Assembly (NCBI GenBank): GCA_015486155.1
Contig: WFSF01000202.1
Coordinates: 1 to 56,180, forward strand
From: Armatimonadota bacterium
Lineage (GTDB): Bacteria > Armatimonadota > Hebobacteria > Hebobacterales > Hebobacteraceae
Direction: 5' to 3'
DNA: 56,180 nucleotides
In this document: in pieces, positions 1 to 56,180 of the stretch
How the letters are laid out: each line of letters opens with the position of its first letter
How positions within the stretch are numbered: position 1 is the first letter of the stretch
The notes under the pieces: model-generated
The model's database searches: none
What the model was told of the DNA's origin: nothing
Seen by the model: the letters and a program-made list of their open reading frames with translations, nothing else
Made by a program: the position numbers and the translations under genes

Positions 1-1119
1 CAGACCCCCCAGCACGCCCCAAACCGCGGTGCGGTGCGGAAGCATCTCATCCGCGCCGGTCGGCCCCGAGCGCGTGAAGGCCCTCCTCAACACCTCTTTC
101 AAGTGAGGCAGGGCCACCGCCCCCAGATAGATCACCAGCATGAAGTAGGCGCCCATCGTCTGATAGTCCACATAGCCGTCGCCGCTGCCGTGCGGGGTGC
201 TGATGGGGGGGAAGGCGAGGAGGGAAAACATCACGTCCTGCAACTTCGCGAGCACGTGGAAAAACCAGAAGCTGAATAGGAGTTCCGTGGGGAGCAGATA
301 GAAGAACCCCACCGCACCGAGGGAGAGATACGCGTGGAAAAAGGTCACGTCCGACCAGGGCCGCGCGGATCCCAGCATCGCGTTCAGGTCGATGTCCACC
401 TTCACGGCAGGGAGCGCCGGGTAGATGCCGTGCAGGCCGTTGAGGGCGAAGATGGCGGTGGGGAGAGCAAATCCCACCCAGGTGAGCGGATTGCTGAAAA
501 AAGACCGGCCCCGTTGCTCGCGTATCATCTCCAGGGGCAGCTGCACCAGCGGATAGGAGAGACGCTCGCTGTCCTGCCATTGCCGGCGGAGGATGGCGGA
601 CAGAGAGAGGAAGACCAGATACACGGCTCCTATCAGCAGCAGCCAGTTGGCCAGCGGACGCAGCCACAGGTCCCACGGAATCCGCTGTCCCGCCTGCAGC
701 CCCTCATAGAACGCGCTCGCGACGAACTGATGGGCGCCTCCGCTGACATCCCACGGGACCAGCCGCTGCGGGATGTTGGCGAAGAAGAATTCCTCCCACC
801 GGTTGCCTGGGTTGGCGAAGTAGTTGACGCCGACCAGGGTGGGCAGAAGGTCCTCCATCAACCCGCGCGAGGCGACCATGGAGGCGATCAGCATCATGCA
901 GTAGATGACGACGAGTTCGGCCGGGCGCAACGCCAGCCGCGGGGCCAGGCGTTTCAGTCCCTTGGTGAACAACACCAGCACGAACAGCGCCGCCACCACC
1001 ACCGGAGGCAACTGGAGGAATCCGATCATGATCTGGCCGGTCACCAGCTCCGCCCAGGCCACGATCAAAATCACCAGGACGATACACACTACTCCTATCA
1101 GTACTGACCGAAGGGTCAT
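1..1119 (-). CDS. Polytopic integral membrane protein, C-terminus cut by window edge (resembles DUF6785-type membrane proteins)
   Basis: Absent from the ORF track because it has no stop inside the window. Hand translation of the minus strand from ATG 1119..1117 gives MTLRSVLIGVVCIVLVILIVAWAELVTGQIMIGFLQLPPVVVAALFVLVLF... It stays open for all 373 codons to base 1 and contains many hydrophobic helices. Track ORFs 34..279, 47..676, 334..1107 and 704..1321 are R/P/G-rich shadows of it. The family name is from memory only. Confidence 0.7.
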   Translation of the reverse strand, partial: MTLRSVLIGVVCIVLVILIVAWAELVTGQIMIGFLQLPPVVVAALFVLVLFTKGLKRLAPRLALRPAELVVIYCMMLIASMVASRGLMEDLLPTLVGVNYFANPGNRWEEFFFANIPQRLVPWDVSGGAHQFVASAFYEGLQAGQRIPWDLWLRPLANWLLLIGAVYLVFLSLSAILRRQWQDSERLSYPLVQLPLEMIREQRGRSFFSNPLTWVGFALPTAIFALNGLHGIYPALPAVKVDIDLNAMLGSARPWSDVTFFHAYLSLGAVGFFYLLPTELLFSFWFFHVLAKLQDVMFSLLAFPPISTPHGSGDGYVDYQTMGAYFMLVIYLGAVALPHLKEVLRRAFTRSGPTGADEMLPHRTAVWGVLGGL

Positions 1120-1218
1120 CCTTCGCGGCTTCCTCTCGCCTTACAACAAGCATACTATCTCTTTGCCAAAGTTCGGCTGAGTGCCTGCCGCCACCCTTCA
1201 CTTTTGCAGAAATCCGCC

Positions 1219-1246
1219 TTGACTTTCTTCGCGCCTGCTCTATATG
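1219..1246 (+). promoter_or_regulatory. sigma70-like promoter candidate for the CN-hydrolase gene
   Basis: TTGACT (1219-1224), a 16-nt spacer, then TATATG (1241-1246), in the divergent intergenic region. A GGGAGGT Shine-Dalgarno lies just upstream of ATG 1436. Confidence 0.35.
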
Positions 1247-1435
1247 ATTCGCCTGTGCGTATCTTTCAGGCGGAGTCTCGTGACTTTCCGACCCATTCTG
1301 GACCACAGAAAACTGCGGCACGGTGAAGCGTTTTTCCCCTTCGAGAGCTTCCTTTCCCCCGCCCGCTCACGCAGCGCGCGCTTCTCGGTGTCGAAATCGG
1401 TCTTTCACCTCGAATAGCGGGAGGTAATCCTGACG

Positions 1436-2374
1436 ATGGCCAACTACGTCAAAGTGAGCACGGTCGCCGCGCCGCCGATCCGGGAGGAGGTGGGAACGGG
1501 CGATGAGGCCGTGCAGAGAGTCATCCATTACTGGAGAGGGCAGATCGCCCAGGTCCTCCCCGACCGGCCCGACCTGATCCTGCTCCCCGAATGCTGCGAC
1601 CGTCCCTCCTCTTTGTCCCTCGAAGACCGGAATGTATACTACCGAAATCGGGGGAGACGGGTGGCGGAGGCGCTGGCGGCCATCGCGAGGGAGAACCACT
1701 GCTACCTCGCCTATCCCCATGTGCGAGACCTGGAGGACGGCTCCCGGCGCAACTCGATCGAGCTTTTCGACCGCGAGGGCCGCTCGCTCGGATACTATGA
1801 CAAGCATTTTCCGGTGATCTCGGAGACGGCGGACGGCAAGGTCCTGCCGGGGGCCGCGGCCCGCATCTTCGACTGTGATTTCGGCCGCGTCGGCGGGGCC
1901 ATCTGTTTCGATCTGAACTTCGACGAGATCCGCTCTCAGTACGCGGCGCTGCGCCCCGATCTGATCCTATTCTCCTCGATGTATCACGGCGGCCTGATGC
2001 AAGGCTACTGGGCCTATAGTTGCCGCGCGCATCTCGTCACGTGCATCGCGGGGCTTCAGAGTGGAGTGATCTCCCCGGTGGGCCACCCCCTCGCGATGAC
2101 GACGAATTACTTCAACCACGTCACCACCACGATCAACCTGGACTGCGCGGTGGCGCATCTCGACGGCAACTGGGACAAACTGGACGCGATGAAGGAGAAA
2201 TACGGCCCTCGCGTGTCCGTATTCGATCCGGGCTATCTCGGCGCGGTGCTCGTCTCCAGCGAGACGGATGAATTCACCGTCCGGCAGGTGGTGGAGGAAT
2301 TCGAGATCGAGCTGCTCGACGACTACTTCGCGCGCTCCATCGCACACGCAAACCGGACGCGGACCACCGCGTAG
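1436..2374 (+). CDS. Carbon-nitrogen hydrolase (nitrilase superfamily) protein
   Basis: 312-aa ORF with a Glu-Lys-Cys triad context: LILLPECCD, YYDKHFP and GGAICFDLNF. A strong SD precedes it. Confidence 0.85.
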   Translation: MANYVKVSTVAAPPIREEVGTGDEAVQRVIHYWRGQIAQVLPDRPDLILLPECCDRPSSLSLEDRNVYYRNRGRRVAEALAAIARENHCYLAYPHVRDLEDGSRRNSIELFDREGRSLGYYDKHFPVISETADGKVLPGAAARIFDCDFGRVGGAICFDLNFDEIRSQYAALRPDLILFSSMYHGGLMQGYWAYSCRAHLVTCIAGLQSGVISPVGHPLAMTTNYFNHVTTTINLDCAVAHLDGNWDKLDAMKEKYGPRVSVFDPGYLGAVLVSSETDEFTVRQVVEEFEIELLDDYFARSIAHANRTRTTA

Positions 2375-2415
2375 CGAAGCCGCTCCTCTCCCCAGCGCGC
2401 CCACGGCCTCCGCGG

Positions 2416-3645
2416 CTAATACTTCGGCCCCTTTGCCGCGAACCAGAGGGTCCCGACGATCCCGAAGATGAAGGCGAACATGAAATTCACTTTCGGGCCC
2501 ATCAACCAGAGGAAGCCGCCGCCGAAGGCCGCCAGGGCCACGATCACATCGCGCAGGAGATAGTAAATCCCGAACATCGCCGCCTTGCGATCCTCCGGGG
2601 AGAGGTCCAGGATCATCGCCTTGCGGGTGGGCTCCCCGAACTCCTTCAGGCCCCGCAGAATGAAGACCGGAACCAGCGCCCAGAAGGAATGCGCGAACAT
2701 CAGCGCCAGGGGGAACAGGGTGAAGAAGACGAAGGTGATGACGATGAACGGCTTCTTGCTGGTCCTGTCCGCGAAGTAGGCCACCGGCACGTAGACCACC
2801 ATCGCGGTCACCATCTCGATGGTGGTCAGCAGGCCGAACTGCACCGCGTTCACCGGGTGGGCGATCACCTTCATGCACCAGATGACGACGAACGCGTAAG
2901 GGATCTGCTCGCAGAACCGGATGAGGATATCGGAGACCAGCAGCCACCGCAGGGGGTGGGACATGTCCCGCAACAATTGCAGAGGGTGGACCTTGGCGGC
3001 GCGTGCGGCGTCGTTTTCCGCTTCCGGCTTGTCCTCCTCGATCAGGGCCTGCTGAATGGGTATGGCGATCGCGGCCGCCAACGCGGCGACCACGAAGGCG
3101 GCCCTCACGCCCGTCTTCTCGCCCCACGCGACAATGAATGCGCCCCCGATCAGCGGCCCCACGGCCATCGGCACCCGTCTCATCATGGAGTGCATGGAGA
3201 CGCCCATGGTGCGCTTTTTCTGCGGCAAGACCCTGGCAATCAGGGAAAGCATGGCCGGGGCCGAGAGCGCCGACCACGAGATGAACAGCACCGCGCCCCC
3301 GATCACCGCCATCCACGATGGGAAGATCACCACGATCAGGAAGCCGACGATGGCGATGCAGTTGAACAGGATCAGCGCGCGCTTGTTGCCGAGGCGGTCG
3401 GAGAGATAGCCGCCGGGGAAGGAGTAGATGGCGGACAGAAAGTTGTCCATTCCATTGAGCAGCGATACGGTGAGCGCGCCTCCGCCCAGCGCCATCAGGT
3501 AGATGGGCAGGAACCGCTCCCCCAGGCGCTCCCCGAGGTCCACCAGCAGCACCACGGACAAGATCGCGACCACGCTGCGCCGGAGCCCCAGCAGATCAAC
3601 CGCCCGGTGAAAGATCCCCTCTTTATTCTCGTTGACTTCACTCAT
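2416..3645 (-). CDS. MFS transporter
   Basis: 409 aa with about 12 hydrophobic segments and MFS motif A-like GGYLSDRLGNKRALI. Confidence 0.85.
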   Translation of the reverse strand: MSEVNENKEGIFHRAVDLLGLRRSVVAILSVVLLVDLGERLGERFLPIYLMALGGGALTVSLLNGMDNFLSAIYSFPGGYLSDRLGNKRALILFNCIAIVGFLIVVIFPSWMAVIGGAVLFISWSALSAPAMLSLIARVLPQKKRTMGVSMHSMMRRVPMAVGPLIGGAFIVAWGEKTGVRAAFVVAALAAAIAIPIQQALIEEDKPEAENDAARAAKVHPLQLLRDMSHPLRWLLVSDILIRFCEQIPYAFVVIWCMKVIAHPVNAVQFGLLTTIEMVTAMVVYVPVAYFADRTSKKPFIVITFVFFTLFPLALMFAHSFWALVPVFILRGLKEFGEPTRKAMILDLSPEDRKAAMFGIYYLLRDVIVALAAFGGGFLWLMGPKVNFMFAFIFGIVGTLWFAAKGPKY

Positions 3646-3704
3646 GTTTTTACACCTTATGTGTCATATGTGCTATCGCGGCGCCCGGGGCCCCGGCCAC
3701 GGTC

Positions 3705-4937
3705 TCAGACATCGCGGCCCTTGAGGGCAAACCACACCGTGCCCAGGATGCCAAAGGCGAAGGCCGAAAGCAGGTTCACGGTGGGGCTGATCATCCACAG
3801 GAACGCTCCCCCGAAGGAGCCCAGAGAGACGACTGCGTCCCGGGCCAAGTAGTAGGCTCCGAATACAGATCCCTTCTGTTCCTCCGAGGCCAGGTCCAAA
3901 ATCAATGCTTTTCGGGTGGGTTCTCCGAATTCCTTCATGCCGCGGAGGATGAAGATCGGCAGCAACATCCAGAACGAATGGCTGAACAGCAACGCGAGCG
4001 GGAACGCGGTGAAGAAGAAGAAGCTGACGAGGATGAAGGGTTTCTTCGCGCTCTGGTCCGCAAAATAGGCCACCGGAATATAGACCAGCATGGCCGTCGC
4101 CATCTCGATGGTGGTGAGCAGGCCGAACTGAACGGCGCTGACCGGGTGGGCGATGACCTTCATGGCCCAGATCACGACGAAGGCGGCCGGGATGTGCCCG
4201 CAAAAGCGGATGAGAATGTCGGAGACGAGCAAGGAGCGCAAAGAGGGCGACATTCCCAGGAGCAAGGTGATGGGCCCACTTTTCAGGCCCCTCCTCCGCG
4301 CCGTCCCCTCGGGGTTCCGGGGTTCCTCCCGGATCAGCACGTGCTGGACGGGGATCGCCAGGAGCGCCATCCCCGCCGCCACCGCGAAGGCGACGCGCAT
4401 CCCCAGCCGCTCCCCCAAGGCGCCGATCAGCGCCCCTCCCAGGAGGGGCCCCACCGCCCTCGGCACCCGCCGGATGAAGGAGTGCATCGAAACCCCCATG
4501 GTGCGCTTCTTCTGGGGGAGGACCCTCGCGATCAGCGTCAACATCGCCGGGGCCGAGATCGCCGACCACGAGATGAACAGCACCGCGCCCCCGATCACCG
4601 CCTGCCAGTAAGGAAAGGCGACCACGACGAGAAAGCCGACGATGGCGATGACATTGAAGATCATCAGCGCGCGCTTGCTGCCGATGCGGTCGGCCATGTA
4701 GCCCCCGGAAAAGGAATACACGGCCGAGAGGACGTTGTCCATCGCGCTCAGCAACCCCACCGAGAGCGCCCCCCCGCCCAGGGCATAGAGGTAGATGGGC
4801 AGGAACCGCTCCCCCATGCGCTCGCCCATATCCACCAACAGCACCACTGACAGCACCGCGACTACGCTGCGGCGCAAACCGAGCAAATCCCTCGCCCGGC
4901 CCAGTATGCTCTCCTTTCTCTCGCTCGCTCCTGTCAT
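3705..4937 (-). CDS. MFS transporter, tandem paralog of 2416..3645
   Basis: The track ORF runs 3705..5123. The paralog alignment starts at MTGASERKESILGRARDLLGLRRSVV (ATG 4937..4935), and the upstream 62 codons are R/G-rich and overlap the mttB-like start region. Same motif GGYMADRIGSKRALM. Confidence 0.85.
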   Translation of the reverse strand: MTGASERKESILGRARDLLGLRRSVVAVLSVVLLVDMGERMGERFLPIYLYALGGGALSVGLLSAMDNVLSAVYSFSGGYMADRIGSKRALMIFNVIAIVGFLVVVAFPYWQAVIGGAVLFISWSAISAPAMLTLIARVLPQKKRTMGVSMHSFIRRVPRAVGPLLGGALIGALGERLGMRVAFAVAAGMALLAIPVQHVLIREEPRNPEGTARRRGLKSGPITLLLGMSPSLRSLLVSDILIRFCGHIPAAFVVIWAMKVIAHPVSAVQFGLLTTIEMATAMLVYIPVAYFADQSAKKPFILVSFFFFTAFPLALLFSHSFWMLLPIFILRGMKEFGEPTRKALILDLASEEQKGSVFGAYYLARDAVVSLGSFGGAFLWMISPTVNLLSAFAFGILGTVWFALKGRDV

Positions 4938-5036
4938 GTGTGCTGCGTCCTTTCTGCTCTGTCGCCCGCATACCCTGCGAATGCAGAGGTTCCGCCTCCA
5001 CCGCCACCGAATCCCCTTCCCGGAGGACGGCGGCCG

Positions 5037-6443
5037 ATGGAAATGCTCACCGCGGAGCAAATCGCCGAGATCAACCGCTCCAGTCTCTCCCTGCTGGAGA
5101 CCGTGGGCGTGAAGGTGGATCACGCCGGTGTGCTGGATTCACTTCTGAAGGCCGGGGCGAAGGAACGAGACGGCCGAGTGCTCATCCCGGCCGCACTGGT
5201 GCGCGAGTGCGTCGCCCGCGCCCCCCGCAATCTCCGCCTCGCCGACCGGCGCGGGGGCCGCGTCGAGGTCGGCGCGGACGGAGGCACCGTATTCTGGGGA
5301 GGCAATGCCCTCTGCATCGCACGGGGGCGCGCGCGCCGCGAGATGGAATCCCAGGATCTCGCGCAATTCACCCGCCTGCTCGACGCGCTCGAACACGTCC
5401 ACGGGGTCGTGGGTGCCAGCCTGGCGGACTACCCCCCACAGGTGCGCGATTTCGTCGGCTTCCGCATCCTCGCCGAAAACTCCACCAAACACCTGCGCCC
5501 GGTTATCTTTTCGCCCGATGGCCCGGAGACGATCCTCGAGATGGCCGAGGCGCTTTCCGACGGCGCCTCCCTGTCGGAAAGCCCCATCGTCTCCTTCGGC
5601 TACTCGATCGTCAGCCCGATGCATTGGACTTCCAGCGCGCTGGAATTGTTCCTTCGCACCTCCGGCCGGGGCCTCCCGATGATGGTGAACGCCGAGCCAT
5701 TGGCAGGTGGAACCGCCCCCGTAACCCTCGCCGGAATGCTCACCCAGGCGAACGCGGAGGCGCTCTCCGGCCTCGTCATCCTGCAGGTGCTGGAGCCGGG
5801 CCGGCCCTGTGTCTTCAACCTCGGGTTCGCCCACATGCTCGACATGCGGTCCGCCCTCGCCACCAGCGGGGCCGTTCAGGACGCACTGGCGGCCGCCGCG
5901 GGCGCGCAGCTCGCGCGCTGGCACGGCCTGCCGTCGGCCTCCTGGATCAGCTCGGACAACTCGATCTGTGACGAGCAGTCCGCCCTGGAGAAATCCACGA
6001 CCTGTCTGCTCCACGCGCTCGCGGGGGTGAACATCATCTGGGGCATCGGGCAGCTCGAAACCGAGTTCACCCTCTCGCCCGAGCAGGCGGTGCTGGACAA
6101 CGAACTGGCGGGCATCTGCCTGCGCGCCCAGCGCGGCATCGAGGTGTCCGCCGAGACCATCGCCCTGGGCGTGATCGAGGAGTGCGCTCTCACCGGCGAC
6201 TTCCTGGCGCACGACCACACCCTCTCGCACTTCCGGGAGGAGCTCGCCAGAAGCGACCTCACCTCTCCTCAGCGCAGGGAGGATTGGCTCGCCTCCGGCG
6301 CTCCCACCCTCGGCGACCGGCTGCGCGCGCGCGTCGAGGAGCTGCTCTCTCACCCCCGGGAGCCGGCGGTTACCCCCGAGCAGAGCGCGGAGTTGCGGAA
6401 GATAGAGGAGAGGTGGATCAAGAGGTTGGAGGCGGAGACATGA
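5037..6443 (+). CDS. MttB-family (trimethylamine methyltransferase-like) protein, non-pyrrolysine type
   Basis: Start chosen at MEMLTAEQIAEINRSSLSLLETVGVKV (ATG 5037), which is the typical MttB-family N-terminus. About 468 aa, uninterrupted, with no in-frame TAG. Confidence 0.8.
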   Translation: MEMLTAEQIAEINRSSLSLLETVGVKVDHAGVLDSLLKAGAKERDGRVLIPAALVRECVARAPRNLRLADRRGGRVEVGADGGTVFWGGNALCIARGRARREMESQDLAQFTRLLDALEHVHGVVGASLADYPPQVRDFVGFRILAENSTKHLRPVIFSPDGPETILEMAEALSDGASLSESPIVSFGYSIVSPMHWTSSALELFLRTSGRGLPMMVNAEPLAGGTAPVTLAGMLTQANAEALSGLVILQVLEPGRPCVFNLGFAHMLDMRSALATSGAVQDALAAAAGAQLARWHGLPSASWISSDNSICDEQSALEKSTTCLLHALAGVNIIWGIGQLETEFTLSPEQAVLDNELAGICLRAQRGIEVSAETIALGVIEECALTGDFLAHDHTLSHFREELARSDLTSPQRREDWLASGAPTLGDRLRARVEELLSHPREPAVTPEQSAELRKIEERWIKRLEAET

Positions 6444-7177
6444 CGCCGGATTGCGACCATTCGCTTCACTCAACGCGGCCGGACTCCGTGCAGGTCTTCG
6501 ACCGCCTGGCCGAGCGGTATGACGCATGGTTCGAATCCGAGGAGGGAAGGGCCATCTTCGGGGTGGAGGCCGCCTGCGTGCGTGAGGCGATGGCGGGCGG
6601 GCGCGGGCGTTGGCTGGAGGTGGGAGTAGGGACGGGCCGCTTCGCCCAGGCCCTGGGGGTTCGAGATGGGGTCGATCCCTCGCGCGCGGTGCTCGAATAT
6701 GCCCGCGGCCGGGGCATCCGAACCGCGGTCGGGTTTGCCGAGCGCCTCCCCTATCTGGATGCGGCATTCGACGGCGTGGTCATGGTGGTGACCATTTGCT
6801 TCGTATCCGACGCAGGCCGCGCTCTGAGGGAGTGCGCACGCGTGCTCAAGCCGGGAGGCAAGCTGGTGGTCGGACTCGTGCCCGCAGACAGCCCCTGGGG
6901 ACGGAGCTACGCAGAGAAAGGCCGCTCCGGGCATCCGTTCTACTCGGCCGCGAGATTTTACACCTGCGAGGAAATTACGCGCCTGGCGCGAGAAGCAGGC
7001 TTCAAGGAAGCAGGGGCGAAAAGTTGCCTGTTCGATCCGCCCGGCGCGACGCCCGCGGATATTTCCACGCGGCCCGGCATCGTATCGGGCGCGGGGTTCG
7101 CAGCCTTGGCATTCGTAAAAGCAGACCGGAGAGGTGTTGACCTCTCCCGGAGCGCAACTCAGACCCCCGAGGGATAA
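6440..7177 (+). CDS. Class I SAM-dependent methyltransferase
   Basis: ATG 6440 overlaps the mttB-like TGA (ATGA overlap). Motif I is LEVGVGTGRF. The post-I and motif III regions are VLKPGGKLVVG. The track ORF start at 6182 is an off-frame extension. Confidence 0.8.
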   Translation: MTPDCDHSLHSTRPDSVQVFDRLAERYDAWFESEEGRAIFGVEAACVREAMAGGRGRWLEVGVGTGRFAQALGVRDGVDPSRAVLEYARGRGIRTAVGFAERLPYLDAAFDGVVMVVTICFVSDAGRALRECARVLKPGGKLVVGLVPADSPWGRSYAEKGRSGHPFYSAARFYTCEEITRLAREAGFKEAGAKSCLFDPPGATPADISTRPGIVSGAGFAALAFVKADRRGVDLSRSATQTPEG

Positions 7178-7312
7178 TTCGCCCCGATTGCCACGACCAA
7201 AGCTCCCATCCCCAAGGGGGTGACGGTGAAGATCTGCGGCACATGCCAGGCGCGATGCGGTCTCCACAAGGGCAGGCCGCTACAATTGCTCCCAGGTCGG
7301 AGAGCGTACAGG

Positions 7313-8383
7313 TTATCTTCCTATCACCCAGTAGAGCCCCATCCCCGCCGACAGCATCACGAGGCCGAGGCCGACGAACTTGATGGTGAAGGACATCACG
7401 TCCTTGCGCTCCCGATTACGGGACACGTAGAACCGGTACGCGATCAGGTTGGCGAGGGAGGCGACCAGACTGCCGAAGCCCCCAGTATTCGTCCCCCACA
7501 AGAGCGCCTTCCAGTGGACCGTCTGCTTGGCCAGCAGCACGGCCGCGGGGACATTGCTGATGAGCTGACTGGAGAGCGCGGAAAGCAAGAAAACGTGTCC
7601 GGCGTGCTCCAGCCTGGAGCCGAGCAGAACCCTCACATTCTCGCTGAGGCCGAACAGGCAGAGAAAGGTCGCGAGCAACAGGTAGTCCACTCGCAGGGAT
7701 TTGCGGTCGAAGAGTGCTGCATATGCCGGCACCAACGCGCCGGCCGCCAGCGGCGCGAGGCGCAAGATGACGGCCGCCACCAGGGCCGTCATCCCCACGT
7801 GGACATAGGCGGAACGCGCGACTTCCTCGCGGCGCTCGCGCAAACCACCGCCCCGATTTCCCATCCATAGGGCGGCCGGCGCGAGTATCAGCAGGAAGAA
7901 GGCCGAGAAGGGCGCGATGGCGGTGAAAAATGCCCACGGATCGATGTGGTAAAACCAGTAGATGTACAGATTCTGAGGATTGCCGAACGGCGTCAAGGCC
8001 GATCCCGCATTGGCCGCGAACGCCTCCAGGATGACCAGCAGATCCTTCCTGACGCTGTCGAGCGACAGCGTCAGCGGAACCAGGACCACCAGCGCCACGT
8101 CATTGGTCACCAGCATGGACAGGAGGAAGGTAGCCGCCACCAGTTTCAACGGCAACAGGCGGCCGCTTCCGATCCTGCTGGACCATCGCGCCACCAGCCC
8201 GCTCGTCTGCAGCCCTTTGACGCTCACCAGCAGGAGCCACAGAAGAAACAGCACCTCGATTTCAGAGCCGGTCAGCCGCGGCGATTTCTTCAGGTAGAGC
8301 GAGGTCGCGGCGAGCCCGACAAACACAGCGGACAGCAGCCACTCCCGAAACAGGAAGTCGAAGACCGACCTGCCGTATTTCAC
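7313..8383 (-). CDS. ArsB/NhaD (CitMHS-like) anion permease family protein
   Basis: 356 aa, polytopic, with ANAGSALTPFGNPQNL, a motif typical of this permease superfamily. Confidence 0.7.
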   Translation of the reverse strand: MKYGRSVFDFLFREWLLSAVFVGLAATSLYLKKSPRLTGSEIEVLFLLWLLLVSVKGLQTSGLVARWSSRIGSGRLLPLKLVAATFLLSMLVTNDVALVVLVPLTLSLDSVRKDLLVILEAFAANAGSALTPFGNPQNLYIYWFYHIDPWAFFTAIAPFSAFFLLILAPAALWMGNRGGGLRERREEVARSAYVHVGMTALVAAVILRLAPLAAGALVPAYAALFDRKSLRVDYLLLATFLCLFGLSENVRVLLGSRLEHAGHVFLLSALSSQLISNVPAAVLLAKQTVHWKALLWGTNTGGFGSLVASLANLIAYRFYVSRNRERKDVMSFTIKFVGLGLVMLSAGMGLYWVIGR

Positions 8384-8402
8384 CGTCTAGTTCCGTTCGG
8401 TC

Positions 8403-9914
8403 TCACTTTGCCGTCCGCGCCCCCACATACTCATACGCCCCGATGTCGTAGCCCGCTCCTTGCGGCCGCGGGCGGCCGTCGGCATCATCGCGGGGCGCTG
8501 AACCCGCCGCGCCGGCGTCAATGCACGGCGACCCCTTCGCAAGATGAAAATCGTGTTTGTTCGCGTCGACGAAGCGGGGATCAGCCGCCAGAGACGAGGC
8601 ATCCTTGCCCTGCTCCGTCTGGTACTTCGAGAACGCGTCCACCGAATACTCGTGCCAGTTCCAGCCCGGCGCGCCGTGGAGTTTGACGACATTCCCGAAC
8701 CGCTGATAGTAGACATTGTGGTCCAGCGTTACGTTGTCCCACCGCTCCTGATTGTACCAGTTGTCCTTGAAGAGACACTGGTTTCTCGATATGTAGAAGA
8801 TGTTGTTGGTGATGCGGAAATCCTTCACCGAGGCGGTGCTCGACCCCAACCTCACGTGACAAGCGTTCTTGTTCGGGCGCTGGGTATATCCCCACTCGTA
8901 GCCCGCGAAGGCGCACGTGTTGTGGTCGAAGACGATGTTCCTGACCGACGCGCTCTCCGGCCGGTCGAAGAACTCGAAGGAGTAGGTGCAGTTCCAGATG
9001 ACGTTGTTCCGGTAGGTGATGTTGTACTGCTCCGCCCCGGCCTCCGTGTTCTGATTGGTCACCCCTGAATCGTAGATCTCCCAGATTCGATTGCCCTCGA
9101 CGAGGCAGTCGTGGTTCGCCGCCCAGAACTCGATGGCATTTCCGTAGCGCACGGTCGCGTCTCCGCCGTACTGGTCCCCACCCCCGATCCAGGACAGCTC
9201 ACACCCGCGGATGATTATGTGGTGTGAATTGACGATGCTGATTCCGTGAGAGCCGCCGTACTTCAGCGCCAGGTCCTCGATGACTACATATCCGGCATTG
9301 TCCACCACGATTATCGCCGCATGTCTTCTCGTCAGCGCGCACTCGATATCGCGGTAGCGCGCGCCCGGATTCCCGACCGAATAGAGTTTGAGGACCGCGT
9401 TCTGCTCGTCATACCAGAAATCGCCCTGCGTATGGAGTTCCTCTTCGTCCCACTTCTTCACTCCGACCGACTGCTCATGATTGAAGATTATGTTCCCCAC
9501 GTCCATTTTCTCTTCAATCGGGGTGACCCAGATGTTGCCGCCCTCGCTGGCCCAGTCCGAGGCGGCGCTCTTGTTCACCGAACCAAGCAACAGCGGCTTC
9601 GGTCCCTTGCCATACGCCCCATATGTAACGCGGGCGCCTTCCTTACCGGATTTCACATTCAGCCGGCCGCGCCATGTCTCCCCGCGCTTGAACAGCACCG
9701 TGTCGCCCGGCTTCAGGGAAGCGTCGTTTACCCTGTCCAGCGTCCGCCACGCGGCGGCCGGCGAGAGGCCGTCATTGGAGTCGCGGCCCCTGCCGGCGTC
9801 CACATAATACGTCGCCGCCCTCACGGGGAGCGCGCACAGCATGACGGCCGACAAGGCCGCCAATGTGAACACCACCGAATGGAGGATCCCGAACCCTGCC
9901 CGGAACGTCGTCAT
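8403..9914 (-). CDS. Secreted right-handed parallel beta-helix (pectate-lyase fold) protein
   Basis: Start set at MTTFRAGFGILHSVVFTLAALSAVMLCALPVRA-ATYYVD (signal peptide, ATG 9914..9912). Repeated beta-helix turns (GNRIWEIYDSGVTNQ and others) and the C-terminal DFHLAKGSPCIDAGA motif are present. The upstream 106 codons of the track ORF look non-coding. Confidence 0.75.
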   Translation of the reverse strand: MTTFRAGFGILHSVVFTLAALSAVMLCALPVRAATYYVDAGRGRDSNDGLSPAAAWRTLDRVNDASLKPGDTVLFKRGETWRGRLNVKSGKEGARVTYGAYGKGPKPLLLGSVNKSAASDWASEGGNIWVTPIEEKMDVGNIIFNHEQSVGVKKWDEEELHTQGDFWYDEQNAVLKLYSVGNPGARYRDIECALTRRHAAIIVVDNAGYVVIEDLALKYGGSHGISIVNSHHIIIRGCELSWIGGGDQYGGDATVRYGNAIEFWAANHDCLVEGNRIWEIYDSGVTNQNTEAGAEQYNITYRNNVIWNCTYSFEFFDRPESASVRNIVFDHNTCAFAGYEWGYTQRPNKNACHVRLGSSTASVKDFRITNNIFYISRNQCLFKDNWYNQERWDNVTLDHNVYYQRFGNVVKLHGAPGWNWHEYSVDAFSKYQTEQGKDASSLAADPRFVDANKHDFHLAKGSPCIDAGAAGSAPRDDADGRPRPQGAGYDIGAYEYVGARTAK

Positions 9915-10098
9915 CTCGAATCTCCTCTTCCCCTCCACAAGCGCCTGCCTCACGACTTCAGAATCACTTTCCGCCTGCGAGAAGGAGTCCCTGCCACACG
10001 GCGCGCGCAGATGCTCACGACCGAGTAGGGAAAGGCGACACATACCCCCATGCGCTACAGCGCTATGGCACAAGGCGCACACAAGGGGAAACAAAGGA

Positions 10099-10209
10099 TG
10101 GCTCCGCGGGGAGGACTCGAATGCGCCTCCGGCGCATCTTCGACCTCCAATCCTAGTGGTCAATTCAGCCAGAGGCGGACAGACTCTGCCGATTGAGCTA
10201 CCGCGGAGC
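10099..10209 (-). tRNA. tRNA-like element, about 110 nt (intron-bearing, degenerate or chimeric tRNA gene; anticodon not assignable)
   Basis: Minus strand reads GC-TCCGCGG-TA-GCTC-AATCGGCA-GAGT-C-...-GGAGG-T[CGAAGATGCGCCGGAGGCGCAT]TCGAGT-CCTCC-CCGCGGA-G-CCA. The acceptor stem is perfect at 7 bp (9 bp if extended). The D-arm is canonical (U8, A14, G18G19, A21). T-stem halves and a TTCGAGT T-loop are present, and CCA is encoded. However, there is a 22-nt hairpin inside the T-loop and about 11-12 extra nt in the anticodon region, and I could not fold a canonical anticodon arm. Confidence 0.35.
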
Positions 10210-10486
10210 GGGCTTGCGCTAGATGTAGGCATGTTAAATGACGGCGAACAAGAAACGGAGAATCCGGTGGAGATTCACGCGGGTTTCGGTCGCAAACGTG
10301 GAGGGTTCGACGCGAGCTCCGGAGGGCTTGCCGCGGAACGGAGAATCGGCAAGGGAGCGAGGCGGGGGCAGTGTCTGGAACGCATCTGCCTTACCTATCT
10401 GGACAGGAACGACCGACCCCAAGAAGCCGATACGACCCGACGATTGTGAAGAGCGGACCGACCGGACCCTATGAAGCCCCAGGCCG

Positions 10487-11038
10487 CTATGGTGAGCAGA
10501 ACAACGATGTGAGAGCATGGTAGACGATGGGCTCAGCGATACGCGCCAGTCGCACGGAGACATAGAGCAGTGCGAAGGTAATGACGACGGCTAGCGCAAT
10601 CCACGCGGCCTCGCCAGCCCTGCCCCTATCCCGCAGTAGCCGCGAGACCAGGCTTGCGATCCGCGGCCTACTTATGATGGCCCCAAAGGCAGTGGTTAGA
10701 GCGGCCCAGACCGGCAGCGCCAGGACGCCGCGCCAGATCTGGCGGAATGCTAGTAGCCAGTACACGGAAACGAGACCCATCGTCGCCAGCATGCCCACGC
10801 CGAACCACTCGAGCCGCTTCGTTGCGTGGCCGCGAGGGAAAGCCGTCCAGAGCTCGAGCATGACCAGGACGGCCATAGCCAGGAACACTGAGGCCAGTGT
10901 TAGGCCCAGGTTGCCGGGACGCAGGCCGCTCGAGAATGCCGAGAGGGCAACGAGTACTCCCAGCACCGATATGAGCCTGTGGTTCTCCTCGACGAACTCC
11001 CGAAGCGTAACCCTTCCTTCCGAGTCGGTGCTTGCCAT
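10487..11038 (-). CDS. Membrane protein, unknown function
   Basis: Start at MASTDSEGRVTLREF (ATG 11038). About 5 hydrophobic helices. No recognisable family. Confidence 0.55.
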   Translation of the reverse strand: MASTDSEGRVTLREFVEENHRLISVLGVLVALSAFSSGLRPGNLGLTLASVFLAMAVLVMLELWTAFPRGHATKRLEWFGVGMLATMGLVSVYWLLAFRQIWRGVLALPVWAALTTAFGAIISRPRIASLVSRLLRDRGRAGEAAWIALAVVITFALLYVSVRLARIAEPIVYHALTSLFCSP

Positions 11039-11149
11039 GAGTGTTACACCCCTATTGCAGCCGGCTCGCGCGGCTGCTTCAGATGCCATTATAGCAGCCG
11101 GGCGCGCGCCAAGTCAGACGCGGGCAGATGGGATGCCTGCTTGCCTGCC

Positions 11150-11389
11150 ATGAACCGCCGTCCCGCAATCACCGAGAAACAGGAGATCGCTGCCCGCCAG
11201 GAGCGCGCTTGGCACCTCGTGGTCGTGCGGCGGCTGAGCGAGCAGGAGGCGGCCGAGATACTGCAGGTCAGCGATCGCACCATCCGGCGCGACCTACGGC
11301 CATGCGCGCCCGGGGCACGCGCGCCCTTCGCAGCTTGTCCGGTCAGAGCAACGTCTTCCAGCTGGCCACTCACATGTGGACCCCGCTGA
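11150..11389 (+). CDS. Small HTH protein (sigma70 region-4-like), C-terminus possibly frameshifted
   Basis: MNRRPAITEKQEIAARQERAWHLVVVRRLSEQEAAEILQVSDRTIRRDL is a clean HTH. The last 30 or so residues (RPCAPGARAPFAAC...) look off-frame. Confidence 0.4.
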   Translation: MNRRPAITEKQEIAARQERAWHLVVVRRLSEQEAAEILQVSDRTIRRDLRPCAPGARAPFAACPVRATSSSWPLTCGPR

Positions 11390-11828
11390 CGGCTCGCTCT
11401 GCGCCCGCCGTGGACCGGAGGAATGGCTCCCGGCGGGGGTCATCTGCGAGAACTTCTCTGTTCACTTCCGCCTTCGGCGCAAATGTCCTTCTGAGGCGTC
11501 TGAGAGGGCTCCTGAGGAAAAGCCGCACAGGAAGCGCATCCCCGCCCTCCAGCGCGCCTATGAGTTTCAGGCGCTGCTCGAATCCGGGGCGGTGAACAAC
11601 AAGGCCGAAATCGCCCGGCAATACGGCCTCAGCCGGGCCAGGGTGACGCAGATCCTGAACCTGTTGAAACTCCCAGCCCAGGTGCTCGACTACATCGAAG
11701 AGCTGCCACGGGAAGAGCAACTCTGGTATTCGGAGCGGAGGCTGAGAAGAATCGCGGCTCTGGAATCGGGGGAAGAGCAGATGAAGGAGTTTGAGTGCAT
11801 ACAATCTACGCGGCAAGGCTCTGCCTAA
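11376..11828 (+). CDS. ParB/KorB-like HTH protein (start uncertain)
   Basis: The C-terminal half, NKAEIARQYGLSRARVTQILNLLKLPAQVLDYIEELP, is a ParB-type HTH. The N-terminal 40 or so residues are of doubtful coding quality. Confidence 0.45.
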   Translation: MDPADGSLCARRGPEEWLPAGVICENFSVHFRLRRKCPSEASERAPEEKPHRKRIPALQRAYEFQALLESGAVNNKAEIARQYGLSRARVTQILNLLKLPAQVLDYIEELPREEQLWYSERRLRRIAALESGEEQMKEFECIQSTRQGSA

Positions 11829-12047
11829 CGAGAGATTGCTGCACCTCCGCCGCACTAGCCGAGCAGCAGCTGCCTCCGAGCCCCTGTGTCCTCTGCGCGT
11901 CTTCGCTGCGCCTCGCTATACGAGCAAGCGCCGTGTATATATTGCTGACTTTCCCCTGTTTGGCATCGGCAGGAAACACAAAGCGAAACTCGAATAGACT
12001 GCACCAAACCGAAAACGGTCCAGATTTGAGAATGAAGGTACGGTGAC

Positions 12048-12266
12048 GTGGCTGACAAGCTGATGACGGTCGAGGAAGTGGCAGAGTACCTGCGGGTCAA
12101 GGTCTCGACGGTATACCAGTGGGCCAAGGAGGGGAAGATTCCAGCCTCCAAGGTAGGCCGTCTCTGGCGATTTGATCCCAACGAGGTGGAGGCATGGGTG
12201 CGGCAGCAGAAGATGGTTGACTGCCCGCCGAAAGTAAAAGCAATCCGAGATGACCGTCAGGCTTAA
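12048..12266 (+). CDS. Excisionase-family (MerR-like) helix-turn-helix DNA-binding protein
   Basis: MTVEEVAEYLRVKVSTVYQWAKEGKIPASKVGRLWRFDPNEVEAWV matches the excisionase-family HTH pattern. It is the first gene of the plus-strand operon. Confidence 0.75.
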   Translation: MADKLMTVEEVAEYLRVKVSTVYQWAKEGKIPASKVGRLWRFDPNEVEAWVRQQKMVDCPPKVKAIRDDRQA

Positions 12267-12318
12267 ATAGCTGAAACTCAATATGTTCTCAGAGCACTGA
12301 GAGGAGAGGGGAACGGTT

Positions 12319-15300
12319 GTGTCAAGCAAGATTGAGGACAAGCTCAGGAAGGGCGCTGTCATAGCGAGCAATATCTTTCCTGAGAAGGTCGAAGTGGTCG
12401 CGGTTGAGCCGAGCGGTTCAACTTATATAGTGCTGGCCAGGGGGCTCGAGACCGGGAAGATCCACGAGAAGATTCTGAGCCAGGAACAGGTCGAGGGACT
12501 AGAGACCGCCACAGCAACGGGAGATCTCAGCTTCGATGCCAATGCCGCGGAGTTCTTCCTCGGCATCGAGGCGCACCGCATTCGGCTAGCATTTGAATTC
12601 GATCCGCTCTTCGCTCTGAATGTCTCGCGGGTGGATCCGGTGCCCCATCAGTTGGAAGCTGTCTACAAGTACTTGCTCCCGCACCATCGTGCGGTGCGCT
12701 ACCTGTTGGCAGATGATCCCGGCGCAGGCAAGACTATCATGGCAGGCCTCGTGCTGAAAGAGCTCAAGATGCGGAGGATCGTGAACAGTTGCCTCATCGT
12801 CGTTCCTGGACATCTGAAGCCTCAGTGGCTGCGAGAAATGAAGGAAAGGTTCGGAGAACGGTTCACTATCGTGGACCGGAATACGATGAATGCTTCCTAC
12901 GGAAGCAATGTCTGGAAGGATCGGCGCTGGTGTATTACCTCCCTTGATTTCGCCCGGCAGGACGATATCAAAGAGACGCTGCGTGGCACGCACTGGGACT
13001 TGGTGATTGTTGACGAAGCTCACAAGATGGCCGCATACCAGTACGGCGAGAAGGTTGACAGGACCAAGCGTTATCAGTTGGGAGAGGTGCTGGCTGAACA
13101 TTCCAGCAACCTACTGTTCCTGACCGCCACGCCACACCGAGGTGATCCTGATAACTTCCGGCTTCTACTCTACCTGCTGGATGCCAATGTCTTCTCAAGC
13201 AAGGAAAGCATGGAGCGTGTACTCAGGGAGGACCGGGAACAATACGTGCTACGGCGCATGAAGGAAGACCTCAAGGGTTTCGATGGGAAAAGGCTGTTTC
13301 CGCCGCGCGAAGTCATGACAATCGGGTACAAGCTCTCGAAGCCGGAACAAGACTTATACAACGAAGTGACTGCTTACGTAAAGAAGTATTACCGACTCGC
13401 GCAGAGGGTCGAAGATGTCAGGCGCAGACAGAATATTACCCTGGCTTTGATAGTGCTGCAGAGACGCGCGGCGTCCAGCGTGCGGGCACTACGAAGTTCT
13501 CTCGAGAATAGGCGAAGGCGCTTGCAGGGCATGCTCGACAACCACCAACTGGTACAGGAGATGGTTGACATTTACGGCGACCCCGAAGACATGCCCGAAG
13601 AGGAACGATGGAAGATCGAGGGTGCGCTTGAATCTTTGACGACCGCGCAAAGCTTTGAGGAGCTGCAAGACGAGATTCAAGAATTAAACCGCCTGATCGA
13701 CGCCGCGAAAAAAGTAGAACGCGCCGAAGTGGAGACCAAGCTCACGCGTTTGAAGGAGCTCCTCGCAGAGCGAATGACCAAGGGCAATGCCGACGAGAAG
13801 CTTCTTGTTTTCACAGAAGCGATGGCCACCCTGCGCTATCTGGCCGAGAAGATCACGTCGTGGGGATACTCGGTGTGCACCATCCACGGCAACATGAGCC
13901 TGGAGCAGCGAATCAAAGCGGAGGAGGAGTTTCGGCACTCCAAGCAGGTAATGATCGCCACTGAGGCAGCAGGCGAAGGTGTCAACCTGCAATTCTGCTG
14001 GATGATGGTCAACTACGATATTCCGTGGAATCCGAATCGTCTTGAGCAGCGCATGGGACGGATTCATCGGTACGGACAAAAACACCCGATCGTATTCATC
14101 TTCAATATGGTGGCGCTGAACACGCGGGAAGGCCGGGTGTTGCATAAGCTCTTTGAGAAGATTGAGACGATGAAGCAACACCTAGGACCCGATCGTGTCT
14201 ATGACGTGATTGGAGAGATATTGGAGGAGGCAAAGACCGAGGAACTCCTTCGAAGAGTGGCTTTGGGCGAGCAAGAGGTCACGGAGGCAGAGGAAGAGAT
14301 AGACGCCCTTTCGGTGGAGCGGGCAAAAAAGGAAATATCGAAACTCATTGGCGAGGCTCTCGCCATTCGGGTTGATGAACGGTGGAGCAGAGATCGGGCC
14401 CGGTTATCCGAGCAGAACAAGCTCGTTCCCGAGTATCTGGAGAACTTCTTTGTCCGTGCATTCGAGGCCATCGCCGGTAAGGGCAAGGTGAAAAGGAGGG
14501 CTGACGGATTCCTGAGTATTAGGTGGGTACCGGCAGAAATCAAAGACGTATCCTATGACTTTCGGATGCGTTACGGTCTGGTAGATGACCACTACCCGAA
14601 GTTCACCTTTGACAAGAACCTGCTGAAAGAAGAAGAGACCGCCGATCTCATTGCGCCAGGTCATCCCCTTATGGAGGCAGTCATCGAAAAGGTTCTGCAA
14701 AAGTTCGGCCCCAATCTTCGGCTTGGCGCGGTATACGAAGACCCCGACGGTGAGATGAACGGCCTGATCTGGTTCCTGGAGGGGGCGGTGACCGATGGCA
14801 TGGGTGATATAGCCGGCAGACGGATGTTCGCGGTATACGCTCCGGTTGAAGGAGAGGTGCAACCGATGCGAGCCACTGCCTTGTGGGACCTGAAGCCGGC
14901 TGGTGGGAAGCCTTCGGAAGAATTGGTGGAGCTCGCTTCGCGCAGGTCCGAGGTTGTTACCCATCTGGTGTCCAACGAATTCGAGTCCTATCGACGATTG
15001 CTGCAGAAGGAGCGTGAGCGAGAGATCGCAATCAAGAAGAAGTATGGGCTGGCAGCATTGAAGCGTCGCATCTTCGACTTGGACGTGAAGATGACGGAGT
15101 ATCTGGAGAAGGGAGGCTCCGAAGACGATATCGCTTACGAGAACTACGACCGAGACATGGACCGCCTGAAGCATGAAAAGGACAGGATGGAAGCCGAGCT
15201 GAGGCGCGAAGCGAACTTGACGCTGACTCCGCCAAGGGTAATTGGAGTGGCGGCCGTCATGCCAGCAGTTGGCGCAGGCAGGCTTTCCCGGGACCCCGAA

Positions 15301-15657
15301 ATTGAAGCCATCGGTATGAGGGTCACGATGGAATACGAGCGGAAACAAGGCCGGAGTCCACGCGACATGTCAGCGGAGAAGCTTGGTTACGATGTGGTCT
15401 CGGAGAAGGAGGGCGAAGTCAGATACATAGAAGTGAAGGCCAGGGCGGGCGAAGGCCAGATATTCCTTACACCAAATGAATGGATGACAGCCAGGCAGCT
15501 GGGAGACAAAGCCTGGCTATACGTGATCGTGGACTGCGCAAAGAAGCCAAGGCTGCACACCATCCAGAATCCGGCCGCTAAGCTAAAGGCGGCCCGCGAG
15601 GTGAAAATAGTGCGGTACGCAGTGGCCCCTGAGGAGTGGAAGAGGGTGGTCTCGTGA
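12319..15657 (+). CDS. SNF2-family helicase with C-terminal DUF3883 / PD-(D/E)XK-like nuclease domain
   Basis: 1112 aa. Helicase motifs: LLADDPGAGKT (I), LVIVDEAHKM (II), LFLTATPHRGD (III), YDIPWNPNRLEQRMGRIHRYGQ (V/VI). The C-terminus, GYDVVSEKEGEVRYIEVKARAGEGQIFLTPNEW...WLYVI, is the DUF3883-type restriction-endonuclease-like core (D...E-V-K). Confidence 0.9.
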   Translation: MSSKIEDKLRKGAVIASNIFPEKVEVVAVEPSGSTYIVLARGLETGKIHEKILSQEQVEGLETATATGDLSFDANAAEFFLGIEAHRIRLAFEFDPLFALNVSRVDPVPHQLEAVYKYLLPHHRAVRYLLADDPGAGKTIMAGLVLKELKMRRIVNSCLIVVPGHLKPQWLREMKERFGERFTIVDRNTMNASYGSNVWKDRRWCITSLDFARQDDIKETLRGTHWDLVIVDEAHKMAAYQYGEKVDRTKRYQLGEVLAEHSSNLLFLTATPHRGDPDNFRLLLYLLDANVFSSKESMERVLREDREQYVLRRMKEDLKGFDGKRLFPPREVMTIGYKLSKPEQDLYNEVTAYVKKYYRLAQRVEDVRRRQNITLALIVLQRRAASSVRALRSSLENRRRRLQGMLDNHQLVQEMVDIYGDPEDMPEEERWKIEGALESLTTAQSFEELQDEIQELNRLIDAAKKVERAEVETKLTRLKELLAERMTKGNADEKLLVFTEAMATLRYLAEKITSWGYSVCTIHGNMSLEQRIKAEEEFRHSKQVMIATEAAGEGVNLQFCWMMVNYDIPWNPNRLEQRMGRIHRYGQKHPIVFIFNMVALNTREGRVLHKLFEKIETMKQHLGPDRVYDVIGEILEEAKTEELLRRVALGEQEVTEAEEEIDALSVERAKKEISKLIGEALAIRVDERWSRDRARLSEQNKLVPEYLENFFVRAFEAIAGKGKVKRRADGFLSIRWVPAEIKDVSYDFRMRYGLVDDHYPKFTFDKNLLKEEETADLIAPGHPLMEAVIEKVLQKFGPNLRLGAVYEDPDGEMNGLIWFLEGAVTDGMGDIAGRRMFAVYAPVEGEVQPMRATALWDLKPAGGKPSEELVELASRRSEVVTHLVSNEFESYRRLLQKEREREIAIKKKYGLAALKRRIFDLDVKMTEYLEKGGSEDDIAYENYDRDMDRLKHEKDRMEAELRREANLTLTPPRVIGVAAVMPAVGAGRLSRDPEIEAIGMRVTMEYERKQGRSPRDMSAEKLGYDVVSEKEGEVRYIEVKARAGEGQIFLTPNEWMTARQLGDKAWLYVIVDCAKKPRLHTIQNPAAKLKAAREVKIVRYAVAPEEWKRVVS

Positions 15658-18506
15658 AACGACTCATAGAGATGGATTTTCCGATATTTGAAGTCAGCCG
15701 GGAATCGGCTCGCGAGAAGAGCATTCGTCACGGCCACATCTCCACGCTCCACATCTGGTGGGCGCGGCGTCCCCTGGCTGCGTGCCGGGCAGCTGTCTTT
15801 GCGTCTCTCGTGCCTACACCAGCCGGCATGACAGAGCGAATACCAGAATACGTGGAGTTCCTGCTAAGCACTCTGCCTCCAGCGCCTGATGAGAAGCCCA
15901 GGGAATGGGATGGTATCAAGGCGCACAAGCGGTTAGTGAAATTCACGGCAGACCTTTCTCCCTGGGAGGCCACACAAAACAAGCAACTGATAGACAGGGC
16001 GCGTAAGATAATCTTGGTGGCCAAGGCAGTCATTGACGGTCTCCGTGGCGAGGCGCTCCAAGAAGTGATTGATGGGAAGCGCAAGATCGATCCTCCGAAG
16101 GTATTAGATCCCTTCGCGGGAGGTGGGTCAATTCCATTGGAAGCGCTCCGACTCGGATGTGAAGCATACGCCGTGGACTACAATCCTGTGGCAGTGCTGA
16201 TCCTCAAAGCCACCCTGGAATACCCTCAGAAGTACGGCAAACGCCTCGTGGAGGATGTGAAAAAGTGGGGTGACTGGGTGCTCGAAGAGCTTCGGAAGGA
16301 GGTCGGCCGGTTCTACCCAGAGGAGGGAGATCCGGGCCAGGGCAGACTTGTCGCGGGTGCAAAGAAGGGTGGCTGGGCACCTGTGGGTTACATCTGGGCA
16401 CACACCATAGTGTGCCAGAATCCATCTTGTGGGGCCGAGATACCTCTGATGCGTCAGTTCTGGCTGCGGAGAAAAGAGCGCGATGGTCGGATTGACTGGG
16501 AGGATTCTATATATCTTCATCCGATCGTGGACAAGAAGAAGAGAACAGTCGAGTTCGAGGTAGTGGAAAGGCGGAGAATCGAAGATTTTGACCCAAGCAA
16601 AGGAACTCGGCCAACAACGAAGGCACGCGCGACTTTTCTTTGTCCAGTGTGCGGTGCGACTTACAAAGCGAAAGACCTGAGGAAATACGGAAAGAACAAA
16701 GGCCTCGGGCATCGGATGATCTGTGTTGTGCTGCACAATGAGAACCATCCCGGCAAGAAATACCGCGCAGCGACAAGCGAAGATACCGCACTCTATGAGG
16801 AGGCTGCAAGAGCGCTGGAAGAAAAGGTCAGCAACTGGGATGGCGAATATCCGGCGATTCCGGACGAGCCATTGCCCCAAGACGGCACGCTTGGCTTCAG
16901 TGTGAACAAGTACGGCTATAACACGTGGGGTGACTTGTTCAATGCGCGCCAGTTGCTGGCCCTGATCGCAATTGTGAAGAAGTTAAGAGAGGCGGTGGCA
17001 AACATTGCCAAGCACGCCAGTAGAGACTCCTTTGCAGGTGCTGTAGCAACAGGGCTCGCATTTTGCGCTGATCGGATCGCTGACTACAATTCCCGTTGCT
17101 GTATGTGGGCGGCGCCGGGGGAGTTCGTTGCGCATACGTTCAGCAGACAAGCACTTCCAATGGTATGGGATTACTTTGAGTTGAATCCCGTGAGTAGCAC
17201 CACGGGAGGTTGGGTCAGCGCGCAGGATTGGGTGCGTAGAGCCCTAGAGCACTGTGCGCGTGTGTCATCGTGCGGACTGGTAAAGCAGGGGAGCGCTACG
17301 GGGCGCCCATGGCCCGGGAACGAATATCACGGCATAGTGACCGATCCTCCGTACTATGACAATGTCCCCTACTCGGATGTGTCTGACTTCTTCTACGTCT
17401 GGTTAAAGCGCCTGCTGAGTGACGTCGACGAGGAGCTCTTCGCTACCCCGCTCACCCCGAAGTCGCAAGAGATAATCCAGGAGCCGGTGCGCCATGAGAG
17501 AGACAACAACCGGGCTAAAAGATTCTATGAGGAAATGATGGGCAGGGCCTTCAGTGAGATGGCGAAAGCGCTGGAGTCCCACGGCATCAGTACGATAATC
17601 TTCGCACATAAGACAACCGAAGCATGGGAAACGCTGGTAAGTGCGTTGCTGCAGGCTGGCTTGGTGCCTACGTCCTCCTGGCCGATACACACGGAGAGGG
17701 GGGCGCGGTTGCGAGCGCGGGAGAGTGCTGCCCTAGCATCGTCATTCTTCCTTGCTTGCCGCAAGCGTGAAAGCGAGCAGGAAGTCTATTTCAAGGATAT
17801 CCGAGAGGCGCTACACAAGCGCATCCATGAACGCCTGGAGCACTTTTGGGAGCAAGGAATTCGCGGTGCGGACTTCTTCATCTCTGCTATCGGGCCTGCT
17901 GTTGAGGTGTTTGGGAAATACGCCAAAGTGAAGAAGGTTACCGGTGAGGAAGTGACAGTAGCGGAGCTTCTGCACGAAGTACGCAAGGAAGTCACGGACT
18001 ACGCACTGAGGCGAATACTGGGGGGAATCCAGCTGGACAAGATAGATGCCATCACGCGTTTCTACATTTTATGGCGATGGACATACAACGGTGAAACCGT
18101 CGAGTATGATGACGGGCGTAAGCTGGCACAGGCGGTCGGCATCGAGTTGGACGATATTCGCGGACGAGAAAAACTGGTGACTGGCAAGGACAAGATAGCG
18201 GTTGCGAAACCACAAGAGCGAGACGTTGATAGCATCGCAACGCGGGCACCGGTGAACCTAGTTGATGCTCTGCACAAAGCGTGCCTGCTGTGGAACGCCG
18301 ATCGGACGAAGGAACTGCAGGACTTCCTGGCCGAGACTGGCTACGGAACGGATTCTTCCTTTTGGGAGACGGCACAAGCATTGTCTGAACTTCTGCCAGA
18401 TGGAGACAAGGAGAAGCAAATGCTCCAAGGTTTGCTGATGAAAGCGCCTACGGTGGCCGGTCAGGCAGAGAAACAATTGACTCTTAATGGGGGGTGGACT
18501 TCATGA
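15654..18506 (+). CDS. DUF1156-family DNA methyltransferase (N6-adenine/N4-cytosine type, with Zn ribbon)
   Basis: GTG 15654 overlaps the helicase TGA (GTGA). The N-terminus KRLIEMDFPIFEVSRESAREKSIRHGHISTLHIWWARRP is the DUF1156 signature. Also DPFAGGGSIPLEA (motif I), VTDPPYYDNVPY (motif IV), and the Cys pairs CQNPSCG and CPVCG. Confidence 0.9.
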   Translation: MKRLIEMDFPIFEVSRESAREKSIRHGHISTLHIWWARRPLAACRAAVFASLVPTPAGMTERIPEYVEFLLSTLPPAPDEKPREWDGIKAHKRLVKFTADLSPWEATQNKQLIDRARKIILVAKAVIDGLRGEALQEVIDGKRKIDPPKVLDPFAGGGSIPLEALRLGCEAYAVDYNPVAVLILKATLEYPQKYGKRLVEDVKKWGDWVLEELRKEVGRFYPEEGDPGQGRLVAGAKKGGWAPVGYIWAHTIVCQNPSCGAEIPLMRQFWLRRKERDGRIDWEDSIYLHPIVDKKKRTVEFEVVERRRIEDFDPSKGTRPTTKARATFLCPVCGATYKAKDLRKYGKNKGLGHRMICVVLHNENHPGKKYRAATSEDTALYEEAARALEEKVSNWDGEYPAIPDEPLPQDGTLGFSVNKYGYNTWGDLFNARQLLALIAIVKKLREAVANIAKHASRDSFAGAVATGLAFCADRIADYNSRCCMWAAPGEFVAHTFSRQALPMVWDYFELNPVSSTTGGWVSAQDWVRRALEHCARVSSCGLVKQGSATGRPWPGNEYHGIVTDPPYYDNVPYSDVSDFFYVWLKRLLSDVDEELFATPLTPKSQEIIQEPVRHERDNNRAKRFYEEMMGRAFSEMAKALESHGISTIIFAHKTTEAWETLVSALLQAGLVPTSSWPIHTERGARLRARESAALASSFFLACRKRESEQEVYFKDIREALHKRIHERLEHFWEQGIRGADFFISAIGPAVEVFGKYAKVKKVTGEEVTVAELLHEVRKEVTDYALRRILGGIQLDKIDAITRFYILWRWTYNGETVEYDDGRKLAQAVGIELDDIRGREKLVTGKDKIAVAKPQERDVDSIATRAPVNLVDALHKACLLWNADRTKELQDFLAETGYGTDSSFWETAQALSELLPDGDKEKQMLQGLLMKAPTVAGQAEKQLTLNGGWTS

Positions 18507-21256
18507 AACCATGGTGGAAGGTAGCAATTCCGCACAAGGATATTCGGGATGGACGGTTTGATCCATCTGTTTTCGCCATTGACCTGGGAGACGTGACCAG
18601 GCCTGGCGCTGCTGGAGAGTATCGAGACCCGGCCAAGTTCTTTTCCCGTACCTACATGACGAACGGCCTCCGGGAGCTGCTCACAAAGGTTCTGGTGACT
18701 CTATTCAAAGGAGAGGCAAAGGGCGGGGTTCAGCGCATTGCGCCCGTGGTTCAGTTGGTAACGCCTTTCGGAGGCGGCAAGACGCATTCGTTGCTGGCGC
18801 TGTACCATCTTTTGCGACACTATCCAAAGGTCAAGTCGCTGGAACAGATTCGGAACATCGTGAACGAAGTGGGCCTGAAGGCCATCCCGAAGACCAACGT
18901 GGCCTGCATTGACGGGACGCACCTCGATCCGCTGGCGGGGGATAAGAAGAAAGAAGGCATGACCATTCGGACGCTCTGGGGGGAGATCGCCTACCAATTG
19001 GGCGGGCCTGCGCTCTATGGGCTGGTGCGCGAGCACGACGAGAAGCTGGTATCCCCGGGAAAGAAGAAATTGCGGGAGGTTCTGGAGGCGGCTTCGCCCT
19101 GCTTGTTGATCCTAGACGAAACGTTGGAGTACATAGTGCGAGCCCAGGGCGTGGAGGACAAGGAAGGCAAGAACCTGCGGGGGCAAACGATGGCCTTCAT
19201 GCAGGAACTTACTGGCGTAGTGGCGTCGCTGGTGGAAGACGAGGAGCACAGTGCGGTCCTGGTGGTGACGCTACCGTCCAGTCACACGGAGCGCTATGAC
19301 GACAGCGCGGAAAAAGACTTCCAGACTCTGAGTCACATTACGAAACGGCTTGAACTGAGGCATTCACCAGTCGAAGGTATGGAGATATACGAGATTGTAC
19401 GACGCCGGTTGTTCGACACGATCAAAGATGGGGACGCCGTGTCAGAGGCGGCCCGGTCATTTCACGAAGTCTTGGAAAAGCTCGGGAACTCTGTGCCGAA
19501 GGAGTTCCGGGATGAACGGTATCGCGAGAAGATTGAGAGGGCATATCCCTTCCATCCCGAGCTTATTGATGTGCTGTACGAGAAGTGGGGGGCGTTGGTG
19601 CAGTTCCAGAGGACGCGCGGGGTGCTGCGCTTCCTGGCTCTGGTCGTGAGCGACCTGTACCGCAAGAACGATCCAAACGCGTTGATCATGCCGGGCTCGG
19701 TTGACCTGAGCAACAGGCTGATCAAGGACGAACTGCTCGCATATCTGGACGAAGGGTACTCGGCAGTAGTGGACTCCGATATTGCTGGAGCGGGATCGAA
19801 GTGCGCCGCGATAGACCGTGAGCTTCCCAGCGAGTTCGAGAGATACAATGTGGCGACGAGGGTGGCCACGCTGATATTCCTGCATTCGGTCCGGACGAAC
19901 GGGAGTCCACAGATTCCAACCAAGCGCATCAGGGCCGCGACCGTGATGCCTGATCTGGGTTCTCCTGTCATCAGCGAAGCGCTGGAGCGCATGGGCAGCC
20001 TCTGGTTTCTGTACTCTGACGAGAAGCGGGAGAACTGGCTGTTTCGGAAGGAGCCTGGGATTTCCAAGATCGTCACCGAGAAGATGGACTCGCTCGATGA
20101 CGAGGATGTGTTGGACTTCGTGAACACGCAGCTTGTCGAAGTCGTAGGTAATGGCAGTGTGTTCGTCGCCCCTGAGAACCCTGCGAAGATCCCGGACAGT
20201 GAAGCGCTGAAGTTCGTGTTCTTGTCCCCGCGGCATCCATACGGGGAGGAGAGCCCGGGCGATGCCGAACGATTTTGTGCGCGAGTGCTGAATGAGTATC
20301 TGCCCACCAGCCCGCGACGCAGGAAGAACACGCTGGTATTCGTGCTCCCCGCTGCTGACAAGGTTGGCAGGATACTGAGCTTGGGGCGCGAGTTGCTAGC
20401 TCTGCAGCAGGTGGCGGAGAGCACAGAGATCAAGGAAACTCTCTCGGAGAGCCAGACTAGAGATCTGAAGGCTAGACTGACGGATATTCGAGCCCGCTTC
20501 TTTAACGAGCTGCAGATAGCATACTCCCAAGTGCTGGTGCCGTCAGCTGAAGGATTTACCAACTACCCACTGGGGCTGAACGTGTTGAGAGGCCGCGGCA
20601 AGATAAGGGAGTACGTCGAGCGGTATTTGAAAGACAATGAAATCCTTGTGGATGATATTGAACCATCCCTGTTGGTCTCCAGAGCCTGGCCGAACAACAC
20701 CAATCATGTGACCACAAGCGAGGTTTATGAGGCCTTCCTGAAATACACTGGAGTTGAGATGATAACCGGGAAGGATGTGATCCGACGGGCCGTGGCAAAA
20801 GGGGTCAGCACAGGTGTGTTCGGATATGGCCTGGCTGAGTATCCAGAACAGTTGGAAGACATACGCTTCAAGGAACGCATGACGGAAAACGAGGTCGAGC
20901 TCAGCGAAAATGCCTGGCTGATTAAGGCGGAAGTGGCCCAAAAGATGGTAAAGCCGGAGGAAGGGGGGTCTGAGGGCCCGCAGGAGCCGCCAGAGACTGG
21001 GGCCACCAAAGAGGAAGGTGAGGAAGAAGAAGCGGAACCGCAACAAAGGCACATTCAAATCACCATTGATGCGTCTGAGGCCAGGATCCACGACATCTTT
21101 CGAGGCGTTATCAAGCCATTGAAAGATGAAGGGGCGGACGTGAGAGTTACAGTAAGCGTCGAGGCCCAGGGTGAGATCAGCGAACAGACTCTAAAGATGA
21201 AGGTGCGTGAGACGCTCCAGCAGTTAGGGGCAAAGTTTCGGATTGAGGAGGCGTAG
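18503..21256 (+). CDS. DUF499-family P-loop ATPase (BrxC/PglY-like)
   Basis: ATG 18503 overlaps the methyltransferase TGA (ATGA). MKPWWKVAIPHKDIRDGRFDPSVFAIDLGDV is a DUF499-type N-terminus. Walker A is TPFGGGKTHSL and Walker B is CLLILDETLEY. About 917 aa. Confidence 0.85.
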   Translation: MKPWWKVAIPHKDIRDGRFDPSVFAIDLGDVTRPGAAGEYRDPAKFFSRTYMTNGLRELLTKVLVTLFKGEAKGGVQRIAPVVQLVTPFGGGKTHSLLALYHLLRHYPKVKSLEQIRNIVNEVGLKAIPKTNVACIDGTHLDPLAGDKKKEGMTIRTLWGEIAYQLGGPALYGLVREHDEKLVSPGKKKLREVLEAASPCLLILDETLEYIVRAQGVEDKEGKNLRGQTMAFMQELTGVVASLVEDEEHSAVLVVTLPSSHTERYDDSAEKDFQTLSHITKRLELRHSPVEGMEIYEIVRRRLFDTIKDGDAVSEAARSFHEVLEKLGNSVPKEFRDERYREKIERAYPFHPELIDVLYEKWGALVQFQRTRGVLRFLALVVSDLYRKNDPNALIMPGSVDLSNRLIKDELLAYLDEGYSAVVDSDIAGAGSKCAAIDRELPSEFERYNVATRVATLIFLHSVRTNGSPQIPTKRIRAATVMPDLGSPVISEALERMGSLWFLYSDEKRENWLFRKEPGISKIVTEKMDSLDDEDVLDFVNTQLVEVVGNGSVFVAPENPAKIPDSEALKFVFLSPRHPYGEESPGDAERFCARVLNEYLPTSPRRRKNTLVFVLPAADKVGRILSLGRELLALQQVAESTEIKETLSESQTRDLKARLTDIRARFFNELQIAYSQVLVPSAEGFTNYPLGLNVLRGRGKIREYVERYLKDNEILVDDIEPSLLVSRAWPNNTNHVTTSEVYEAFLKYTGVEMITGKDVIRRAVAKGVSTGVFGYGLAEYPEQLEDIRFKERMTENEVELSENAWLIKAEVAQKMVKPEEGGSEGPQEPPETGATKEEGEEEEAEPQQRHIQITIDASEARIHDIFRGVIKPLKDEGADVRVTVSVEAQGEISEQTLKMKVRETLQQLGAKFRIEEA

Positions 21257-21277
21257 AGCGGCCAGAAGTGGTTATGG

Positions 21278-22048
21278 GTGATCTCGATGTTGGAGCCAGG
21301 ATATTACGCCAATATTTTCCAGGTTAATCTAGACGCAGAGCGAGCGACGGTCGTTGCAGCGCCCAGGAAGAAGTATCCAGAAATCAAGTCGCTACGGGAT
21401 GAGATCCAAAGGGATGGGAGACAGGTTTGGGTGTACGCTCCCACACGTGGCGACCGGGTTTTCGGTTACGGTCCTGATGCGGAATGGCTGCTAACGAAGA
21501 GTTTCAAGACGTGCACGGTGGTCTTCGAGCGGGAGCCGAGACTGACAACGCGGATGATCCTGGACGGGATTGCCACAAAGGCTGGGACGTTCGGTTACGC
21601 GCCCATGTTCGAAAAGATGGGACGTTGTAGGTTGTTCAAGTGGCAGGAGCCGGAACGCATCGTGGCCCAGCGTGTGTCCGTTTTCAAGGGATATGATATC
21701 CGCGCTCTATTCCTTGCGGATGAAACAAACGAGGGGGCCGGGGCAGTGACATTTCACTTGGTTGTCGATGTGTGCTACGCGTTGAGGGATGACCTCGCTA
21801 ACGCGCTCAATTTCAGAGAGCTGGTAGAGCGGTTTGGCAGCGCGGCTCTAAAAGAGGTGCGTCAGATTCAACGTGACCTCATTCCTACAGGGATTAATAC
21901 TGAGGTCTCGCGTGAACGCCTGGCAAAGGACATCGTTCCTTTCGTAAAAGAACTTGGGAGCTTTGCTCTGCCCTGTAACATCCAGGCGAAGGTCCTCTCT
22001 GATCCGGTACGTATAGTGGTGGGTGCTCAAGATGAATCTCTATGGTGA
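21278..22048 (+). CDS. pAgo partner protein, APAZ-like (N/L1/L2-type) without a recognisable effector domain
   Basis: 256-aa ORF (GTG 21278 or ATG 21287) whose 3' end overlaps the start of the PIWI gene. Its size and position match the APAZ partner of short pAgos. I saw no SIR2, TIR, Mrr or DREN motifs. The assignment is positional plus compositional only. Confidence 0.5.
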   Translation: MISMLEPGYYANIFQVNLDAERATVVAAPRKKYPEIKSLRDEIQRDGRQVWVYAPTRGDRVFGYGPDAEWLLTKSFKTCTVVFEREPRLTTRMILDGIATKAGTFGYAPMFEKMGRCRLFKWQEPERIVAQRVSVFKGYDIRALFLADETNEGAGAVTFHLVVDVCYALRDDLANALNFRELVERFGSAALKEVRQIQRDLIPTGINTEVSRERLAKDIVPFVKELGSFALPCNIQAKVLSDPVRIVVGAQDESLW

Positions 22049-23288
22049 ATTGCTGAATTCTCCGCAACTCAGGTTCAACTATTCGTCGCCTGCAGCGCGA
22101 GATGCGTGGAACCGGCGTGGCCTTGCCCGGTTTGGGCCTTATGACTCAACGCTCTTTCCGAAGGACCGTGTGGAGGCCGTCGTACTCTACCCCACTGGAA
22201 GCAAACGAGAGCACGACCTGCTGATCAACGGGTTGACGGTAGGCGAAGGAAACTTTGGAGGGTTTCAGCAGCTGTTCAAGATTCCCATTCATTTCATAGA
22301 TCACATCTCCTTTGGCACCGAGCAAGATCTGGGGTCACATCTCGATCATATAGCATCTTTGCCCCATCCCCCGGACATAGTATTCGCTCTCCTGCAGCGT
22401 CGCGAGTCTGACACTTACGTGTCGTGCAAATCGCGACTACTTGCAAACGGCATCCCAAGTCAGATGATCCTGGTGAACAAGCTGAATGATCCGCGGGGCA
22501 GGCAGTATGTGCTTGAGAACCTAGCACTAGCATCTTATGCCAAGGTGGGCGGAACACCGTGGACCATAGCCGCCCCAAGTCCAGACGAAGAGGTGGTACT
22601 AGGAGTCAGCAGAGCGCGTGACGCATCGATGAGGTACTATGTGGGGTACGTAGTGCTCTTCACCCGTGATGGTGACTTTCTCTTCGTTAGCTCTAAAGCA
22701 CCTGTTGTGGAGTGGGATGATTACGTCAAGGGCCTATCCGGAATGGTAGAGAGCGCGATTAGGCAGTTTGAAGAGGAGCGCGGAGCCCCGTCATCTATTG
22801 TCGTTCATTTTCACAAGAATCCTGGTCGTAGGGAGATCGAGGCAATCACGCAGGGATTACAGAACGCCGCGCAAGATATGCCTTTCGCGATCGTTCATCT
22901 GAACGAGTTCTCAAACTTTCGTCTCTTTGATGTGCGGCAATCATCCTACATTCCACCTGCAGGTCTCAAGGTGAACCTCAGTCAGACTGAAGCTCTTCTG
23001 TTACTCGACGGTCTGAGAAATGGCCGAAGAAGAAGGATGGGCGTGCCACGTGTCCTCGACATCCGACTTGATAGTCGATCCACAATGGCTTATGACGAGT
23101 TTCCTAGACTTGTGCAGCAAGTCAATGACTTGGCCCATGTCAACTGGCGAGGATTCAACGCTGCGGCTGTTCCCATCACGATCAGTTATTCCAGGCTCAT
23201 AGCTAGAATGCTCGTCGAAATCGGGATCAATGCCTGGAACGAAATAGTTTCGGAGGGACGACTACGACACAAGGCGTGGTTTCTGTGA
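22023..23288 (+). CDS. ago: Short prokaryotic Argonaute (MID-PIWI), catalytically inactive
   Basis: PIWI hallmark ASYAKVGGTPWTIA is present. The MID 5'-end pocket is YVSCK...PSQMILVNKL (Y-x3-K, Q, K). DEDX positions are substituted (VVLGVSRAR in place of GxD; VVHFHKNPG in place of hRDG). The hydrophobic C-terminal end ...KAWFL is also present. Start is GTG 22023 or ATG 22032. Confidence 0.8.
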   Translation: MLKMNLYGELLNSPQLRFNYSSPAARDAWNRRGLARFGPYDSTLFPKDRVEAVVLYPTGSKREHDLLINGLTVGEGNFGGFQQLFKIPIHFIDHISFGTEQDLGSHLDHIASLPHPPDIVFALLQRRESDTYVSCKSRLLANGIPSQMILVNKLNDPRGRQYVLENLALASYAKVGGTPWTIAAPSPDEEVVLGVSRARDASMRYYVGYVVLFTRDGDFLFVSSKAPVVEWDDYVKGLSGMVESAIRQFEEERGAPSSIVVHFHKNPGRREIEAITQGLQNAAQDMPFAIVHLNEFSNFRLFDVRQSSYIPPAGLKVNLSQTEALLLLDGLRNGRRRRMGVPRVLDIRLDSRSTMAYDEFPRLVQQVNDLAHVNWRGFNAAAVPITISYSRLIARMLVEIGINAWNEIVSEGRLRHKAWFL

Positions 23289-24448
23289 ATCTCGACTTCC
23301 ACCGGTTGAAAGAAGCAGTTCATCGAGAGATACTCGACAGACTCAGCCAGACCAATCTGCCGGCAGAAGCTCCTGACTTCTCCTGGCTTACGTACGGTTT
23401 ATGGCATCTTGAAGGGAGTGACGGAACCAATGCCGGTCCTGCCTGCAAGCGTCTTGAGAGGTGGGCACTGGCCGAGGAGGGGGAGCGGCGAGAACGCTAC
23501 CTAGCTCCGCTGTGTCTCTCTTACTGCCTATCTCAAGACGAGAAGGCTAAACAGGTTATCGGCAAGAAGATCCGTCAACTACTAGCCCGTTTGCTTGGCG
23601 TCCGAAGCAGCACGAAATTCGACGTTTTGAATGACCCCAGCCAGGTTCTGGCCGTAGCAATGGCAAAGGGAGCGCTTGACACAGAAATGGTTGAGCAGAC
23701 TGTCAAGCGAGTTTCCTCTGCGATCGGCGGGAGGACAATTCGGAAAGCATTGTTCAGTGCAGCCATTACTAAGCTAACAGGAAGCCCAGTTCCTAACGAG
23801 GTTCTTTCGACGCCAACAGGAGACCTGGAGGATGTGATAGCCGTCCTATGGCTCGCACGCCGGTACAATATTGCCGATGTCGTGGGTTTGTGGGAGAAAG
23901 TTAGTCAGACCATGCTTCCAATCCTCGGAAACGGGACCTTTCGAGATTTGGGAGTATCTTACCCGAGCGTAGCACTTCTTGCTGAAGTGCTGCAGTTGGA
24001 AACAACGTCACCTAGTCCGCAGATTCTGTTCAATCTTTTTCCGTTTGAGCCTGAGATTCGGAAGATTGCCGGGAGCCACTTCCACGAGGGACGGTTTACC
24101 ACAGCGGTTTTCCAGGCCACGATGAAGCTGAACGAGTTCATACAAGCTAGGTCCGGAAGTCAGAAGTCCGAAGGCGACCTCGTACAGTACACCATGCAGC
24201 CTCGTGGTTCCAAGCCCCCGATTATCCAATTCAACGAATTCTGGACAGAGATTTCGGGAAAGAATGAGCAATCAGGTCTGGCATTGATCGCGAAAGGAAT
24301 CTTCACGGGGTTCCGCAACCCTAAGGGACACAAACCGGAGGATCATCCTTTAGGGCGAGTGGATGCCTACGAGGCCTTGGCCCAGCTAGTCGTGATTGAC
24401 TATATCTGGAAAAGGGTATCTCGGGCCAGGATACGCCCCGTCAGGTAG
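23276..24448 (+). CDS. Protein with C-terminal TIGR02391/Hypoth_Ymh domain (HEPN-type Rx4H motif)
   Basis: Its start overlaps the pAgo stop. The C-terminal roughly 120 aa, HFHEGRFTTAVFQATMKLNEFIQARSG...GDLVQYTM...GIFTGFRNPKGHKPED, matches my memory of the TIGR02391 consensus, including R-N-P-K-G-H (Rx4H). The N-terminal roughly 270 aa are helical and unassigned. Confidence 0.65.
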   Translation: MVSVNLDFHRLKEAVHREILDRLSQTNLPAEAPDFSWLTYGLWHLEGSDGTNAGPACKRLERWALAEEGERRERYLAPLCLSYCLSQDEKAKQVIGKKIRQLLARLLGVRSSTKFDVLNDPSQVLAVAMAKGALDTEMVEQTVKRVSSAIGGRTIRKALFSAAITKLTGSPVPNEVLSTPTGDLEDVIAVLWLARRYNIADVVGLWEKVSQTMLPILGNGTFRDLGVSYPSVALLAEVLQLETTSPSPQILFNLFPFEPEIRKIAGSHFHEGRFTTAVFQATMKLNEFIQARSGSQKSEGDLVQYTMQPRGSKPPIIQFNEFWTEISGKNEQSGLALIAKGIFTGFRNPKGHKPEDHPLGRVDAYEALAQLVVIDYIWKRVSRARIRPVR

Positions 24449-24456
24449 AACCTCGC

Positions 24457-25203
24457 TCACCACTCCCCGCACAGCTCCTTGTACCCGCAGATTCCGCACA
24501 TGAAGTTCTCGTTGGGATAGAAGATTCCCGTGTTGATGGCGCGTTCAACGTGCTCGGCCAGCCTGAGAAAGCGGTCAATGTCGGCCTGCGCGCGGGTTGT
24601 CGGTAACTGCTGGACCTTTGGCTGTTTCGTGCGCACGAGCACGTCAAGCCTCAGGCCCTTTTCCGGCTTTCCGCGGAGAGCCCGGTAGGCGAGCGCGTAT
24701 GCGGTGAGCTGGATATCTGTCTCTGCGGCATGCGGCGGGAAGCTGCGCCGCGTGGTCTTGTGGTCAATGATGGTCCCCTGCTCATCTATCAGGTCAATAT
24801 ATCCCTTCAGAGGGAGCTCCGTCACGCCGGTTTCGAGCAGAAACTCCCTCTCGACTTCGACCGGCTGGACTCTTGGGGCGACCTCCCGGTGGTAAGCGCC
24901 CAGCAACCTTACCCCGTCATCCTTGAGATGCCCCGGCTTCTCGTCCTCCTGAAAACGCGCGTACCGGCTCTCTTCTTCCCAGCGCTCGCTGAAAATATCG
25001 TGCAGCTGCTCCAGCGGCAGATCCTGGCGGGTCTGAATCTTCTGGCGATAGTTCTGCTCCAAGGTCTCGTGCACGGTCCTGCCGAGGGTGACATCGCCGC
25101 TCGGAGGAATCTTCAGGCCGCATACATAGCGGAAGTAGTACTGGAGAGGACAGCGCAGATACATGCGCAGCTGGGTGACCGACAGGTAGGGTTCATCTCC
25201 CAT
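24457..25203 (-). CDS. PD-(D/E)XK nuclease, Cas4/RecB-like with 4-Cys cluster
   Basis: 248 aa. YLRCPLQYYF near the N-terminus plus C-terminal CGICGYKELC gives the C...CxxCx5C pattern. The nuclease core is GYIDLIDEQGTIIDHKTT (D...D-x-K). Confidence 0.8.
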   Translation of the reverse strand: MGDEPYLSVTQLRMYLRCPLQYYFRYVCGLKIPPSGDVTLGRTVHETLEQNYRQKIQTRQDLPLEQLHDIFSERWEEESRYARFQEDEKPGHLKDDGVRLLGAYHREVAPRVQPVEVEREFLLETGVTELPLKGYIDLIDEQGTIIDHKTTRRSFPPHAAETDIQLTAYALAYRALRGKPEKGLRLDVLVRTKQPKVQQLPTTRAQADIDRFLRLAEHVERAINTGIFYPNENFMCGICGYKELCGEW

Positions 25204-25669
25204 GCTCCCCCTCTCCGGTATCCTTGCACTCCGTCCTTTCCTTCGCGCACTGCTGCATGTGAGCGTTGCCTGTCTCTTTCCCGTGACGCAGCACGTATTC
25301 TTCCATGCGCTCGGCCAGAGTAATCGCCAGGGAAAGCCTCTGCTCGGGCAGCAGCGTGGTCTCCTTGAGCAGTTCCGCCGCGGCGCGCAGGCAGCTCATC
25401 CGCGTGGCACGCAGCGCCTCAGGCACGCGGACGAGTGTGCCGGTCGTGATGATTGAAGGTCCTGGTGAACGCCGCAAGGCAGTGAGGTTCCGGTAGCGGC
25501 CGGAGTGGGTGAAGGCGAACCCGACGGTGTCGCCTTCGCGGATGTTCTCGATCAGCTGCCGGTCCCAGGTGCTGTAGCGCTTTCCGCCGATAGCCAGCAC
25601 CCAGTACTTCGATCCGTCCGCCCTCTCATTGTGCCAGATCCGTTCCACAACGCCCTGCACTTCGCTCAC
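25193..25669 (-). CDS. Hypothetical protein, paralog of 25666..26070 (small beta-rich N-domain plus helical C-domain)
   Basis: MSEVQGVVERIWHNERADGSKYWVLAIGGKRYSTWD...RMSCLRAAAELL aligns with MRGIIEQVWENESRNGQKYLTVQIDGERYSVWD...RLSCLKSAAEIL in the neighbouring gene. It overlaps both neighbours, consistent with translational coupling. Confidence 0.6.
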   Translation of the reverse strand: MSEVQGVVERIWHNERADGSKYWVLAIGGKRYSTWDRQLIENIREGDTVGFAFTHSGRYRNLTALRRSPGPSIITTGTLVRVPEALRATRMSCLRAAAELLKETTLLPEQRLSLAITLAERMEEYVLRHGKETGNAHMQQCAKERTECKDTGEGEHGR

Positions 25670-26070
25670 CCGGTCTGGTCGGGAACGGACGAGCCCAGAT
25701 CGTCGTCTCCGACGTATCTTTCGAATACCTTCGCGGTCTCGATGACGAGGTCTCGCTTGGCGTCAGGATCGAGCTGGGCGGGAGCGAGGATCTCGGCTGC
25801 GGACTTGAGGCAGCTCAGGCGGGTAATCTGTCTGTCCCGATGGTTGTGGTAGGCCGGGGCCTCGTTTTGCTCCCCTGGGTCCCGCACTTGCGTGATGTTC
25901 TTGAAGTTCCCGCTCTGGCGAAACTCGTATTCGACCTCGACTCCCTCTCGCAACTGGTCAAAGTACTTCGTGTCCCAGACGCTGTACCGCTCACCGTCTA
26001 TCTGAACCGTCAGGTACTTCTGGCCGTTCCTGCTCTCGTTCTCCCAGACCTGTTCGATAATCCCTCTCAT
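25666..26070 (-). CDS. Hypothetical protein, paralog of 25193..25669
   Basis: Start set at ATG 26070, preceded by GGAGGTG. The longer track ORF (to 26154) adds a non-homologous leader. Its stop overlaps the next start (ATGA). Confidence 0.6.
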   Translation of the reverse strand: MRGIIEQVWENESRNGQKYLTVQIDGERYSVWDTKYFDQLREGVEVEYEFRQSGNFKNITQVRDPGEQNEAPAYHNHRDRQITRLSCLKSAAEILAPAQLDPDAKRDLVIETAKVFERYVGDDDLGSSVPDQTG

Positions 26071-26166
26071 GCTACACCTCCCCTCCCCCGCCGGCGCAAG
26101 GCCGGGTGCCGTAAGTCCGGACAGCCCGGCATGATGGCGAGGAAGCATGAACACAGCCCCGGGTGC

Positions 26167-26349
26167 TCAGATGTCGGCGTCGTCATTCAGTATCACCCTG
26201 GGGCAAAAGTGGCGGCAGCGCTTCACCTCTCTCGCGGTTGGAATCCGCTTGAGCTTGGCGCACCAGATGCCTCGGTCGTTCTCGATGCCGCAGATGCACT
26301 CTCGGCACTTCCTGAGGCGCGGCCGGTCAGGTTGATAGCTGCCTACCAT
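26167..26349 (-). CDS. Small Cys-rich (zinc-binding?) protein
   Basis: This is the last 60 codons of track ORF 26167..26673: MVGSYQPDRPRLRKCRECICGIENDRGIWCAKLKRIPTAREVKRCRHFCPRVILNDDADI. It lies between the integrase stop and the paralog genes. The upstream part of the track ORF overlaps the integrase and was discarded. Confidence 0.35.
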   Translation of the reverse strand: MVGSYQPDRPRLRKCRECICGIENDRGIWCAKLKRIPTAREVKRCRHFCPRVILNDDADI

Positions 26350-26437
26350 AGAGGGAAAATTGCCGCCGGGGATATTACAGATATCGGAGGGGCAGAGCGC
26401 GGTTCCTGCGGTTGCGCCGCACGATAGAAGAGCGCTT

Positions 26438-27637
26438 CTATCTACTGGGGCCGGCCAGGTCCCTGAGTTTCCGGTCGAGCAAGGCACGGAATTCCGGATC
26501 CCCGAGCAACTTGTCCATGATTTCGTCGGCCCGGCTCCTGTCGAGGTGGCGCTGCATGACCTCATGGGCGGTCCGTTCATCGAGGATGCTGCCGCACCGG
26601 CTGCAGAACCTGTTGGAGGGCGGATTCTCAAACTTACAGGCAGGACATACCTGCACCGTGAACCGATCCCCATTGCCGCGGTCCTCGGGCACCTCTATGT
26701 TGTTGAGCCTCAGCAAGGCGTTGTCAATGTCCCGGCCGGAGAGATGAACGTAGGTGGAGGCCATGTCCGATCCCTGGACCCAGCCGAAGTACTCTTTCAT
26801 CTGGGCCTCGGTCAGATGTTTCGCCAGGTGGGTGGCCCGGCTGTGCCGGAAGTTGTGCGGGTTGACGGCCTTCTTCACGCCGGCGCGCTCTGCCGTCCGG
26901 CGCAGGATGGTGCAGGCGCGGGTATAGCCGATCTGCCTGGCGGTTTTGTCGTCTCTTACCCACAGCGGGGCTTGCGGATCGGTAAACCGAGGATGCCGAT
27001 TCAGCCAGTCGGCAAGATGCGGCGCGGAGGCGATGAGCAGGATGCGCCGCGGGCCCTTCATCGTCCCGTCCACCGTGATCTGGAATCCGTGCGGGTGGCG
27101 CTGCAGCTGGCCAATGCGGAGAAACAGAATCTCCCCTATTCTGCATCCACTCTCGTAGAGACAGGAAATGAAAGCCTTGTCTCTTGCTGATGGTGCAGCC
27201 GCGATCAGTGCCTGTACTTCCTGCGGGGTTAGAATCTCCTCCGGGAGTTTGACGCGACCATTGCGGATGGCCGTCCGAATCCACTTGACTTCCGGCGGAT
27301 ACTCGTCTTCTGCCCCTCGAAGCCAACGGAAGAACCTTTTCAAGGTGACTTTGTAGTCGTGCTTCGTCCACTCGGAGTAGTCCGACTTCTCAATCCCCCG
27401 CACCACCTTTTCGACATCTGCGCGAGTGACATCTGTGAACTCCTTCGAGAAGGCAGGGGCGATGGTGCAAAGATGAGACAGATACTTGAGCACCCGCGCG
27501 CTGCTCAGGCCTTCGGAGAAACAACTCTCACCGAACGCGAGCATGGCGTGGCGATTCTTCTCCGGAATCGGAAGGCTCTTAATCCTTTTCCTGGCTGCCT
27601 CTATTCTATTTGTGAAGGCACGGTGTGCGTCCGGCAT
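26438..27637 (-). CDS. Tyrosine recombinase/integrase with C-terminal zinc ribbon
   Basis: 399 aa. N-terminal SAM-like domain (YKVTLKRFFRWL). Catalytic elements LYESGCRIGEIL (R), HNFRHSRATHL (HxxR) and MASTYVHL (Y). The C-terminal extension is CPACKFENPPSNRFCSRCGSIL. Confidence 0.9.
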   Translation of the reverse strand: MPDAHRAFTNRIEAARKRIKSLPIPEKNRHAMLAFGESCFSEGLSSARVLKYLSHLCTIAPAFSKEFTDVTRADVEKVVRGIEKSDYSEWTKHDYKVTLKRFFRWLRGAEDEYPPEVKWIRTAIRNGRVKLPEEILTPQEVQALIAAAPSARDKAFISCLYESGCRIGEILFLRIGQLQRHPHGFQITVDGTMKGPRRILLIASAPHLADWLNRHPRFTDPQAPLWVRDDKTARQIGYTRACTILRRTAERAGVKKAVNPHNFRHSRATHLAKHLTEAQMKEYFGWVQGSDMASTYVHLSGRDIDNALLRLNNIEVPEDRGNGDRFTVQVCPACKFENPPSNRFCSRCGSILDERTAHEVMQRHLDRSRADEIMDKLLGDPEFRALLDRKLRDLAGPSR

Positions 27638-27835
27638 AAGCGATTACCCACGACAGGTAGGAAGAGGTTTCCGTGGGCATCTCGCTTTTCATGCCATGCC
27701 CCTGCCGGGCATGATATGGAAAGTGGAATGCCCAACTCTGCATTAGCTGCAGCCACCTCTCCAGCAAATAATTGGCAGCGCGAGTATTTATATTTTGCGC
27801 CCCGAACGGAGATATACAACGCCTTGTCGGTGAAA

Positions 27836-29524
27836 CTATGTAAGGTCCCCCAGGAGAGCCGTTATCTTTGCTCCCAACGCTTCTAGCTTCTCATCGCCTA
27901 TGTTGCCATTGAAAACGTTGAGCATGACATGCTGCGGTTTGCGATGAGGCTCTGTCTTTTCGATTCCCAAAAAAGTTTCTAGGTCATCTGGGAACGTGTC
28001 GATTCCAGATGTGTACTCGGTCCTCGCATCCGCGATCAGCTTACTGACAAGTTCATGCGGCGGTGCCCCTCCGTCACCGTCGTACAATGCTGAGTGTTGA
28101 ATACGAAATGGAGACAATAGGTTCATGAAACGGTGAATATTGAATTTGCCGATGCAGTCCAAGACAAAGACCCCTCCCCGTGGGCACTGCACCTTGTTGG
28201 TGCGAATCAAGTAGTTCACCAAGGCGCACTCGGTCGGCCCCTCGACCAAAAGGACTTGACGCGCAAAGAACATGGCGCACCGTTGCGGGTTCAACCACAA
28301 GCAATATTTCACGGCCTCCATATCCTTTGTTAAGTCAGCTGCATCGGCCTCATACCGCGTCCCTTTCACAATATCGTTTATTGCAAGATTCGCGGCAAAG
28401 ATACTTTCAAGTTGCTCCCTGTCAATTTGACCCGCGATTGTCTTCCCCTCTACACGCGAAAGGCGAACAATTGAAGGAAGGTCTTCTATAGAACTGGACA
28501 CAAAGTACGGTGAGTGCGTGGATGCCAACACCTGATGTGCTTCCCGCTTCCCAAGTGCGCGTAGACTCTCGCAAAGCTCTATCTGTTGTGGAGGATGAAG
28601 AAATGCCTCCGGCTCTTCAAACAATACCAGTATCATATGAGGGCTGAAATCCTTCTTGTTCGTGGCTTGTGGTGGGGAAGCATATTGCGCTGCCAAGCGG
28701 ATCAGGGTGAAGATGAGATGCCTCTGGAAACCTTGTCCGAACTGCTCCGGGGCCATCTCTGACCCAACAGCATGGTCTTCGATGGTGTGCGAGACGAGAT
28801 TCTTCACGATTTGACTGTCTGTGGGAGCGGCAATATCAAGCCGGAAGGCCGTGTCCCACCCAGCGATTTCTGCGTTGATGGCATCCTCTAATCGGGCCAA
28901 GGATGTGCCGTCGCCAGTCTCCTCAACCTTAAAGCTTTGTGCAAAGGCCTCAAATTCGCTCCTAAGCCGTGCGAACGAATCGCTTGATGCTGCTAGCTTC
29001 CCCACAATATCGTCAATTAGATCGCGCAGTGCCGAAGGACCCGACATCTTGGTGTGGTCAGAGAGGCGGCTTACATCCTCGATGTAAATAATATCTCCTA
29101 ACTTACCTTGCTGAACGTTCTTTGCCCCGTAGAACTGCTCCTCGGCGAGTTGATCGTCCTGGGTATACCCATGGATGCCGTTGAACTTCTTGCCACCCGC
29201 TGACTTTAGGTACTTTCGAACCTTAAGGCGATTATCAGGCAGTCTATACTCATCCTTCAGACTCTCGTACTCCACATCCGAGAGTTCGAACTCGATTTCG
29301 ATCCAACTCTCCTGATCAGCCGTATCGAACTTGGGGAAATCACGACGAGCATCAAACTTCAATCCCTTCTCATAGAAGATTCGCAACGCGTCGATTATAT
29401 TGCTCTTCCCTGCGTTATTCTCACCCACCAGAAGAGAATAATCTCCGAGCGTCAAGGTCATGTCTTCAACAGAACGAAAGTTGTGGATCGTTATCGTTGA
29501 GATCTTCATGCTGATCACCTCCAC
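27836..29524 (-). CDS. OLD-family ATP-dependent endonuclease (ABC-type ATPase plus TOPRIM), solitary
   Basis: MKISTITIHNFRS..., then Walker A GENNAGKSN, Walker B/D-loop LVLFEEPEAFLHPPQQ, H-loop ASTHSP, TOPRIM LLVEGPTECALV and ALYDGDGG. Start may be ATG 29509 (MKIST). G+C is visibly lower. Confidence 0.85.
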   Translation of the reverse strand: MEVISMKISTITIHNFRSVEDMTLTLGDYSLLVGENNAGKSNIIDALRIFYEKGLKFDARRDFPKFDTADQESWIEIEFELSDVEYESLKDEYRLPDNRLKVRKYLKSAGGKKFNGIHGYTQDDQLAEEQFYGAKNVQQGKLGDIIYIEDVSRLSDHTKMSGPSALRDLIDDIVGKLAASSDSFARLRSEFEAFAQSFKVEETGDGTSLARLEDAINAEIAGWDTAFRLDIAAPTDSQIVKNLVSHTIEDHAVGSEMAPEQFGQGFQRHLIFTLIRLAAQYASPPQATNKKDFSPHMILVLFEEPEAFLHPPQQIELCESLRALGKREAHQVLASTHSPYFVSSSIEDLPSIVRLSRVEGKTIAGQIDREQLESIFAANLAINDIVKGTRYEADAADLTKDMEAVKYCLWLNPQRCAMFFARQVLLVEGPTECALVNYLIRTNKVQCPRGGVFVLDCIGKFNIHRFMNLLSPFRIQHSALYDGDGGAPPHELVSKLIADARTEYTSGIDTFPDDLETFLGIEKTEPHRKPQHVMLNVFNGNIGDEKLEALGAKITALLGDLT

Positions 29525-30005
29525 GCCTTATCAGCAAACGGAATTGTAGTTAGCACGGCATCGTGCGGACACTTTCCCTTGGTCTGTTTCTGCCAGTCGG
29601 ACGATTGCCCCTTCCCCTATCTGGCCAAAGAAGCGTCAATCCGTCAACAAGACTGTCTCTGGAGAGAGGACCGAATCAAGCCAAACGGCATCGTCTGAGA
29701 GGAGAGAGTCAGGGGAAGAGATTAGCCTGAAAACGAACTATTGCCCAGCCTTGTCCTCGCGGCATGTATCTAGTTACTAACCTGACAGAAAGAGCACCTG
29801 TAGATTTCGGTTATATCTCACTATGTCAGACACGCTCAAGTCGATGTGTCGCTGATGACGAATCAGTGCGTGCTAATACGAACTGCACCCATTCGGGCAT
29901 GCGGTCATCTCGCATGATTCTATTCTTCATAAGCGCCTCTTCGCACGGCACTTCTTGCGTAGTACGGTCAGCGGGCGCGGATGGGACGGATAAGGCCACG
30001 TTTGC

Positions 30006-31049
30006 CTACCGCAGCACCGAGAATTCTCTCACCTTCCCTTGTATCGCTGCCCTCTTCGCCTGGATCAGGTCGAGGTCCACCAGCTCGTTGCAGTAGTCAG
30101 AATAGGTGCGCACCGCGATGGGCTTCAGGCCCCTGTCCTTGCACGTCCTCAGATACAATCTCCACAGGTCCCCGGACAGAATGGCGGGACGCTGCGCAAT
30201 CAGTTCGTAAAGCAGTCGGTGGTGGTCTGTGAGTTTGCGGAGCCGCTGGGCCTTCTTTAGGTCCTTGGCGGAATTCCATCCGGCGTGAATATGGCTGGGC
30301 CGAATGCGCCCGGCCCTTTCCCGGTCGGCCAGAAGGGTAGCGTTGCGCAAGGTCTGGATTGCGACCCGCGCATCCCCGTTTGCGAGTTCTGCAATCGAGC
30401 TGAGCACCTCCTGCGAGCAGGCCCCGGCCGCGAGCGCGTATTCGGAGCGCCGCTCCAGGATGGCCAGCAGGTCATCGGCCGAATAGTGAGGGAAGTAGAC
30501 GGCCGTGGGATTCAGGCGGGACTTCACCCGGTCCTCCAGCTCGAAGTACACGTGCGGGGAATTGCAGACACACACCAGGCCCAGGTTCCCAAGCTGGCAG
30601 AGATTGTACAGGATGGAATACCGCTCCTTGGGCGCGGGCTGGTCTATCTCGTCGAGCACCAGGATCACGGGTTGTGTTCCGAGGTAGCGTTGCAGCCGTT
30701 CCAGTTTGAACGAGACGGTTAACCGCTCGGCCCCTAGTACTCGGAGCTCCCGCACCAGCCGGTCCAGCACCGAGAAATAAGTCGGGTACTCCCAGCAGTT
30801 GACATACATCCCCCGCACTCCGGCCTCTTCTGCCAGTCTCCGCAACACCCACTTCGTGGTTGCGGTCTTTCCCGTGCCCGGATTCCCGTATACCCAACAA
30901 TGGACAGGCTTCGTGCGCTGAGCCGCGGGGCGCAGCGCGCCGAGCAGTTCCTTTATCTGTTCCGTTCGCCTGAGGATGTCCGGGGGGACGTGCGTCTCGG
31001 TGAGGACCTCGGGGTCCGTGAGCAGGAGGGACTCGTCCTCGTATGTCAT
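30006..31049 (-). CDS. Orc1/Cdc6-like AAA+ ATPase with C-terminal winged helix
   Basis: 347 aa. Walker A VYGNPGTGKTAT, Walker B ILVLDEIDQ, sensor-1-like LVCVCNS, arginine region GDARVAIQTLR, and a C-terminal wH (LTDHHRLLYELI...). The overall order is typical of Orc1/Cdc6. Confidence 0.8.
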   Translation of the reverse strand: MTYEDESLLLTDPEVLTETHVPPDILRRTEQIKELLGALRPAAQRTKPVHCWVYGNPGTGKTATTKWVLRRLAEEAGVRGMYVNCWEYPTYFSVLDRLVRELRVLGAERLTVSFKLERLQRYLGTQPVILVLDEIDQPAPKERYSILYNLCQLGNLGLVCVCNSPHVYFELEDRVKSRLNPTAVYFPHYSADDLLAILERRSEYALAAGACSQEVLSSIAELANGDARVAIQTLRNATLLADRERAGRIRPSHIHAGWNSAKDLKKAQRLRKLTDHHRLLYELIAQRPAILSGDLWRLYLRTCKDRGLKPIAVRTYSDYCNELVDLDLIQAKRAAIQGKVREFSVLR

Positions 31050-31279
31050 ACGAAATCGGTCCTCCGGTAATGCTTAAAAGCGTCATGCTGGCCGTGCCAT
31101 TTGCGCCGATACCGGGAAGCCGCGGTGTGCCCGGGCGGAGCCGGCATCCGCAACCGGAACACTGGGCCCGGGCCGCGCTGGCGGAGAGGCTGCCTTTCTG
31201 GTTGCCAGCAGGCAGATGTTGAACAATTGGCGCACGGCCTTAAATGCGTTGCCCGGCTGGACAGAGGCGGCTCGAAGGC

Positions 31280-31308
31280 TTGACACGCGCCCGGGATCCA
31301 CGTATATA
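31280..31308 (+). promoter_or_regulatory. Near-consensus sigma70 promoter upstream of abiEi
   Basis: TTGACA (31280-31285), an exactly 17-nt spacer, then TATATA (31303-31308), about 45 nt upstream of ATG 31353. Confidence 0.45.
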
Positions 31309-31352
31309 TACCGGTGACGCTAATTATATGATGTTGCCGTTGGTGGTAAATC

Positions 31353-32171
31353 ATGACGCTAACAGCAAGGGAATATAAACCAGGGCTGGGCAGGCGGGAG
31401 GCCTCGCTGATTGCCGGGCTGGCCGAGGAGGGAAAGACTCTCTTCACCATGGCGGATGCGAAGGGGGTGGTCGGGCCCCAGGCCAAGGACGTCATCCGCT
31501 GGCTGGTCCGCAAGAAATGGGTGCTGCCCCTGAAGCGGGGACTCTATGCTATCGTCCCGCTTGATGTCGGGGTGAAAGGCGCAGACGCCTTCGTCGTCCA
31601 CAATTTCGTGGTAGCCTCTCTGCTGGTCGAGCCCTATTACATTGGCTACTGGTCGGCCCTCAACTACCACGGGCTTACGGAGCAGATTCCCAGAACGACC
31701 TTCATCGCCACCACCAGGGCCAGACACGCGGTCGAGGTTCTGGATGCGGAGTACTACTTCGTGAAGCTGACGCCCGCCAAGTTCTTCGGCTGGGAGGAGA
31801 CAGAGATAGAAGGCCGCACGGTGCGGATCTCAAGTCCCGAGAAAACCGTGGCTGACTGCCTGGACCACCCGGAGCACTGCGGAGGCATTGAGCAGGTCGC
31901 CCGGGCCCTGTACTTCTCTCACGAGGAGCTCGATCTCCGGCGTGTGGTGGAGTGCGCGCGCCGGATGCGCAACAGGACCATCCTGAAACGGCTCGGCTAC
32001 ATTCTCGAGGTTACCGGACTGCTCCCGCAGTATGGCGGGTTGTTCAAGGACTTCAAACCTTCCGCGGGCTTCCCAAGGCTGGACCCTTTGTCGCCGCGGC
32101 GCGGCAAACATAACAGCCGCTGGGGACTGCTCGTAAACTGCCCGCTTGATCCCGAGGGGTGGCGATATTGA
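31353..32171 (+). CDS. abiEi: AbiEi-family type IV antitoxin / transcriptional regulator
   Basis: 272 aa. N-terminal wHTH (FTMADAKGV...IRWLVRKKWVLPLKRGLYAIVP) and a C-terminal AbiEi_4-like region (YIGYWSALNYHGLTEQIP). It overlaps the downstream toxin gene. Confidence 0.85.
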   Translation: MTLTAREYKPGLGRREASLIAGLAEEGKTLFTMADAKGVVGPQAKDVIRWLVRKKWVLPLKRGLYAIVPLDVGVKGADAFVVHNFVVASLLVEPYYIGYWSALNYHGLTEQIPRTTFIATTRARHAVEVLDAEYYFVKLTPAKFFGWEETEIEGRTVRISSPEKTVADCLDHPEHCGGIEQVARALYFSHEELDLRRVVECARRMRNRTILKRLGYILEVTGLLPQYGGLFKDFKPSAGFPRLDPLSPRRGKHNSRWGLLVNCPLDPEGWRY

Positions 32172-32938
32172 TAGACCGAAGGGAGCTGCTGGCCCGTGCG
32201 CGAGAACGCCGTCTGCCGCTGGCGATGGTGGAAAAGGACTACGTGCTGGGCTGGGTGTTGTATGGCTTGAGCCAGATTAAAGACCTGGTGTTCAAAGGAG
32301 GGACTGCCCTCTCCAAGGTCTACTTCCCCGAGACTTGGCGGCTTTCCGAAGACCTGGACTTCGTGTCCGACTCCGGCGAATGGTCTGGTCTCCTGGAGCA
32401 AATGACAAGTGCGCTTTCCGAGGTGGCGTCGCAGAGCGGCATCGGGCTTGCAGTGAAAAGCAGGCACATGAACCCCGGCTACCTGCAGTTGAAGATTCAG
32501 TACGACGCGGTGCTGGGCAAGAACTGGGTGAAGGTGGACGTAACCCCTGAGCGGCCGGTGGCGAAGGTCCTGTCCAAGCCGCTCTCACAGCAGTATTCCG
32601 ACTATCCCAGGTTTCGCGTGCGGGTGGAGTGCATCGAGGAGATCCTCGCGCAGAAGCTGCGGGCCCTGGTCGAACGCCGGAAGTCACGGGACTATTATGA
32701 CGTATGGCGCATGCTGCAGCTGGAATTCGACCAGGCCAAGACCAAAACCCTCTTCCGCCGGAAGTGCGCGGTCAAGGGCATCCAGTTTCAGGGTCTCGGC
32801 GACTTCTTCCCGGATGACCTGCCGGACATTCTCCGCGGATACTGGGAACGGGAGCTGGGCCGGCTGGTCCATCCCGTGCCGGAGATGGAAACGGTCCTCG
32901 CGGAATTGCAGGAGAGGACGCGGTCATTCATTGCCTAG
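32159..32938 (+). CDS. abiEii: AbiEii/AbiGii-family nucleotidyltransferase toxin
   Basis: 259 aa. LAMVEKDYVLGWVL, FKGGTALSKVY and SEDLDF (NTase motifs) are typical of DUF1814/AbiEii. Confidence 0.85.
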   Translation: MAILIDRRELLARARERRLPLAMVEKDYVLGWVLYGLSQIKDLVFKGGTALSKVYFPETWRLSEDLDFVSDSGEWSGLLEQMTSALSEVASQSGIGLAVKSRHMNPGYLQLKIQYDAVLGKNWVKVDVTPERPVAKVLSKPLSQQYSDYPRFRVRVECIEEILAQKLRALVERRKSRDYYDVWRMLQLEFDQAKTKTLFRRKCAVKGIQFQGLGDFFPDDLPDILRGYWERELGRLVHPVPEMETVLAELQERTRSFIA

Positions 32939-33041
32939 TACAGGCACCTTCTAGGAAGGTATCCAGTAGGTGGCAACAAGGAAATTGATAGTAGGGCACG
33001 TAATCTACAAACGCAACCTATAGATAGGAGGGACTGAGACG

Positions 33042-33260
33042 ATGGCAACGCCAGTCAAGGGACGTCCCCCAGGTAAGCGGTATCTCGGGAATACGAACAA
33101 GAAGGAGGTGCACGACCTACACAATGAAACGCCTCAGTGCCAGATTAATGAGATAATTGCCGCTGGCCACGCGGTCGTGTTCGACCCTGACACTCTGGGC
33201 CAGGCTCATCGAGAGGGATATGATAACGGCGCCTACTGCATCGGGGGGTCTAAGCGCTAG
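33042..33260 (+). CDS. Small hypothetical protein (possible Cys/His metal-binding motif)
   Basis: 72 aa: GNTNKKEVHDLHNETPQCQINEI...GYDNGAYCIGG. A good SD (GGAGGGA) lies upstream. No confident family. Confidence 0.4.
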   Translation: MATPVKGRPPGKRYLGNTNKKEVHDLHNETPQCQINEIIAAGHAVVFDPDTLGQAHREGYDNGAYCIGGSKR

Positions 33261-33389
33261 CGGGCTTGCTAAAGGGGCCCAAACGTGTAGTCGCGCGTCC
33301 TCATGCGAGAGACATCATTCCCAGAAGTTTTCTAACTCGCCCTGCCATACCTCCTCACGTTTGCCTCAGATGCCCACCTACAGAGTGGC

Positions 33390-33434
33390 CAGTGTCCTAT
33401 CTCGGAAGTTCTGAACCTATCTCGAAGTCTGGCC
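33390..33434. repeat. Imperfect direct repeat, copy A
   Basis: cagtgtcctatctcggaagttctgaacctatctcgaagtctggcc. In a hand alignment to 34587..34629, 37 of 45 columns are identical, including a perfect 16-mer aagttctgaacctatc. Confidence 0.6.
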
Positions 33435-33633
33435 GCGTTGGCCGGATTGCCGGGAGACATACCTTGGTCCGGTCTGGCGCATGGGGTCAAGACCTCGGAG
33501 TGACAAGATGCTAGAGCGGGCATTGCCTGGGAACTCAGATTAGGATATACAAATGATGGCCCGCGAGCAAGGAGTGGACGAGAAGGTTGTTTCAGATATT
33601 GACGAGAAATACCTTGTAATCTAACATACCAGC

Positions 33634-33669
33634 CATGTCCTGCACAACTTTCACTGCGGGCAGGACATG
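33634..33669. promoter_or_regulatory. 10-bp perfect inverted repeat just upstream of gene 33687 (operator or attenuator candidate)
   Basis: CATGTCCTGC (33634-33643), a 16-nt loop, then GCAGGACATG (33660-33669), followed by SD CAGGAGG and ATG 33687. Confidence 0.3.
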
Positions 33670-33686
33670 ATTTGTGACAGGAGGCG

Positions 33687-34124
33687 ATGAAAGGCATGGA
33701 TAAGAAGCCCCCGCCGACGACGCTGTTAGAGCTCACCGTCGAAGCACTGGACTCGCGGGAGAAACGCTGGGACTGGGACTGGATTGTCTGCTATCACATT
33801 CGGGAGTGGGAGCGAAGAAATGCCGAGCAGTACGCAGATAAGGGGTACAGGCTGCTACATGGGCATTTCGCTTGGTACCATTGGCACGAGATTTGTGACA
33901 GGGTACTGACGCGGGCACGACAGGTGCTCCAAGCCGGGAAAGATAAGTGGTTGGCATATGGAAACCATGAAGATCAATGGGAGTTCTCTAGGAAAGTATG
34001 CTACGACATGGTATATCCGGAGTGTGAGGTTGCATTCGCGGCGTTCGCCAGAGCACTACAGAAACACGGATTGCCTTTGTACGAGCAACCAAGGCAGAGG
34101 ATAAAGAGGCGAAGAGGGAGGTAG
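33687..34124 (+). CDS. Hypothetical protein (Trp/His-rich)
   Basis: 145-aa ORF with an SD, in a lower-GC segment. No recognisable motifs. Confidence 0.5.
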   Translation: MKGMDKKPPPTTLLELTVEALDSREKRWDWDWIVCYHIREWERRNAEQYADKGYRLLHGHFAWYHWHEICDRVLTRARQVLQAGKDKWLAYGNHEDQWEFSRKVCYDMVYPECEVAFAAFARALQKHGLPLYEQPRQRIKRRRGR

Positions 34125-34129
34125 CTGAA

Positions 34130-34330
34130 TTGAATATCGATATGAAACTTGTCCATCACATGGCGGCGAAGGCCACACAGCAGTGCAAGGACGAAATCAA
34201 GCAGATCGAAGAAGGTCTTAGCCCCTGTTTCAAGATGAATCCCGGAAGGAAGCTTAGCAAAGAACGGTGCCGGGAGTTGAGGGAGATTTTGGATCGTTTG
34301 GAAGAAGAGGAGAAGGCGGCTTTTGGGTGA
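34130..34330 (+). CDS. Small hypothetical coiled-coil protein
   Basis: 66 aa, starting 6 nt after the previous stop. Charged helical sequence. Confidence 0.4.
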   Translation: MNIDMKLVHHMAAKATQQCKDEIKQIEEGLSPCFKMNPGRKLSKERCRELREILDRLEEEEKAAFG

Positions 34331-34586
34331 GAGGGGCATCTGTCGCTGGCGGTGTGACTGGTGCTGAGGGAACACGGCAATTGTGCGCTAGATTCAGCAC
34401 AGGAGAAGGTGGTCAGCAGTATTAGTCGGGCATGTTTTGGCGCGTTTGTGTCGCCATTTTCTAATTACTCTTTCTCATTAGTGTCGTCGTCTGGATAAGT
34501 CTCGATAGGAGCTCGCGACGCGGCTGAGTCCGCGTTGCATCCGCAGCGGGACATTCAGCGAAGTGTGCGCAGTGTGCAGTGTCCTG

Positions 34587-34629
34587 TTTCGAAAGTTCTG
34601 AACCTATCAAAGACTGACCGGTCTCCAGC
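34587..34629. repeat. Imperfect direct repeat, copy B
   Basis: cagtgtcctgtttcgaaagttctgaacctatcaaagactgacc. It lies in a roughly 400-bp ORF-free stretch, as copy A does. Confidence 0.6.
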
Positions 34630-34738
34630 CTGGAGCGGGGGCCGGACTTCCGTGACAGCGCGCCGGCCGCGGTAGCGTTGCATGTTGAGGTTGCGTTAGT
34701 TAGCCCCGCTCCTCTGTAATGGTATCATGCCAGACTGC

Positions 34739-35473
34739 CTACTTCCTGTCCCGCAAAGCTGGCAGCGCCGCTAAGAAGCTGTCGGCGTAGTCATTGGCCT
34801 TCTTACGTACATAGCCAGGCAGAATGCAATAGGCAAAAACGATGGCTGCCGCGGCAAACAACGTATACGCTACAGGGCCAACTAGTGAGCAGCTATGGCA
34901 CATGTATCCTATCCACAGGACGATCATGCTGCCAACGGCTAGCGGCACCCAGATCGTGCGAAGCCCTGCCAAGTTCCTCGCAAAGCCGTAATCTGCATTG
35001 TGCAGGTCCACCCGTCGACCTTCATGAGTTTGCCAGAGACGCGACTGCAGTGTTGTAACCGCGTCGTTGATCACTCTGTCAAGCTCCGCAACATCTCCTT
35101 GCTCTGCGGCGGCTTCTATGTCAAGCCCGGTCAGATCCTTGATGGTCTGCCATAAGAGTCTCTTCTGCTGTGTCGAGAGTTCGTCATTCTTAGGGTGTAG
35201 CCGACGATGGGTAGGTGCATCATGTGGCCAAGTAGGCCAGAGCTGCGCTTGGAAACGGTTTCCCAGGGCAGAGGCAACGTGGGACAGGCCTACCCCCAGC
35301 GCAGTCCAAATGCCGAGTCCCGACAGCATGCCTGTCAGCCAATCACCGTCTTTCCATTGACATATGGCCAGCAAAGGCAGGAGTGGTGCCAGAGCCAGAA
35401 CTGCTGGGGCAAGCCGTGCCTTTCTCTCATAGGAATCACTCAGATTCGCGTACCTTAGAAACCTGGTCGACAT
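34739..35473 (-). CDS. Membrane protein, unknown function (2 N-terminal plus 2 C-terminal TM helices around a soluble helical insert)
   Basis: 244 aa. Hydrophobic segments are LAPAVLALAPLLPLLAI, GIWTALGVGLSHVA, IWVPLAVGSMIVLWIGY and VAYTLFAAAAIVFAYCIL. It starts 29 nt downstream of the MBL gene. Confidence 0.6.
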   Translation of the reverse strand: MSTRFLRYANLSDSYERKARLAPAVLALAPLLPLLAICQWKDGDWLTGMLSGLGIWTALGVGLSHVASALGNRFQAQLWPTWPHDAPTHRRLHPKNDELSTQQKRLLWQTIKDLTGLDIEAAAEQGDVAELDRVINDAVTTLQSRLWQTHEGRRVDLHNADYGFARNLAGLRTIWVPLAVGSMIVLWIGYMCHSCSLVGPVAYTLFAAAAIVFAYCILPGYVRKKANDYADSFLAALPALRDRK

Positions 35474-35501
35474 AGAGGTCCTTCCGCGGGGGGTCCCTCA
35501 T

Positions 35502-36509
35502 CTATTTATTGGCTGGACACTTGCCAGCATCAATAGCGCTCCAACCAGGACGAGATGGTTTGCCGCCGCCTCGGTGACAGATTACGTTTCCCCAGTCGCG
35601 CTGACAACCGGGATAGCAGTCGTCGGTTTTTTCCGAGCATAGGATCTTAGCACCTACTGAACGGAGGGCTTCAAGTACCTCCCGCTCGGGATGCCCATGA
35701 TGATTTGGCCCTACCGGGACACAGGCTACCTCCGGACGAATGCGTTCAACCAACTCGTCATCTAGACCTGTCTTACTACCGTGGTGCGGCACTTTCAAGT
35801 AGGAATATGGTCCGTTAGAGACGACATCCTTCAGGACCGTTGCTCCGGCGTCACCTGTAAAGAGCGCTTCTGCTTTCCCCTTGTACCAGAGTTCTAACAC
35901 GATGCTCGAGTTATTGCTCGCGGTGGTCGGGGGTGGCGCTTTGGCTCCCTCAGGGACCGTAGCAGACGTAGCCTTTGCAAGTTCAAGGGACTCCTCGAGA
36001 ATCTGGTCGGCCCATGCGGTCTCTAACATCTCGTCGGTCGGACTTACCACTGCGAGACTGATATCCTCCCCGAACTGCCAAGACTCACCCCTAAGAGCTC
36101 CGGTCACTTTAATCCCCTTCTCCTGTGCGAGCTTCACCAGACTATCGGCGGTCTGCACACCTTCGACCATCTCCTTCACAGACACGACGTCAAAAACGGC
36201 ACTCAAATGATCGCGAGCTGCCAACCACGCTTTCATCGTGCCTGGAACATTGAGCACAAGTTCGCGCACGCTAACTGCGTTCAGGACCTCGGACAGGCCA
36301 CCAATATGGTCATCGTCCAGATGGGTTCCGATGACGAGATCAAGTCCAGTAGAGGCGTACTGCTTGACGTGTTGGACCATGTTGGTTGAGTTCCCCTGGC
36401 GCCCTCCGTCAATCAGCACGTAATGCTCGACACCATCATCATCATCGAGAGTCAGCATGAAGCAATCTCCGTAGTGCACGTTCACCATGTCAATATAGTA
36501 GCCCATCAC
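35502..36509 (-). CDS. Metallo-beta-lactamase-fold hydrolase (ComEC/Rec2-related type)
   Basis: 335 aa. Motifs GDCFMLT, VIGTHLDDDHIGG (an HxHxDH-type motif variant), VPHHGSKTG, and a Cys-rich C-terminal tail. AGGAGGAAG SD. Confidence 0.8.
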   Translation of the reverse strand: MMGYYIDMVNVHYGDCFMLTLDDDDGVEHYVLIDGGRQGNSTNMVQHVKQYASTGLDLVIGTHLDDDHIGGLSEVLNAVSVRELVLNVPGTMKAWLAARDHLSAVFDVVSVKEMVEGVQTADSLVKLAQEKGIKVTGALRGESWQFGEDISLAVVSPTDEMLETAWADQILEESLELAKATSATVPEGAKAPPPTTASNNSSIVLELWYKGKAEALFTGDAGATVLKDVVSNGPYSYLKVPHHGSKTGLDDELVERIRPEVACVPVGPNHHGHPEREVLEALRSVGAKILCSEKTDDCYPGCQRDWGNVICHRGGGKPSRPGWSAIDAGKCPANK

Positions 36510-36682
36510 TTCCTCCTATCCGTCCAGAATCTGCCATCCGTAGGGGCAACCTGTTTGGTGGCTCTCTGGATACAGACGTAGCAGTCAAACCAAAAACTGA
36601 GCACCTTGCCGTGCCTTGGTAGTAGAATAACATGAACTTCTTGTTCGTGTAAAGACTACTCCCTCTGTACCTGAGTGGCTCA

Positions 36683-38683
36683 TCACCTTGACCGCTGATC
36701 TTCCTCAGCCCGGAGAATCGTCTTCAGCAGCACCTTCTCGGTCTGTAGAGTACTCCTGCTCCTATCCATGACCACCATTTCATTAAACCCCGCCTCCTCG
36801 CACTTTCTGCGATTCGCTTCTGCGTCTGACTTGCCCGTCTCGATCTCCATGGCGATCCGCTCGCCGTCCTTGGAGGCCACCAGGTCAACGGTCCTGCCGC
36901 CGCCGACCGGAACCTCCTCCCCTACTTCGTAGCCCCGGCTCCTGTAATCCTCGGCGATCCTGTGTCTCCAGTACTCGTGTTCCAGGCTGGCATTTTTCGG
37001 GAACGGTTTGACGGGAACACGCCAGGATTGGAGCAAGTCCTTGCCTTCGGGGGTAATCTGCAACAGGCTGACCTTGCCCTCAGGCACGGGCAGGTCTTCC
37101 TGAACGGTGAGGCCGCGCTTCAGGAGCGCTTTCTTGACTTTGGTCCCTGTGTGCGCCGTCCAGCCCAGTCTCTTGTAGCGCTCGGTCACGGTGGACAGAG
37201 GATGCTCTGCAATATCGAGCAGCAGCTGGCGCTCCCGGTCAGGTATTCGGCTGGTTTCCCTCTTCCTTGTGTCTGTCCCGCGAAGGGGCCGAATCGCCTC
37301 ATTCATGGCCGTCCGGAGCTCCAGGGGTCTCGCCACAGGCGAATCGGTCTGGCCTGTCTTGCCGCGGGGCTGGGAAGGTCTTTCGGTGACGGGAAAGAGC
37401 GGAAACCGCACCAGGAAAGGCGTCGGGAAGCGATCCGGAACTTTGACTATGCCCTGTCCCGCGGGCAGCCTGGCGATGTGCTCCCGCCGGTCTCTGGGCA
37501 GGGCGAGCGCCTTGCCGGCAGCCTCCAGGTCATCGGCGTGCTTCAGGTTGAGACAGATGGTCACGCCGGTGTTTCCCAGGGAGGGCGTGGACAACAGGCT
37601 CGGGTTTTGGTCCATCAGAATCAGGGCCTGGCCCAGGTCCCTCATCTGCCGCAGCATGAGGTCATGTGTTGACTGGTCTTGGCCGGGTGTGCGCAGAAAC
37701 AAGTGATGGGCCTCTTCGATTATGAGCGCGTGTTTGAAGGCGCTCGATGCCCTTCCCTCGGCAAGCCGGTAGTAGAACAACCAGAGCAGCAGCGCTTTCG
37801 TGAAGGCGACGCGGTCTGTCTGGCTCCCCAGGCCGTCGAGTTCCAATATGACCGGGCTATGGAGAATATCGGTTATGCCTGCCTCTCCCGGCTGGTTGAA
37901 GATTGTGCCGATGGGCCCAGTAGTCAGTTTGAGCAGGACGTTCTGGGCGGATGCGGTCCAGTCGCGCTCCCGCGACCGGGGCCGGTATTTGTCCAGATAG
38001 GCCTTGATATCGTTGAAGGTTGCCGGTTTCCCCGAGATGATGCCGAAGTGGCCGAGGGCCTTCAGCAGGAAGTATTCGACGCCCCTGGTGCTGAGCAGGT
38101 GAAAGCCCGGCAGGTAGGTGGTGCAGATGGAAGACAAGATGTCTCGCAGATACGCTTCGCGCTGGCTCTGGGTGAGATTGCCCGGCGGGTCGAGGGGATT
38201 GAAGGATAGCGATTCCGGCTCACCCAGGGAGAAGATCAGGATGTCCTTCCCTTCGGGACGGAAACGGAAGTGCCGGTAGTTCCTGCGCCAGTCCAGAACG
38301 ATAAAAGGTTTGCCGGCGCGCAGCAGATTCCAAACCAGCAGGTATCCGATGTTGGATTTGCCCGCGCCTGACCTGCCAAGAATAGCCAGGTGCTGGGCCA
38401 GTTCTCCCTCGCGCAGGCCGAAGGGGCAGGCGCGTTTGCCCGCGTAAGTTACCCATCCGAGCGTGTAATCGCCGGCGGCCTGGTGCCTGGATGGAGGTTC
38501 CAGCAGCAAGTGCTGCCTGGCGTAGTCTTCCCCGAGCAGTTCGGCCGCCATCGCGCGGGCGACGGCCCTGACGTCCTCGTGCCGGGATGGATCGAGCAGT
38601 GCAGTAAGCCACAAAGCGTCGGCCGTCTCACCGATGACAGGACGAAGCTTCGCCAGGATATCATGGAAGTCGCCGCGGACCAT
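36683..38683 (-). CDS. HerA/FtsK-like (DUF87-type) P-loop ATPase fused to wHTH and PD-(D/E)XK-like nuclease domains
   Basis: Start set at MVRGDFHDIL (ATG 38683, 4 nt after the upstream stop). Walker A ILGRSGAGKSN, Walker B ALIIEEAHHLF. C-terminus GYEVGEEVPVGGGRTVDLVASKDGERIAMEIETGKSD (D...E-x-E..K), preceded by a wHTH-like segment. Confidence 0.8.
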   Translation of the reverse strand: MVRGDFHDILAKLRPVIGETADALWLTALLDPSRHEDVRAVARAMAAELLGEDYARQHLLLEPPSRHQAAGDYTLGWVTYAGKRACPFGLREGELAQHLAILGRSGAGKSNIGYLLVWNLLRAGKPFIVLDWRRNYRHFRFRPEGKDILIFSLGEPESLSFNPLDPPGNLTQSQREAYLRDILSSICTTYLPGFHLLSTRGVEYFLLKALGHFGIISGKPATFNDIKAYLDKYRPRSRERDWTASAQNVLLKLTTGPIGTIFNQPGEAGITDILHSPVILELDGLGSQTDRVAFTKALLLWLFYYRLAEGRASSAFKHALIIEEAHHLFLRTPGQDQSTHDLMLRQMRDLGQALILMDQNPSLLSTPSLGNTGVTICLNLKHADDLEAAGKALALPRDRREHIARLPAGQGIVKVPDRFPTPFLVRFPLFPVTERPSQPRGKTGQTDSPVARPLELRTAMNEAIRPLRGTDTRKRETSRIPDRERQLLLDIAEHPLSTVTERYKRLGWTAHTGTKVKKALLKRGLTVQEDLPVPEGKVSLLQITPEGKDLLQSWRVPVKPFPKNASLEHEYWRHRIAEDYRSRGYEVGEEVPVGGGRTVDLVASKDGERIAMEIETGKSDAEANRRKCEEAGFNEMVVMDRSRSTLQTEKVLLKTILRAEEDQRSR

Positions 38684-38687
38684 GTAA

Positions 38688-39323
38688 TCACGATGGAGCC
38701 TCCCGATTCTTGGCCGTGTCCTTGGTCCTGCCCAGGGAATCAATCTCGCGCCTGAGGGCCCGGATTTCTCGGCCCAGCGCCAGCAAATCGCGCCAGCTCA
38801 TGACGGTCTCTTGCCTTCGCTGCCGCTTGAGCTCCAGCAGTTGCCGCTCCAGATGCCTTCGCTTTTCGAAGTCGTTCAGGACCATGTGGCCCTTCAGCAG
38901 GGACAGCGAACGGTCGCACTCCTCGATGTCAGAATCGATATCCTCCAATGCTGCCGCGGTCATTTTCTTTCTCTGGTCACGCGCGGCTTCAAGCTCCCGC
39001 AGTGTAGCATTGAGCAAATCGAGCCGGTCGGAGAAGAGAGAACGCATCAATTGAAGAGGCCGGAACCTGGGTTCTCCATCCCTTTCCGTCGGTCTCCGGT
39101 CCGGCGCTTCGAGGGGCGACCAGTCCTCAAGCGGATGCGACAAATCAGGAATAGCCGACTCCTCTACGGAGTCAGGGGGTAAGGACAAAGATGGATCGGT
39201 AGCCCGGGCTGCGTAGGATTGGCGCTCCAAGTCCCAGCTGAGGGGATAAGGCTGGTAGGTGGGATAGACCTTGTCCAATGGCAAGCGAGAACGGGGCATG
39301 CGCGACCACAGGCACAGGACCAT
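38688..39323 (-). CDS. Coiled-coil protein, unknown function
   Basis: 211 aa (or from ATG 39299). The C-terminal half is heptad-like (LLNATLRELEAARDQRKKM...LERQLLELKRQRRQE...IRALRREIDSL). It is immediately upstream of the ATPase. Confidence 0.6.
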   Translation of the reverse strand: MVLCLWSRMPRSRLPLDKVYPTYQPYPLSWDLERQSYAARATDPSLSLPPDSVEESAIPDLSHPLEDWSPLEAPDRRPTERDGEPRFRPLQLMRSLFSDRLDLLNATLRELEAARDQRKKMTAAALEDIDSDIEECDRSLSLLKGHMVLNDFEKRRHLERQLLELKRQRRQETVMSWRDLLALGREIRALRREIDSLGRTKDTAKNREAPS

Positions 39324-39650
39324 GTGTTGTGCAAGCAGCTATAAATCTATGATGCGGGGACGACACGCCAGTGGCGCATATGACTGAACGGGAGACCAAC
39401 CGCGGAAACGCAGAGCGGTATTGACGATGGCGCATCGCGCTCCTTGTTTGGCTTGCATGAGAGACCAGGGAAAGAAGGCAGCAAACCCAGTGCTTGACGA
39501 GCGGCGCCATGCCGCATACGATACCGGGGAGAGACTCCGCCCAGCCTTGACAACATCAGGATACCGTACGTCACGGGCAGGAGGCAGGATATAATCCAAA
39601 GGTGAGACGACGTGAGCCACAGGCCACCGCTCATCGCTAGCGGGAGTTGA

Positions 39651-42600
39651 ATGGCAATCCTTCGCTCAGATATCGAAAGAGCCTTGGACGATCTCGTATC
39701 CAATCAGGAAGGGATGAGATTCCAGGGCTTGGCAGTAGTGCTGGCCAAGAAAAGATGGCCGGACCTGATCGCGTGCGAACGCCACAGAGATCTGGGTGCC
39801 GATGCCATCGCAGAGGCTCCCTTTGCTGCTGAAGGCGAGGGGAAGGTCTTCGCGTGCTCCATTAGCGCTTCAATTGCGAAAATATGCTCTGATGCAGAGA
39901 AGGCAAAGGCTAACTTCAAGAACATAACGAAGATGATCTTCGCGACTCCACGGGGCATCTCAAAAACAAAGGAGAAGCAGTGGGCGGAAAAGATCAAGAA
40001 GGACTTCGGCATGGATCTGACCATAATGTCGCGCGAAGATATCATCACGTCGCTGATGGACCCGACCAATGCTTCTCTTCTGAAAAGCCACCTCGGCATC
40101 CACGTGGAAATCGAGCCGGCGCTGTCAGAGCTAGTTGAACAGGTGAAAGAGGCGGCAGCAGAGGTAACTACTGCATGGTCTAAGCGCCTCGCGGGCAAGC
40201 CTCTTCTAGAACTGCGCGCACGAAAGATTGATCCCGAGGGACGGGATTCCGCGGACGTTCTTCAATTCAGCGACATTGCCGCTGCGCTGCTTCAGGGAAC
40301 GCGCGTTGTCCTGGAGGGACCCGCCGGCCGCGGCAAGACAACGACTCTCATCCAGCTTGCAGAAGAGCGTGCCAAAGCCGGAGGGATATCATTTCTGATC
40401 GATCTGACCGCTTGGACAAAGTCGGGAAGTGGAATTCTTGAGTTCATAGCGGGTATGCCTCAGTTTCAGGCTCGTTCACTGGACGCAGCGATACTGGCGC
40501 GAGTGTACACCGCCGAGCATTTCTCGTTCCTCCTGAACGGTTGGAACGAGATTGGGGAATCCGAGTTCCGTCACGCTGAAAGTGCTCTCCGGTCGCTGGA
40601 GCGGGATTTCCCGGCCGCGGGGATTATCGTCGCAACACGAACGCATCACATCGTTCCGCAGTTACCCAGAGCCGTCCGGGCGAGACTCCTTACGTTGACA
40701 AGGCGCGAGCGCGCTGCATACCTGAAAGATCGATTGGGTGTGCGCGCGGGCCAGCTTCGCAGTAAGCTCGATGGCGATCCCGTGCTGGACGATCTGACCC
40801 GGACACCGTTCTTCCTTTCGGAAGTCACATCGCTCTTCGAAGCAGACGAGCCCATCCCATCAACGAAGATCGGTGTTCTTACTGTCGTGATACGGTTGGT
40901 GGAACGGTCTGACGAGCACCGAAATCGTTTACAGGAACCCCCGCTTGCTGGCCGGGCGCGGGATTATCTTGGCGAGCTTGCTACCAGAATGACCGCTCAA
41001 GGTACGGTCATCATCTCCGAAGAGAAAGCGCGCCAAGCTGTCAGCGACGTCGGCACTTCTCTGAAGCATTCCGGACAGATAGCCAACGTGCCAGATCCTA
41101 GCGGCGTGCTGGGCGCACTTTGCGCCCAGCATGTTCTGGAGCGGCAGGACTACCCGGAAGTTGTCTTTCGATTCGAACATCAGCAATTTCAGGAATTCTA
41201 TGCAGCCGTTACTATCGGCAAGCATCTCTTCGAAGTCTTGCCAGAAGCGGATGAAGAGAAGAGACGGGAGTTCACGAGACTATACGTCAATGAGCCAGCC
41301 TGGGCTGAGCCTCTGCGATTACTGGCAGACGATGTCCGAGGCCGTTCTGGTGGCACGAACGGAACGCGTGCTATTGAGGCGGGAACACTCCTTGTCAGAA
41401 TGGCACTGAGCGTCGATCCCGTCTTCGCCGCCGAACTAGCGCGCCTCTGCGGCCCGCATGTCTGGAAGCAGGTTCGAACCGCCATAAGCGATCGGCTCCG
41501 CTCATTGTATGCAGCCTCGGACGCTTCTTGGAGGAATTGCGCACTCGCAGGAATGCTAGCAACTGGATCGGACGACTTCAAGGATATCGTTGAGCCGTTA
41601 GTTTCCAGCGATGACCAGCAGGTTTCCCTTGGTACATACCGGACATGGGATGAGTTTCACGTGTCGAGTCTGGGACCGGGCTGGTGCGACACGGTCGGCA
41701 GTTGGGGGGAGACGGCGCGAGTTACCTTCGTCTCCGAGGTCCTTCGTCACCAAAATGCTCCACAGGTAGCCGCTTTCGCACTGACCGATCCGAGTACAAA
41801 GGTGAAGGAAGCCGCCATTCAGAGGCTTTGCTGGATAGGGGCAGAGGAAGACGCCGCCCAGTTCCTGGACTCGCTTGACGAACCCACTTTCGACCTGATT
41901 GTGGAGCACCTAGGCCCGCGGTTCATTCCGAAACCCATTCGGACTCGGGCAATAGCTGTACTACAACAATGCCGAGCGAAAGCAACTGACCCACTCGCGA
42001 GGTTGCGCACTCTGCTGAGGACGTTCGAAATGGGAGTGCCCAAAGACGTTGATCAGATAAAAGAGGACTTGGAGAGCATTACTGAGAGGATCGACGAGCA
42101 CCAAGCGTACTATGTCATCAGGCCCGCATTAGACATTGTGCGAGAAAAGGATCCGCTGTGGGTAAGTGCCTGGGTTGCTGGAAGGATCGCCGATGGATTC
42201 CTACGGCACGAGTCCTGGCACAACATGATCACCGCGGTTCCTGAAGGGCTCGAACAGGAACTGTTGCATAGACTTGAAACGGAGGATCTCAACCACGCTC
42301 ATCTCGACGATATTATCGCCGTGCTGGCTGCAGATGCCGATGTCACCATGGTCGAGCGGGCGTTTGCGAAGCTTTGTGACCTCCGCCGGACTATAACTAA
42401 TGAGCCGGACCAAAGGCACGAGTTCGAATGGGCCATCGAGAGGCAACTCGAAACGCTGTTGAAGGCCTTGCCAGCGAGTATCGCCGTCGCTGGGATGTCG
42501 AGATGCTTCTCGAAGGAGGTAGACATCGTTGAGCTTGACGTCATTACCCGCGTCTTTAGCAGCGTGGCCTGCGCGGATCTCGAACTCAGAGAGCAGCTTG

Positions 42601-44186
42601 ATGTCAACTTACGAGAGCAGTTCCGTGCCTATCTCAAGAATGCTATAGCACTTGTGCTTCAGCAGGACGACTTTTCAGGCCAGCTCAAGGCAAACGTCGG
42701 TTCAGTTCTGGCATCGGTTGGCGCACCGGAGGACATGGCCGAAATGCGTGAGCTGATCCTGGCCGATATTGAAAGAGTCAGGAGAGGACGGGCCGCCCGC
42801 GCCCGAGGTGATCGCGGAAGGTTGGGGAACGGCGCAGTCATGAGCTGGGCGGTCTGGCACATTCGGGCTGCTGTCAAGCTTGACCCGGCGGGCTCAGACG
42901 CGCTCCTGCTGGATCTCTTGACCGAGCCTGAGTATGAGCGCTACGTTGCGGCTGAATTGTCTCGTCTGGTGGCCCCGCCCGCGGCCAAAGATGGATTGCT
43001 GCGGAAGGTAGACTACGGGCGGGTCTGGGAAGCGCGTGCAGGAGTCCAAGAGGAACCTCAGAAGGAACGGCGGAAGCGCTACGCAGCCGCCTTGCGAAGC
43101 CGCATAGAGACGCTTTTGGAAGAACGCTCTAGCACCAAGCAGAAACGTTCCTACGATTCGAGATTGAGAGCACTCGGCGTTGCCCTTGCAGCAATTGACA
43201 GCCACGGGTCAGCCGACTTGGTTTTCGAGGTGATGTCGCTTCCGGATGAATGGGACAACTACACACGCGTCAAGGCATTTGAAGCACTGCTTCTTAGTGG
43301 CGTCGTTTTGCCCACGGACAAGACCCTGACTTTGCTAGACCCCTTACTTGAGCGATGCCGAAAGTATGGCGAGCAGCAAGACCAATGGCTATTGGAACGG
43401 TACTTGTGTCTTCTGCCGTTCGTGGACGATCCTGCTAAAGGCATCGAGAGAATGCGTCAGTTGGTGTCCGAGCTGAGGCTGTCTGGCTATCAGTTGCGAG
43501 AAATGGTAGAAGCGCTCTCGCATTGTCGGTGCGACCAAGCGTTATCCTTCCTAGTCGAACTTGGATCAGACAAGGCGAACATGGAACAGCTCGGAGATAA
43601 ATGGATTGAAGCAGTGGCTGCCGTTGACAGCCCTGAATCTCGGGACCTGCTCCTTAGTTTCGTCGATCCAGAGCTACCAGGATTGCCTGCTGGAGTCGGG
43701 TTGCCGCGGGATGATGTGCTTGCAGTCCGACTGGCCGAGTTGGCTCGGAGAGATCAAGCAGTCAAGCATCGGCTTCTCTGCCTGTGTGGCTCCGAGCTGC
43801 CAGCAGCGAAACGATCTCTGCTTGCAAAGGTCGTGGGGCAGATTGGCGATGTGGAAGCTATTTGTGCCGGTCTCAATCTTATCGATGACACGGCCAGCAT
43901 GCCCGTTCCCCACGGGATATTGAGACAGATCGAAGGTGCGTTTGTTGAAAGGCAACCGTATGGCGGGAGGTATGACATCTATACTCTCGAACCTCGAAGC
44001 TCCAATGCAATCAGGGCCAGGCTTTTTGAGATGGCGACCACGGATGAGCAGCGCAAGAGATCGGCATTGAGGCTCCTAGGACAAATCGAAGAGTGGCGGC
44101 TCGAGTACGGTAGACCAGTTGGAGAACCTCGACACCCCGCATTCGATTCGGGTAAACCCTGGCCCGCAATGCTGCACGCACAGTAG
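39651..44186 (+). CDS. STAND/NACHT-type NTPase with N-terminal restriction-endonuclease-like domain and C-terminal HEAT/ARM-like repeats
   Basis: 1511 aa. N-terminus FQGLAVVLAKKRWPDLIACERHRDLGADAIAE is Mrr-like, but I see no clear QxK. Walker A is VLEGPAGRGKTTTL and Walker B-like is FSFLLNGWNEI. The roughly 900-aa helical repeat tail has HEAT-like periodicity. Confidence 0.85.
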   Translation: MAILRSDIERALDDLVSNQEGMRFQGLAVVLAKKRWPDLIACERHRDLGADAIAEAPFAAEGEGKVFACSISASIAKICSDAEKAKANFKNITKMIFATPRGISKTKEKQWAEKIKKDFGMDLTIMSREDIITSLMDPTNASLLKSHLGIHVEIEPALSELVEQVKEAAAEVTTAWSKRLAGKPLLELRARKIDPEGRDSADVLQFSDIAAALLQGTRVVLEGPAGRGKTTTLIQLAEERAKAGGISFLIDLTAWTKSGSGILEFIAGMPQFQARSLDAAILARVYTAEHFSFLLNGWNEIGESEFRHAESALRSLERDFPAAGIIVATRTHHIVPQLPRAVRARLLTLTRRERAAYLKDRLGVRAGQLRSKLDGDPVLDDLTRTPFFLSEVTSLFEADEPIPSTKIGVLTVVIRLVERSDEHRNRLQEPPLAGRARDYLGELATRMTAQGTVIISEEKARQAVSDVGTSLKHSGQIANVPDPSGVLGALCAQHVLERQDYPEVVFRFEHQQFQEFYAAVTIGKHLFEVLPEADEEKRREFTRLYVNEPAWAEPLRLLADDVRGRSGGTNGTRAIEAGTLLVRMALSVDPVFAAELARLCGPHVWKQVRTAISDRLRSLYAASDASWRNCALAGMLATGSDDFKDIVEPLVSSDDQQVSLGTYRTWDEFHVSSLGPGWCDTVGSWGETARVTFVSEVLRHQNAPQVAAFALTDPSTKVKEAAIQRLCWIGAEEDAAQFLDSLDEPTFDLIVEHLGPRFIPKPIRTRAIAVLQQCRAKATDPLARLRTLLRTFEMGVPKDVDQIKEDLESITERIDEHQAYYVIRPALDIVREKDPLWVSAWVAGRIADGFLRHESWHNMITAVPEGLEQELLHRLETEDLNHAHLDDIIAVLAADADVTMVERAFAKLCDLRRTITNEPDQRHEFEWAIERQLETLLKALPASIAVAGMSRCFSKEVDIVELDVITRVFSSVACADLELREQLDVNLREQFRAYLKNAIALVLQQDDFSGQLKANVGSVLASVGAPEDMAEMRELILADIERVRRGRAARARGDRGRLGNGAVMSWAVWHIRAAVKLDPAGSDALLLDLLTEPEYERYVAAELSRLVAPPAAKDGLLRKVDYGRVWEARAGVQEEPQKERRKRYAAALRSRIETLLEERSSTKQKRSYDSRLRALGVALAAIDSHGSADLVFEVMSLPDEWDNYTRVKAFEALLLSGVVLPTDKTLTLLDPLLERCRKYGEQQDQWLLERYLCLLPFVDDPAKGIERMRQLVSELRLSGYQLREMVEALSHCRCDQALSFLVELGSDKANMEQLGDKWIEAVAAVDSPESRDLLLSFVDPELPGLPAGVGLPRDDVLAVRLAELARRDQAVKHRLLCLCGSELPAAKRSLLAKVVGQIGDVEAICAGLNLIDDTASMPVPHGILRQIEGAFVERQPYGGRYDIYTLEPRSSNAIRARLFEMATTDEQRKRSALRLLGQIEEWRLEYGRPVGEPRHPAFDSGKPWPAMLHAQ

Positions 44187-44187
44187 T

Positions 44188-44206
44188 GGTCTGACGGGTT
44201 CAGACC
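44188..44206 (+). terminator. Hairpin directly after the STAND gene stop (weak intrinsic terminator candidate)
   Basis: GGTCTGA-CGGGT-TCAGACC, a 7-bp stem starting 2 nt after TAG 44184-44186. It is followed by TTCA, so the U-tract is poor. Confidence 0.3.
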
Positions 44207-44706
44207 TTCAGGGCAGTGTTGTCTTGTCAGTCGGGCATGGGTGATCTACTTTGGTGGAGTAAAGAGCATCGAGGTGGCACTGAGGACCCGATGCCACCTC
44301 TCAGACATCTCATGCTTCTCTTATTTCAGACTGTTTGCTATAACGAAGAGCACTGACATCAAGAACAAGCCAACTGGTGTAAGCTGAGGTGATTCCGATA
44401 TGAAGTTGTTCTTCCTCTGCCAGTCCCAAGTAAGCGACACCGGACCAGCGGCGGGTGCAAGCTGATCATACGGTCACCTAGCATAGCGCCTTACAAACTC
44501 TAACCCTATCGAGAAGGCGGGATATAGCGGACATGTTAGGGAGCACGGTGCTGGTTGTGCAGTAACAATTGGTAAGAGTTACAGGCTCAGCGACCAGCAC
44601 TCCCAACCAAGCCGCATCCGCACCAACCGCACCCTCTCCCTGTAGCACCCACATATTGCCGGGGGCGCATTCTTGTCCATTGCGTTCCGCCGCTCATTGC
44701 GCTCAG

Positions 44707-45720
44707 GTGATTCTCACGCGCCCCCAGGCCCGCATCAAGATGGGATACTACCCGACGCCCCTGCCGGTAGTCGACAGAATCGCCTCCTTCCTTGAGTTTC
44801 CCGACGAGAACGTGACCCTGCTCGACCCGTGCTGCGGGGACGGGGCTGCCCTCAGCAGGCTGGCGCAGGGCCGGAACGCGGAGACCTACGGCATAGAGCT
44901 GGACCAGCACAGGGCAGGGCTCGCGAGGGAGGCGCTCGACCACGTGCTCGCGTGCGGATACGAGGATGCAAGGATCACCAACGCCGCGTTTTCCGGGCTC
45001 TTCCTGAACCCGCCTTATGACTGGGCAGAGGCCGGGGAGACAGAGCGCAGCGAGCGGAAGGAAGGACTGTTTCTGCGGGGGACGGCCCGTTATCTCAGGC
45101 CGGGCGGAGTCCTCGTTTACATAGTGCCCCAAACCCAGATGCGGAACGGCGTCGCGAGATTTCTGAGCTACCGCTTTCAGAACTTCAGCGCATTCAGGTT
45201 CCCAGGGGAGCACTACGACGAGTACCGGCAGATTGTGCTGTTCGGCGTTAAGAAGCGCAGGGGCGAACTGGCCGGGGATGACTTCGAACGCCTGCAGGCG
45301 ATCCCGCGGGAAACCCTGTCCGAGCTGCCCTGCCTGGACAGTCCGCGCTATTCCCTCCCGCCTGGGGGTGAGGTCAGGCTGTTCCGGTCCACCCTGATTG
45401 ACGAGGAAGAGCTGGAGCAGGAGCTGAGGGCCTCGCCTCTGTGGGAGCGGTTGAGATACGACAACAACAGCACCGGTAAGCTGGGCCGGCCCCCTCTGCC
45501 GTTGCACGCAGGGCACCTGGGTCTGCTGCTCGCGAGCGGCCAGCTGGACGGGGTTGTAGGCGACGGGGACGACCGCCATGTGGTCCGCGGCAAAGTGGAA
45601 AAGGTCGTCCACAGGTATCAGGAATATGAGGGGGAGAGGCGGGTGGAAATAGAGGTCGAGCGCTACCAGGTCTCCATCAAGCTGCTGAGACAAGACGGGC
45701 GGATAGTGACGCTGATGTGA
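44707..45720 (+). CDS. N6-adenine DNA methyltransferase (DUF6094-like class I MTase)
   Basis: KMGYYPTPLPVVDRI N-terminal signature, LDPCCGDGAAL (motif I), LFLNPPYD (motif IV). Start is either GTG 44707 or ATG 44740. The track ORF start at 44569 adds low-complexity sequence. Confidence 0.8.
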   Translation: MILTRPQARIKMGYYPTPLPVVDRIASFLEFPDENVTLLDPCCGDGAALSRLAQGRNAETYGIELDQHRAGLAREALDHVLACGYEDARITNAAFSGLFLNPPYDWAEAGETERSERKEGLFLRGTARYLRPGGVLVYIVPQTQMRNGVARFLSYRFQNFSAFRFPGEHYDEYRQIVLFGVKKRRGELAGDDFERLQAIPRETLSELPCLDSPRYSLPPGGEVRLFRSTLIDEEELEQELRASPLWERLRYDNNSTGKLGRPPLPLHAGHLGLLLASGQLDGVVGDGDDRHVVRGKVEKVVHRYQEYEGERRVEIEVERYQVSIKLLRQDGRIVTLM

Positions 45721-45724
45721 TGGC

Positions 45725-46273
45725 ATGCTGGAGAGAGTGCGGTACCGGGACCTGGCGCGGGGCATAGACGTGCATGCGTTCACGGACGGGTACGCCTACG
45801 ATGACTACGGCCGGGTTCATCTGCTCTCTGTTGCGGGCAGGGACAGCAATGTGAAGGCCGTCACGACCGCGCTGGTGAGCGGCTTCGAGGTCGAGGTGAT
45901 CTCTGGCGAATGGCTGGCCCTGCGCAAGGATTACGCCGAGCAGTACCGCGTCCTCAGCGCCAGACTGCCTTCGGGGCTGGTGCATCAGCTCGTGCTCTCG
46001 CATGGTTTTTTCGAGCGCGACGGCTTGCCGCGCAGGCTGGTGTATGCAGAGGACGAGGACGGCATAGCGCGGCTGGTCTACGAGACGGTGAGGGGCAGCT
46101 ACGCGGTCCCTCTCATCCCCGAATGGTCGGACTGGCTCTGCGAGAGAATGAGGAGAGAGGACATGCTGCGGCAGCTCTCCGGCACCCGCACGGTGGTGGA
46201 GATCAGCGCCGACGAGGAGCGGCTGGATGAGCTAATTTCGGCAGGGGTCATGAACGGAGAGATAAGGTTCTAA
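45725..46273 (+). CDS. Hypothetical protein between the methyltransferase and helicase
   Basis: 182-aa ORF starting 5 nt after the MTase stop. Codon usage matches its neighbours. No motifs recognised. Confidence 0.55.
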   Translation: MLERVRYRDLARGIDVHAFTDGYAYDDYGRVHLLSVAGRDSNVKAVTTALVSGFEVEVISGEWLALRKDYAEQYRVLSARLPSGLVHQLVLSHGFFERDGLPRRLVYAEDEDGIARLVYETVRGSYAVPLIPEWSDWLCERMRREDMLRQLSGTRTVVEISADEERLDELISAGVMNGEIRF

Positions 46274-46281
46274 GGGATGGC

Positions 46282-48366
46282 ATGCTCGACGGCATTCAGG
46301 ACATGGACGGTTACCTGCGCGCCTACGGGCCGGCGCTGGCGGAGCGGATCAAGGAACAGGCAAAGCCCCTTTTCTCCCCTGGCGATCCCTGGGACGACCG
46401 GCTCTACCGGCTGCTGAAGCGCCCGTACCAGGCCCAGGGCGACGCCATCATGGGCCTGTGCAGATTGCTCGACGACTACGATTCGGCCATTGTGGTCGGG
46501 GAGATGGGGTGCGGGAAGACGTTGATAGGGCTGGCGGTGCCCTACGTCCAGCATCCGCGGGACAGGCCGGCGAGGACGCTGGTGATGTGCCCCGGGCACC
46601 TGGTGAGGAAATGGCAAAGGGAGGCGAAGGAAACCATCCCGCATGCCGAGGCGAGAATCGTCAGACACCTCGGGGATGTGCTCGACCTGGACCGGGCCAG
46701 CCGGCCTGATGCCCCCGAGTACTTCATCGTCAGCAAGGACAGGGCCAAGCTCGGCTATGCCTGGAGGCCGGCCGTGGTCGAGAGCAGAGATATATATCAC
46801 TGTCCGACATGTCACGCCCCGGTTCTGGACAGGAACGGCGTTCCGGCGGACTACGGCTATCTCAGCCGGAACAAGCGCCGCTGCGGCCGGTGCGACGCGC
46901 CCCTGTGGGAGGCCGACAACACCCGTATCCGGCGCTACCCAATCGCGGAATACATCAAGAAGCACTTGCGCGGCTACTTTGATTTCCTGATCGCCGATGA
47001 GGTGCACGAGCTGAAGGGAGGGGATACGGCCCAGGGCAACGCCTTCGGCGCGCTGGCGAGCGCGTGCAGGAAGACGCTGGCGCTGACCGGGACCTTGCTG
47101 GGCGGCTACGCGGATGACGTGTTCTACGTGCTGTATCGGCTTTCCCCTCAGGCGATGCAGGAGGACGGGCTGGACTACCGGCAGGTCACGGGCTGGCTGG
47201 CGAGATACGGGGTGCTGGAAAAGGTGACCAAGTACTATCCCGCGGATAACGTGTTCTCCAAGGGAAAGAGAGGGCGCACGGTGGTCAGGAGAAAGCCAGG
47301 GGTCTCTCCGGCGGTGTTCTCCAGGCATTTGCTGGACAAGACCGTGTTTCTCTCGCTGGACGATGTCGCGCCCGACCTGCCTCCCATCTCGGAGGAAGTC
47401 ACGGGCGTCGAGATGGGCGAGGAGCTTGGGCATGCCTACGAGGCGCTGGAGGACGAATTGTCGTCAGCGGTGCGGGATGCGCTGGCCCAGGGGGACAAGA
47501 CGCTGCTGGGAACCTATGTCAACGCGTTGCTGAGCTATCCGGACAGGCCTTTCGACAACGCGCCCCTGGTGCATCCCCGCACGGGAGAGGTGATCGCGCA
47601 GCCTGCCGAGCTGCCGCGCGACCGGGTTTACCAGAAGGAACAGAAACTGCTGGAGCTGGTGCGGGAGAGCGTGTCCGAAGGCAGGAGGGTGTTCTGCTAT
47701 GCGCAGTACACCGGCATCCGGGACGTTACGGCCAGGCTGCAGGAGTTGCTGATGGACGAGGGCATCGAGGCGCAGGTGCTGCGCTACTCGGTGCCGCCGG
47801 AGAAGAGGGAGGAATGGCTGCGGAATCAGGTGGAGTCAGGAGCGCAGGTCGTGATTGCAAACCCGAAGCTGGTTCAGACGGGGCTGGACTTGTACGACTT
47901 CCCGACGCTGGCCTTCTACCAGACAGGATACTCCGTCTACTCGCTGCGGCAGGCCTCGAGGAGGTCGTGGAGGATAGGCCAGGACAAGGACGTCAGGGTT
48001 CATTATCTGTACTACCGCCCCACCATGCAGGAAAGGGCCATGCATCTCATGGGCTCAAAGCTGCAGGCCTCGCTTGCCGTCGAGGGCAAGTTCTCAGAAG
48101 AGGGTTTGCTCGCCATGACGCAGGGAGAGGACATGGCGACCGCGCTTGCGCGCGCTCTGGTGGACGGCTTGGAAGGCGAGGGAGTGGAGGAGATTTGGCA
48201 CAGCCTGAACAAGAAAAACCTTACAGGCGGACATGAGGGGACCAGGGGCGACGGGTTGCTGTTCTACATTGATCCCGTCGGGGCCGCAAAGCGGACGAAG
48301 AGGCGCAGCACGAGGCGCAAGAGGGCGGTGGATGCGGGGCAGATGGGGTTGTTTCCTGAGTTATAG
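46282..48366 (+). CDS. SNF2/DEAD-like superfamily-2 helicase with inserted Zn ribbon
   Basis: 694 aa. Motifs VVGEMGCGKT (I), LIADEVHELKG (II), LALTGTLLGG (III), QASRRSWRIGQ (VI). The insert is CPTCHAPV...CGRCDAPL. The C-terminal tail is basic. Confidence 0.85.
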   Translation: MLDGIQDMDGYLRAYGPALAERIKEQAKPLFSPGDPWDDRLYRLLKRPYQAQGDAIMGLCRLLDDYDSAIVVGEMGCGKTLIGLAVPYVQHPRDRPARTLVMCPGHLVRKWQREAKETIPHAEARIVRHLGDVLDLDRASRPDAPEYFIVSKDRAKLGYAWRPAVVESRDIYHCPTCHAPVLDRNGVPADYGYLSRNKRRCGRCDAPLWEADNTRIRRYPIAEYIKKHLRGYFDFLIADEVHELKGGDTAQGNAFGALASACRKTLALTGTLLGGYADDVFYVLYRLSPQAMQEDGLDYRQVTGWLARYGVLEKVTKYYPADNVFSKGKRGRTVVRRKPGVSPAVFSRHLLDKTVFLSLDDVAPDLPPISEEVTGVEMGEELGHAYEALEDELSSAVRDALAQGDKTLLGTYVNALLSYPDRPFDNAPLVHPRTGEVIAQPAELPRDRVYQKEQKLLELVRESVSEGRRVFCYAQYTGIRDVTARLQELLMDEGIEAQVLRYSVPPEKREEWLRNQVESGAQVVIANPKLVQTGLDLYDFPTLAFYQTGYSVYSLRQASRRSWRIGQDKDVRVHYLYYRPTMQERAMHLMGSKLQASLAVEGKFSEEGLLAMTQGEDMATALARALVDGLEGEGVEEIWHSLNKKNLTGGHEGTRGDGLLFYIDPVGAAKRTKRRSTRRKRAVDAGQMGLFPEL

Positions 48367-48462
48367 ACGAGAGATTCGGACGTCTCCGGGAAGCGTGCCG
48401 AATCACGCTCTTATGTTCTGCTAGGCGATGGCACACAGACCAGTGCGGGAAAGCCGAGAGGG

Positions 48463-50103
48463 ATGATGGAACGCAACGGGGGGCCGGGTCGAAAAATAGT
48501 AGCCGTGTGCATCGGCGTGAATAGCTACGAGTGCCGGGAGTTGGCCCCTCTGGAGAATGCGGTGGCCGATGCAGAGAGCATTGCGACCGCCATCGAACAA
48601 ACGCAGGGAACGAAAGGCTGCGTCATCTTCAGATTGTTTTCCGACGCAGACAGCCCGGGGCACCCGACGAAGAAACAGATTCTCCGCACGCTGCGAGAAG
48701 CGCGCTCAACAACGGACCCCGAGGACACGGTGCTGGTCTTTTTTGCGGGTCACGGCAGGACCGTGGACGGCCGTCCGGCGTTGATACCGCAGGACGGAAA
48801 TCCGTTCGCAGAACAGCCGTTGGAATCCTTGCTTTCCGTCGAGGAGATATGGTCGGTCTTCCGGGGATGCCCAGCTCGTTATCGGATAATGCTACTGGAT
48901 GCGTGCGGTGTCGGGATTCCCGCGCGAGACAAAGCAGGTCTGGCGGGAGCCCGAAACGCTGGCGAAGCCGGACGCTGGCGCGCCCGGGGGGCTGTCTCGG
49001 CGGAGTTCGTGGAGGGGATTGCTGCCGAGGCGTCAGGCTGGGTTGTGGTCACGGCATGCGGGGCCGGACAGGTGTCGCTGGAGGAGGACGACCATGGCCT
49101 GTTTTCCTACTATGTCGCGGCGGGGCTAAGAGGACAGGCCGACCTGGACCGCGACGGTGTAGTGGACATGGCCGAGCTTGTCCAGTATGTGGCGAAGCAG
49201 GTGCCGGCTGCCGCTGAGTCTGCTGCCGGCCTGCTGCAGGAGCCGAGTGTCATCTGGCGGGGCCCGGCAAGCATTCCATTGACGAGGCTGGGAGGCGTGC
49301 CCAATGATCCGCGGCCCGTCCAGCAACAAAGGACCTCGTGGCCTGGCCCTGGTTTTCCGCGGCTTTGGCTCCGCAAGATGCGGCGCGGCTGGCGCATGGA
49401 AGGCATTCGGGCGCGCTCTTTCCTGGTGCTCGGAATTGGCCTGCTGTTCGGAGCTGTGGTAAGCCTTGAGGCCCTCATATTCACCCCCACTGCGCAGTCA
49501 CTGAAATGGACCGTGTTCGCGGTGGCGCTGGGCATTGCGAGCCTTGCGGTATGGTGGGCTGTGCTTTCCCTGGCGGTGGCCGCATGCGAGGCAAAATGGC
49601 ACGGTGGGGGCTACGTAACCGCAACGGTGTTGGCGGTCTGGCACTTGGTGATATTCGCTCTGGTGTCCCGTCACGCAGCAGCGCCAGGTTCGCGGAACAT
49701 TCTGGCGATTGACCTGTTCGCGATTGCGTCCGTGATGATAGCGCTCGGGTTGAATGCGTTCCAGTTTGTTGTGGCGGTAGCGGATCTTCTCGCGCGGGGA
49801 GAGCGTATTCCGGCGCACACCGGCCTGAGGGAGCTCGAACGCAAGTGGCTGCACGCCAGGATTCCCAATCTCATCGCCATGCAATCAATTCATCCCCTGG
49901 CCTATTTCCTGCTGTTTGGACTGGGAGGGGGAGCGCTGCTGCTGGTCCACATGGCTCGCCTGCTCTGGTCGCCGGACCTGGACTCACAGGCGTGGTTCGG
50001 GGCGCTGCGGGATTTGGCACTGCTGCTATTGATCTGGTCGCAGGCCGCGTGGTATCAGGCAGCATACCGCTTCTTGTCGGGAGAGGCGAGACCGCAGGTG
50101 TGA
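48463..50103 (+). CDS. Caspase-like (peptidase C14) domain protein with C-terminal polytopic membrane region
   Basis: IVAVCIGVNSY..., catalytic His context VLVFFAGHG, catalytic Cys context IMLLDACGVG. The last roughly 240 aa contain at least 5 hydrophobic helices (FLVLGIGLLFGAVV, VFAVALGIASLAVWWAVLSLAVAA and others). Confidence 0.8.
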   Translation: MMERNGGPGRKIVAVCIGVNSYECRELAPLENAVADAESIATAIEQTQGTKGCVIFRLFSDADSPGHPTKKQILRTLREARSTTDPEDTVLVFFAGHGRTVDGRPALIPQDGNPFAEQPLESLLSVEEIWSVFRGCPARYRIMLLDACGVGIPARDKAGLAGARNAGEAGRWRARGAVSAEFVEGIAAEASGWVVVTACGAGQVSLEEDDHGLFSYYVAAGLRGQADLDRDGVVDMAELVQYVAKQVPAAAESAAGLLQEPSVIWRGPASIPLTRLGGVPNDPRPVQQQRTSWPGPGFPRLWLRKMRRGWRMEGIRARSFLVLGIGLLFGAVVSLEALIFTPTAQSLKWTVFAVALGIASLAVWWAVLSLAVAACEAKWHGGGYVTATVLAVWHLVIFALVSRHAAAPGSRNILAIDLFAIASVMIALGLNAFQFVVAVADLLARGERIPAHTGLRELERKWLHARIPNLIAMQSIHPLAYFLLFGLGGGALLLVHMARLLWSPDLDSQAWFGALRDLALLLLIWSQAAWYQAAYRFLSGEARPQV

Positions 50104-50104
50104 G

Positions 50105-50662
50105 ATGAGCGAAATGCAGGACAGGCAGGTGCCGTGGAAACAGAGGCCGCTGCTCTACTGGGGCATCACCGCTGCTGGCACCGCTGGGTTCTGTGTCTAT
50201 TCAAGGTCTTGGCAGGACCTTGTTCACGCCATCTATGACCTTACAGCTGGGGTGGCGGTATTCTCGTTTGTGGCGCAAGTCGCGGTGGAGCAGTTGACCG
50301 GTCAGGGCGGCAGATTGAGGGCAGTCCGCGCATGGCTTCTGTTGCCTGTAGCCCTGTTTCCCGCAGGGCGCGAATTCCTGGGATGGAAGTTTTCCGGACA
50401 CCTCACTGACTCTTTGCTTGTGGCGGGGGTGCAGACCGCTGAAAGCACCCTGCCTTACTGGCTTCGGGCCTTGTATTGGGCGGTGGTCGCTGTCGCGGTT
50501 TCCCTGCGCTGGACGGTTTTCGATGCGGGCGGTCACGGAGAGACGTACGCGGCGATAGCCATCGCTGGGGTGAGCCTCGGAATTGCCGCCGTGCTGAGTC
50601 GCGCGTTCAGAGATAAGCCCCGCACGACGCACTCCGGCACGGGTCGCGGGAGCACTTACTAG
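50105..50662 (+). CDS. Membrane protein, unknown function
   Basis: 185 aa, starting 2 nt after the caspase gene stop. 4-5 hydrophobic helices. Confidence 0.6.
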   Translation: MSEMQDRQVPWKQRPLLYWGITAAGTAGFCVYSRSWQDLVHAIYDLTAGVAVFSFVAQVAVEQLTGQGGRLRAVRAWLLLPVALFPAGREFLGWKFSGHLTDSLLVAGVQTAESTLPYWLRALYWAVVAVAVSLRWTVFDAGGHGETYAAIAIAGVSLGIAAVLSRAFRDKPRTTHSGTGRGSTY

Positions 50663-50690
50663 AACAAACCAGCAACAAGGAGCAATCGGC

Positions 50691-51548
50691 ATGCCAGAAT
50701 TGATGGAATGGTTGCGGGAGAGGGCCAGCCAGGTCATTGCGCAGTGCTATCCCGAAGAGCTCCCGCTGTTCGAACGCTTCTGGCCTGCCCTGTCAGACGA
50801 GATCCTTCGCTGGAAAGGGAAACCTCCCGGCGGGAGAGCGCTGGGGAGGTATCGGAGGCGCGCCCGCTCTCTGCTGGGCCCCGATATCCGTCTTCGGGGA
50901 CCGCGGGTAATGATTCCGACGGTGGTGGGGATTCTAGTGGCCTCAGTCCTGGAGCTGGTGAGTAAGGAGTGCCGGGACTGGGATGAAATTCAAAGGGTTG
51001 TGAACCGACAAGCGCTGCAGTTTGGCCTTGGAGAAACTGATCCGGCACGCGGGCAGGAGGTGGCAACTGCGATCGCGCGGCTGGTCTACGCCCAGATGCA
51101 GGAACTGGAAGGAGTCAGGGCCGAGCCATTGGCGGGAGTCAGCGGCGCGTTCGTGCTGATCACGCCCACCGGAAGGAAGCCAGTGGCGGAGCGCGAATTG
51201 CAGAAGGCAAGAGAACAAAGTCGTCGCCGGTGCCGCGTCTTCGCTGATCTGACGCAGCAGAAACTCTACGTGGACGGGCGAATCGTGGAAATCCAGCGGA
51301 CGCCTCTGCAATGTCTGACGTGGCTCATGACGCATGAGGGCCGTATATGCACGTATGACGAGTTATGGAAAAGGTGTAGTCGGGCGGCCGATGCTCCTGG
51401 CGCGTCGGCCTCAAGGACGGCGGTGCGTCAATGGGTCTCCAAGATTCTGCAGGCCTGCGGGTGGAAACGCGGATATCCCATCAAGAACCACAAGTACATA
51501 GGATACAGCTGGATTGCCGACTGGGATTACGCCGTGCTCAGGCCCTAG
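50691..51548 (+). CDS. Protein with C-terminal OmpR/PhoB-type winged-helix DNA-binding domain
   Basis: 285 aa with an AAGGAG SD. The C-terminus, LYVDGRIVEIQRTPLQCLTWLMTHEGRICTYDELW...VRQWVSKILQ...NHKYIGYSW, follows the trans_reg_C pattern. No receiver domain. Confidence 0.65.
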   Translation: MPELMEWLRERASQVIAQCYPEELPLFERFWPALSDEILRWKGKPPGGRALGRYRRRARSLLGPDIRLRGPRVMIPTVVGILVASVLELVSKECRDWDEIQRVVNRQALQFGLGETDPARGQEVATAIARLVYAQMQELEGVRAEPLAGVSGAFVLITPTGRKPVAERELQKAREQSRRRCRVFADLTQQKLYVDGRIVEIQRTPLQCLTWLMTHEGRICTYDELWKRCSRAADAPGASASRTAVRQWVSKILQACGWKRGYPIKNHKYIGYSWIADWDYAVLRP

Positions 51549-52255
51549 TAAGAAGGCGGCGGGGGCGGGACATATCTCCCTGCTGAATCAAGTATGTGGT
51601 ACTTGTACAGGTATTCCTGATGCTCGTGGAACATGTCCCTGTGCAAGCGGAGTAACTCCGACCAGGTGTCGAGAAAATTACCCGGGTCCTTGTAGGCGTC
51701 CAGATCTTTGATTTCAAAGTGAAGGGCGTCAATCCAATGCTGGCAACACTCGGGAAAGCATTCACACGCCTTGTCCCCCTGTGCTCGATAAGCGAAGACA
51801 TTGCTGATGTATCGATGGCGTCCCCGCCTCCGGTCGTTTTCGTATTCAGGAATCAATTTGAGCGTTTTCCCGGAGAACTTGTCCCGCCAGGAAGGTCGTT
51901 CTAAGCTGCGCCGATTGGTAGGACCTGAGGTGTAGTCCCAATAAAAGCAGCGCGCAGGATCCCCGCAGTCCCAGGGCGGCTTCTTGCGGTTTATGTACGG
52001 GCACCATCCGTGCCGAAGCCCTCGGACGGCAGCGGCGAAAGCGGACAAGAGATGACTCTCCTGACATGGCTCCGAGGAGCGGATGTGCGGCCGAATTCTC
52101 CCGTAATACACCGTGGCGGGGATTAGCCCGTCATCCCGCTCGGTAATCCGCTGATTCCATAGATCGAGCTGGGAAAACACCTCGAACTCCGGGGCGAATC
52201 CGTCAATCAGCACTAGATACACGTCTTCAAACTCGACTTCGTACCACCACACCAT
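51545..52255 (-). CDS. Hypothetical Trp/Cys/His-rich protein
   Basis: 236-aa ORF on the opposite strand to all its neighbours. G+C is visibly lower. No family recognised. Confidence 0.55.
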   Translation of the reverse strand: MVWWYEVEFEDVYLVLIDGFAPEFEVFSQLDLWNQRITERDDGLIPATVYYGRIRPHIRSSEPCQESHLLSAFAAAVRGLRHGWCPYINRKKPPWDCGDPARCFYWDYTSGPTNRRSLERPSWRDKFSGKTLKLIPEYENDRRRGRHRYISNVFAYRAQGDKACECFPECCQHWIDALHFEIKDLDAYKDPGNFLDTWSELLRLHRDMFHEHQEYLYKYHILDSAGRYVPPPPPSY

Positions 52256-52422
52256 ATGGAGGTGCTGGTGCGAAGTTTTTTATTTCTTTCCCCTCCGAAA
52301 AATCACAGCAGAAATATCTCGGAGAGACATACGGGTCACACGCGCGTGTTGTGCTATTCGCACGGGCAGTCGCAACGCAAATACAGCGGCCCGCCACGCA
52401 ATGCGAGAGAGGAGACGCGAAG

Positions 52423-52644
52423 ATGGCCCATGACGAGCTGCGAACACAGATCCGAGAGCTGGGGAGGCTGGTGAATTCAGTCGCCACCGTGCTGGCCACA
52501 CTCATTGAGAGACTTGACGCACATGGCCTTGTGAGCCGCCGGGAGATACTCGATGCCATTGAGCGCCCAAGCCCCGACCACAGGGACAGGCCAGGCCGGT
52601 CGCTGTCTTGTCCTGCGGGCACGGGCGAGGAGTGGATCAATTGA
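52423..52644 (+). CDS. Small helical protein
   Basis: MAHDELRTQIRELGRLVNSVATVLATLIERLDAHGLVSRREILDAI..., with a GAGAGGAGA SD upstream. The earlier start in the track ORF is less plausible. Confidence 0.45.
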   Translation: MAHDELRTQIRELGRLVNSVATVLATLIERLDAHGLVSRREILDAIERPSPDHRDRPGRSLSCPAGTGEEWIN

Positions 52645-52679
52645 CCAGCAGAATGCCCGGGACGCGGAACGGAGGCGTA

Positions 52680-53381
52680 ATGATGCGGGGATCGCTGCTG
52701 ATCGTAGGAGTGTTGGCATGTTTCCTGTGCGCCGGATGCAACCGCCTTCCGTCAGCGCACAAAACCGGGGAAAGTCCGCAGAAGCCTCTTGATGTGCTTG
52801 TTTTGCTGGACGATTCGGGCTCCTTTGTCCACAGGTCGGAGGCGGTAGACTCCCTGCTCGTTCCGGCCATTGAGCAGCTGCAGGGCGGCGATCGTTTGGT
52901 TTGCAGAGCCATTGGGGCCAATTCGATGCGCGCCGAAGATCTGGTGAACATACGCCTGCCATCGAGCGACAGGCCATTCGACGTGCAATCGGTGAGAGCA
53001 GCCCGGCAGGTCAGGGCGGACGCGGAGGCGAGGCTCCGGGCTTTCGCGCAGCGCCAGCAGAAAGCGCCGCGCACCGACATCGTGGGGGCGATTGCGAGCA
53101 TCACTCAGGTCTCCAGGCGGCCGGGCGCGCAAAGGCTGTTGCTGATCGCCAGCGACCTGCACGACACCGGAGGCGGCCTGGACCGCATGCGCGGCGTGGA
53201 CCTCGGAGGCACGCGGGTCGTCGTCGTCTTCTGCGAGCAGGACGAGTCGCTCGCCGAGTACCAGCACCGGGTCGAGGTCTGGCGCAAGGCGTTCGAGCAG
53301 GCGGGCGCGGTGTCCGTGCGCATCTACAACCCCACCGCGTCGCGTGCGCTGGAGCCGGCCGAGCTGCTCGGAAGGGAGTAA
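52680..53381 (+). CDS. von Willebrand factor A (vWA) domain lipoprotein
   Basis: GGAGG lies 4 nt before ATG 52680. The signal peptide with lipobox is MMRGSLLIVGVLACFLCAG-C. The MIDAS motif is DVLVLLDDSGSF, followed by the later LLLIASDLHDTGG. Confidence 0.75.
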   Translation: MMRGSLLIVGVLACFLCAGCNRLPSAHKTGESPQKPLDVLVLLDDSGSFVHRSEAVDSLLVPAIEQLQGGDRLVCRAIGANSMRAEDLVNIRLPSSDRPFDVQSVRAARQVRADAEARLRAFAQRQQKAPRTDIVGAIASITQVSRRPGAQRLLLIASDLHDTGGGLDRMRGVDLGGTRVVVVFCEQDESLAEYQHRVEVWRKAFEQAGAVSVRIYNPTASRALEPAELLGRE

Positions 53382-53385
53382 GCTG

Positions 53386-54390
53386 ATGGCTTCGTTCCTC
53401 CTGATTGTGGGCATTGCTGTTCTCATCCCTTTGCTGGCCTGGCGCACCAGCCGGCCCTGGCTGACCGCGGCGGGCGCGGTCGTGGGGAACCCGCTCGATC
53501 TGCTGGGCCGTTCGCTTGGGGACGTGGCCCGGCGTGCCGCAGGCTGGTGGCACACAACATTTCCGCCCATTCTGCCGGGCAGGCTGTTGTCTGATCTGAT
53601 GCTGTCGCTGGGCGCGGCCTGCCTGGCCTGGGCGGACCTTCGCCTCCAACAGGCCACGTGGCAGGCCCCCGCCTTTGGTCTTCCTATGGATGTCGGCCTC
53701 AGAACCGGGACCGCGCTGACGTTGGCGCATGTCGTTCTCGGCGCAGTGGTTGTCGAGTTGTACCGGCAGGAGCCGATCATCCGCGTTCTGGAGGGGACCG
53801 AGCCGGGTATGCGGCGCGCGGTCAGAGGGCTTGCGGTGCTCATGTTCCTCACAGGGATCCTGCTCGCAGGTGCTACTTCAGGATTGCGAGCGATTCTGGC
53901 CGCGCAGATGACAGAGGCGGGCGGCGCAGGGTTGACGGTCATGGTCTGGCTGACCGCGGCGATGAGCGTGCTGCTCGGGGTGTTGGTCGCCACTACGGCC
54001 GGGCTGGCGGCAGGGGTGCTTCCCCATTTGCTGGCCGATGCGGCGGCGGTAATCAGCGCGCTCGTGGTGATGGCGTTGGAAATCCTCGCATGGTGTGCGC
54101 AGCTGTGCGCTTCCGTCTGGGCGCGCGTGTGGGCGGTGCCCCTGGCTGCGGTTGGCGTGATTCAGGAGAGCGCCCAGCGCGCCTGGATGCTGCTGGCCGC
54201 GCTCTGGGGCATGGTCGAGCGCGCAGGCTGCGCGCTCATTTCAATCTTGGCACGGGGCCGCCGGCGGGCGGGAGGAGAGTCCGGCTTGTTGCCGGCCTGT
54301 CTGCCGCAGGGTCCCGCGGCCGGAAAGGAGGCACACTGTGAGCAGGGCGCAGACGAAGACACGAGCGGCCGAAGAGCTGCAATTGCTTGA
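53386..54390 (+). CDS. Polytopic membrane protein, unknown function
   Basis: Start at MASFLLIVGIAVLIPLLAW (SD GGGAG). At least 6 hydrophobic helices. It starts 5 nt after the vWA gene stop. Confidence 0.6.
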   Translation: MASFLLIVGIAVLIPLLAWRTSRPWLTAAGAVVGNPLDLLGRSLGDVARRAAGWWHTTFPPILPGRLLSDLMLSLGAACLAWADLRLQQATWQAPAFGLPMDVGLRTGTALTLAHVVLGAVVVELYRQEPIIRVLEGTEPGMRRAVRGLAVLMFLTGILLAGATSGLRAILAAQMTEAGGAGLTVMVWLTAAMSVLLGVLVATTAGLAAGVLPHLLADAAAVISALVVMALEILAWCAQLCASVWARVWAVPLAAVGVIQESAQRAWMLLAALWGMVERAGCALISILARGRRRAGGESGLLPACLPQGPAAGKEAHCEQGADEDTSGRRAAIA

Positions 54391-54616
54391 GCCTGACGCG
54401 TCGAAGGTGCCGGCTCCCTACGCCGGGGATGCCCGTGTTGCGGCGTTCCTGGAGGCGCTGGGGCGGCACGTGGACGCGGCAGTGAGGAGGGCCGTCAAGC
54501 AGGAGATGGAGAGGCTCTCCAAAGAGGCGGCCGCCCAGCGCGAGGCTCGGCAGCAGGCGGCGGCAGTGAGGGAAACGAGTCTGAGCACTCAGGCTAACCG
54601 CTACGCGCAGGACTGA
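54338..54616 (+). CDS. Small charged helical protein (uncertain)
   Basis: 92-aa ORF with a GTG start preceded by AAGGAGG. It overlaps the end of the membrane protein gene by 53 nt. Confidence 0.35.
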   Translation: MSRAQTKTRAAEELQLLEPDASKVPAPYAGDARVAAFLEALGRHVDAAVRRAVKQEMERLSKEAAAQREARQQAAAVRETSLSTQANRYAQD

Positions 54617-54692
54617 ACAGAAGCGGGGGGCACGCGCTCTCCCGTGCCCTCCCGCTGATTCGGTGTTCAAGCGATGAGACGGAGGTGCTGCC

Positions 54693-56078
54693 ATGATTGC
54701 GGTCGGAGTGTGGCCGGGGGATGAGAGCGCGAGAGAATCGGACCGGGCGGGTTGGACGGCCCCGGCCGGATTGGCGAGAGATGGCAGGGATTTGAGCTTG
54801 CTGCAACGGCCTGCCCGCTCGCCATGGGCCGGATGGGAGCAGCTGGCATCGCAGTCCGAACAGGCGGCCAGGCTTGGGCTGGGGCTGCTCGTCATGCCCC
54901 CTGCCGGGACCAGGGTGCCGGATGACTGGTGCAGGCAGCTGCGCGCCGGGGCGGTGTGCGCATGGATCGCTCAGGATGGACAGGGGGGATGGCACGGCGC
55001 GGCGTTTGACGGAGGGGAAGAGCGCCCGGTGGACCGCGTTGTGGCGCTGGATTCCGGGGAGGTTGTAGACCTGACGGACGCCCCGCTCCCTGCCCCGGAA
55101 CTTGCGCCCGGGGTGTGGGACGCGATTCGCGCAGGCATAGGGTCGGCGTTCGCGAGGATACGCGCCTCAGGCTTGCTGGTCGTCGGGTCTGGCCGCATGG
55201 CCGGGCGGACCGTGGAAATCGCGGTGTCGAGCGGTTTCTGGGACATCTGCGTGCTCGACAACGACATCGATGAACCCCGGAACCGGACAGGGCCCCTTGG
55301 CACCAAACCCAGGGAACCCATGCCAAAGCCCAGGCATCTCGCGCGGTATGTGAGAGACCATTTCGAGGGGGTCAGGCTGCGGGAGGAGACCTGTTCCGTT
55401 ACCCAGCGGCCGGCGCTCAGGGCATTACGGGACAGGCCGCTGCTGATTACGGCCACGGACAGCGAGGCGGCCCGGTTCGTGGGTGCCTGTGTTGCCAGCG
55501 CGCTCGGCATTGCGCACCTGGATCTGGGGGCTGGGGTGCATGAGGAAGGAGAAGAGATCAGGAGGGCGGGCCAGGTTGTGTTCATTCCTCCCGGACAGGG
55601 GTGCCTGGTGTGCGTGCGGGGATTGCGCTGGGACGAGGTGGAGCGCGACCTGCAAGGGGACGCCGATGCCCAGCTGGAGGCGCGCCGGCGCGGGGAGCGC
55701 AGGGGAGACACCATGGGAAGCGTCCCGGACCTGCTGGCGAGGGTGGCCGGGGCAGGGGTGGCGCTGCTGCGCCGGTGGATGGGCGGAGAAGAGGGCGAGG
55801 CGCGACGCCTGCTGTTGTATGACGGTGGGCTGGCCGAGGAACTGCCCAGGTCGCTGCCGCAGCAACGCTGTCCGGTCTGCGCGCTGCGAAACTGCGGACA
55901 GGCCTTGCTGAACTGTCTGTTCCCCTCCCCCGGACTGACCGACCGGTCCGAACAGGGCACCCCAGATGAGCAGACCTCTGTAGGCCTGCCTCTCCCTGCG
56001 GCCGATGTCGAACGCGTCCTGGACTTGATGGGGGCGGCGCATCCAGCCGCATGCCTCCGCTCGCAAGGTGCATGGTAA
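54693..56078 (+). CDS. ThiF/E1-like adenylyltransferase-fold protein with unassigned N-terminal domain
   Basis: 461 aa, SD GGAGGTG. Rossmann motif LLVVGSGRMAGRTVEIAVSSGFWDICVLDNDIDEPRNR. E1-like ITATDSEAARFV, plus two Cys pairs (GCLVCV and RCPVCALRNC). Divergent from canonical ThiF/MoeB. Confidence 0.6.
   Translation: MIAVGVWPGDESARESDRAGWTAPAGLARDGRDLSLLQRPARSPWAGWEQLASQSEQAARLGLGLLVMPPAGTRVPDDWCRQLRAGAVCAWIAQDGQGGWHGAAFDGGEERPVDRVVALDSGEVVDLTDAPLPAPELAPGVWDAIRAGIGSAFARIRASGLLVVGSGRMAGRTVEIAVSSGFWDICVLDNDIDEPRNRTGPLGTKPREPMPKPRHLARYVRDHFEGVRLREETCSVTQRPALRALRDRPLLITATDSEAARFVGACVASALGIAHLDLGAGVHEEGEEIRRAGQVVFIPPGQGCLVCVRGLRWDEVERDLQGDADAQLEARRRGERRGDTMGSVPDLLARVAGAGVALLRRWMGGEEGEARRLLLYDGGLAEELPRSLPQQRCPVCALRNCGQALLNCLFPSPGLTDRSEQGTPDEQTSVGLPLPAADVERVLDLMGAAHPAACLRSQGAW
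55996..56038. repeat. Left arm of a 43-bp perfect inverted repeat
   Basis: ctgcggccgatgtcgaacgcgtcctggacttgatgggggcggc, inside the 3' end of the E1-like gene. Its exact reverse complement is at 56138..56180. Confidence 0.9.
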
Positions 56079-56137
56079 GTTCGTCCAGGCTCTGGGCGTC
56101 AGCGTCTCCCGACTCTCCCAGCAGCGCCTCCGCCGCG

Positions 56138-56180
56138 GCCGCCCCCATCAAGTCCAGGACGCGTTCGACATCGGCCGCAG
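56138..56180. repeat. Right arm of a 43-bp perfect inverted repeat (truncated by window end)
   Basis: gccgcccccatcaagtccaggacgcgttcgacatcggccgcag. The arms are separated by a 99-nt spacer. The repeat may continue beyond base 56180. Confidence 0.9.

Follow-up and report, generated by a model that had tools for sequence, protein, structure and literature searches.

The seven genes at positions 12048-24448 of the window (the whole stretch of 56,180 nucleotides of Armatimonadota contig WFSF01000202.1 that was analysed) are best read, with a probability of roughly 0.65, as a composite operon of two self-sufficient and described modules. One is the restriction system Hma, and the other is a triad of genes for a split long-B Argonaute and its HEPN effector, which would act as a portable second, abortive layer behind methylation-based restriction. 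Related triads lie habitually within restriction-modification (RM) operons, which belong to three or more unrelated types; no description of this link was found in the literature searched.

Gene content of the two modules

The block consists of seven plus-strand open reading frames lying back to back, and a convergent gene follows it.

12048..12266, + strand, HTH_17 protein, 72 aa (Pfam HTH_17 1.4e-20; PADLOC mad1 7.9e-14)
12319..15657, + strand, HmaA, 1112 aa (PADLOC HmaA 5.9e-215; Pfam SNF2-rel_dom, Helicase_C, NOV_C)
15654..18506, + strand, HmaB, 950 aa (PADLOC HmaB 1.9e-145; Pfam DUF1156 2.3e-23)
18503..21256, + strand, HmaC, 917 aa (PADLOC HmaC 5.3e-165; Pfam DUF499 5.7e-40)
21278..22048, + strand, ORF5, N-L1-L2 subunit of the split long-B Argonaute by its modelled fold (AF2/Foldseek), 256 aa
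22023/22032..23288, + strand, MID-PIWI subunit (pAgo), 421/418 aa (Pfam Piwi 1.3e-16; PADLOC pAgo 1.6e-73)
23276/23285..24448, + strand, Ymh-HEPN protein, 390/387 aa (Pfam Hypoth_Ymh 3.4e-20; PADLOC Aga_HEPN 6.2e-70)
24457..25203, - strand, convergent PD-(D/E)XK / Cas4-like nuclease gene (Pfam PDDEXK_1 1.2e-35)

The ORF listing and translations of the window bore out the seven genes and coordinates given by a sequence-only reading, and Pfam and PADLOC confirmed its domain calls (SNF2, DUF3883, DUF1156, DUF499, Piwi and Hypoth_Ymh). The tight coupling that it had described is also real. Rereading the sequence, we found a GTGA overlap between HmaA and HmaB (15654-15657), an ATGA overlap between HmaB and HmaC (18503-18506), a 21-nt gap from HmaC to ORF5 (21257-21277), and a pAgo start (ATG 22032 or GTG 22023) within the final codons of ORF5, whose stop is at 22046-22048. 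The pAgo stop is overlapped by the HEPN start (GTG 23285 gives a GTGA overlap; 23276 is the alternative start), and 8 nt (24449-24456) separate the stops of the HEPN gene and the convergent gene. The earlier account did not include the gap of 52 nt that separates the HTH gene from HmaA. The G+C of the block is below that of its flanks, as had been claimed (0.53-0.58 over 12-25 kb against 0.61-0.63), and the Hma genes (GC 0.55-0.56, GC3 0.62-0.69) lie slightly above the triad (GC 0.52-0.54, GC3 0.56-0.60). Promoter and terminator scans stayed at background (7 found against 5.3 expected, and 11 against 12.3) with sigma-70 models, which would not apply if the host is archaeal, as its Orc1/Cdc6 gene may indicate.

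Judged by profile matches and motifs, genes 2-4 (12319-21256) are a complete Hma system, which equals the type-1 DUF499-centred BREX-related (BR) system (PMC12839542). The sequence-only reading had called them an RM/BREX-like cassette; its domains stood, and the description was incomplete since the cassette has this name. The HmaA match spans PADLOC model positions 7-1147 of 1176, and the protein joins an SNF2 helicase to a C-terminal DUF3883/NOV_C PD-(D/E)XK nuclease with intact GAGKT (135), DEAH (232) and IEVK (1037) motifs; it is the predicted restriction effector. HmaB, in which FAGGG (154) and DPPY (564) are intact, is predicted to be a DUF1156 N6-adenine-type DNA methyltransferase marking self DNA. 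HmaC is a DUF499 AAA+ (ORC/Cdc6-like) ATPase with Walker A GGGKT (90) and Walker B LLILDE (201), and its alignments with other triad-linked HmaC proteins begin at residue 1-10, showing that it has no N-terminal extension. An N-terminal HEPN domain is absent from all five triad-linked HmaC lineages, whereas the DUF499 protein carries one in 56% of type-1 systems (PMC12839542), a hint that the HEPN protein of the triad might substitute for that domain.

Genes 5-7 are a split long-B Argonaute (N-L1-L2 plus inactive MID-PIWI) with a helical/Ymh-HEPN RNase effector. A three-gene unit of N, MID-PIWI and helical-HEPN proteins has already been described (PMC10954474), Manakova 2024 (Fig. 6B) depicts the HEPN variant of the split long-B pAgo, and the architecture has an existing PADLOC model, Aga_HEPN. 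Both halves of the block are known.

ORF5 had no match in Pfam, PADLOC or PDB sequence searches. The best Foldseek matches of its AF2 model (pLDDT 89.6) were AfAgo-N (8old, 8olj, 8ok9, 8pvv; E 1.5e-8 to 1.4e-7, TM 0.58-0.69), followed by the N-terminal part of RsAgo. On this modelled fold it is the N-L1-L2 subunit, the equivalent of AfAgo-N and SiAga1, and a homologue lies immediately upstream of the pAgo gene in 94 loci. The conserved residues G8, Y10, N12 and F14 favour GTG 21278 as its start over that of the 205-aa database call. The PADLOC pAgo_II alignment of the MID-PIWI protein covers model positions 290-724 of 724, and its PDB matches were RsAgo (2e-27), EcAgo (4e-24) and AfAgo (4e-22), against only 7.6e-6 for the SPARSA pAgo. 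Residues Y129, K133, Q144 and K171 are invariant and identical to the aligned RsAgo residues, and a YK-type MID pocket (YKQK) for the 5'-phosphate of a guide is predicted. The first catalytic Asp motif reads GVSR, without the Asp, and the protein is predicted to be catalytically inactive. What had been taken for a short Argonaute module is, by the PDB matches, the MID pocket and the fold of ORF5, a split long-B pAgo. A short-clade pAgo with a missing APAZ effector was rejected, the nearest solved relatives being RsAgo, EcAgo and AfAgo, the pocket being YK and ORF5 supplying the N-L1-L2 half.

The HEPN protein combines a helical N-terminal domain (about residues 1-245) with a C-terminal Ymh-family HEPN RNase domain, and the Aga_HEPN match covers its full length. 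Its R344-N-P-K-G-H349 (Rx4H) motif is invariant across 55-71 homologues. The AF2 model (pLDDT 93.7) is nearly all helix, and the whole protein had no significant match among solved structures. By its motif and by analogy, it is probably the RNase effector of the triad.

The window is a dense defence island on an integrative element, with an integrase, Orc1/Cdc6, an OLD nuclease, AbiE, a HerA-like protein and a NACHT-type STAND protein. The putative excisionase/MerR-like HTH_17 protein could be an operon regulator or the island excisionase; its membership of the unit is uncertain, and it was not conserved beside the triad in the other loci compared. The PD-(D/E)XK gene also follows the triad, with integrase and Orc1/Cdc6 genes, in loci L037 and L038-L040. 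It is a conserved neighbour in the sub-lineage of the window, and it may be a backbone gene of the mobile element and not a member of the defence unit. L037 shares the element backbone of the window, but has a type I RM system upstream of its triad.

Embedding of the triad in restriction operons

The N-AGO-HEPN triad is kept in about 100 related loci from many bacterial and archaeal phyla, among the best 80 of 482 metagenome matches and 35 genome matches. Lineages were defined as clusters at 90% pAgo identity, and the 24 with at least 3 kb of flank on both sides were counted. RM genes were found in the same-strand run of the triad in 18 of the 24, and the other 6 had no RM neighbour. Genes of one system flank the triad on both sides in 22 lineages. 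The partners belong to the type I, Hma and ARMADA/DISARM-like families, as confirmed by HsdM/S/R (Pfam), SNF2 with a DrmMI-like methyltransferase (PADLOC) and a DEAD-DUF1998 helicase (Pfam). All three families encode an N6-methyltransferase and an SF2 ATP-dependent translocase/helicase with a nuclease (cf. PMC12458937). The triad lies between HsdM and HsdS, between HsdS and HsdR, after HmaC, between HmaA and HmaB, or between a methyltransferase and a YprA-like helicase. Its junctions with the partner genes are mostly -4 to +40 nt, and the spacings include -14 nt from HmaA to the N gene, 18-26 nt from HEPN to HmaB and -4 nt from HEPN to HsdR or HsdS. A look through 65 unlabelled neighbours turned up no further recurrent partner. 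In a control clade of split long-B pAgos with a SIR2 effector, RM linkage was 0/7 (Fisher p = 6.5e-4). A non-random association of triad and RM genes at the operon level is strongly supported.

Hma-linked triads occupy at least five positions on the pAgo tree in two gene orders, and the order HmaA-triad-HmaB-HmaC occurs in at least two lineages (L085 and the L099/L104 group). The sequence-only reading had left room for a one-off juxtaposition; this objection fails because homologous Hma cassettes carry PIWI/Ymh genes in at least five pAgo lineages. A scan of 185,579 species genomes returned only about 24 triad loci, none of them with HmaB or HmaC beside the triad.

The triad also changes partners. 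Triads in Hma, type I and ARMADA-like contexts are intermingled on the pAgo tree, which is a single neighbour-joining tree with no support values. The Hma proteins of the window and L039 are 66-81% identical, and their pAgo proteins only 55%. In L039 and L040 the triad is intact while the Hma genes are decaying, and triads are also found without any of the three restriction families. The proposal of one integrated system, as first worded, is unsupported because the triad keeps its own effector, switches among three unrelated partners and also exists without any of these.

Proposed explanation and its rivals

In the composite operon that we favour, the DUF1156 methyltransferase of the first module would mark host DNA, and the HmaC ATPase and HmaA helicase-nuclease would locate and cleave unmarked DNA. 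In the second module (21278-24448), the N-L1-L2 and dead MID-PIWI proteins would form a heterodimer that takes up small 5'-phosphorylated guide RNAs. Pairing of the guide with invader DNA would change the conformation of the heterodimer so that the helical domain of the HEPN protein is engaged, and the Ymh-HEPN RNase would then destroy RNA, leading to abortive infection or dormancy. This use of RNA guides against DNA targets, with licensing of the effector, is modelled on fAfAgo, on SiAgo and on what has been described for long-B pAgos in general; SiAgo-Aga1 loaded with guide RNA and target DNA licenses effector binding (PMC11788926). The triad would be a portable cassette favouring operons of ATP-dependent, methylation-based restriction (type I, Hma and ARMADA/DISARM-like), probably transcribed and transferred together with its host operon. 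Methylation-based restriction would act first, with the sequence-guided abortive RNase as backup, and "auxiliary and backup effectors" including HEPN are known near BR systems (PMC12839542).

An unlikely alternative, although the best placed of the rivals, is that the two halves form one machine, in which the Argonaute heterodimer, as a second and guide-directed sensor, would recruit or activate the SF2 translocase-nuclease of its partner (HmaA, HsdR or the YprA-like helicase) on invader DNA while methylation shields self. The overlapping codons with which triads sit inside partner operons, the recurrent HmaA-triad-HmaB-HmaC order, the enzymes common to the three partner families, the want of a further recurrent partner and the HEPN-less DUF499 proteins all agree with it. 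So does DdmDE (PMC11795196), in which the gene for an inactive pAgo, DdmE, lies beside that for an SF2 helicase-nuclease, DdmD, to which DdmE passes plasmids on. The likeness to the window is one of gene pairing only: the triad owns an RNase effector, complete and with an intact motif, and the helicase-nuclease here is part of a complete methylation-based system. A specific protein interface is also hard to reconcile with three unrelated partners and varying operon positions. The lineages with no RM neighbour and the decay of Hma beside intact triads argue against this machine as well, as does the report of Hma in 2446 taxa, in which PIWI is unmentioned (PMC12839542), together with the absence of HmaB and HmaC from beside the species-genome triads. 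Another form of the same idea is that the pAgo would recognise its targets in DNA supplied by the partner, either as products of restriction or as DNA that the translocase has unwound.

Less probable again is a guard of the PrrC kind, in which an intact restriction complex keeps the HEPN RNase (and perhaps the pAgo too) silent until a phage anti-restriction protein disables the complex and so frees it; RM nesting would then reflect a guard-guardee relation. The gene for PrrC lies inside type I hsd operons, and many relatives of the triad place their HEPN RNase gene within such operons in the same fashion. Ymh-family HEPN proteins have been catalogued "in operon with R-M", a Ymh-paraMORC fusion has been proposed as an analogue of PrrC/RloC (PMC3710099), and BREX and BR systems have been suggested to possess suicidal backup effectors (PMC12839542). 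However, the triad has a dedicated nucleic-acid sensor, the pAgo heterodimer, which a pure guard would not need, and its switching among unrelated complexes speaks against a specific inhibitory contact. Neither Pfam nor the AF2 model revealed an ABC-ATPase or other PrrC-type regulatory domain in the HEPN protein, and the host operon in the window is Hma, not type I.

Marginally less credible still is a chance or insertional juxtaposition, in which RM operons would be places within defence islands where insertions are tolerated, and adjacency would have no selective meaning. The dense island on an integrative element, the slightly different GC3 of the two halves and the enrichment of RM and Abi genes around pAgos, reported in 2009 (PMC2743648), fit this view; the linkage in 18/24 lineages and two-sided embedding in 22, against 0/7 in the sister clade, the overlaps of translational-coupling type and the persistence of the association through repeated partner changes do not.

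It is very improbable that the HEPN protein produces guides, as shown for Agap-HEPN, an RNase co-encoded and translationally coupled with AmAgo (PMC11162769), for several reasons. The pAgo encoded downstream of Agap is of the long-A type, is catalytically active, takes 5'-OH guides and has no YKQK pocket, and Agap itself has no sequence homologues beyond its own group. The window pAgo, in contrast, is predicted to be inactive with a 5'-phosphate pocket, whereas HEPN cleavage yields 5'-OH ends, and the HEPN protein has the N-terminal helical domain and downstream slot of the TM, TIR and PD-(D/E)XK effectors of long-B pAgos (PMC10954474).

Relation to named systems

The window shares with Hma/type-1 BR the three core genes, full length and in one operon, but its operon runs unbroken into the Argonaute triad, which some relatives place between HmaA and HmaB, and its DUF499 protein is without the HEPN domain at the N-terminus. 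Among auxiliary effectors the BR survey names HEPN and other nucleases, but neither Argonaute nor PIWI (PMC12839542). The triad resembles fAfAgo (AfAgo-N + AfAgo + Af1317) and SiAgo (SiAga1 + SiAgo + SiAga2) in gene order and overlaps, in the upstream N-L1-L2 fold, in an AfAgo/RsAgo-related MID-PIWI with a YK-type pocket, and in a downstream effector with an N-terminal helical domain (PMC10954474). The effector there is a membrane protein, in contrast to the Ymh-HEPN RNase of the window, and nesting in an RM operon is unreported for AfAgo or SiAgo (PMC10954474, PMC11788926). No experimental study of a triad with a HEPN effector was found in the literature searched. SPARTA, SPARSA and SPARDA likewise pair an inactive MID-PIWI with an N-L1-L2/APAZ-like partner and follow an abortive logic, but the window pAgo is nearest to the long-B and not the short clade, short pAgos have an HK or RK MID pocket (PMC6299218), and the N-L1-L2 protein here carries no effector domain, the effector being a separate third protein.

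Both modules are individually known, and what is new is the genomic context of the triad. The triad is linked to restriction systems much more closely than the usual clustering in defence islands would lead one to expect. Since triads lie between HmaA and HmaB, HsdS and HsdR, or a methyltransferase and a YprA-like helicase, there is room for functional coupling, and to speak of two stacked systems would understate what coupling there may be.

Operon layout and the surrounding island

The seven co-directional genes at 12048-24448 make up one tightly packed block, and Pfam and PADLOC concur on six of the seven:

12048-12266, + strand: gene 1, 72-aa excisionase-like HTH_17 protein, also matching PADLOC mad1
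12319-15657, + strand: gene 2, HmaA
15654-18506, + strand: gene 3, HmaB
18503-21256, + strand: gene 4, HmaC
21278-22048, + strand: gene 5 (ORF5), predicted N-L1-L2 subunit
22032-23288, + strand: gene 6, MID-PIWI Argonaute
23285-24448, + strand: gene 7, HEPN effector

Both the ORF calls and the junctions, which were read directly, agreed with the sequence-only reading throughout. A GTGA overlap (15654-15657) joins HmaA to HmaB and an ATGA overlap (18503-18506) joins HmaB to HmaC, and a 21-nt gap (21257-21277) lies ahead of ORF5. The Argonaute start (ATG 22032 or GTG 22023) falls within the final codons of ORF5. Gene 7 overlaps the Argonaute stop by a GTGA if its possible start GTG 23285 is used, and 8 nt separate the gene 7 stop from that of the convergent gene. 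The block was also lower in G+C as claimed (0.53-0.58 versus 0.61-0.63 in the flanks), and both G+C and GC3 were slightly lower in the Argonaute part than in the Hma part. Scans for sigma-70 promoters and intrinsic terminators over 11.3-25.3 kb stayed at background and were uninformative; since there is an Orc1/Cdc6 gene on the island, these consensus models may not suit the host. The Rfam search found no RNA family in the whole window. A 150-aa ParB-type HTH protein is encoded at 11376-11828 (+), just upstream of the HTH_17 gene on the same strand, and this gene may mark where the mobile element starts.

Genes 2 to 4 are the three-gene unit named Hma, which a 2026 survey renamed the type-1 "DUF499-centred BREX-related" (BR) system, found in 2446 taxa and read as RM-like (PMC12839542). 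The SNF2-DUF3883, DUF1156 and DUF499 domain calls were upheld by both Pfam and PADLOC, and all three proteins matched their PADLOC models over nearly full length. HmaA (5.9e-215) is an SNF2-family helicase with a C-terminal PD-(D/E)XK (DUF3883) nuclease, containing the Pfam domains SNF2-rel_dom, Helicase_C and NOV_C (DUF3883; NOV_C 2.1e-22) and intact GAGKT, DEAH and IEVK motifs. HmaB (1.9e-145; Pfam DUF1156 2.3e-23) is a predicted N6-methyltransferase with an N-terminal DUF1156 domain and intact FAGGG and DPPY motifs. HmaC (5.3e-165; Pfam DUF499 5.7e-40) is a DUF499 AAA+ ATPase, tied to the operon by its overlap with HmaB, in which Walker A (GGGKT) and Walker B (LLILDE) are intact. The cassette is not BREX proper, which comprises PglZ phosphatase, BrxC and PglX: none of the seven genes encodes PglZ, and the PADLOC models for BrxC (1.1e-3) and PglX (1.8e-8) scored far under the Hma models.

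Genes that follow the operon are listed below, the last three lying in a low-G+C stretch.

within 24457-31049, - strand: Cas4-like PD-(D/E)XK nuclease
26438-27637, - strand: tyrosine integrase with zinc ribbon
27836-29524, - strand: OLD-family nuclease (AAA_15/AAA_21 plus OLD-like TOPRIM), in a G+C patch of 0.50-0.55
30006-31049, - strand: Orc1/Cdc6 ATPase
31353-32938, + strand: AbiEi/AbiEii toxin-antitoxin pair
35502-36509, - strand: metallo-beta-lactamase-fold protein
36683-38743, - strand: HerA-like DUF87 ATPase
39651-44186, + strand: 1511-aa protein with a NACHT C-terminal NCAB2 domain at its end

The Cas4-like nuclease, integrase and Orc1/Cdc6 ATPase also come after genes 5 to 7 (the triad) in the homologous loci L037 and L038-L040, and L037 has the same AbiE pair; this gene content points to a common integrative-element backbone, possibly archaeal. 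A tRNA scan for an integration site found none, and direct repeats that might be att sites around the island were limited to short, weak pairs. The OLD-family nuclease is probably another defence gene, and the three genes of 35502-44186 look like further defence cargo. A 38-nt direct repeat (33384-33421 and 34571-34608, 87% identical) surrounds a stretch of small ORFs about 1.2 kb long.

A split long-B Argonaute with a HEPN effector

Gene 6 encodes a 418-aa Piwi protein whose best solved relatives among PDB sequences are the long-B RsAgo (2.2e-27), EcAgo (3.7e-24) and AfAgo (3.5e-22); short-pAgo structures reached 7.6e-6 (SPARSA) or worse. It covers only residues 290-724 of the 724-residue PADLOC pAgo_II model. 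It is a MID-PIWI-only protein that groups with long-B pAgos, as in split long-B systems. Across the alignment of 29 Argonaute homologues Y129, K133, Q144 and K171 were invariant, and RsAgo has identical residues at the aligned sites, which form its 5'-phosphate pocket. The window pAgo is thereby of the YK type (Y129 and K133), whereas short-clade MID pockets are of the HK or RK type (typing scheme of PMC6299218). At the usual place of the first catalytic Asp the sequence motif is GVSR with the Ser invariant in the family, and at the level of sequence no conserved D/E/D/H set was evident among positions conserved in at least 95% of the sequences.

ORF5 had no match in Pfam, PADLOC or PDB sequences. 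Its AF2 model was confident (pLDDT 89.6), and Foldseek matched it to AfAgo-N (E 1.5e-8, TM 0.60-0.69), the N-L1-L2 partner of AfAgo, and also to the N-terminal part of RsAgo. By its modelled fold alone, ORF5 qualifies as the N-L1-L2 subunit. The public gene call is a 205-aa form with a later start; the 256-aa form from GTG 21278 is favoured because of the conserved G8, Y10, N12 and F14 and the fold model.

The HEPN/Ymh call for gene 7 was correct: the protein scored 72.5 bits against Pfam Hypoth_Ymh (PF09509/TIGR02391; cut-off 25) and 6.2e-70 over its whole length against PADLOC Aga_HEPN, and R344-NPKG-H349, the Rx4-6H motif of the HEPN Ymh family, was invariant. About 245 residues precede the HEPN domain and the AF2 model is nearly all helical, which would give the helical N-terminal domain plus effector domain of split long-B effectors. 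Neither the PDB sequence search nor the fold search of gene 7 gave a significant match, the best Foldseek hits being alpha/alpha-barrel enzymes (E 0.04). In PrrC and RloC the HEPN domain is preceded, in the same protein, by an ABC-type ATPase; gene 7, in contrast, has no ATPase domain in Pfam and its N-terminal domain is all-helical.

Because of these three identities, genes 5 to 7 are a split long-B Argonaute whose effector joins a helical domain to a HEPN domain, a combination already described (PMC10954474). The "short Argonaute module" of the sequence-only reading therefore has to be abandoned, since gene 6 is nearest to long-B pAgos and ORF5 is the N-terminal half. Filing it as a short pAgo was rejected on the YK-type pocket, the long-B relatives and an ORF5 without effector domain. 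In SPARTA, SPARSA and SPARDA either the APAZ protein or the pAgo bears a fused TIR, SIR2, Mrr or DREN effector, whereas ORF5 is a 256-aa protein with the N-L1-L2 fold only and no Pfam or PADLOC domain. The corrected classification is a split long-B pAgo with a previously unannotated N-terminal half, rather than an orphan short pAgo whose APAZ effector is missing.

Variants of the module were seen at other homologous loci. The N-L1-L2 subunit at L034:2339-4540 and L080:1787-4066 is a 733- or 759-aa protein that carries an ADP-ribosylglycohydrolase domain at its N terminus (PF03747, E 8e-41 and 8e-43), and the HEPN effector remains downstream; judged from domain matches, the Argonaute module here combines two enzymatic domains. 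At L072 and L083 the Argonaute gene is in two or three fragments, likely a pseudogene, and neither locus has a restriction-system neighbour.

Recurrence of the triad inside restriction operons

The triad was followed in 35 loci from species genomes plus the best 80 of 482 metagenome matches, with flanks of up to 10 kb and mechanical ORF calls, which is a similarity-ranked sample and not a census. Its order and overlaps were kept at about 100 of these loci, in Zixibacteria, WOR-3, Chloroflexota, Acidobacteriota and Verrucomicrobiota among other bacteria, and in Archaeoglobaceae, Methanoperedens, Hadarchaeum, Bathyarchaeia and Woesearchaeota among other archaea. When all flanking ORFs were clustered, only three kinds of neighbour recurred:

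Kind 1: type I HsdM/HsdS/HsdR, confirmed by Pfam
Kind 2: Hma, with DUF1156 methyltransferase, DUF499 ATPase and HmaA-like helicase
Kind 3: SNF2 helicase and DrmMI/PglX-like methyltransferase (PADLOC) with a 1400-1800-aa DEAD-DUF1998 helicase (Pfam)

The third kind fits the ARMADA/DISARM family (PMC12458937). After loci were collapsed into lineages at 90% Argonaute identity, restriction genes lay in the triad's same-strand run in 18 of the 24 lineages having at least 3 kb on both sides, and in 22 lineages, at the same identity, the triad stood between genes of one system. Junctions were typically -4 to +40 nt, and many from HEPN to HsdR or HsdS were 4-nt overlaps. As a control, a small sister clade in which the split long-B Argonautes have a SIR2 effector gave 0/7 (Fisher p = 6.5e-4). 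Among 65 unlabelled same-strand neighbours, scanned together against Pfam, no other partner recurred; the matches were scattered defence and housekeeping genes.

The first tblastn, on species-genome loci, found no HmaB or HmaC beside the triad and alone would suggest a one-off. That reading was overturned because the metagenome scan found Hma beside the triad; the sequence-only reading had named Hma cassettes that never carry PIWI/Ymh genes as its refutation, and this did not come true. The window's order HmaA-HmaB-HmaC-triad recurs in L115, L073 and L038-L040, and the order HmaA-triad-HmaB-HmaC is found in L085, L104, L099, L096, L092, L100 and L101. L084 and L088 show the HmaA-triad junction only, their contigs ending before any downstream Hma gene, and in L015 (Hadarchaeum) an HmaA-like C-terminus lies directly upstream of the ORF5 counterpart. 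These Hma-triad contigs stem from several independent assemblies. At L085, whose Hma operon encloses the triad, a 127-aa Schlafen/AlbA_2 protein (4262-4645) lies between HmaA and the N-L1-L2 gene.

Hma contexts occupied at least five separate positions in the Argonaute tree, interleaved with type I and ARMADA-like ones (neighbour-joining, without support values). The window's closest Hma relatives, L039/L040 (1-7711), share 74%, 66% and 81% identity in HmaA, HmaB and HmaC, and their Argonaute is only 55% identical to the window's. Their Hma system is decaying, with HmaA in two ORFs and HmaC cut to 505 aa with a 1.5-kb gap; the adjacent triad is intact. In L037 the downstream backbone is that of the window (Cas4-like nuclease, integrase, Orc1/Cdc6, AbiE), but the genes upstream of the triad are type I. 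These comparisons give the picture of a portable triad that changes partners yet stays with restriction systems based on methylation. In 56% of type-1 systems the DUF499 protein has an N-terminal HEPN (PMC12839542), which was absent in 5/5 triad-linked lineages; the chance of this is about 0.44^5 = 0.016 if lineages are taken as independent, and we regard it as no more than a hint.

Hma and split long-B Argonaute/HEPN modules are each already known. Also on record are an enrichment of RM and Abi genes around pAgos (PMC2743648), an HsdS orthogroup within pAgo operons (PMC6299218), the listing of the Ymh family as "in operon with R-M" (PMC3710099), and HEPN backup effectors near BR systems (PMC12839542). 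Our literature search found such general statements only, and none of an Argonaute/HEPN triad within Hma, type I or ARMADA/DISARM-like operons; Argonaute is unmentioned in the BR (PMC12839542) and ARMADA (PMC12458937) papers. The same search found no experimental study of long-B or "pseudo-short" Argonautes with HEPN effectors.

A probable layered defence and its alternatives

The reading with the best support is two defence layers that are transcribed together. In the first layer the DUF1156 methyltransferase would mark self DNA, and the DUF499 ATPase with the SNF2-DUF3883 helicase-nuclease would restrict unmarked DNA. In the second, by analogy with related systems, the N/MID-PIWI heterodimer carrying 5'-phosphorylated small RNAs would recognise invader DNA, target binding would license its contact with the effector, and the HEPN RNase would then shut the cell down. 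Such licensing was shown for SiAgo-Aga1 (PMC11788926) and inferred for long-B systems generally (PMC10954474). The layered reading matches the "auxiliary and backup effector" idea put forward for BREX and BR systems (PMC12839542), as well as the old PrrC paradigm.

It is also conceivable, although we consider it rather unlikely, that the triad does not merely sit in restriction operons but, as an add-on, depends functionally on their ATP-dependent, methylation-based machines. The pAgo may find its target through the products of the translocase-nuclease, i.e., unwound or cut invader DNA, or it may recruit the nuclease in a guide-directed, methylation-independent manner, so that epigenetic and sequence-guided recognition would converge on one effector complex. 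A physically integrated machine, in which the Argonaute recruits or exploits the partner's translocase-nuclease in a way resembling what is outlined for DdmDE, is attractive given the embedding of the triad in partner operons, but partner switching, the varying position of the triad within operons, its own effector and the lineages without any partner all speak against it. A guide-making HEPN of the AmAgo-Agap type was rejected as unlikely because HEPN cleavage leaves 5'-OH ends (PMC11162769) and the window Argonaute keeps the 5'-phosphate pocket and is predicted to be inactive; in AmAgo-Agap the HEPN gene is upstream of a catalytically active pAgo without the YKQK pocket (PMC11162769), whereas here it is downstream of a pAgo with the YKQK pocket and with GVSR at the usual place of the first catalytic Asp.

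Hma/BR systems are barely characterised, and one Argonaute cassette occurs repeatedly within operons of three unrelated methylation-based restriction families in bacteria and archaea. This makes a specific, testable example of the way in which innate (epigenetic) immunity is combined with guide-directed immunity. If the dependent add-on were true, a hybrid immunity of a new class would span type I, Hma and ARMADA/DISARM-like systems. One triad with various partners, and one partner with or without the triad, form a natural construct set that could tell additive from communicating same-operon defence systems. The loci offer a clean natural experiment on the coupling of epigenetic and guide-directed immunity.

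Follow-up and report, generated by a model that had tools for sequence, protein, structure and literature searches.

The locus analyzed here raises the question of where an inactive Argonaute (pAgo) obtains its output when its partner protein bears no recognizable effector domain. In the window (the whole stretch of DNA that was analyzed, 56,180 nt of contig WFSF01000202.1 from an Armatimonadota bacterium), a sequence-only reading had described two overlapping ORFs as a short pAgo with an APAZ-like partner and had looked for the effector either in the downstream HEPN/Ymh protein or in the upstream helicase-nuclease. Both ORFs, 21278–22048 (256 aa) and 22023–23288 (421 aa), were recovered and their motifs are real, but the class assigned to them was wrong, and that interpretation was therefore partly supported. 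It is likely, in our assessment, that the locus encodes a split, PAZ-less and catalytically inactive long-B Argonaute together with a separate HEPN RNase effector.

The cassette consists of three genes, all on the plus strand, in the order Ago-N, MID-PIWI and HEPN, and each gene overlaps the next. The trio is kept as a unit across bacteria and archaea, and the two Argonaute subunits co-occur strictly in 28 cassette groups. A scan of species-representative genomes yielded only five loci, so the family is rare. No members of the Ago-N family were found in a scan of viral contigs, and a tRNA scan of the window did not reveal a tRNA as an integration site. Note that the host looks archaeal, judging from Cdc6/Orc1.

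The MID-PIWI ORF gives 421 aa when translated from the GTG at 22023, but the ATG at 22032 is the better start and agrees with the public gene call P0045 and with all homologues; the gene was thus placed at 22032–23288 on the plus strand, with a product of 418 aa. The protein was matched by the Pfam Piwi model (1.3e-16) and by the PADLOC pAgo model (1.6e-73), where pAgo_II (7e-64) scored far better than pAgo_I (4e-15), and the sole NCBIfam match was the RsAgo-type model. A single-sequence search of the PDB returned RsAgo (2e-27) and AfAgo (3.5e-22). The family profile had its best matches in EcAgo (2.3e-44, 155 bits), AfAgo (1e-41, 146 bits) and RsAgo (7.5e-37, 130 bits), whereas the best short pAgo reached 5.2e-15 (58 bits) and long-A and eukaryotic PIWI proteins did not exceed 51 bits. 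The gap between long-B proteins and short or long-A ones is about 90 bits, and the single-sequence search gave the same order.

The motifs that the sequence-only reading had reported in this protein were confirmed. In the 418-aa numbering, KVGGTPW occupies residues 171–177, and the 5'-phosphate pocket of the MID domain follows the pattern Y129-x3-K133, Q144, K171 (codons within 22416–22544, plus strand), which is kept in 119–120 of 120 family members. The C-terminus reads ...AWFL, with the codon of the C-terminal Leu418 at 23283–23285. A YK-type pocket is typical of long pAgos and the HK/RK type of short pAgos (PMC6299218), and the pocket of this family is of the YK type, not HK/RK. The slicer positions are substituted, as had been claimed (22608–22814, plus strand). 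In G191-V-S193-R-A-R, 118 of 120 members have Ser (codon 22608–22610) at the position of the first Asp of active Agos, and in H259-F-H261-K the RDG-type position (H261, codon 22812–22814) carries His, Cys, Ser or Asn across the family and Asp in no member. This check of the DEDX tetrad covered two Asp positions and relied on motif register and on alignment with the inactive RsAgo, with which the slicer region aligns in register. Thus, judging from profile, HMM and sequence-search scores and from the type of MID motif, the MID-PIWI protein belongs with the long-B pAgos; its pocket for the 5'-phosphate is intact, and the catalytic aspartates are absent.

The upstream gene, Ago-N (21278–22048, plus strand), encodes 256 aa if read from the GTG at 21278, while a start at the in-frame ATG at 21287 would give 253 aa; public annotation gives it in truncated form. 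Searches of its sequence against Pfam, PADLOC, NCBIfam and the PDB (phmmer) produced no matches, while homologues of about 245–260 aa formed 43 clusters. An AF2 model was obtained with a pLDDT of 88.9, and the top PDB matches of this model in Foldseek were AfAgo-N structures (8old, 8ok9 and 8pvv; E 2.5e-8 to 1.7e-7, TM 0.60–0.71), followed by the N-terminal part of RsAgo (1e-7) and then by a SPARSA chain (9e-6). In a search of the PDB with the Ago-N profile, AfAgo-N was found in the same register, although weakly (E 0.13), and the sequence identity of the two proteins is 16–18%. According to the model, Ago-N carries the N-L1-L2 fold as a stand-alone subunit with neither PAZ nor an effector domain. 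This bears out, by structural comparison, the suggestion that the partner is of the APAZ/N-L1-L2 type. Since the fold accounts for the whole model from end to end, it leaves no space for a hidden effector domain, and a cryptic one was ruled out by this coverage together with the three HMM libraries. A match of the Ago-N profile to a segment of GajA (E 0.005) was judged spurious, being a 58-residue helical stretch with no structural support. Note that the Ago-N subunit is not represented by any model in PADLOC, Pfam or NCBIfam, which makes it easy to mis-call such systems.

The third gene (23276–24448, plus strand) overlaps the PIWI gene by 13 nt and encodes a protein of 390 aa, in which an all-alpha N-terminal domain (residues ~1–250) is followed by a C-terminal HEPN domain of the Ymh family. 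The protein was identified over its full length as PADLOC Aga_HEPN (6.2e-70), and it also matched Pfam Hypoth_Ymh PF09509 (3.4e-20; 72.5 bits, cut-off 25) and TIGR02391 (45.2 bits, cut-off 39.45). Its AF2 model is all-helical, with a pLDDT of 92.8. The predicted catalytic motif R347-N-P-K-G-H352, of the R-x4-H type, is encoded at 24314–24331 (plus strand). Across 50 homologues the residues R347, P349, K350 and H352 never vary, conservation of N348 and G351 is at least 90%, and every locus-derived copy of the effector carries the motif in identical or near-identical form. All these characteristics allow us to assign the protein to the Ymh-family HEPN proteins as a predicted RNase. Wherever a locus offers enough sequence, the gene stands co-linear with Ago-N and PIWI, which agrees with the proposal that an effector is supplied in trans by the downstream gene; the HEPN RNase is probably the killing enzyme. 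HEPN activation in general requires dimerization (PMC11162769).

The origin of the N-terminal domain of this effector was also considered. A Foldseek search of the PDB with the effector model gave no significant match, the top ones being generic alpha/alpha toroids (best E 0.055), and the effector family profile matched no PDB sequences. A phmmer search of 1.84 billion representative proteins with the N-domain returned only 41 matches, nearly all with this architecture, and did not connect the domain to other effector classes. Homology of this domain to Af1317 or to other Ago effectors was thus supported neither by a fold match in the PDB nor by a cross-family sequence match.

The closest known system is fAfAgo of Archaeoglobus fulgidus (AfAgo-N, AfAgo AF1318 and Af1317), in which AfAgo-N and AfAgo form a functional heterodimer (PMC10954474). 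It is likewise a three-gene operon with overlapping ORFs, consisting of an upstream N-L1-L2 protein of ~250 aa without PAZ, a long-B MID-PIWI protein of ~420 aa with an inactive PIWI domain, and a downstream effector gene with an alpha-helical N-domain. However, its effector has a transmembrane domain instead of a Ymh HEPN domain, and an R-M-operon context has not been reported for AfAgo. Split long-B pAgos whose downstream effectors join an alpha-helical domain to TM, TIR, HEPN or PD-(D/E)XK were described by Manakova et al. in 2024 (PMC10954474), and the present cassette therefore belongs to a known type: AfAgo-like split long-B Argonautes have already been catalogued, and long-B pAgos with helical-HEPN effectors, both split and single-chain (Fig. 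6B of that paper; 'Aga_HEPN, Class II' in PADLOC), share its architecture. As splits arose several times according to the same authors, the present family may be an independent split. In the searched literature, the long-B helical-HEPN systems were found to be catalogued only, with no biochemical or in vivo study and no characterized long-B pAgo with a HEPN effector.

Other systems share parts of this design. In the BPAN, BPAS and BPAM systems, for example EcAgo with bAgaN (Song et al. 2023, PMC10620215), an inactive long-B pAgo works with an effector encoded separately downstream, following an abortive-infection logic, and EcAgo is the best profile match of the MID-PIWI family; 5'-P RNA guides and ssDNA targets activate the nuclease partner of EcAgo (PMC10620215). 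Unlike the present proteins, these pAgos are single chains with a reduced PAZ, and as effector they use a PD-(D/E)XK DNase, SIR2 or a membrane protein instead of HEPN. In SPARTA, SPARSA, SPARDA and SiAgo-Aga1-Aga2, the partner of MID-PIWI is a separate N-L1-L2/APAZ-like subunit, and the effector is switched on when the target is bound, often via oligomerization; the first three differ in their APAZ-fused effector, short-clade PIWI and HK/RK MID pocket. AmAgo is co-encoded with Agap-HEPN, an R-x4-H HEPN RNase (Agapov et al. 2024, PMC11162769), but it is an active long-A pAgo with a 5'-OH-specific pocket, and Agap makes guides and is not of the Ymh family. Finally, in PrrC/EcoprrI and RloC (PMC3710099) a HEPN gene (an anticodon nuclease) is nested among type I hsd genes, and a second-line suicide defence has been proposed; PrrC is activated by a phage peptide via the R-M complex and has an ABC-ATPase sensor, whereas the sensor module here is an Argonaute.

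Several other explanations of the locus were weighed. The two ORFs are adjacent, lie in different frames with an overlap of 17 nt (from the ATG at 22032 to the TGA at 22046–22048) and together amount to a PAZ-less long pAgo of ~675 aa, as would be expected if an ordinary single-chain long-B pAgo had been broken by a sequencing or assembly frameshift or by recent pseudogenization. The probability of this is practically negligible. The same split recurs in unrelated bacteria and archaea, in 28 distinct cassette groups, where the junction takes at least four forms (17-nt, 14-nt and 4-nt overlaps or 1–2-nt gaps, with differing frame relations and some non-overlapping stop-then-start arrangements), which does not fit a sequencing frameshift. 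In addition, the point where Ago-N ends and the point where PIWI begins are both conserved as termini among homologues, the PIWI homologues have about 415 aa (406–427 aa) in all 120 listed clusters, and no fused Ago-N/PIWI relative occurs among these 120 best clusters. These comparative data refute a frameshift or pseudogene and indicate that the split is natural, ancient and conserved; of the alternative offered by the sequence-only reading, the idea of two halves of a long-B pAgo stands and the frameshift artefact falls. The possibility that the pAgo is a canonical short-clade one, of a new subtype whose minimal APAZ partner has lost its fused effector, is scarcely better and was considered very improbable. 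The MID-PIWI-only architecture is indeed common to both, and APAZ and N-L1-L2 are structurally equivalent, the SPARSA chain having been matched as well; but the PIWI domain is ~90 bits closer to long-B proteins than to short pAgos, the MID motif is of the YK type, and in structure the partner resembles AfAgo-N most, followed by RsAgo, with APAZ behind both. The class originally proposed could not be retained for these reasons, and membership of the SPARTA, SPARSA and SPARDA clades was rejected on the pocket type, the bit-score gap, the pAgo_I and pAgo_II scores and the absence of an APAZ-fused effector. The rule that inactive short pAgos use an APAZ-fused effector is likewise inapplicable, because separate downstream effectors are the described norm for the long-B clade (PMC10954474; PMC10620215).

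Improbable too, although less so, is a role of the HEPN protein in guide biogenesis, where it would cut cellular or invader RNA into guides for Ago and interference would proceed by target binding alone. A precedent exists in AmAgo-Agap, in which HEPN is strictly required and Ago catalysis is dispensable (PMC11162769). However, HEPN products bear 5'-OH ends, for which AmAgo has a non-canonical, specific MID pocket, while here the pocket is invariably the canonical 5'-phosphate Y-K-Q-K one. AmAgo is moreover an active long-A nuclease and the present pAgo is dead, so that without an effector it would have no output; and helical-HEPN was placed by Manakova et al. among the interchangeable long-B effectors, next to TM, TIR and PD-(D/E)XK (PMC10954474). 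Assignment to an AmAgo/Agap-type guide-generating system was rejected in view of the dead slicer and the 5'-P pocket.

The genomic context of the cassette, which is nearly always in or beside R-M-type operons, is its most unusual feature and the new observation. Directly upstream lies a complete Hma defence system of the modification type (12319–21256, plus strand), consisting of a helicase-nuclease, a DUF1156 methylase and a DUF499 ATPase, which were identified with PADLOC as HmaA (5.9e-215), HmaB (1.3e-145) and HmaC (3.4e-165) and with Pfam through the SNF2/Helicase_C/NOV_C, DUF1156 and DUF499 domains. The three genes are co-oriented and contiguous, overlapping or abutting one another, and the HmaC stop is located 21–30 nt upstream of the Ago-N start. 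The same arrangement of Hma followed by the cassette was found in loci L021–L023 and L038. Among the 24 cassette groups with informative flanks, 18 lie within a type I R-M operon or directly beside one, and two are behind HmaABC; one more group follows a DISARM-like helicase with the MrfA Zn-binding domain, and another has a type II R-M system 1.6 kb away. The commonest layout is hsdM, cassette, hsdS, hsdR. Since most homologous cassettes are without Hma and sit in type I R-M operons, HmaA was dismissed as an obligate effector, and with it the suggestion that the upstream helicase-nuclease plays this part. Nothing specific on pAgo cassettes nested in type I R-M operons was found in the searched literature, and the supplement of Manakova et al. 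contains no HEPN or R-M terms.

This context makes it conceivable that the cassette and the neighbouring type I R-M or Hma machine are linked in function, an explanation that we consider rather unlikely but compatible with a split long-B Argonaute carrying a HEPN effector, as the two can coexist. The HEPN RNase could be restrained by the R-M complex or sense its failure, as in PrrC/EcoprrI, or restriction and translocation on invader DNA could yield targets or guides for Ago. Besides the flank counts given above, the spacing between the upstream hsd stop and the Ago-N start is 0–25 nt in at least 12 groups, and stop-start overlaps of Ymh and hsdS exist. The cassette occurs in several gene orders (M|c|S-R, R|c|S-M and R-M-S|c, where c is the cassette), so the link to R-M has repeatedly been preserved or formed anew. 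Ymh HEPN proteins have also been listed as 'in operon with R-M' and likened to PrrC/RloC (PMC3710099). On the other hand, type I R-M loci generally serve as hot spots where defence genes insert, and co-location and co-transcription may therefore mean shared regulation or mobility only. In addition, characterized long-B and short pAgo systems act autonomously after transfer to E. coli (PMC10620215). The close integration of the cassette into R-M operons is a hint of an extra or different regulatory logic, which the split long-B Argonaute model does not need. A slightly better, still tentative, chance was given to the proposal that the cassette is a non-autonomous add-on of modification-based restriction machines (type I R-M, Hma, DISARM-like), co-transcribed and functionally coupled with them. 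In one possible variant, the HEPN RNase would fire upon failure or inhibition of restriction, as a PrrC-like guard with a nucleic-acid-guided sensor; in another, restriction or translocation intermediates would be the trigger. If true, it would provide the first example of an Argonaute system that is built mechanistically into restriction-modification.

For the split long-B Argonaute with its HEPN effector, a course of action can be proposed from the analogous systems fAfAgo, EcBPAN and SiAgo. The Ago-N and MID-PIWI subunits would pair as a heterodimer that corresponds to a PAZ-less long pAgo, for which their overlapping genes and strict co-occurrence are indirect support. The heterodimer would take 5'-phosphorylated small RNA guides out of the transcriptome and pair with complementary invader DNA. 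Through its helical N-domain, the third protein would dock onto Ago, and target binding would lead to a conformational change or oligomerization by which two HEPN domains meet and form a composite active site. Non-specific RNA cleavage would then cause growth arrest or death of the invaded cell, that is, abortive infection. The cassette is probably a second line of defence behind a co-transcribed DNA-modification system, which is Hma here and type I R-M elsewhere.

Thus, the apparent puzzle of a short pAgo with an effector-less APAZ partner dissolves: the locus is read as an AfAgo-type split long-B Argonaute, and its putative effector is the next gene. A HEPN subtype of long-B pAgos would add an RNA-degrading output to the known DNase, NADase and membrane effectors, and the R-M-embedded family offers a concrete case for cooperation between restriction and Argonaute immunity.

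Three overlapping ORFs of the same orientation were found at 21278-24448 (+). The first, ORF-A (21278-22048, +), encodes 256 aa from a GTG codon and has an in-frame ATG at 21287; its TGA (22046-22048) lies 17 nt within the PIWI ORF (+), for which the ATG at 22032 is the preferred start, giving a 418-aa protein that agrees exactly with public gene call P0045. The third ORF (23276-24448, +; 390 aa), which encodes a Ymh/HEPN protein, overlaps the end of the PIWI ORF by 13 nt. The PIWI protein contains KVGGTPW (171-177), GVSRAR (191-196) and HFHKNP (259-264), the pocket residues Y129-x3-K133, Q144 and K171, and a C-terminal ...AWFL. All the motifs quoted in the sequence-only reading are present, and its description of these ORFs is therefore confirmed.

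That reading had placed the PIWI protein among the short pAgos, and the comparisons did not uphold this class. The protein matched Pfam Piwi (1.3e-16), and its top PADLOC models were a 460-aa pAgo model (1.6e-73) and "pAgo_II, Class II" (7.2e-64, matched along the last 435 of its 724 residues), whereas the "pAgo_I" models reached 4e-15 at best. The sole NCBIfam match was an RsAgo-type model with a score far under the cut-off, and the best matches among PDB sequences were RsAgo (2e-27), EcAgo and AfAgo (3.5e-22). A profile built from 41 family members matched EcAgo (2.3e-44, 155 bits), AfAgo (1e-41) and RsAgo (7.5e-37), while the top short pAgo, a SPARSA Piwi chain, gave only 5.2e-15 (58 bits), and long-A and eukaryotic PIWIs gave 1e-12 or weaker. 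Of 120 family members, 119-120 retain the Y-K-Q-K residues of the MID pocket; the YK type is that of long pAgos, and HK or RK that of short pAgos (Ryazansky et al., PMC6299218). Judged by its sequence, the PIWI protein belongs to the truncated long-B pAgos. The first slicer Asp position is Ser in 118/120 members and the second is His, Cys, Ser or Asn, so that the family is predicted to be catalytically dead.

A search with the ORF-A sequence gave no match in Pfam, PADLOC, NCBIfam or PDB. Its 43 homologue clusters are all about 245-260 aa long with conserved N- and C-termini, and their profile matched AfAgo-N weakly (E 0.13) in an agreeing register (153-192 vs 153-193). Modeling with AlphaFold from the homologue alignment led to a confident model (pLDDT 88.9, pTM 0.86), for which Foldseek against the PDB returned at the top the AfAgo-N structures solved by crystallography and cryo-EM (E 2.5e-8 to 1.7e-7, TM 0.60-0.71), "representing N-L1-L2 domains", then the RsAgo N-terminal part (1e-7) and a SPARSA chain (9e-6). 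The alignment spans about 262 columns for a protein of 256 residues, leaving no PAZ and no space for a cryptic effector domain. By its modeled fold, ORF-A is an Ago-N (N-L1-L2) subunit, and the partner had been correctly read as devoid of an effector. The public call for this gene, P0001 (205 aa), is N-terminally truncated (window 21278-21430; fetched locus L011 400-1017); the 51 residues absent from it are conserved in all Ago-N homologues, and G8, Y10, N12 and F14 are invariant. Because the subunit has no model in Pfam, NCBIfam or PADLOC, annotation shows a split pAgo of this sort only as an isolated 'Piwi domain protein'.

It had also been proposed that the two ORFs are halves of one long-B-type pAgo separated by a frameshift. 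In the evolutionary sense they are such halves; a sequencing frameshift is excluded, because the PIWI homologue clusters are uniform in length (406-427 aa in 120/120 among the matches listed), the Ago-N, PIWI and Ymh genes are co-linear on one strand in every fetched locus with room for them, and the junctions take several forms. De-duplication of the fetched loci left 28 distinct cassette groups, from Woesearchaeota, Archaeoglobaceae, WOR-3, Zixibacteria and other MAGs, and the genes are split in all of them. The commonest junction, also that of the window, is a 17-nt overlap (ATG...TGA); others are overlaps of 14 nt or 4 nt (ATGA) and a gap of 1-2 nt between distinct stop and start codons, and the frame relation varies between these forms. 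[quoted passage not shown] 2024, PMC10954474). Thus, the cassette is a member of an already described kind. Decayed copies were seen in L012, L018 and L019 (L012/L018 3704-6469), with fragmented PIWI and Ymh ORFs and an adjoining rve-type transposase, and in L028 (1496-4091) an insertion of about 1.3 kb interrupts the PIWI ORF.

Along its whole length the 390-aa protein matched PADLOC "Aga_HEPN (Class II)" (6.2e-70); it also matched Pfam Hypoth_Ymh (3.4e-20, over cut-off) and TIGR02391. In its R-x4-H motif, R347-N-P-K-G-H352, the residues R347, P349, K350 and H352 are invariant and N348 and G351 at least 90% conserved among 50 homologues, and the motif is identical or nearly so in all locus-derived copies. 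These features and its co-linearity with the Ago genes support the proposal that the effector is supplied in trans, putatively by this protein. The AF2 model (pLDDT 92.8) is all helical, with an N-domain of about 250 residues followed by the HEPN domain. No PDB structure matched the N-domain significantly, and a phmmer search of 1.84 billion representative proteins found it essentially confined to this architecture. This pattern suggests a domain dedicated to docking on Ago, which is at most a candidate homologue of the helical domain in Af1317-type effectors.

The three overlapping genes are strictly kept together. In long-B EcAgo, 5'-P RNA guides together with ssDNA targets serve to activate a partner nuclease, and abortive infection follows (Song et al. 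2023, PMC10620215). The present data show to which folds and families the three proteins belong, that the slicer site is dead and that the 5'-P pocket and the HEPN motif are intact. On this basis a similar course can be proposed: Ago-N and MID-PIWI would form a heterodimer that, loaded with a 5'-P RNA guide, binds the DNA of an invader, the effector's helical domain would dock on Ago, and target-induced rearrangement or oligomerisation would pair the HEPN domains into an active RNase, whose collateral RNA cleavage may kill the cell or make it dormant. The main rival mechanism is an RNase like the HEPN protein of AmAgo/Agap, which makes 5'-OH guides (PMC11162769). It fits poorly, as the pocket here is of the canonical 5'-phosphate type and the Ago would have no activity of its own. 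The literature search found no paper characterising this HEPN-effector subtype.

Beyond the cassette, a PD-(D/E)XK/Cas4-like nuclease gene (24457-25203, -; PADLOC 'Aga_Cas4-like_Nuc' weak, E 0.0011) converges on it 8 nt past its end, and beyond it come two small paralogous ORFs of no known family (25193-25669 and 25666-26154, -), then a zinc-ribbon tyrosine integrase (26438-27637, -). The cassettes of L001/L017 and of the L023 group likewise have nuclease and integrase behind them, which suggests that 24457-27637 is a mobile island border or accessory module; the small ORFs also occur in L001. An OLD-family/GajA-like ATPase-nuclease gene (27836-29524, -; PADLOC Old 1.3e-57), likewise a defence gene, lies between the integrase and the gene of a Cdc6/Orc1-type AAA+ protein (30006-31049, -), which points to an archaeal host or archaeal integrative element; such a gene adjoins the integrase in L001 too. 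At 12-30 kb the GC content is 0.50-0.58, compared with flanks of 0.60-0.69, which would fit an island gained by horizontal transfer. More defence-like genes were seen at 36683-50103, encoding a HerA/DUF87 ATPase (36683-38743, -), a NACHT/STAND NTPase of 1511 aa that has an NCAB2 domain (39651-44186, +), a helicase of the SNF2 type (46282-48366, +) and a caspase-like Peptidase_C14 protein (48463-50103, +).

Directly upstream and co-oriented is an intact Hma system, HmaA-HmaB-HmaC (12319-21256, +; PADLOC E 1e-145 to 6e-215), comprising an SNF2 helicase with NOV_C/DUF3883, a DUF1156 methylase and a DUF499 ATPase; the cassette starts 21-30 nt past the stop of HmaC, the last Hma gene. The helicase-nuclease HmaA had been offered as the other possible effector, and this is not supported because most homologous cassettes have no Hma. 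In L021-L023 and L038, HmaA and HmaC are split into several ORFs by frameshifts or decay.

Most homologous cassettes are located in type I R-M operons. Among the 24 distinct groups with informative flanks, drawn from loci L001-L041, such an operon contains or adjoins the cassette in 18 and HmaABC precedes it in 2, an R-M-type context in about 20/24 overall; one further cassette follows a DISARM-like helicase with an MrfA Zn-binding (DUF1998-type) domain and one lies 1.6 kb from a type II R-M system. The commonest order is hsdM, cassette, hsdS, (hsdR) (L002/L006, L004, L032, L015); hsdR, cassette, hsdS, hsdM (L014) and hsdR, hsdM, hsdS, cassette (L013, L008) were also found. The upstream hsd stop lies 0-25 nt from the Ago-N start in at least 12 groups, and some loci have 4-nt Ymh/hsdS overlaps. 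HsdS is only listed among pAgo-operon proteins (Ryazansky et al., PMC6299218), Ymh HEPNs were noted "in operon with R-M" and likened to PrrC/RloC (Anantharaman et al., PMC3710099), and the searchable literature yielded no account of pAgo cassettes lying inside R-M operons. Since integration at the operon level occurs in several gene orders, functional coupling of the cassette to the R-M operon is a live hypothesis, though we consider it rather unlikely; hsd loci are known to gather defence genes, and the nesting may reflect no more than that. The value of the finding lies in a HEPN output for which no prior characterisation was found, and in the embedding of this pAgo cassette in R-M operons.

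Follow-up and report, generated by a model that had tools for sequence, protein, structure and literature searches.

Pairing a HerA-type ring ATPase with a nuclease is a solution that is met repeatedly in DNA repair, in defence against phages and in DNA transfer. NurA, SIR2 and DUF4297 all dock on the same face of the known HerA rings, the HAS-barrel side, and DUF4297, like TdpB, is a nuclease. TraB of actinomycete integrative elements and FtsK are FtsK-HerA superfamily motors in which a C-terminal winged helix (wHTH) reads a DNA motif, and the TraB elements consist of an integrase, a replication protein and the translocase. On the mobile element ICETh1 of Thermus thermophilus, TdtA is an experimentally studied, HerA-like hexameric DNA-donation ATPase (PMC5365140), and in archaeal dark-matter islands the 'HerA-like helicase' arCOG00280 is abundant in integrated elements with integrases and Orc/Cdc6 (PMC4158269). 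Furthermore, neighbourhoods combining Orc/CDC6, HerA/FtsK, wHTH and REase domains have been described in silico (NAR 2024, PMC10853773).

In the present study, we analysed a window of 56,180 nucleotides from an Armatimonadota bacterium, whose minus strand carries the gene of a small helical partner directly followed by that of an ATPase with its own winged helix and nuclease. The first-pass annotation had not recognised this arrangement. It is not wholly without precedent: a similar domain set is described in PMC10853773, in whose main text, which the comparison covers, the conserved coiled-coil partner does not figure. Our leading reading, held tentatively and with somewhat less than even confidence, is that the pair forms an ATP-driven restriction-like DNA-processing module on integrative elements, acting in conflicts of the element or its host with other, invading DNA such as phages and rival elements; its main rival is a motor for the mobilisation or replication of the element's own DNA.

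The motor, its tethered domains and the helical partner

The ATPase gene (36683..38683, minus strand; 666 aa from its ATG) starts 4 nt after the stop codon of the partner ORF (38688..39323, minus strand; 211 aa), exactly as the first-pass annotation had placed the two; the junction reads ...TCG TGA ttac ATG..., and a GGGAGG box lies 14 nt 5' of the ATPase ATG. Likewise intact are the two motifs it had named, Walker A GRSGAGKSN (residues 103-111, nt 38351-38377, minus strand) and Walker B IIEEAHH (residues 321-327, nt 37703-37723, minus strand), which belong to a HerA-clade P-loop motor delimited by sequence, conservation and model to residues ~95-430 (37394..38401, minus strand). Across 78 homologues G103, G106, G108, K109, E324, R348 (arginine) and Q359 are invariant, and the features of an FtsK-HerA-class RecA-like P-loop core (Walker A, Walker B, arginine finger and Q sensor) are all present.

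Searched against PDB sequences, a family profile built from these 78 homologues scores best with HerA-clade proteins (HerA 2.5e-16, SIR2-HerA 1.9e-15, DptH 4.8e-9) and far less well with IcmO (0.0035), VirB4 (0.041) and a TraG-like coupling protein (0.15). Pfam DUF87 (PF01935) matches the ATPase at 8e-10, above its cutoff, and the best Foldseek matches of the motor are HerA, HerA-NurA, SIR2-HerA, DUF4297-HerA and TdpAB. The best NCBIfam match, the DNA-import ATPase CedD (8.8e-16), lies far below its cutoff, and the PADLOC matches are weak and partial (mad8 1.5e-11, HerA 1.4e-9), the HerA models covering only residues ~290-413.

In the full-length AlphaFold model (a single-chain prediction, pLDDT 87.3), the position of the HAS barrel in HerA is taken by an N-terminal three-helix bundle (residues 1-50 by DSSP; 38534..38683, minus strand), followed by a single beta-hairpin (residues 73-90; pLDDT 73-97 over this part), and in the alignment ~95 residues precede the P-loop strand as against ~135 in Sulfolobus HerA. 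With the HAS barrel missing, the protein is not a canonical HerA of the COG0433 type; its core clusters by sequence with the HerA clade. A helical-bundle insert (residues 172-263; helices 172-190, 196-216, 223-232 and 237-263) is set between core strands, and neither the ATPase nor its partner has a transmembrane segment.

Behind the motor, a disordered tether of ~40 residues (436-477; 37253..37378, minus strand; pLDDT <50), whose sequence and length differ among homologues, leads to a MarR-like wHTH (residues 482-553; 37025..37240, minus strand; AlphaFold models and Foldseek) and a predicted PD-(D/E)xK nuclease core (residues 567-640; 36764..36985, minus strand; model, Foldseek and conservation). 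The cis fusion of winged helix and nuclease that had been proposed is supported by the model of the C-terminal part (pLDDT 90.1), by conserved acidic residues and by Foldseek, which returns MarR-family wHTH proteins together with the PD-(D/E)xK nucleases Bax1, AF1548, Hjc, NucS/EndoMS and R2 endonuclease; for Bax1, AF1548 and Hjc the probability is 0.98-1.0, yet E is only ~1e-3, and the Pfam matches in this region, REase_MTES_1575 (E 0.01) and AHJR-like (E 0.095), are sub-threshold. The modelled core has the topology alpha-beta-beta-beta-alpha-beta and contains TVDLVA (residues 598-603) and MEIETGK (612-618) as noted earlier. Among the 78 homologues H569, D600, E615 and N624 are invariant and E613 and K627 at least 90% conserved, and E568, beside H569, is also listed among the conserved residues of the core. 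D600 lies on strand 2 and E613-x-E615 on strand 3, with a Glu in the canonical Lys position; K618 is not invariant, and the lysine is probably supplied from the next helix, where K627 resides. Owing to this variant E-x-E motif, nuclease activity is predicted but not assured.

The partner is probably 203 aa long (39299-38688, ATG at 39299) rather than 211, because the starts of its homologues match Met9. Only its C-terminal half (~115 aa, ~residues 90-205) deserves the earlier description as coiled coil: this half is helical or coiled-coil-like, without Pro or Gly, 36-46% charged, with a hydrophobic periodicity of 3.5 residues and an SWRDL motif at nt 38784-38798. The N-terminal half, by contrast, is Pro/Gly-rich and bears the conserved YPxYxPYPxSWD motif, here YPTYQPYPLSWD (nt 39231-39266), followed by a Pro/Gly-rich linker. 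Searches of Pfam, PADLOC, NCBIfam and PHROG gave no family match for the partner. The leader 5' of its gene (39300..39385, minus strand), with TTTATT and GGTGA-like boxes, is conserved over ~80 nt among 8 aligned loci whose coding DNA is only ~65% identical, and probably serves as promoter/RBS or as a site to which a protein binds.

Pairing, distribution and the surrounding integrative element

Partner and ATPase are found together far more often than chance would allow. Of 81 ATPase copies, 73 have a partner-family ORF upstream in the same orientation, which in most cases overlaps the ATPase gene or lies <=10 nt from it. The partner family comprises 95 homologous clusters, each of ~200 aa, and a Mantel test shows that partner and ATPase co-vary (rho 0.52, p 0.001). 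The first-pass annotation had allowed for a C-terminus devoid of catalytic residues and a pair that is not conserved; with D600 and E615 invariant and the partner so regularly upstream, neither is the case. At E<=1e-30 the ATPase family counts 3,210 cluster representatives across many bacterial and archaeal phyla and >400 species-level genomes, most of them bacterial (from Planctomycetota and a wide range of other phyla) and a scattering of them archaeal. Many carriers of the pair, in both domains, are uncultured, and modules with 60-70% amino-acid identity are found in bacterial as well as archaeal genomes. The pair is distributed patchily, through horizontal transfer, and a genome may carry several copies; in one MAG there are three, 88-91% identical across >10 kb.

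The pair is one module of a mosaic integrative element, and not a free-standing defence pair in an anonymous island. It is accompanied by a tyrosine integrase (26438..27637, minus strand; syntenic with L153 and L009), an Orc1/Cdc6-like AAA+ ATPase of 347 aa (30006..31049, minus strand; Cdc6_lid 196-256, Cdc6_C wHTH 290-344), a trio of a DUF6094 methyltransferase, a 182-aa protein and a 694-aa SNF2-like helicase (44569..48366, plus strand; Pfam, synteny), and a PDDEXK_1/Cas4-like nuclease (24457..25203, minus strand; synteny), which recurs with the pair and whose family is also found between partner and ATPase in L004 and L085. The trio stands beside the pair again in L002, L005, L008, L153, L154 and probably L155. 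Synteny with L153, L005 and L009 delineates integrase, Cdc6, Cas4-like nuclease and methylase-SNF2 genes as a conserved backbone with differing cargo, and variable defence cargo occupies the gaps, in the window pAgo, OLD, AbiE, NACHT and an MBL-fold protein; around the pair in general, AbiE, OLD, NACHT, pAgo, MBL, SIR2_2, RES and AAA_15 genes are abundant. Between the window and its closest relatives, L153 and L005, the pair is constant while the defence genes in the surrounding slots vary; the pair therefore behaves like the backbone genes and not like cargo.

Additionally, the pair behaves as an independently shuffling module, which Cdc6 accompanies in some loci and not in others, as does the methylase trio. 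In L150-L152 it adjoins housekeeping genes with no visible element genes, and the otherwise syntenic island L110 has no copy of it within its 10 kb flanks. ArdC, Replic_Relax, DUF2958 and RadC genes occur nearby, the first two recurrently, and the neighbourhood survey found no membrane protein conserved alongside the pair.

The commonest neighbour in other loci is the Orc1/Cdc6-like gene, which in the window lies 5.6 kb downstream of the pair on the same strand, with cargo genes between. It is present within 10 kb of the ATPase in 23 of 44 well-flanked loci and absent from that range in about half of the pairs, and ~19 loci have it adjacent to the pair; a Cdc6-seeded search, conversely, found the ATPase in 9 of 16 well-flanked loci. 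The order partner-ATPase-Cdc6 is often operonic, with Cdc6 downstream and co-directional at gaps of 11-200 nt (at least 7 Cdc6-seeded and 3 ATPase-seeded loci), and Cdc6 is divergent upstream in 5-6 others. Compact partner-ATPase-Cdc6-integrase cassettes have intergenic gaps of 6-55 nt, which leave no room for an origin beside cdc6 and so favour Cdc6 acting with the ATPase over a classical initiator; the sequence around cdc6 in the window shows no origin-like repeats. ATPase similarity correlates with that of Cdc6 (rho 0.29) and of the integrase (rho 0.27), and in L154 a PriCT_1 protein stands in place of Cdc6.

Proposed mechanism and rival readings

In the restriction-like reading, the ATPase would form a HerA-type hexameric ring around double-stranded DNA, each subunit bearing a winged helix and a PD-(D/E)xK nuclease on the flexible ~40-residue tether. 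The ring would be steered to its target, the choice of which we infer, by its own wHTH, aided by the Orc1/Cdc6-like ATPase where this is encoded immediately downstream, and translocation would feed DNA to the tethered nucleases to be cut. The ~200-aa partner, presumably translationally coupled to the ATPase, would dock with its C-terminal coiled coil on the helical bundle that replaces the HAS barrel, and may gate or target the motor via its N-terminal YPxYxPYPxSWD peptide. In favour of this reading we count the HerA-clade profile matches, which extend to DptH and to the HerA subunits of anti-phage complexes with solved structures, the invariant Walker and nuclease residues within a canonical PD-(D/E)xK topology, the tight coupling, co-variation and independent shuffling of the pair, its defence-rich neighbours and the lack of a conserved membrane component; the main text of PMC10853773 came in silico to the same conflict reading for its Orc/CDC6, HerA/FtsK, wHTH and REase neighbourhoods. 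A defence role of the pair is plausible. Against it we count that PADLOC has no model covering the system and returns partial, ATPase-only matches, that an integrase and a protein of replication type (Cdc6, or PriCT_1 in L154) are strongly associated with the pair, which is as constant as a backbone gene and has ArdC and Replic_Relax nearby, that its operon holds no consistent self/non-self device, e.g., a dedicated methylase, and that the nuclease motif is variant.

The pair might instead be the element's DNA-mobilisation motor, its wHTH and nuclease recognising and cutting the excised or integrated element DNA and its ring pumping the DNA out without a type IV secretion system, on the model of actinomycete TraB or of TdtA, with the NurA-like nuclease and methylase of its operon. 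This would suit the pair's place among the conserved genes of L153, L005 and L009, the cassettes with Cdc6 and integrase, the similarity of the ATPase tracking that of both, the ArdC, Replic_Relax, DUF2958 and RadC neighbours, the near-identical copies in one MAG, the experimental precedent of TdtA, the CedD match far below cutoff, and VirB4 as the best-fitting single solved domain (TM-score 0.72 on target). We consider it possible though unlikely: no membrane segment or conserved membrane protein belongs to the pair, L150-L152 carry it without visible element genes, the closely related L110 is without it within 10 kb, its ATPase sits by sequence with HerA and not with VirB4 or coupling proteins, and its spread over bacteria and archaea is hard to square with reliance on a single host's envelope machinery. 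Decidedly doubtful is a replication module of host-independent use in bacteria and archaea, in which the Orc1/Cdc6-like initiator loads the ring as the element's helicase and the tethered nuclease nicks the origin. The co-directional downstream Cdc6 genes and the ATPases recovered in the Cdc6-seeded search point to it, and the exchange of Cdc6 for PriCT_1 suggests that replication modules are exchangeable; to our knowledge bacteria have no MCM, so that a bacterial Orc1/Cdc6 initiator needs some helicase to load. Yet we know of no FtsK-HerA family member that is a replicative helicase, Cdc6 is absent from the 10 kb around roughly half of the pairs, origin-like repeats and intergenic room for an origin are missing from the window and the compact cassettes, respectively, and the co-variation with Cdc6 is weak. 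Still doubtful, if a shade less so, is a minimal engine made up of the pair, the tyrosine integrase and the Orc1/Cdc6-like ATPase, one that works whatever domain of life the host belongs to: the Orc1/Cdc6-type protein would load a HerA-type ring with its own site reader and nickase, driving either replication or secretion-system-independent export of the element, which would account for the 60-70% identical modules in bacterial and archaeal genomes.

Other functions of such motors fit the pair far less well. That the ATPase groups with VirB4 or TraG in a conjugative type IV secretion system, an outcome the first-pass annotation had kept in view, is largely refuted and the least probable of all: the C-terminal domain of VirB4 (4ag5) superimposes well (rmsd 4.2), NCBIfam gives weak matches to VirB4 and TraC, and some distant homologues match TrwB_AAD_bind or TraG P-loop Pfam families, but the profile prefers HerA proteins (1e-15 to 1e-16) by many orders, no transmembrane anchor is present, and 15 Pfam-annotated neighbourhoods contain no VirB6, VirB8, VirB9, VirB10, pilin or canonical relaxase. 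Viral packaging, with the partner as small terminase and the ATPase-nuclease as motor of a virus or capsid-hijacking satellite, is very improbable. FtsK-HerA ATPases do package membrane-containing icosahedral viruses, gene order and sizes resemble those of small plus large terminase, and weaker Foldseek matches to corticovirus, sphaerolipovirus and A32-like packaging ATPases exist; against this, 2.9 million IMG/VR contigs yielded 1 locus versus >436 in genome contigs, 50,697 phage records gave no close match, no neighbourhood holds capsid genes, and PHROGs match only the ATPase, partially. A cellular machine for DNA-end resection and repair equivalent to HerA-NurA is very unlikely as well, for the HerA-NurA complexes among the best structural and sequence matches are offset by the patchy, multi-copy, horizontally transferred distribution, the island or mobile-element locations, the missing HAS barrel and neighbourhoods without NurA, Mre11 or Rad50 linkage.

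Should the pair be a defence system, as in the restriction-like reading, it would add a compact system of two genes that is common among uncultured lineages. Should it serve the element, it would represent a rare mobilisation without a secretion system, or a motor linked to Orc1/Cdc6 that works in bacteria. In both cases, a family of mosaic integrative elements with defence cargo is defined.

Comparison with described systems

The neighbourhoods described in the main text of PMC10853773 share with the present locus a HerA/FtsK ATPase with a helical-bundle insert and without FtsK-alpha, a wHTH, a REase-fold nuclease predicted to be active (here all in one polypeptide) and, in the window at a distance of 5.6 kb, an Orc/CDC6 ATPase; they too are mobile, and their authors note mobile-element and defence features alike. 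According to that text, however, the Orc/CDC6 protein "invariably" carries an inactive REase as an insert between its AAA+ core and its C-terminal wHTH. The Cdc6-like protein here has no such insert, since the 71 residues between lid R228 and wHTH Y299 are constant in 20 of 20 family members, and around half of the pairs have no Cdc6 nearby at all.

Nezha / Gao_Her (SIR2-HerA, DUF4297-HerA) and TdpAB, which rank near the top of the motor's matches both by solved structure and by sequence, likewise couple a HerA-clade motor, hexameric in their case, to a nuclease or NADase effector. In these systems, however, the effector is a protein of its own that docks on the HAS barrel, whereas here a tether joins nuclease and wHTH to the motor in cis, the barrel is missing and the trans partner is small, helical and predicted to be non-enzymatic. 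Membership in Nezha / Gao_Her was considered and rejected, the adjoining gene encoding a ~200-aa helical protein and no SIR2 or DUF4297, and the PADLOC HerA matches being partial. The same holds for MADS defence (mad1-8), which requires mad6, mad7 and mad8 (bioRxiv 10.1101/2023.03.30.534895): only partial mad8-like (ATPase) and mad2-like (DUF6094 methylase) matches were obtained, and neither mad6 nor mad7.

Like the TdtA operon (PMC5365140), to which the locus is likened by description, the present element bears an integrase, lacks a type IV secretion system and includes a nuclease and a DNA methylase, and its ATPase is without transmembrane segments; the neighbours of TdtA, in contrast, are a separate NurA-like nuclease and a type IIG restriction enzyme, with no fused wHTH-REase, coiled-coil partner or Cdc6. 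The arCOG00280 islands (PMC4158269) are also likened by description, and the family here is mainly bacterial. TraB and FtsK differ by their N-terminal membrane anchors and the lack of a nuclease, and the ATPase is closer by sequence to HerA than to FtsK. With HerA-NurA, finally, the motor shares its best sequence and structure match (HerA; 4d2i, 9x1l/m) and the helical-bundle insert, but neither the HAS barrel, NurA, the Mre11/Rad50 linkage nor a location outside mobile elements. Within the HerA ring-plus-nuclease design, the pair constitutes a large branch, distinguished by a nuclease and a DNA reader tethered to the motor, by replacement of the partner-docking barrel and by the attachment of a new family of small proteins.

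A conserved two-gene unit with a new partner family

The minus strand carries two ORFs head to tail, one of 211 aa (38688-39323) and one at 36683-38743, in which the ATG at 38683 gives an ATPase of 666 aa. TCG TGA ttac ATG is the sequence across their junction, which makes the 4-nt gap reported in the first-pass annotation exact, and a GGGAGG box lies 14 nt 5' of the ATG; judging from this arrangement, translation of the two genes is likely coupled. The motifs named in that annotation are likewise all present in the ATPase, namely GRSGAGKSN (residues 103-111), IIEEAHH (321-327), TVDLVA (598-603) and MEIETGK (612-618).

Alignment with homologues places the start of the upstream partner at Met9, giving a protein of 203 aa. 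Six partners from different loci could be aligned over their full length, and all are tripartite: the N-terminal part has the motif YPxYxPYPxSWD, a variable Pro/Gly-rich linker comes next, and the C-terminal part, about 115 residues long, is helical and contains a conserved SWRDL motif. The initial description of a coiled-coil protein thus fits the C-terminal half, which in the window has no Pro or Gly, 36-46% charged residues and a hydrophobic periodicity of 3.5 residues, but not the motif and linker that precede it. A profile search returned 95 partner clusters, all of about 200 aa, all annotated as hypothetical and none fused to another domain, and none of the libraries searched (Pfam, PADLOC, NCBIfam, PHROGs) assigned the partner to a family. 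Precomputed weak matches to DUF8104 (PF26406) were not reproduced by hmmscan with E-values up to 10, which gave nothing but coiled-coil noise, and this family was rejected for the partner. An approximately 80-nt non-coding leader 5' of the partner gene (39300-39385) is conserved in eight loci, though these share only about 65% identity in coding DNA; TTTATT and GGTGA-like boxes occur in the leader, which could be a promoter and ribosome-binding region or a putative binding site for the winged helix-turn-helix (wHTH).

The pair is conserved. A same-strand ORF of the partner family lies upstream of 73 of the 81 ATPase copies with enough upstream DNA, mostly overlapping the ATPase gene or at most 10 nt away, and the pairwise identities of the two proteins co-vary (rho 0.52, p 0.001). 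Two loci, L004 (7237-7983) and L085, have a Cas4-like PDDEXK_1 gene between partner and ATPase, a three-gene variant; both belong to a distant subfamily, represented by Desulfosarcina variabilis and a Thermodesulfobacteriota MAG.

For the ATPase, about 60 cluster representatives are full-length at 50-70% identity, and a second tier stands at 26-36%; the named sources include Planctomycetota, Aenigmarchaeota, Korarchaeota, Gammaproteobacteria and Desulfosarcina. Among complete genomes, OY776568.1, OY969696.1 and CP159846.1 (Desulfosarcina variabilis) have members of the family. More than 436 relatives from very many phyla were found in a scan of one genome per species, with two or three copies in some genomes, and an exhaustive profile search gave 3,210 family representatives at E<=1e-30, of which the best 150 are all full-length. 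Viral contigs are almost without the family (a single locus in IMG/VR), and sequenced phages and plasmids returned only distant ATPase-domain matches, at 21-28% identity, in unrelated larger proteins. Circular 12-kb plasmid forms were considered and rejected, as the three contigs of about 11.9 kb, all from one sample, proved to be ordinary pieces of chromosome.

The motor and its tethered probable nuclease

In the AlphaFold2 model of the ATPase, built from 78 homologues (mean pLDDT 87.3), three N-terminal helices (residues 1-50) and a lone beta-hairpin (73-90) precede a P-loop core (about 95-430) into which a helical bundle is inserted (172-263); residues 436-477 are disordered (pLDDT below 50) and lead to a winged helix (482-553) and an alpha-beta-beta-beta-alpha-beta domain (567-640). 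The only Pfam match was DUF87/HerA-central (residues 87-170, 8e-10), and PADLOC gave partial matches to the mad8 and HerA models. Membership of the MADS defence system (mad1-8) was rejected, since the mad8 and mad2 matches are partial and mad6 and mad7 were not found. In Foldseek searches against the PDB, Sulfolobus HerA ranked first (E 8e-15), followed by HerA-NurA, SIR2-HerA, DUF4297-HerA and TdpAB. When the family profile was searched against PDB sequences, HerA (2.5e-16) and SIR2-associated HerA (1.9e-15) led DptH (4.8e-9) and YjgR (1.5e-8), with IcmO (0.0035), VirB4 (0.041) and a coupling protein (0.15) far behind, and these E-values place the motor, as judged from sequence profiles, in the HerA clade. 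Canonical HerA is defined by an N-terminal HAS barrel, the docking face for NurA, SIR2 and DUF4297. The model has no such barrel, and the proposed HerA/FtsK-like assignment is thus borne out for the clade but not for the canonical architecture.

The C-terminal module (residues 478-666), modelled separately with a pLDDT of 90.1, gave Foldseek matches in two groups, MarR-family winged helices and PD-(D/E)xK nucleases, the latter including Bax1 (8e-4), AF1548 (1.3e-3), Hjc (1.8e-3), NucS/EndoMS, the R2 retrotransposon endonuclease and Cdn1. The matches in Pfam, to REase_MTES_1575 and AHJR-like, stayed below threshold. Across the 78 homologues H569, D600, E615 and N624 are invariant, and E613, T616, G617, S619 and K627 are conserved at 90% or more. 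The modelled nuclease geometry is canonical, with strand 2 beginning at D600 and strand 3 bearing E613-x-E615; Glu occupies the usual lysine position, and K627 from the following helix probably supplies the lysine. The wHTH-like segment and nuclease-like core first recognised in the sequence are supported by the modelling, and the nuclease is likely active.

A family of mosaic integrative elements

The window holds a 40-kb island of lower GC, flanked by ordinary transporter and hydrolase genes. A co-directional block at 12319-21256 resembles a restriction-modification system: its three large genes encode a 1112-aa SNF2 helicase with NOV_C/DUF3883 at its C-terminus, a 956-aa DUF1156 methyltransferase and a 920-aa DUF499 protein, the last 81% identical to its counterpart in the metagenome locus L110. 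Next to each other at 21278-24448 stand a 256-aa ORF, a 421-aa short pAgo with only a Piwi domain and a 390-aa Hypoth_Ymh protein, an order that L110 keeps (55% and 39% identity). The island further contains a Cas4-like nuclease, a tyrosine integrase (26438-27637, minus strand) and an Orc1/Cdc6-like ATPase (30006-31049, minus strand), along with defence-type cargo: an OLD-family ATPase-TOPRIM nuclease (27836-29524), an AbiEi/AbiEii toxin-antitoxin pair (31353-32938), a NACHT-NCAB2 STAND protein of 1511 aa (39651-44186) and a caspase-like Peptidase_C14 protein (48463-50103). A plus-strand trio (44569-48366) of a DUF6094 methyltransferase, a 182-aa protein and a 694-aa SNF2-like helicase may serve anti-restriction or epigenetic marking, or may belong to the pair's own system; six or more further loci also have it next to the pair (L002, L005, L008, L153, L154 and probably L155; 66-70% DNA identity).

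Downstream of the ATPase lie an MBL-fold gene (35502-36509; PADLOC LmuA 2e-31, PDC-M48B, Avs1a-like) and a gene for a predicted 244-aa membrane protein (34739-36509 for both). Between the MBL gene and the ATPase stand a promoter-like site at 36653-36624 and, at 36615-36600, a terminator-like hairpin, and in no other locus compared is the MBL gene conserved beside the pair; the two genes are therefore probably a separate cargo system, and a Lamassu or three-gene unit was rejected on these grounds. A 38-nt direct repeat, 87% identical (33384-33421 and 34571-34608), brackets 1.2 kb with two small ORFs (145 and 66 aa) without family match. In the host-like left flank (2416-5007), adjacent ORFs form an ordinary-looking tandem duplicate (repeats D1 and D2, 68-75% DNA identity), the one at 2416-3645 being an MFS transporter by Pfam and the one at 3673-5007 having no Pfam match. 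The window showed no tRNA gene and no convincing attachment-site or origin-like repeat, and a tRNA is nearby in only about 8 of 60 related loci. In L080, a Phycisphaerales MAG contig, 27 tRNA genes are packed into 3.7 kb (14089-17821), 2-6 kb downstream of the pair.

Clustering of the genes around the pair in 87 loci yielded as recurrent neighbours Orc1/Cdc6-like proteins, tyrosine integrases, ArdC, Replic_Relax, MoxR/CobS-type AAA with VWA/CobT, Cro-type HTH, the methylase trio and the Cas4-like nuclease. Where at least 7 kb was available on each side, the Cdc6-like gene occurred in 23 of 44 loci and one integrase family in 15. The reverse search from the Cdc6 family in metagenome contigs found the ATPase in 9 of 16 well-flanked loci, seven of these nine with a co-directional partner-ATPase-Cdc6 order at gaps of 11-200 nt; an integrase follows within 6-343 nt in three Cdc6-seeded loci. 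The window shares its backbone with L153, L005 and L009 (65-73% DNA identity) while the gap genes differ, L153 having SIR2_2 at the place of AbiE and MBL. One MAG (CAXXSM01) holds three copies (L046, L047, L052), 88-91% identical over more than 10 kb, of a segment with the pair, ArdC, a DUF2924-like gene and CobT-VWA and AAA_5 genes, which points to a recently active multi-copy element. Such synteny with varying gap genes, together with the multi-copy segment, is the mark of an integrative mobile element that has slots for cargo; the elements carrying the pair are mosaic and integrative and make up a family not characterised before. Other loci indicate that the pair is a module of its own: L110 has the DUF499-pAgo-Cas4-integrase-Cdc6 block in common with the window but no pair within 10 kb, in L150-L152 the pair adjoins glycolysis genes with only an integrase remnant, and in L154 a PriCT_1 protein takes the position held elsewhere by Cdc6.

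Two further associations were recorded. One is a recurrent block, at most 10 kb from the pair, that consists of a FeeM-like acyltransferase, a B12-binding radical SAM enzyme, an approximately 180-aa protein and a short integrase; the other is a Macro-domain gene that in several loci stands directly 3' of the ATPase, with a 20-nt overlap in L154. Their sites are L002, L003, L008, L154 and L155, with L150:9822-10292 and L154:11937-12497.

Possible functions and comparison with known systems

We tentatively read the pair as a conflict, restriction-like module, at somewhat less than an even chance. The domain logic, the relatives in the HerA clade, the surroundings rich in defence genes, the independent shuffling of the module, its retention in decayed contexts and the lack of a conserved membrane component all argue for it, as do the compact cassettes, which leave no space next to cdc6 for an origin. 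A role in the life cycle of the element itself draws on the constancy of the pair while adjoining defence genes vary, its tight linkage to the integrase and to exchangeable replication-type genes, the neighbours ArdC and Replic_Relax, and the precedent of TdtA; within this role, a mobilisation motor of the element is unlikely though a serious candidate, and a replication helicase-nickase loaded by Cdc6 is distinctly improbable. Some of the probability is assigned to none of the readings weighed here.

Other machines fare far worse. The VirB4 C-terminal domain is the best Foldseek fit per target residue (TM-score 0.72, rmsd 4.2), and NCBIfam ranks CedD, a VirB4-like DNA-import ATPase, at the top (8.8e-16, far under cutoff); the survey of annotated neighbourhoods found no type IV secretion gene, and with the VirB4 profile match so poor, a conjugative VirB4 or coupling protein is scarcely credible. 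Viral packaging, for a family nearly missing from viral contigs, and cellular repair, for a pair located on mobile elements, are both very improbable. Overall, the observation in the first-pass annotation is confirmed and its interpretation supported only in part, the conflict reading being the leading one.

TraB and FtsK are motors in which a winged helix stands at the C-terminus. The HerA-like ATPase TdtA, which serves DNA donation, is found on ICETh1, an element without a secretion system, accompanied by a NurA-like nuclease and a methylase (PMC5365140). These experimental precedents (TdtA, TraB, FtsK) are different machines. HerA-like ATPases, Orc/Cdc6 and integrases were listed some time ago as the families met most often in archaeal integrated 'dark matter' (PMC4158269). 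The closest published description is a comparative-genomics study of 2024 (PMC10853773), which reported mobile neighbourhoods with Orc/CDC6, HerA/FtsK, wHTH, active REase and inactive REase, and interpreted them as 'HerA/FtsK capture' systems directed against invaders, with Orc/CDC6 placing the apparatus on DNA. Its stated invariant is an inactive REase inserted in the Orc/CDC6 protein, whereas the Cdc6-like protein here has 347 aa and no such insert, its lid-to-winged-helix spacing being a constant 71 residues in 20/20 relatives; nor does the coiled-coil partner appear in the main-text description of that paper. The arrangement first called unrecognised was thus anticipated in part by this one in-silico study. 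The system is a novel form of the HerA-plus-nuclease theme, distinguished by a wHTH-nuclease tethered in cis, the loss of the HAS barrel and an obligatory new partner family.

Follow-up and report, generated by a model that had tools for sequence, protein, structure and literature searches.

Among described enzymes, the closest solved relative of the protein reported here is BubCD of the type I Bub systems (6E.1), whose crossover loop has no catalytic cysteine and whose structures are available (PDB 9ea4, 9ea5 and 9eav; Ye et al. 2024, bioRxiv 10.1101/2024.11.21.623953). As in BubCD, a predicted JAB-type domain stands at the N-terminus of the cassette enzyme, ahead of an E1 adenylation domain of the ThiF type, and the crossover loop also lacks the catalytic cysteine. 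Further parallels with type I Bub are the mobile or defence-type context and the CapP-type regulators in some relatives. However, the cassette carries neither BubAB (a Ubl-E2 fusion with a conserved terminal Gly) nor BubE/DUF6527, its JAB-like domain has lost the metal site (the Glu, HxH and Asp of an active domain), and the enzyme has an extra C-terminal domain of ~110 aa. Where Bub has a beta-grasp protein ending in Gly, the cassette offers as candidate substrate a helical or disordered protein with a C-terminal Asp, and its other partners are vWA, TM, B-box-like and HerA proteins. The cassette also differs from CBASS Cap2/Cap3: no E2 or CD-NTase is present in its loci, and the PADLOC E1-E2 matches are weak and confined to the adenylation domain.

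By analogy, the cassette may resemble the MccB-MccA pair of microcin C7, a cysteine-less E1-like enzyme with a non-ubiquitin-fold peptide encoded directly upstream. In contrast, MccA is a heptapeptide ending in Asn, while the partner in the cassette has 85-99 aa and ends in Asp; the N-domain matches the JAB domain of BubCD, and the cassette has no transporter, export or immunity genes. SAMP/UbaA and Pup/PafA offer another possible analogy, namely a small tag protein whose C-terminus is activated and whose ligation needs no E2, and Pup would share with our candidate tag a helical or disordered character and an acidic C-terminal residue. Archaeal SAMPs, however, are beta-grasp proteins ending in Gly-Gly, and the enzyme that activates Pup is a glutamine-synthetase-like ligase instead of an E1. 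As in Sir2-HerA and DUF4297-HerA, a HerA-matching ATPase is coupled to a nuclease-like module, but the ATPase of the cassette carries its nuclease-like and wHTH domains in the same polypeptide, no Sir2 or DUF4297 partner is present, and the operon adds E1-like, vWA and membrane genes. Finally, vWA-containing NTP-dependent conflict systems are reportedly located on mobile islands rich in STAND, caspase and other effectors. The cassette likewise combines a vWA domain with an NTPase on such an island, although its vWA protein is a predicted extracytoplasmic lipoprotein, its NTPase is of the HerA type and an E1-like enzyme is present. No description of this cassette architecture was found in the literature searched, whose hits included Kaur et al. 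2020 (eLife, PMC7159879) on the vWA systems.

An eight-gene operon and a fold-back at the contig end

The window, i.e. the whole 56,180-nt stretch from an Armatimonadota bacterium analysed here, contains genes one to five of an operon with eight genes. These five encode, in sequence, a helical 73-aa protein, a vWA lipoprotein, a polytopic membrane protein, a 92-aa tailed protein and a 543-aa E1-like enzyme; then follow a Cys-rich B-box-like protein, a small TM protein and a HerA-type ATPase. Intergenic gaps in the cassette are -4 to +36 nt, as measured in L008, a 66.7-kb contig. The window's final 142 nt (56039-56180, no strand applicable) are a fold-back mis-assembly, as revealed by comparison with L008, which is elsewhere identical to the window. 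Positions 1-13398 of L008 match window positions 42641-56038 with 100% identity in BLAST, while the reverse complement of L008 13356-13506 equals window 56030-56180 exactly. The junction is a 9-nt inverted repeat (GGGGGCGGC/GCCGCCCCC), a perfect inverted repeat of 43 nt reaches the contig end, and 56039-56180 corresponds in reverse complement to the 99 nt that truly come next, together with the 43 nt before them. Moreover, homologues of the E1-like protein match the minus-strand reading of this segment. Because the window ends in a fold-back, the 461-aa ORF described in the earlier note closes with 12 false residues (450-461) and an artefactual stop codon; the true protein has 543 aa and is encoded at L008 12053-13684.

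The earlier note had made its reading depend on co-conservation of these genes, and the vWA, membrane, small-protein and E1-like genes are indeed kept together in L001, L002 and L008. In L009 the vWA, TM and small-protein genes are present and the contig stops before the E1 gene. The E1, Cys-rich, TM and HerA genes are kept together in L001, L002, L005 and L008, and L007 retains this stretch from the E1 gene up to its contig end, which falls at the beginning of the Cys-rich gene. Extension past position 56180 by way of L008 bears out the supposition that partners lie beyond the window end, but not their supposed identity: they are the Cys-rich B-box-like protein, the small TM protein and the HerA-type ATPase instead of an E2, a Ubl or a JAB. 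Pfam and PADLOC scans of all neighbours revealed no E2, ubiquitin-fold protein or active JAB in any related locus.

The E1-like subfamily is rare, with only ~8 copies among 5.8 billion proteins. Its full-length members are all on integrative elements, and the window copy lies inside a defence island; the defence genes of the window include DISARM-like, short pAgo, OLD nuclease, AbiE, MBL+HerA, NACHT STAND and caspase-TM genes. A CapP-like regulator is encoded upstream in L002 (PADLOC, 1.7e-52), and distant E1-like relatives adjoin sigma-like and NACHT genes. PADLOC gave no system match besides weak E1-E2 and mad8 domain matches.

The E1-like enzyme and the tailed protein

The 543-aa enzyme consists of three parts: a JAB-like N-domain, an E1/ThiF adenylation domain and a subfamily-specific C-domain. 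The beta-rich N-terminal domain (~residues 1-135; 54693-55100, plus strand) is here about 135-150 aa long and not ~170 aa as first estimated. In the model it appears to resemble a JAB/MPN fold rather than the E2-like fold previously considered for it: the top Foldseek matches are to BubCD, a JAB-E1 fusion, with ~445 columns aligned, against ~271 for ThiF alone. This JAB-like call comes from a single model of medium confidence (pLDDT 70) with low global Foldseek TM scores (0.34-0.43). In the family alignment, residues 1-135 contain no HxH metal site, invariant acidic residue or histidine, suggesting a domain without catalytic residues, and a Pfam search with the domain gave no match.

The adenylation domain (~residues 137-412; 55101-55930, plus strand) is of the E1/ThiF type, as indicated by Pfam, PDB sequence and Foldseek matches and by invariant columns. 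The motifs recognised in the earlier note (GSGRMAG, DNDIDEPRNR and two CxxC pairs) are all there. The nucleotide loop GxGxxG reads GSGRMAG in the window protein, GxGRAG is the form in relatives, and one member, P0003, has a degenerate loop; D189/D191, K212 and D256 (within TDSEAAR) are invariant in the family alignment, and the motif block also includes R196-N197. The zinc tetrad, formed by C304xxC307 and C399xxC402, is conserved in the alignment. The NLxRQ position reads RNRTG without the canonical Arg, and ATP chemistry is therefore not guaranteed; the nearby R196 is invariant and R198 nearly so. The crossover loop (~residues 308-345) is strongly conserved and contains Cys in none of the seven full-length members aligned, i.e. 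the enzyme lacks the catalytic residue of a canonical thioester-forming E1. In Foldseek searches the model matches ThiF (1zfn/1zud) with TM scores of 0.76-0.80 normalised to ThiF and E values of about 1e-10, and also UBA3, UBA5, MccB, MoeB and Cap2. By sequence, the best PDB match is BubCD, but it is weak (E = 0.011). The Pfam ThiF family (PF00899) is matched with 27.4 bits, just under the gathering score of 28.1, and with 26.8 bits by the full-length L008 protein. Some orthologues reach this gathering score in precomputed matches.

The third part begins in the window as a linker and the start of the C-terminal domain (55931-56038, plus strand) and runs off the contig to residue 543, as seen in the L008 gene. 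This domain is exclusive to the subfamily, and an invariant F-x-PERRW motif is present in the seven full-length members aligned.

The 92-aa helical or disordered protein (54338-54616, plus strand), previously listed as a possible ORF, is the product of a real conserved gene, present in five aligned loci and in L008, where it is identical to the window copy. One uncalled orthologue was located at L002 9677-9934. The orthologues have conserved N-terminal and central residues besides their C-terminal tail, which reads ANRYAQD-COOH in the window protein and NRF(S/A)YD in orthologues; N87, R88 and D92 are invariant in the alignment. As was noticed before, neither small protein (73 or 92 aa) terminates in Gly-Gly. 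The tail ends in Asp at all loci, with R-F/Y-x-x-Asp in place of the ubiquitin-style Gly-Gly. Small ORFs ending in RFNLD, RYSYD or RFNQD also abut E1-like genes of ~30% identity (L013-L017), whose other neighbours are wholly different from those of the cassette. An R-[F/Y]-x-x-D terminus was found in 15 of 11,164 background segments, and five of these 15 are the small ORFs abutting the L013-L017 E1-like genes. Since the tail is kept beside such distant relatives with other neighbours, the pair of tailed protein and E1-like enzyme is probably older than the rest of the cassette. We propose the 92-aa protein as the best candidate for a substrate or partner of the enzyme, and infer from sequence conservation that its tail may be what the enzyme adenylates. 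Alternatively, the ATPase could recognise the tail as a signal, or another partner could bind it as a ligand.

Envelope proteins and the ATPase

The run opens, as described previously, with a small helical protein of 73 aa (52423-52644, plus strand), called as a gene in L008 and having an orthologue at L002 7837-8007 (54% identity over 48 aa). Family searches with it gave no match, and it is the least certain core member because it is conserved in the closest relative only. The second gene (52680-53381, plus strand; true start ~52680, MMRGS...) encodes a 233-aa vWA-domain protein, predicted from its hydrophobic N-terminus (hydropathy scan) and lipobox Cys to be a bacterial lipoprotein with a signal peptide. 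Both motifs for which it had been singled out hold in four orthologues: the A-G-C of the lipobox (...LCAGC) is invariant, and so is the complete MIDAS (DxSxS, T, D), which consists of DDSGS, T132 and D159, with D44, S46 and S48 in the first element. The AlphaFold (AF2) model (pLDDT 81, pTM 0.79) has integrin I-domains, ITIH1 and VWF A1 as top Foldseek matches (E 5e-7 to 1e-5), while the Pfam VWA_CoxE match is sub-threshold (3.7e-5; 23.7 vs 26.4 bits). A sensor role for this protein would be pure conjecture. The ATG of the third gene lies 4 nt past the vWA stop. Its product, a membrane protein of 334 aa (53386-54390, plus strand), has at least six hydrophobic helices in a hydropathy scan, in agreement with the earlier description, and a charged C-terminal tail; orthologues in L001, L002 and L009 are 35-39% identical, and a family search gave no match.

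The ATPase, past the window end in L008, has 743 aa including a wHTH and a restriction-endonuclease-like C-terminus. Pfam DUF87 (2.6e-12) and HerA_C (1.1e-8) are both matched over cutoff, and the best PDB matches are HerA proteins (6e-8 to 1e-5). These entries (8wiv, 8j4u, 8yho and 8xau) are presumably for the most part defence-type complexes such as Sir2-HerA.

Possible roles of the operon

A plausible, if tentative, reading is that the operon is a non-canonical E1-type tagging system with a role in conflict, in which the small protein is adenylated at its tail. The cysteine-less E1-like domain would recognise R-[F/Y]-x-x-D-COOH and adenylate, with ATP, the C-terminal Asp of the protein encoded just upstream, and the degenerate JAB-like N-domain may be the tail-binding clamp. 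No E1~Cys thioester would be needed for the next step, in which the activated small protein would be passed to a nucleophile on a target protein or to another amine, possibly with the membrane-associated zinc-finger protein as an adaptor. At the envelope, the machinery may be positioned or triggered by the vWA lipoprotein together with the membrane proteins, and the HerA-nuclease-like ATPase may provide a DNA-directed output. For an operon apparently carried by an integrative mobile element, here inside a defence island, the gene context makes anti-phage or anti-MGE defence, or exclusion, the most likely role.

The main rival, which we consider rather unlikely, is that the operon serves the integrative element in transfer or secretion. 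Its ATPase, a HerA/FtsK-superfamily member with a C-terminal wHTH, would move DNA, for which the DNA-translocating TraB of actinomycete ICEs is a model, or export the small helical proteins. The conduit would consist of the polytopic and small TM proteins, and surface contact would be made through the vWA lipoprotein. The substrate of the E1-like enzyme would be a small protein that is secreted or pilin-like and matured by it, and the tail of this protein could also serve in export as a signal. Because the cassette always adjoins recombinases or primases (a PriCT primase and a serine recombinase in both L002 and L008), it could belong to the backbone (transfer) functions of the element and not to its defence cargo. 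The presence of three membrane proteins and a lipoprotein in the cassette is consistent with this, as is the backbone common to the window and L002, comprising a DUF6094 methyltransferase, a 182-aa protein and an SNF2 helicase (56-77% identity). The ATPase also has weak TrwB_AAD_bind and TraG matches, but these cover the P-loop only (~40 residues), its best PDB matches are HerA and not VirB4, VirD4 or FtsK, and it has no TM segment. Moreover, the searches revealed neither a relaxase nor a VirB-type or other conjugation family, a search of 72,556 plasmids gave no match, and the small-protein/E1 pair is also found without these membrane or ATPase genes.

Less probable still is a RiPP-like or microcin-C-like pathway, where the small protein would be a precursor adenylated at its C-terminus by an MccB-type enzyme to give a peptidyl-nucleotide or cyclised toxin or signal. 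MccB is among the structural matches, both enzymes lack the catalytic Cys, and the candidate substrate, encoded just upstream, has a non-ubiquitin fold and an invariant C-terminal residue. However, MccA-type precursors end in Asn, which is required for the succinimide route, and here the residue is Asp. The length of the putative precursor and its conserved N-terminal and central residues, the absence of an exporter, immunity gene or tailoring enzyme, and an N-domain like JAB and unlike the MccB peptide clamp also argue against this pathway. Canonical ubiquitin-like conjugation (Bub, Bil or CBASS Cap2/Cap3) with partners merely outside the window is very improbable: the relationship to BubCD by sequence and fold and the weak PADLOC E1-E2 matches point in this direction, but the sequence match is marginal, the JAB-like domain has no HxH, and the complete neighbourhoods L008, L001 and L002 are without E2, beta-grasp Ubl, DUF6527 (BubE), CD-NTase or active JAB. 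As for an ordinary ThiF/MoeB sulfur-carrier adenylyltransferase of thiamine or molybdopterin synthesis, which the earlier note had set against its own non-canonical reading, the good structural matches to the core domain and the weak family matches (PF00899; NCBIfam TIGR02356) are outweighed, and this reading is effectively refuted, by a TIGR02356 score of 23 bits against an equivalog cutoff of 275, by the lack of thiamine or molybdopterin genes and of ThiS/MoaD in L001, L002, L005, L007 and L008, and by the extra N- and C-terminal domains, the rarity of the homologues and their setting in a mobile defence island.

The contig end and the length of the E1-like enzyme

The run of plus-strand genes that the earlier note described from 52423 onward is present in the window. 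It consists of a 73-aa helical ORF (52423-52644), a vWA lipoprotein gene (start 52680, set by homologues), a membrane protein with at least 6 hydrophobic helices (53386-54390), which starts 4 nt past the vWA stop, a 92-aa ORF (54338-54616) and an E1-like ORF from 54693. Scans for promoters and terminators gave signals not above chance.

The last ORF had been read as a 461-aa protein, which is an artefact. The E1-like homologues are all 542-554 aa long, and their continuation agrees with the minus-strand reading of the final bases of the window, which spans a whole contig and closes with a 43-nt perfect inverted repeat. A second assembly (L008, a 66.7-kb contig) also encodes the vWA protein of the window and matches window 42641-56038 at 100% identity. 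Read in reverse complement, the final 151 nt of the window coincide exactly with L008 13356-13506, and the fold-back junction is a 9-nt inverted repeat. Therefore, window 56039-56180 is a fold-back mis-assembly and the real E1-like protein has 543 residues; the chimera (56039-56180 with 55996-56038) creates the 43-nt repeat and a false stop codon in the ORF. The 461-aa sequence had no exact match in a look-up, as fits an artefactual protein. Two other explanations of the contig end, a hairpin telomere and a segment that truly inverts, were dropped, because the independent assembly is collinear with the homologues and the junction lies at 9-nt microhomology. Similar fold-back ends may be present on other contigs of the window's assembly. 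The practical lesson is that a contig-end fold-back can yield a plausible false stop and conceal the remainder of an operon.

Fold, conserved residues and distribution of the E1-like enzyme

ThiF sequence matches of the enzyme were marginal, and its best PDB sequence match was BubCD (E = 0.011). The AlphaFold model of P0002, a full-length orthologue, has a pLDDT of 70; its best match was also BubCD, a JAB-peptidase/E1 fusion, over ~445 columns with the N-domain included, and its core domain was matched by ThiF, UBA3, UBA5, MccB, MoeB and Cap2. The N-domain, previously unassigned, can thereby be provisionally called JAB-like on this pLDDT 70 model, and not E2-like as had been considered. Across seven full-length members, the nucleotide loop, D189/D191, K212, D256 and both CxxC pairs are conserved, in agreement with the E1/ThiF-type Rossmann motif and two CxxC pairs first recognized in the window. 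In the same alignment the canonical NLxRQ arginine is absent, and the well-conserved crossover loop contains no cysteine in any member. The crossover loop of BubCD likewise has no cysteine (10.1101/2024.11.21.623953). The N-domain of these seven proteins has neither HxH nor any other invariant catalytic residue; if JAB-like, this domain is no metalloprotease. The subfamily alone carries a C-domain, ~110 aa long, in which F-x-PERRW is invariant.

The subfamily comprises only about 8 proteins among 5.8 billion, 7 representatives being found below 1e-30 in an exhaustive HMMER search. Beyond it, the search, with roughly 1,800 E1-like matches in all, revealed a large group of roughly 420 aa (554 below 1e-10) with the same layout of N-domain and E1 and without the C-domain. 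No further members came from a profile word-index search, and scanning metagenome contigs with the subfamily alignment gave no match, nor did the plasmid and phage collections. At three loci the E1-like gene looks decayed: only a fragment is present in L004 (412-1259), from an Armatimonadota 'Ca. Zipacnadia' MAG, a 283-aa remnant surrounded by unrelated genes in L006 (595-1446), and a gene broken into three ORFs in L007 (665-2321).

The tailed small protein and the cassette

The putative partner of the E1-like enzyme is a helical protein of 85-99 aa with an invariant terminal Asp. The 92-aa ORF of the window is conserved in every locus reaching it, in L002 as an ORF missing from the gene calls, and the alignment places its most conserved segment at the extreme C-terminus. 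The tails are ANRYAQD, GNRFAYD, SNRFSYD (twice) and ANRFSYD, with PRQFGAD as a possible variant in L005. The pairing is kept among relatives of the enzyme at only ~30% identity, with otherwise unrelated neighbours: these distant loci (L013-L017) carry no vWA, TM, Cys-rich or HerA genes, and sigma-like and NACHT genes adjoin the E1-like gene. Small ORFs ending in ARFNLD (L013, L014, L017) or VRYSYD (L015) stop at most 14 nt 5′ of the E1-like start codon or just overlap it; the one in L016, ending in ARFNQD, lies downstream of the E1-like gene. A C-terminal [RQK][FYW]xxD was found in 15 of 11,164 background segments, five of the 15 being the L013-L017 ORFs themselves. Because tailed ORFs stand beside distant E1-like genes that lack the other cassette genes, the pair predates the remaining cassette genes and is independent of them. 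Enzymes of the E1 superfamily work on carboxylates at C-termini; we infer, as the most economical reading, that the conserved tail is the substrate of the E1-like enzyme.

A recurring order of tailed small ORF, E1-like gene, sigma-70-like gene and NACHT STAND protein, the latter bearing an FGE-sulfatase or Lon-like domain, is seen in L014 (121-6028) and L015 (7448-14097). This neighbourhood may represent a separate uncharacterised type of system.

The vWA, TM, small-protein and E1 genes are common to L001 (a MAG contig), L002 and L008, so the neighbourhood is conserved; L009 carries the first three and stops before the E1 gene. As the earlier note supposed, partners lie beyond the window end, but they include no E2 or beta-grasp protein. 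Three further genes follow E1 in L001, L002, L005 and L008 (L007 reaches its contig end at the start of the first). They encode a Cys-rich protein with eight invariant cysteines and weak B-box, C1 and zf matches, a small TM protein, and a DUF87/HerA ATPase of 708-743 aa that ends in a wHTH and an endonuclease-like region. The gene spacing of -4 to +36 nt in L008 indicates one operon. The best PDB matches of the ATPase are HerA proteins, most of which belong to defence-type complexes. Membership in mad8/MADS was dropped, the resemblance being limited to the P-loop domain, as was a PRTRC ThiF cassette, with trace matches confined to distant relatives.

The vWA protein had only a sub-threshold match in Pfam, and a PDB profile search with its alignment gave nothing meaningful; identification needed a fold search. 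Its identity is confirmed by a lipobox and complete MIDAS motif invariant in four orthologues, a confident model (pLDDT 81) and best PDB fold matches to integrin I-domains, ITIH1 and VWF-A1. The small, vWA and TM proteins have no match in PHROGs, NCBIfam or PADLOC. Directly 5′ of the vWA gene in L009, a 190-aa ORF (907-1479) resembles a degenerate second vWA lipoprotein, with a lipobox (LASGC) and a MIDAS region decayed to VVNSSCF.

A CapP-like regulator lies 5′ of the cassette in L002. In this upstream region (3831-7338), a sigma-70-like gene overlaps the CapP-like M78 peptidase (padloc capP 1.7e-52), which is followed by an HTH_3/DUF5919 regulator, a set of CapH/CapP type. Such regulators are tied to immune operons (10.1101/2024.11.21.623953).

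Possible role and the surrounding island

The architecture falls within the known prokaryotic E1-like systems on mobile islands; it was not found described in the papers searched, nor as a Pfam, NCBIfam, PHROG or PADLOC entry. We propose, as a reading somewhat short of an even chance, that the enzyme would adenylate the terminal Asp of the tailed small protein, which would thereafter be transferred to a target without a thioester, inside a membrane-anchored complex whose output would be the HerA-nuclease-like ATPase, the cassette having a role in conflict. The main rival, a transfer or secretion module of a mobile element, seems unlikely. Recombinases adjoin the cassette, with a PriCT primase and serine recombinase also in L002 and L008. 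The window is a defence island with DISARM-like genes, short pAgo, OLD, AbiE, MBL+HerA, NACHT and a caspase-TM protein. Among E1-like enzymes that act on peptides, MccB and PaaA produce small-molecule antibiotics, and an MccB-like RiPP pathway is improbable here. No E2, beta-grasp protein, DUF6527, CD-NTase or thi/moa gene was found anywhere in the cassette loci; a canonical Bub/Bil/CBASS system is very improbable, and ThiF/MoeB housekeeping, for which the earlier note had looked to a thiamine or molybdopterin context, is scarcely credible.

To our knowledge, the substrates of all characterised protein-conjugating E1 systems are beta-grasp proteins ending in Gly. A pairing of an E1-like enzyme with an Asp-ended helical protein would give E1 chemistry a substrate of a new kind, and the known conflict systems on mobile islands would gain an uncharacterised cassette of eight genes. 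It is conceivable, if rather doubtful, that the small proteins ending in R-[F/Y]-x-x-D-COOH form a new class of E1 substrates. These would be helical or disordered tags outside the beta-grasp fold, Pup-like in form and ubiquitin-like in chemistry, adenylated by a cysteine-less JAB-like/E1-like family (about 550 representatives or more when clustered at 50%) and ligated to targets without an E2. In the subfamily, tagging would be coupled to an envelope vWA sensor and a HerA-nuclease effector in a system directed against phages or MGEs.

Elsewhere on the island, the minus strand at 35502-38743 encodes a metallo-beta-lactamase-fold protein beside a 686-aa DUF87/HerA ATPase. The latter (36683-38743) was dropped as the missing cassette ATPase; paired with the MBL gene and only 24% identical to the L001 ATPase, it belongs to a second, separate HerA system. 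At 39651-48366, a NACHT STAND protein of 1511 aa, which ends in NCAB2, precedes a DUF6094 methyltransferase, a 182-aa protein and an SNF2-like helicase of 694 aa. The last two look like element backbone, given their 56% and 77% identity to L002 genes; the methyltransferase gene is cut by the L002 locus end. At 48463-51548, a caspase (Peptidase_C14) with a multi-TM region fused at its C-terminus precedes a TM protein of 185 aa and a 285-aa protein that weakly matches an OmpR-type wHTH; beside the cassette in L001 or L002, none of the three is conserved. The DISARM-like trio (12319-21256) consists of a 1112-aa SNF2 helicase with NOV_C, a 956-aa DUF1156 methyltransferase and a 920-aa DUF499 protein, and lies in a block of lower GC (about 55%) with strong GC skew. 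The region 26438-32938 encodes a tyrosine integrase that ends in a zinc ribbon, a nuclease of the OLD family (ATPase-TOPRIM), a Cdc6/Orc1-like AAA+ protein and the toxin-antitoxin pair AbiEi/AbiEii. Finally, at 22023-24448, a 421-aa short prokaryotic Argonaute with Piwi as its sole domain precedes a 390-aa Hypoth_Ymh protein, and the two may form a short-pAgo defence pair.
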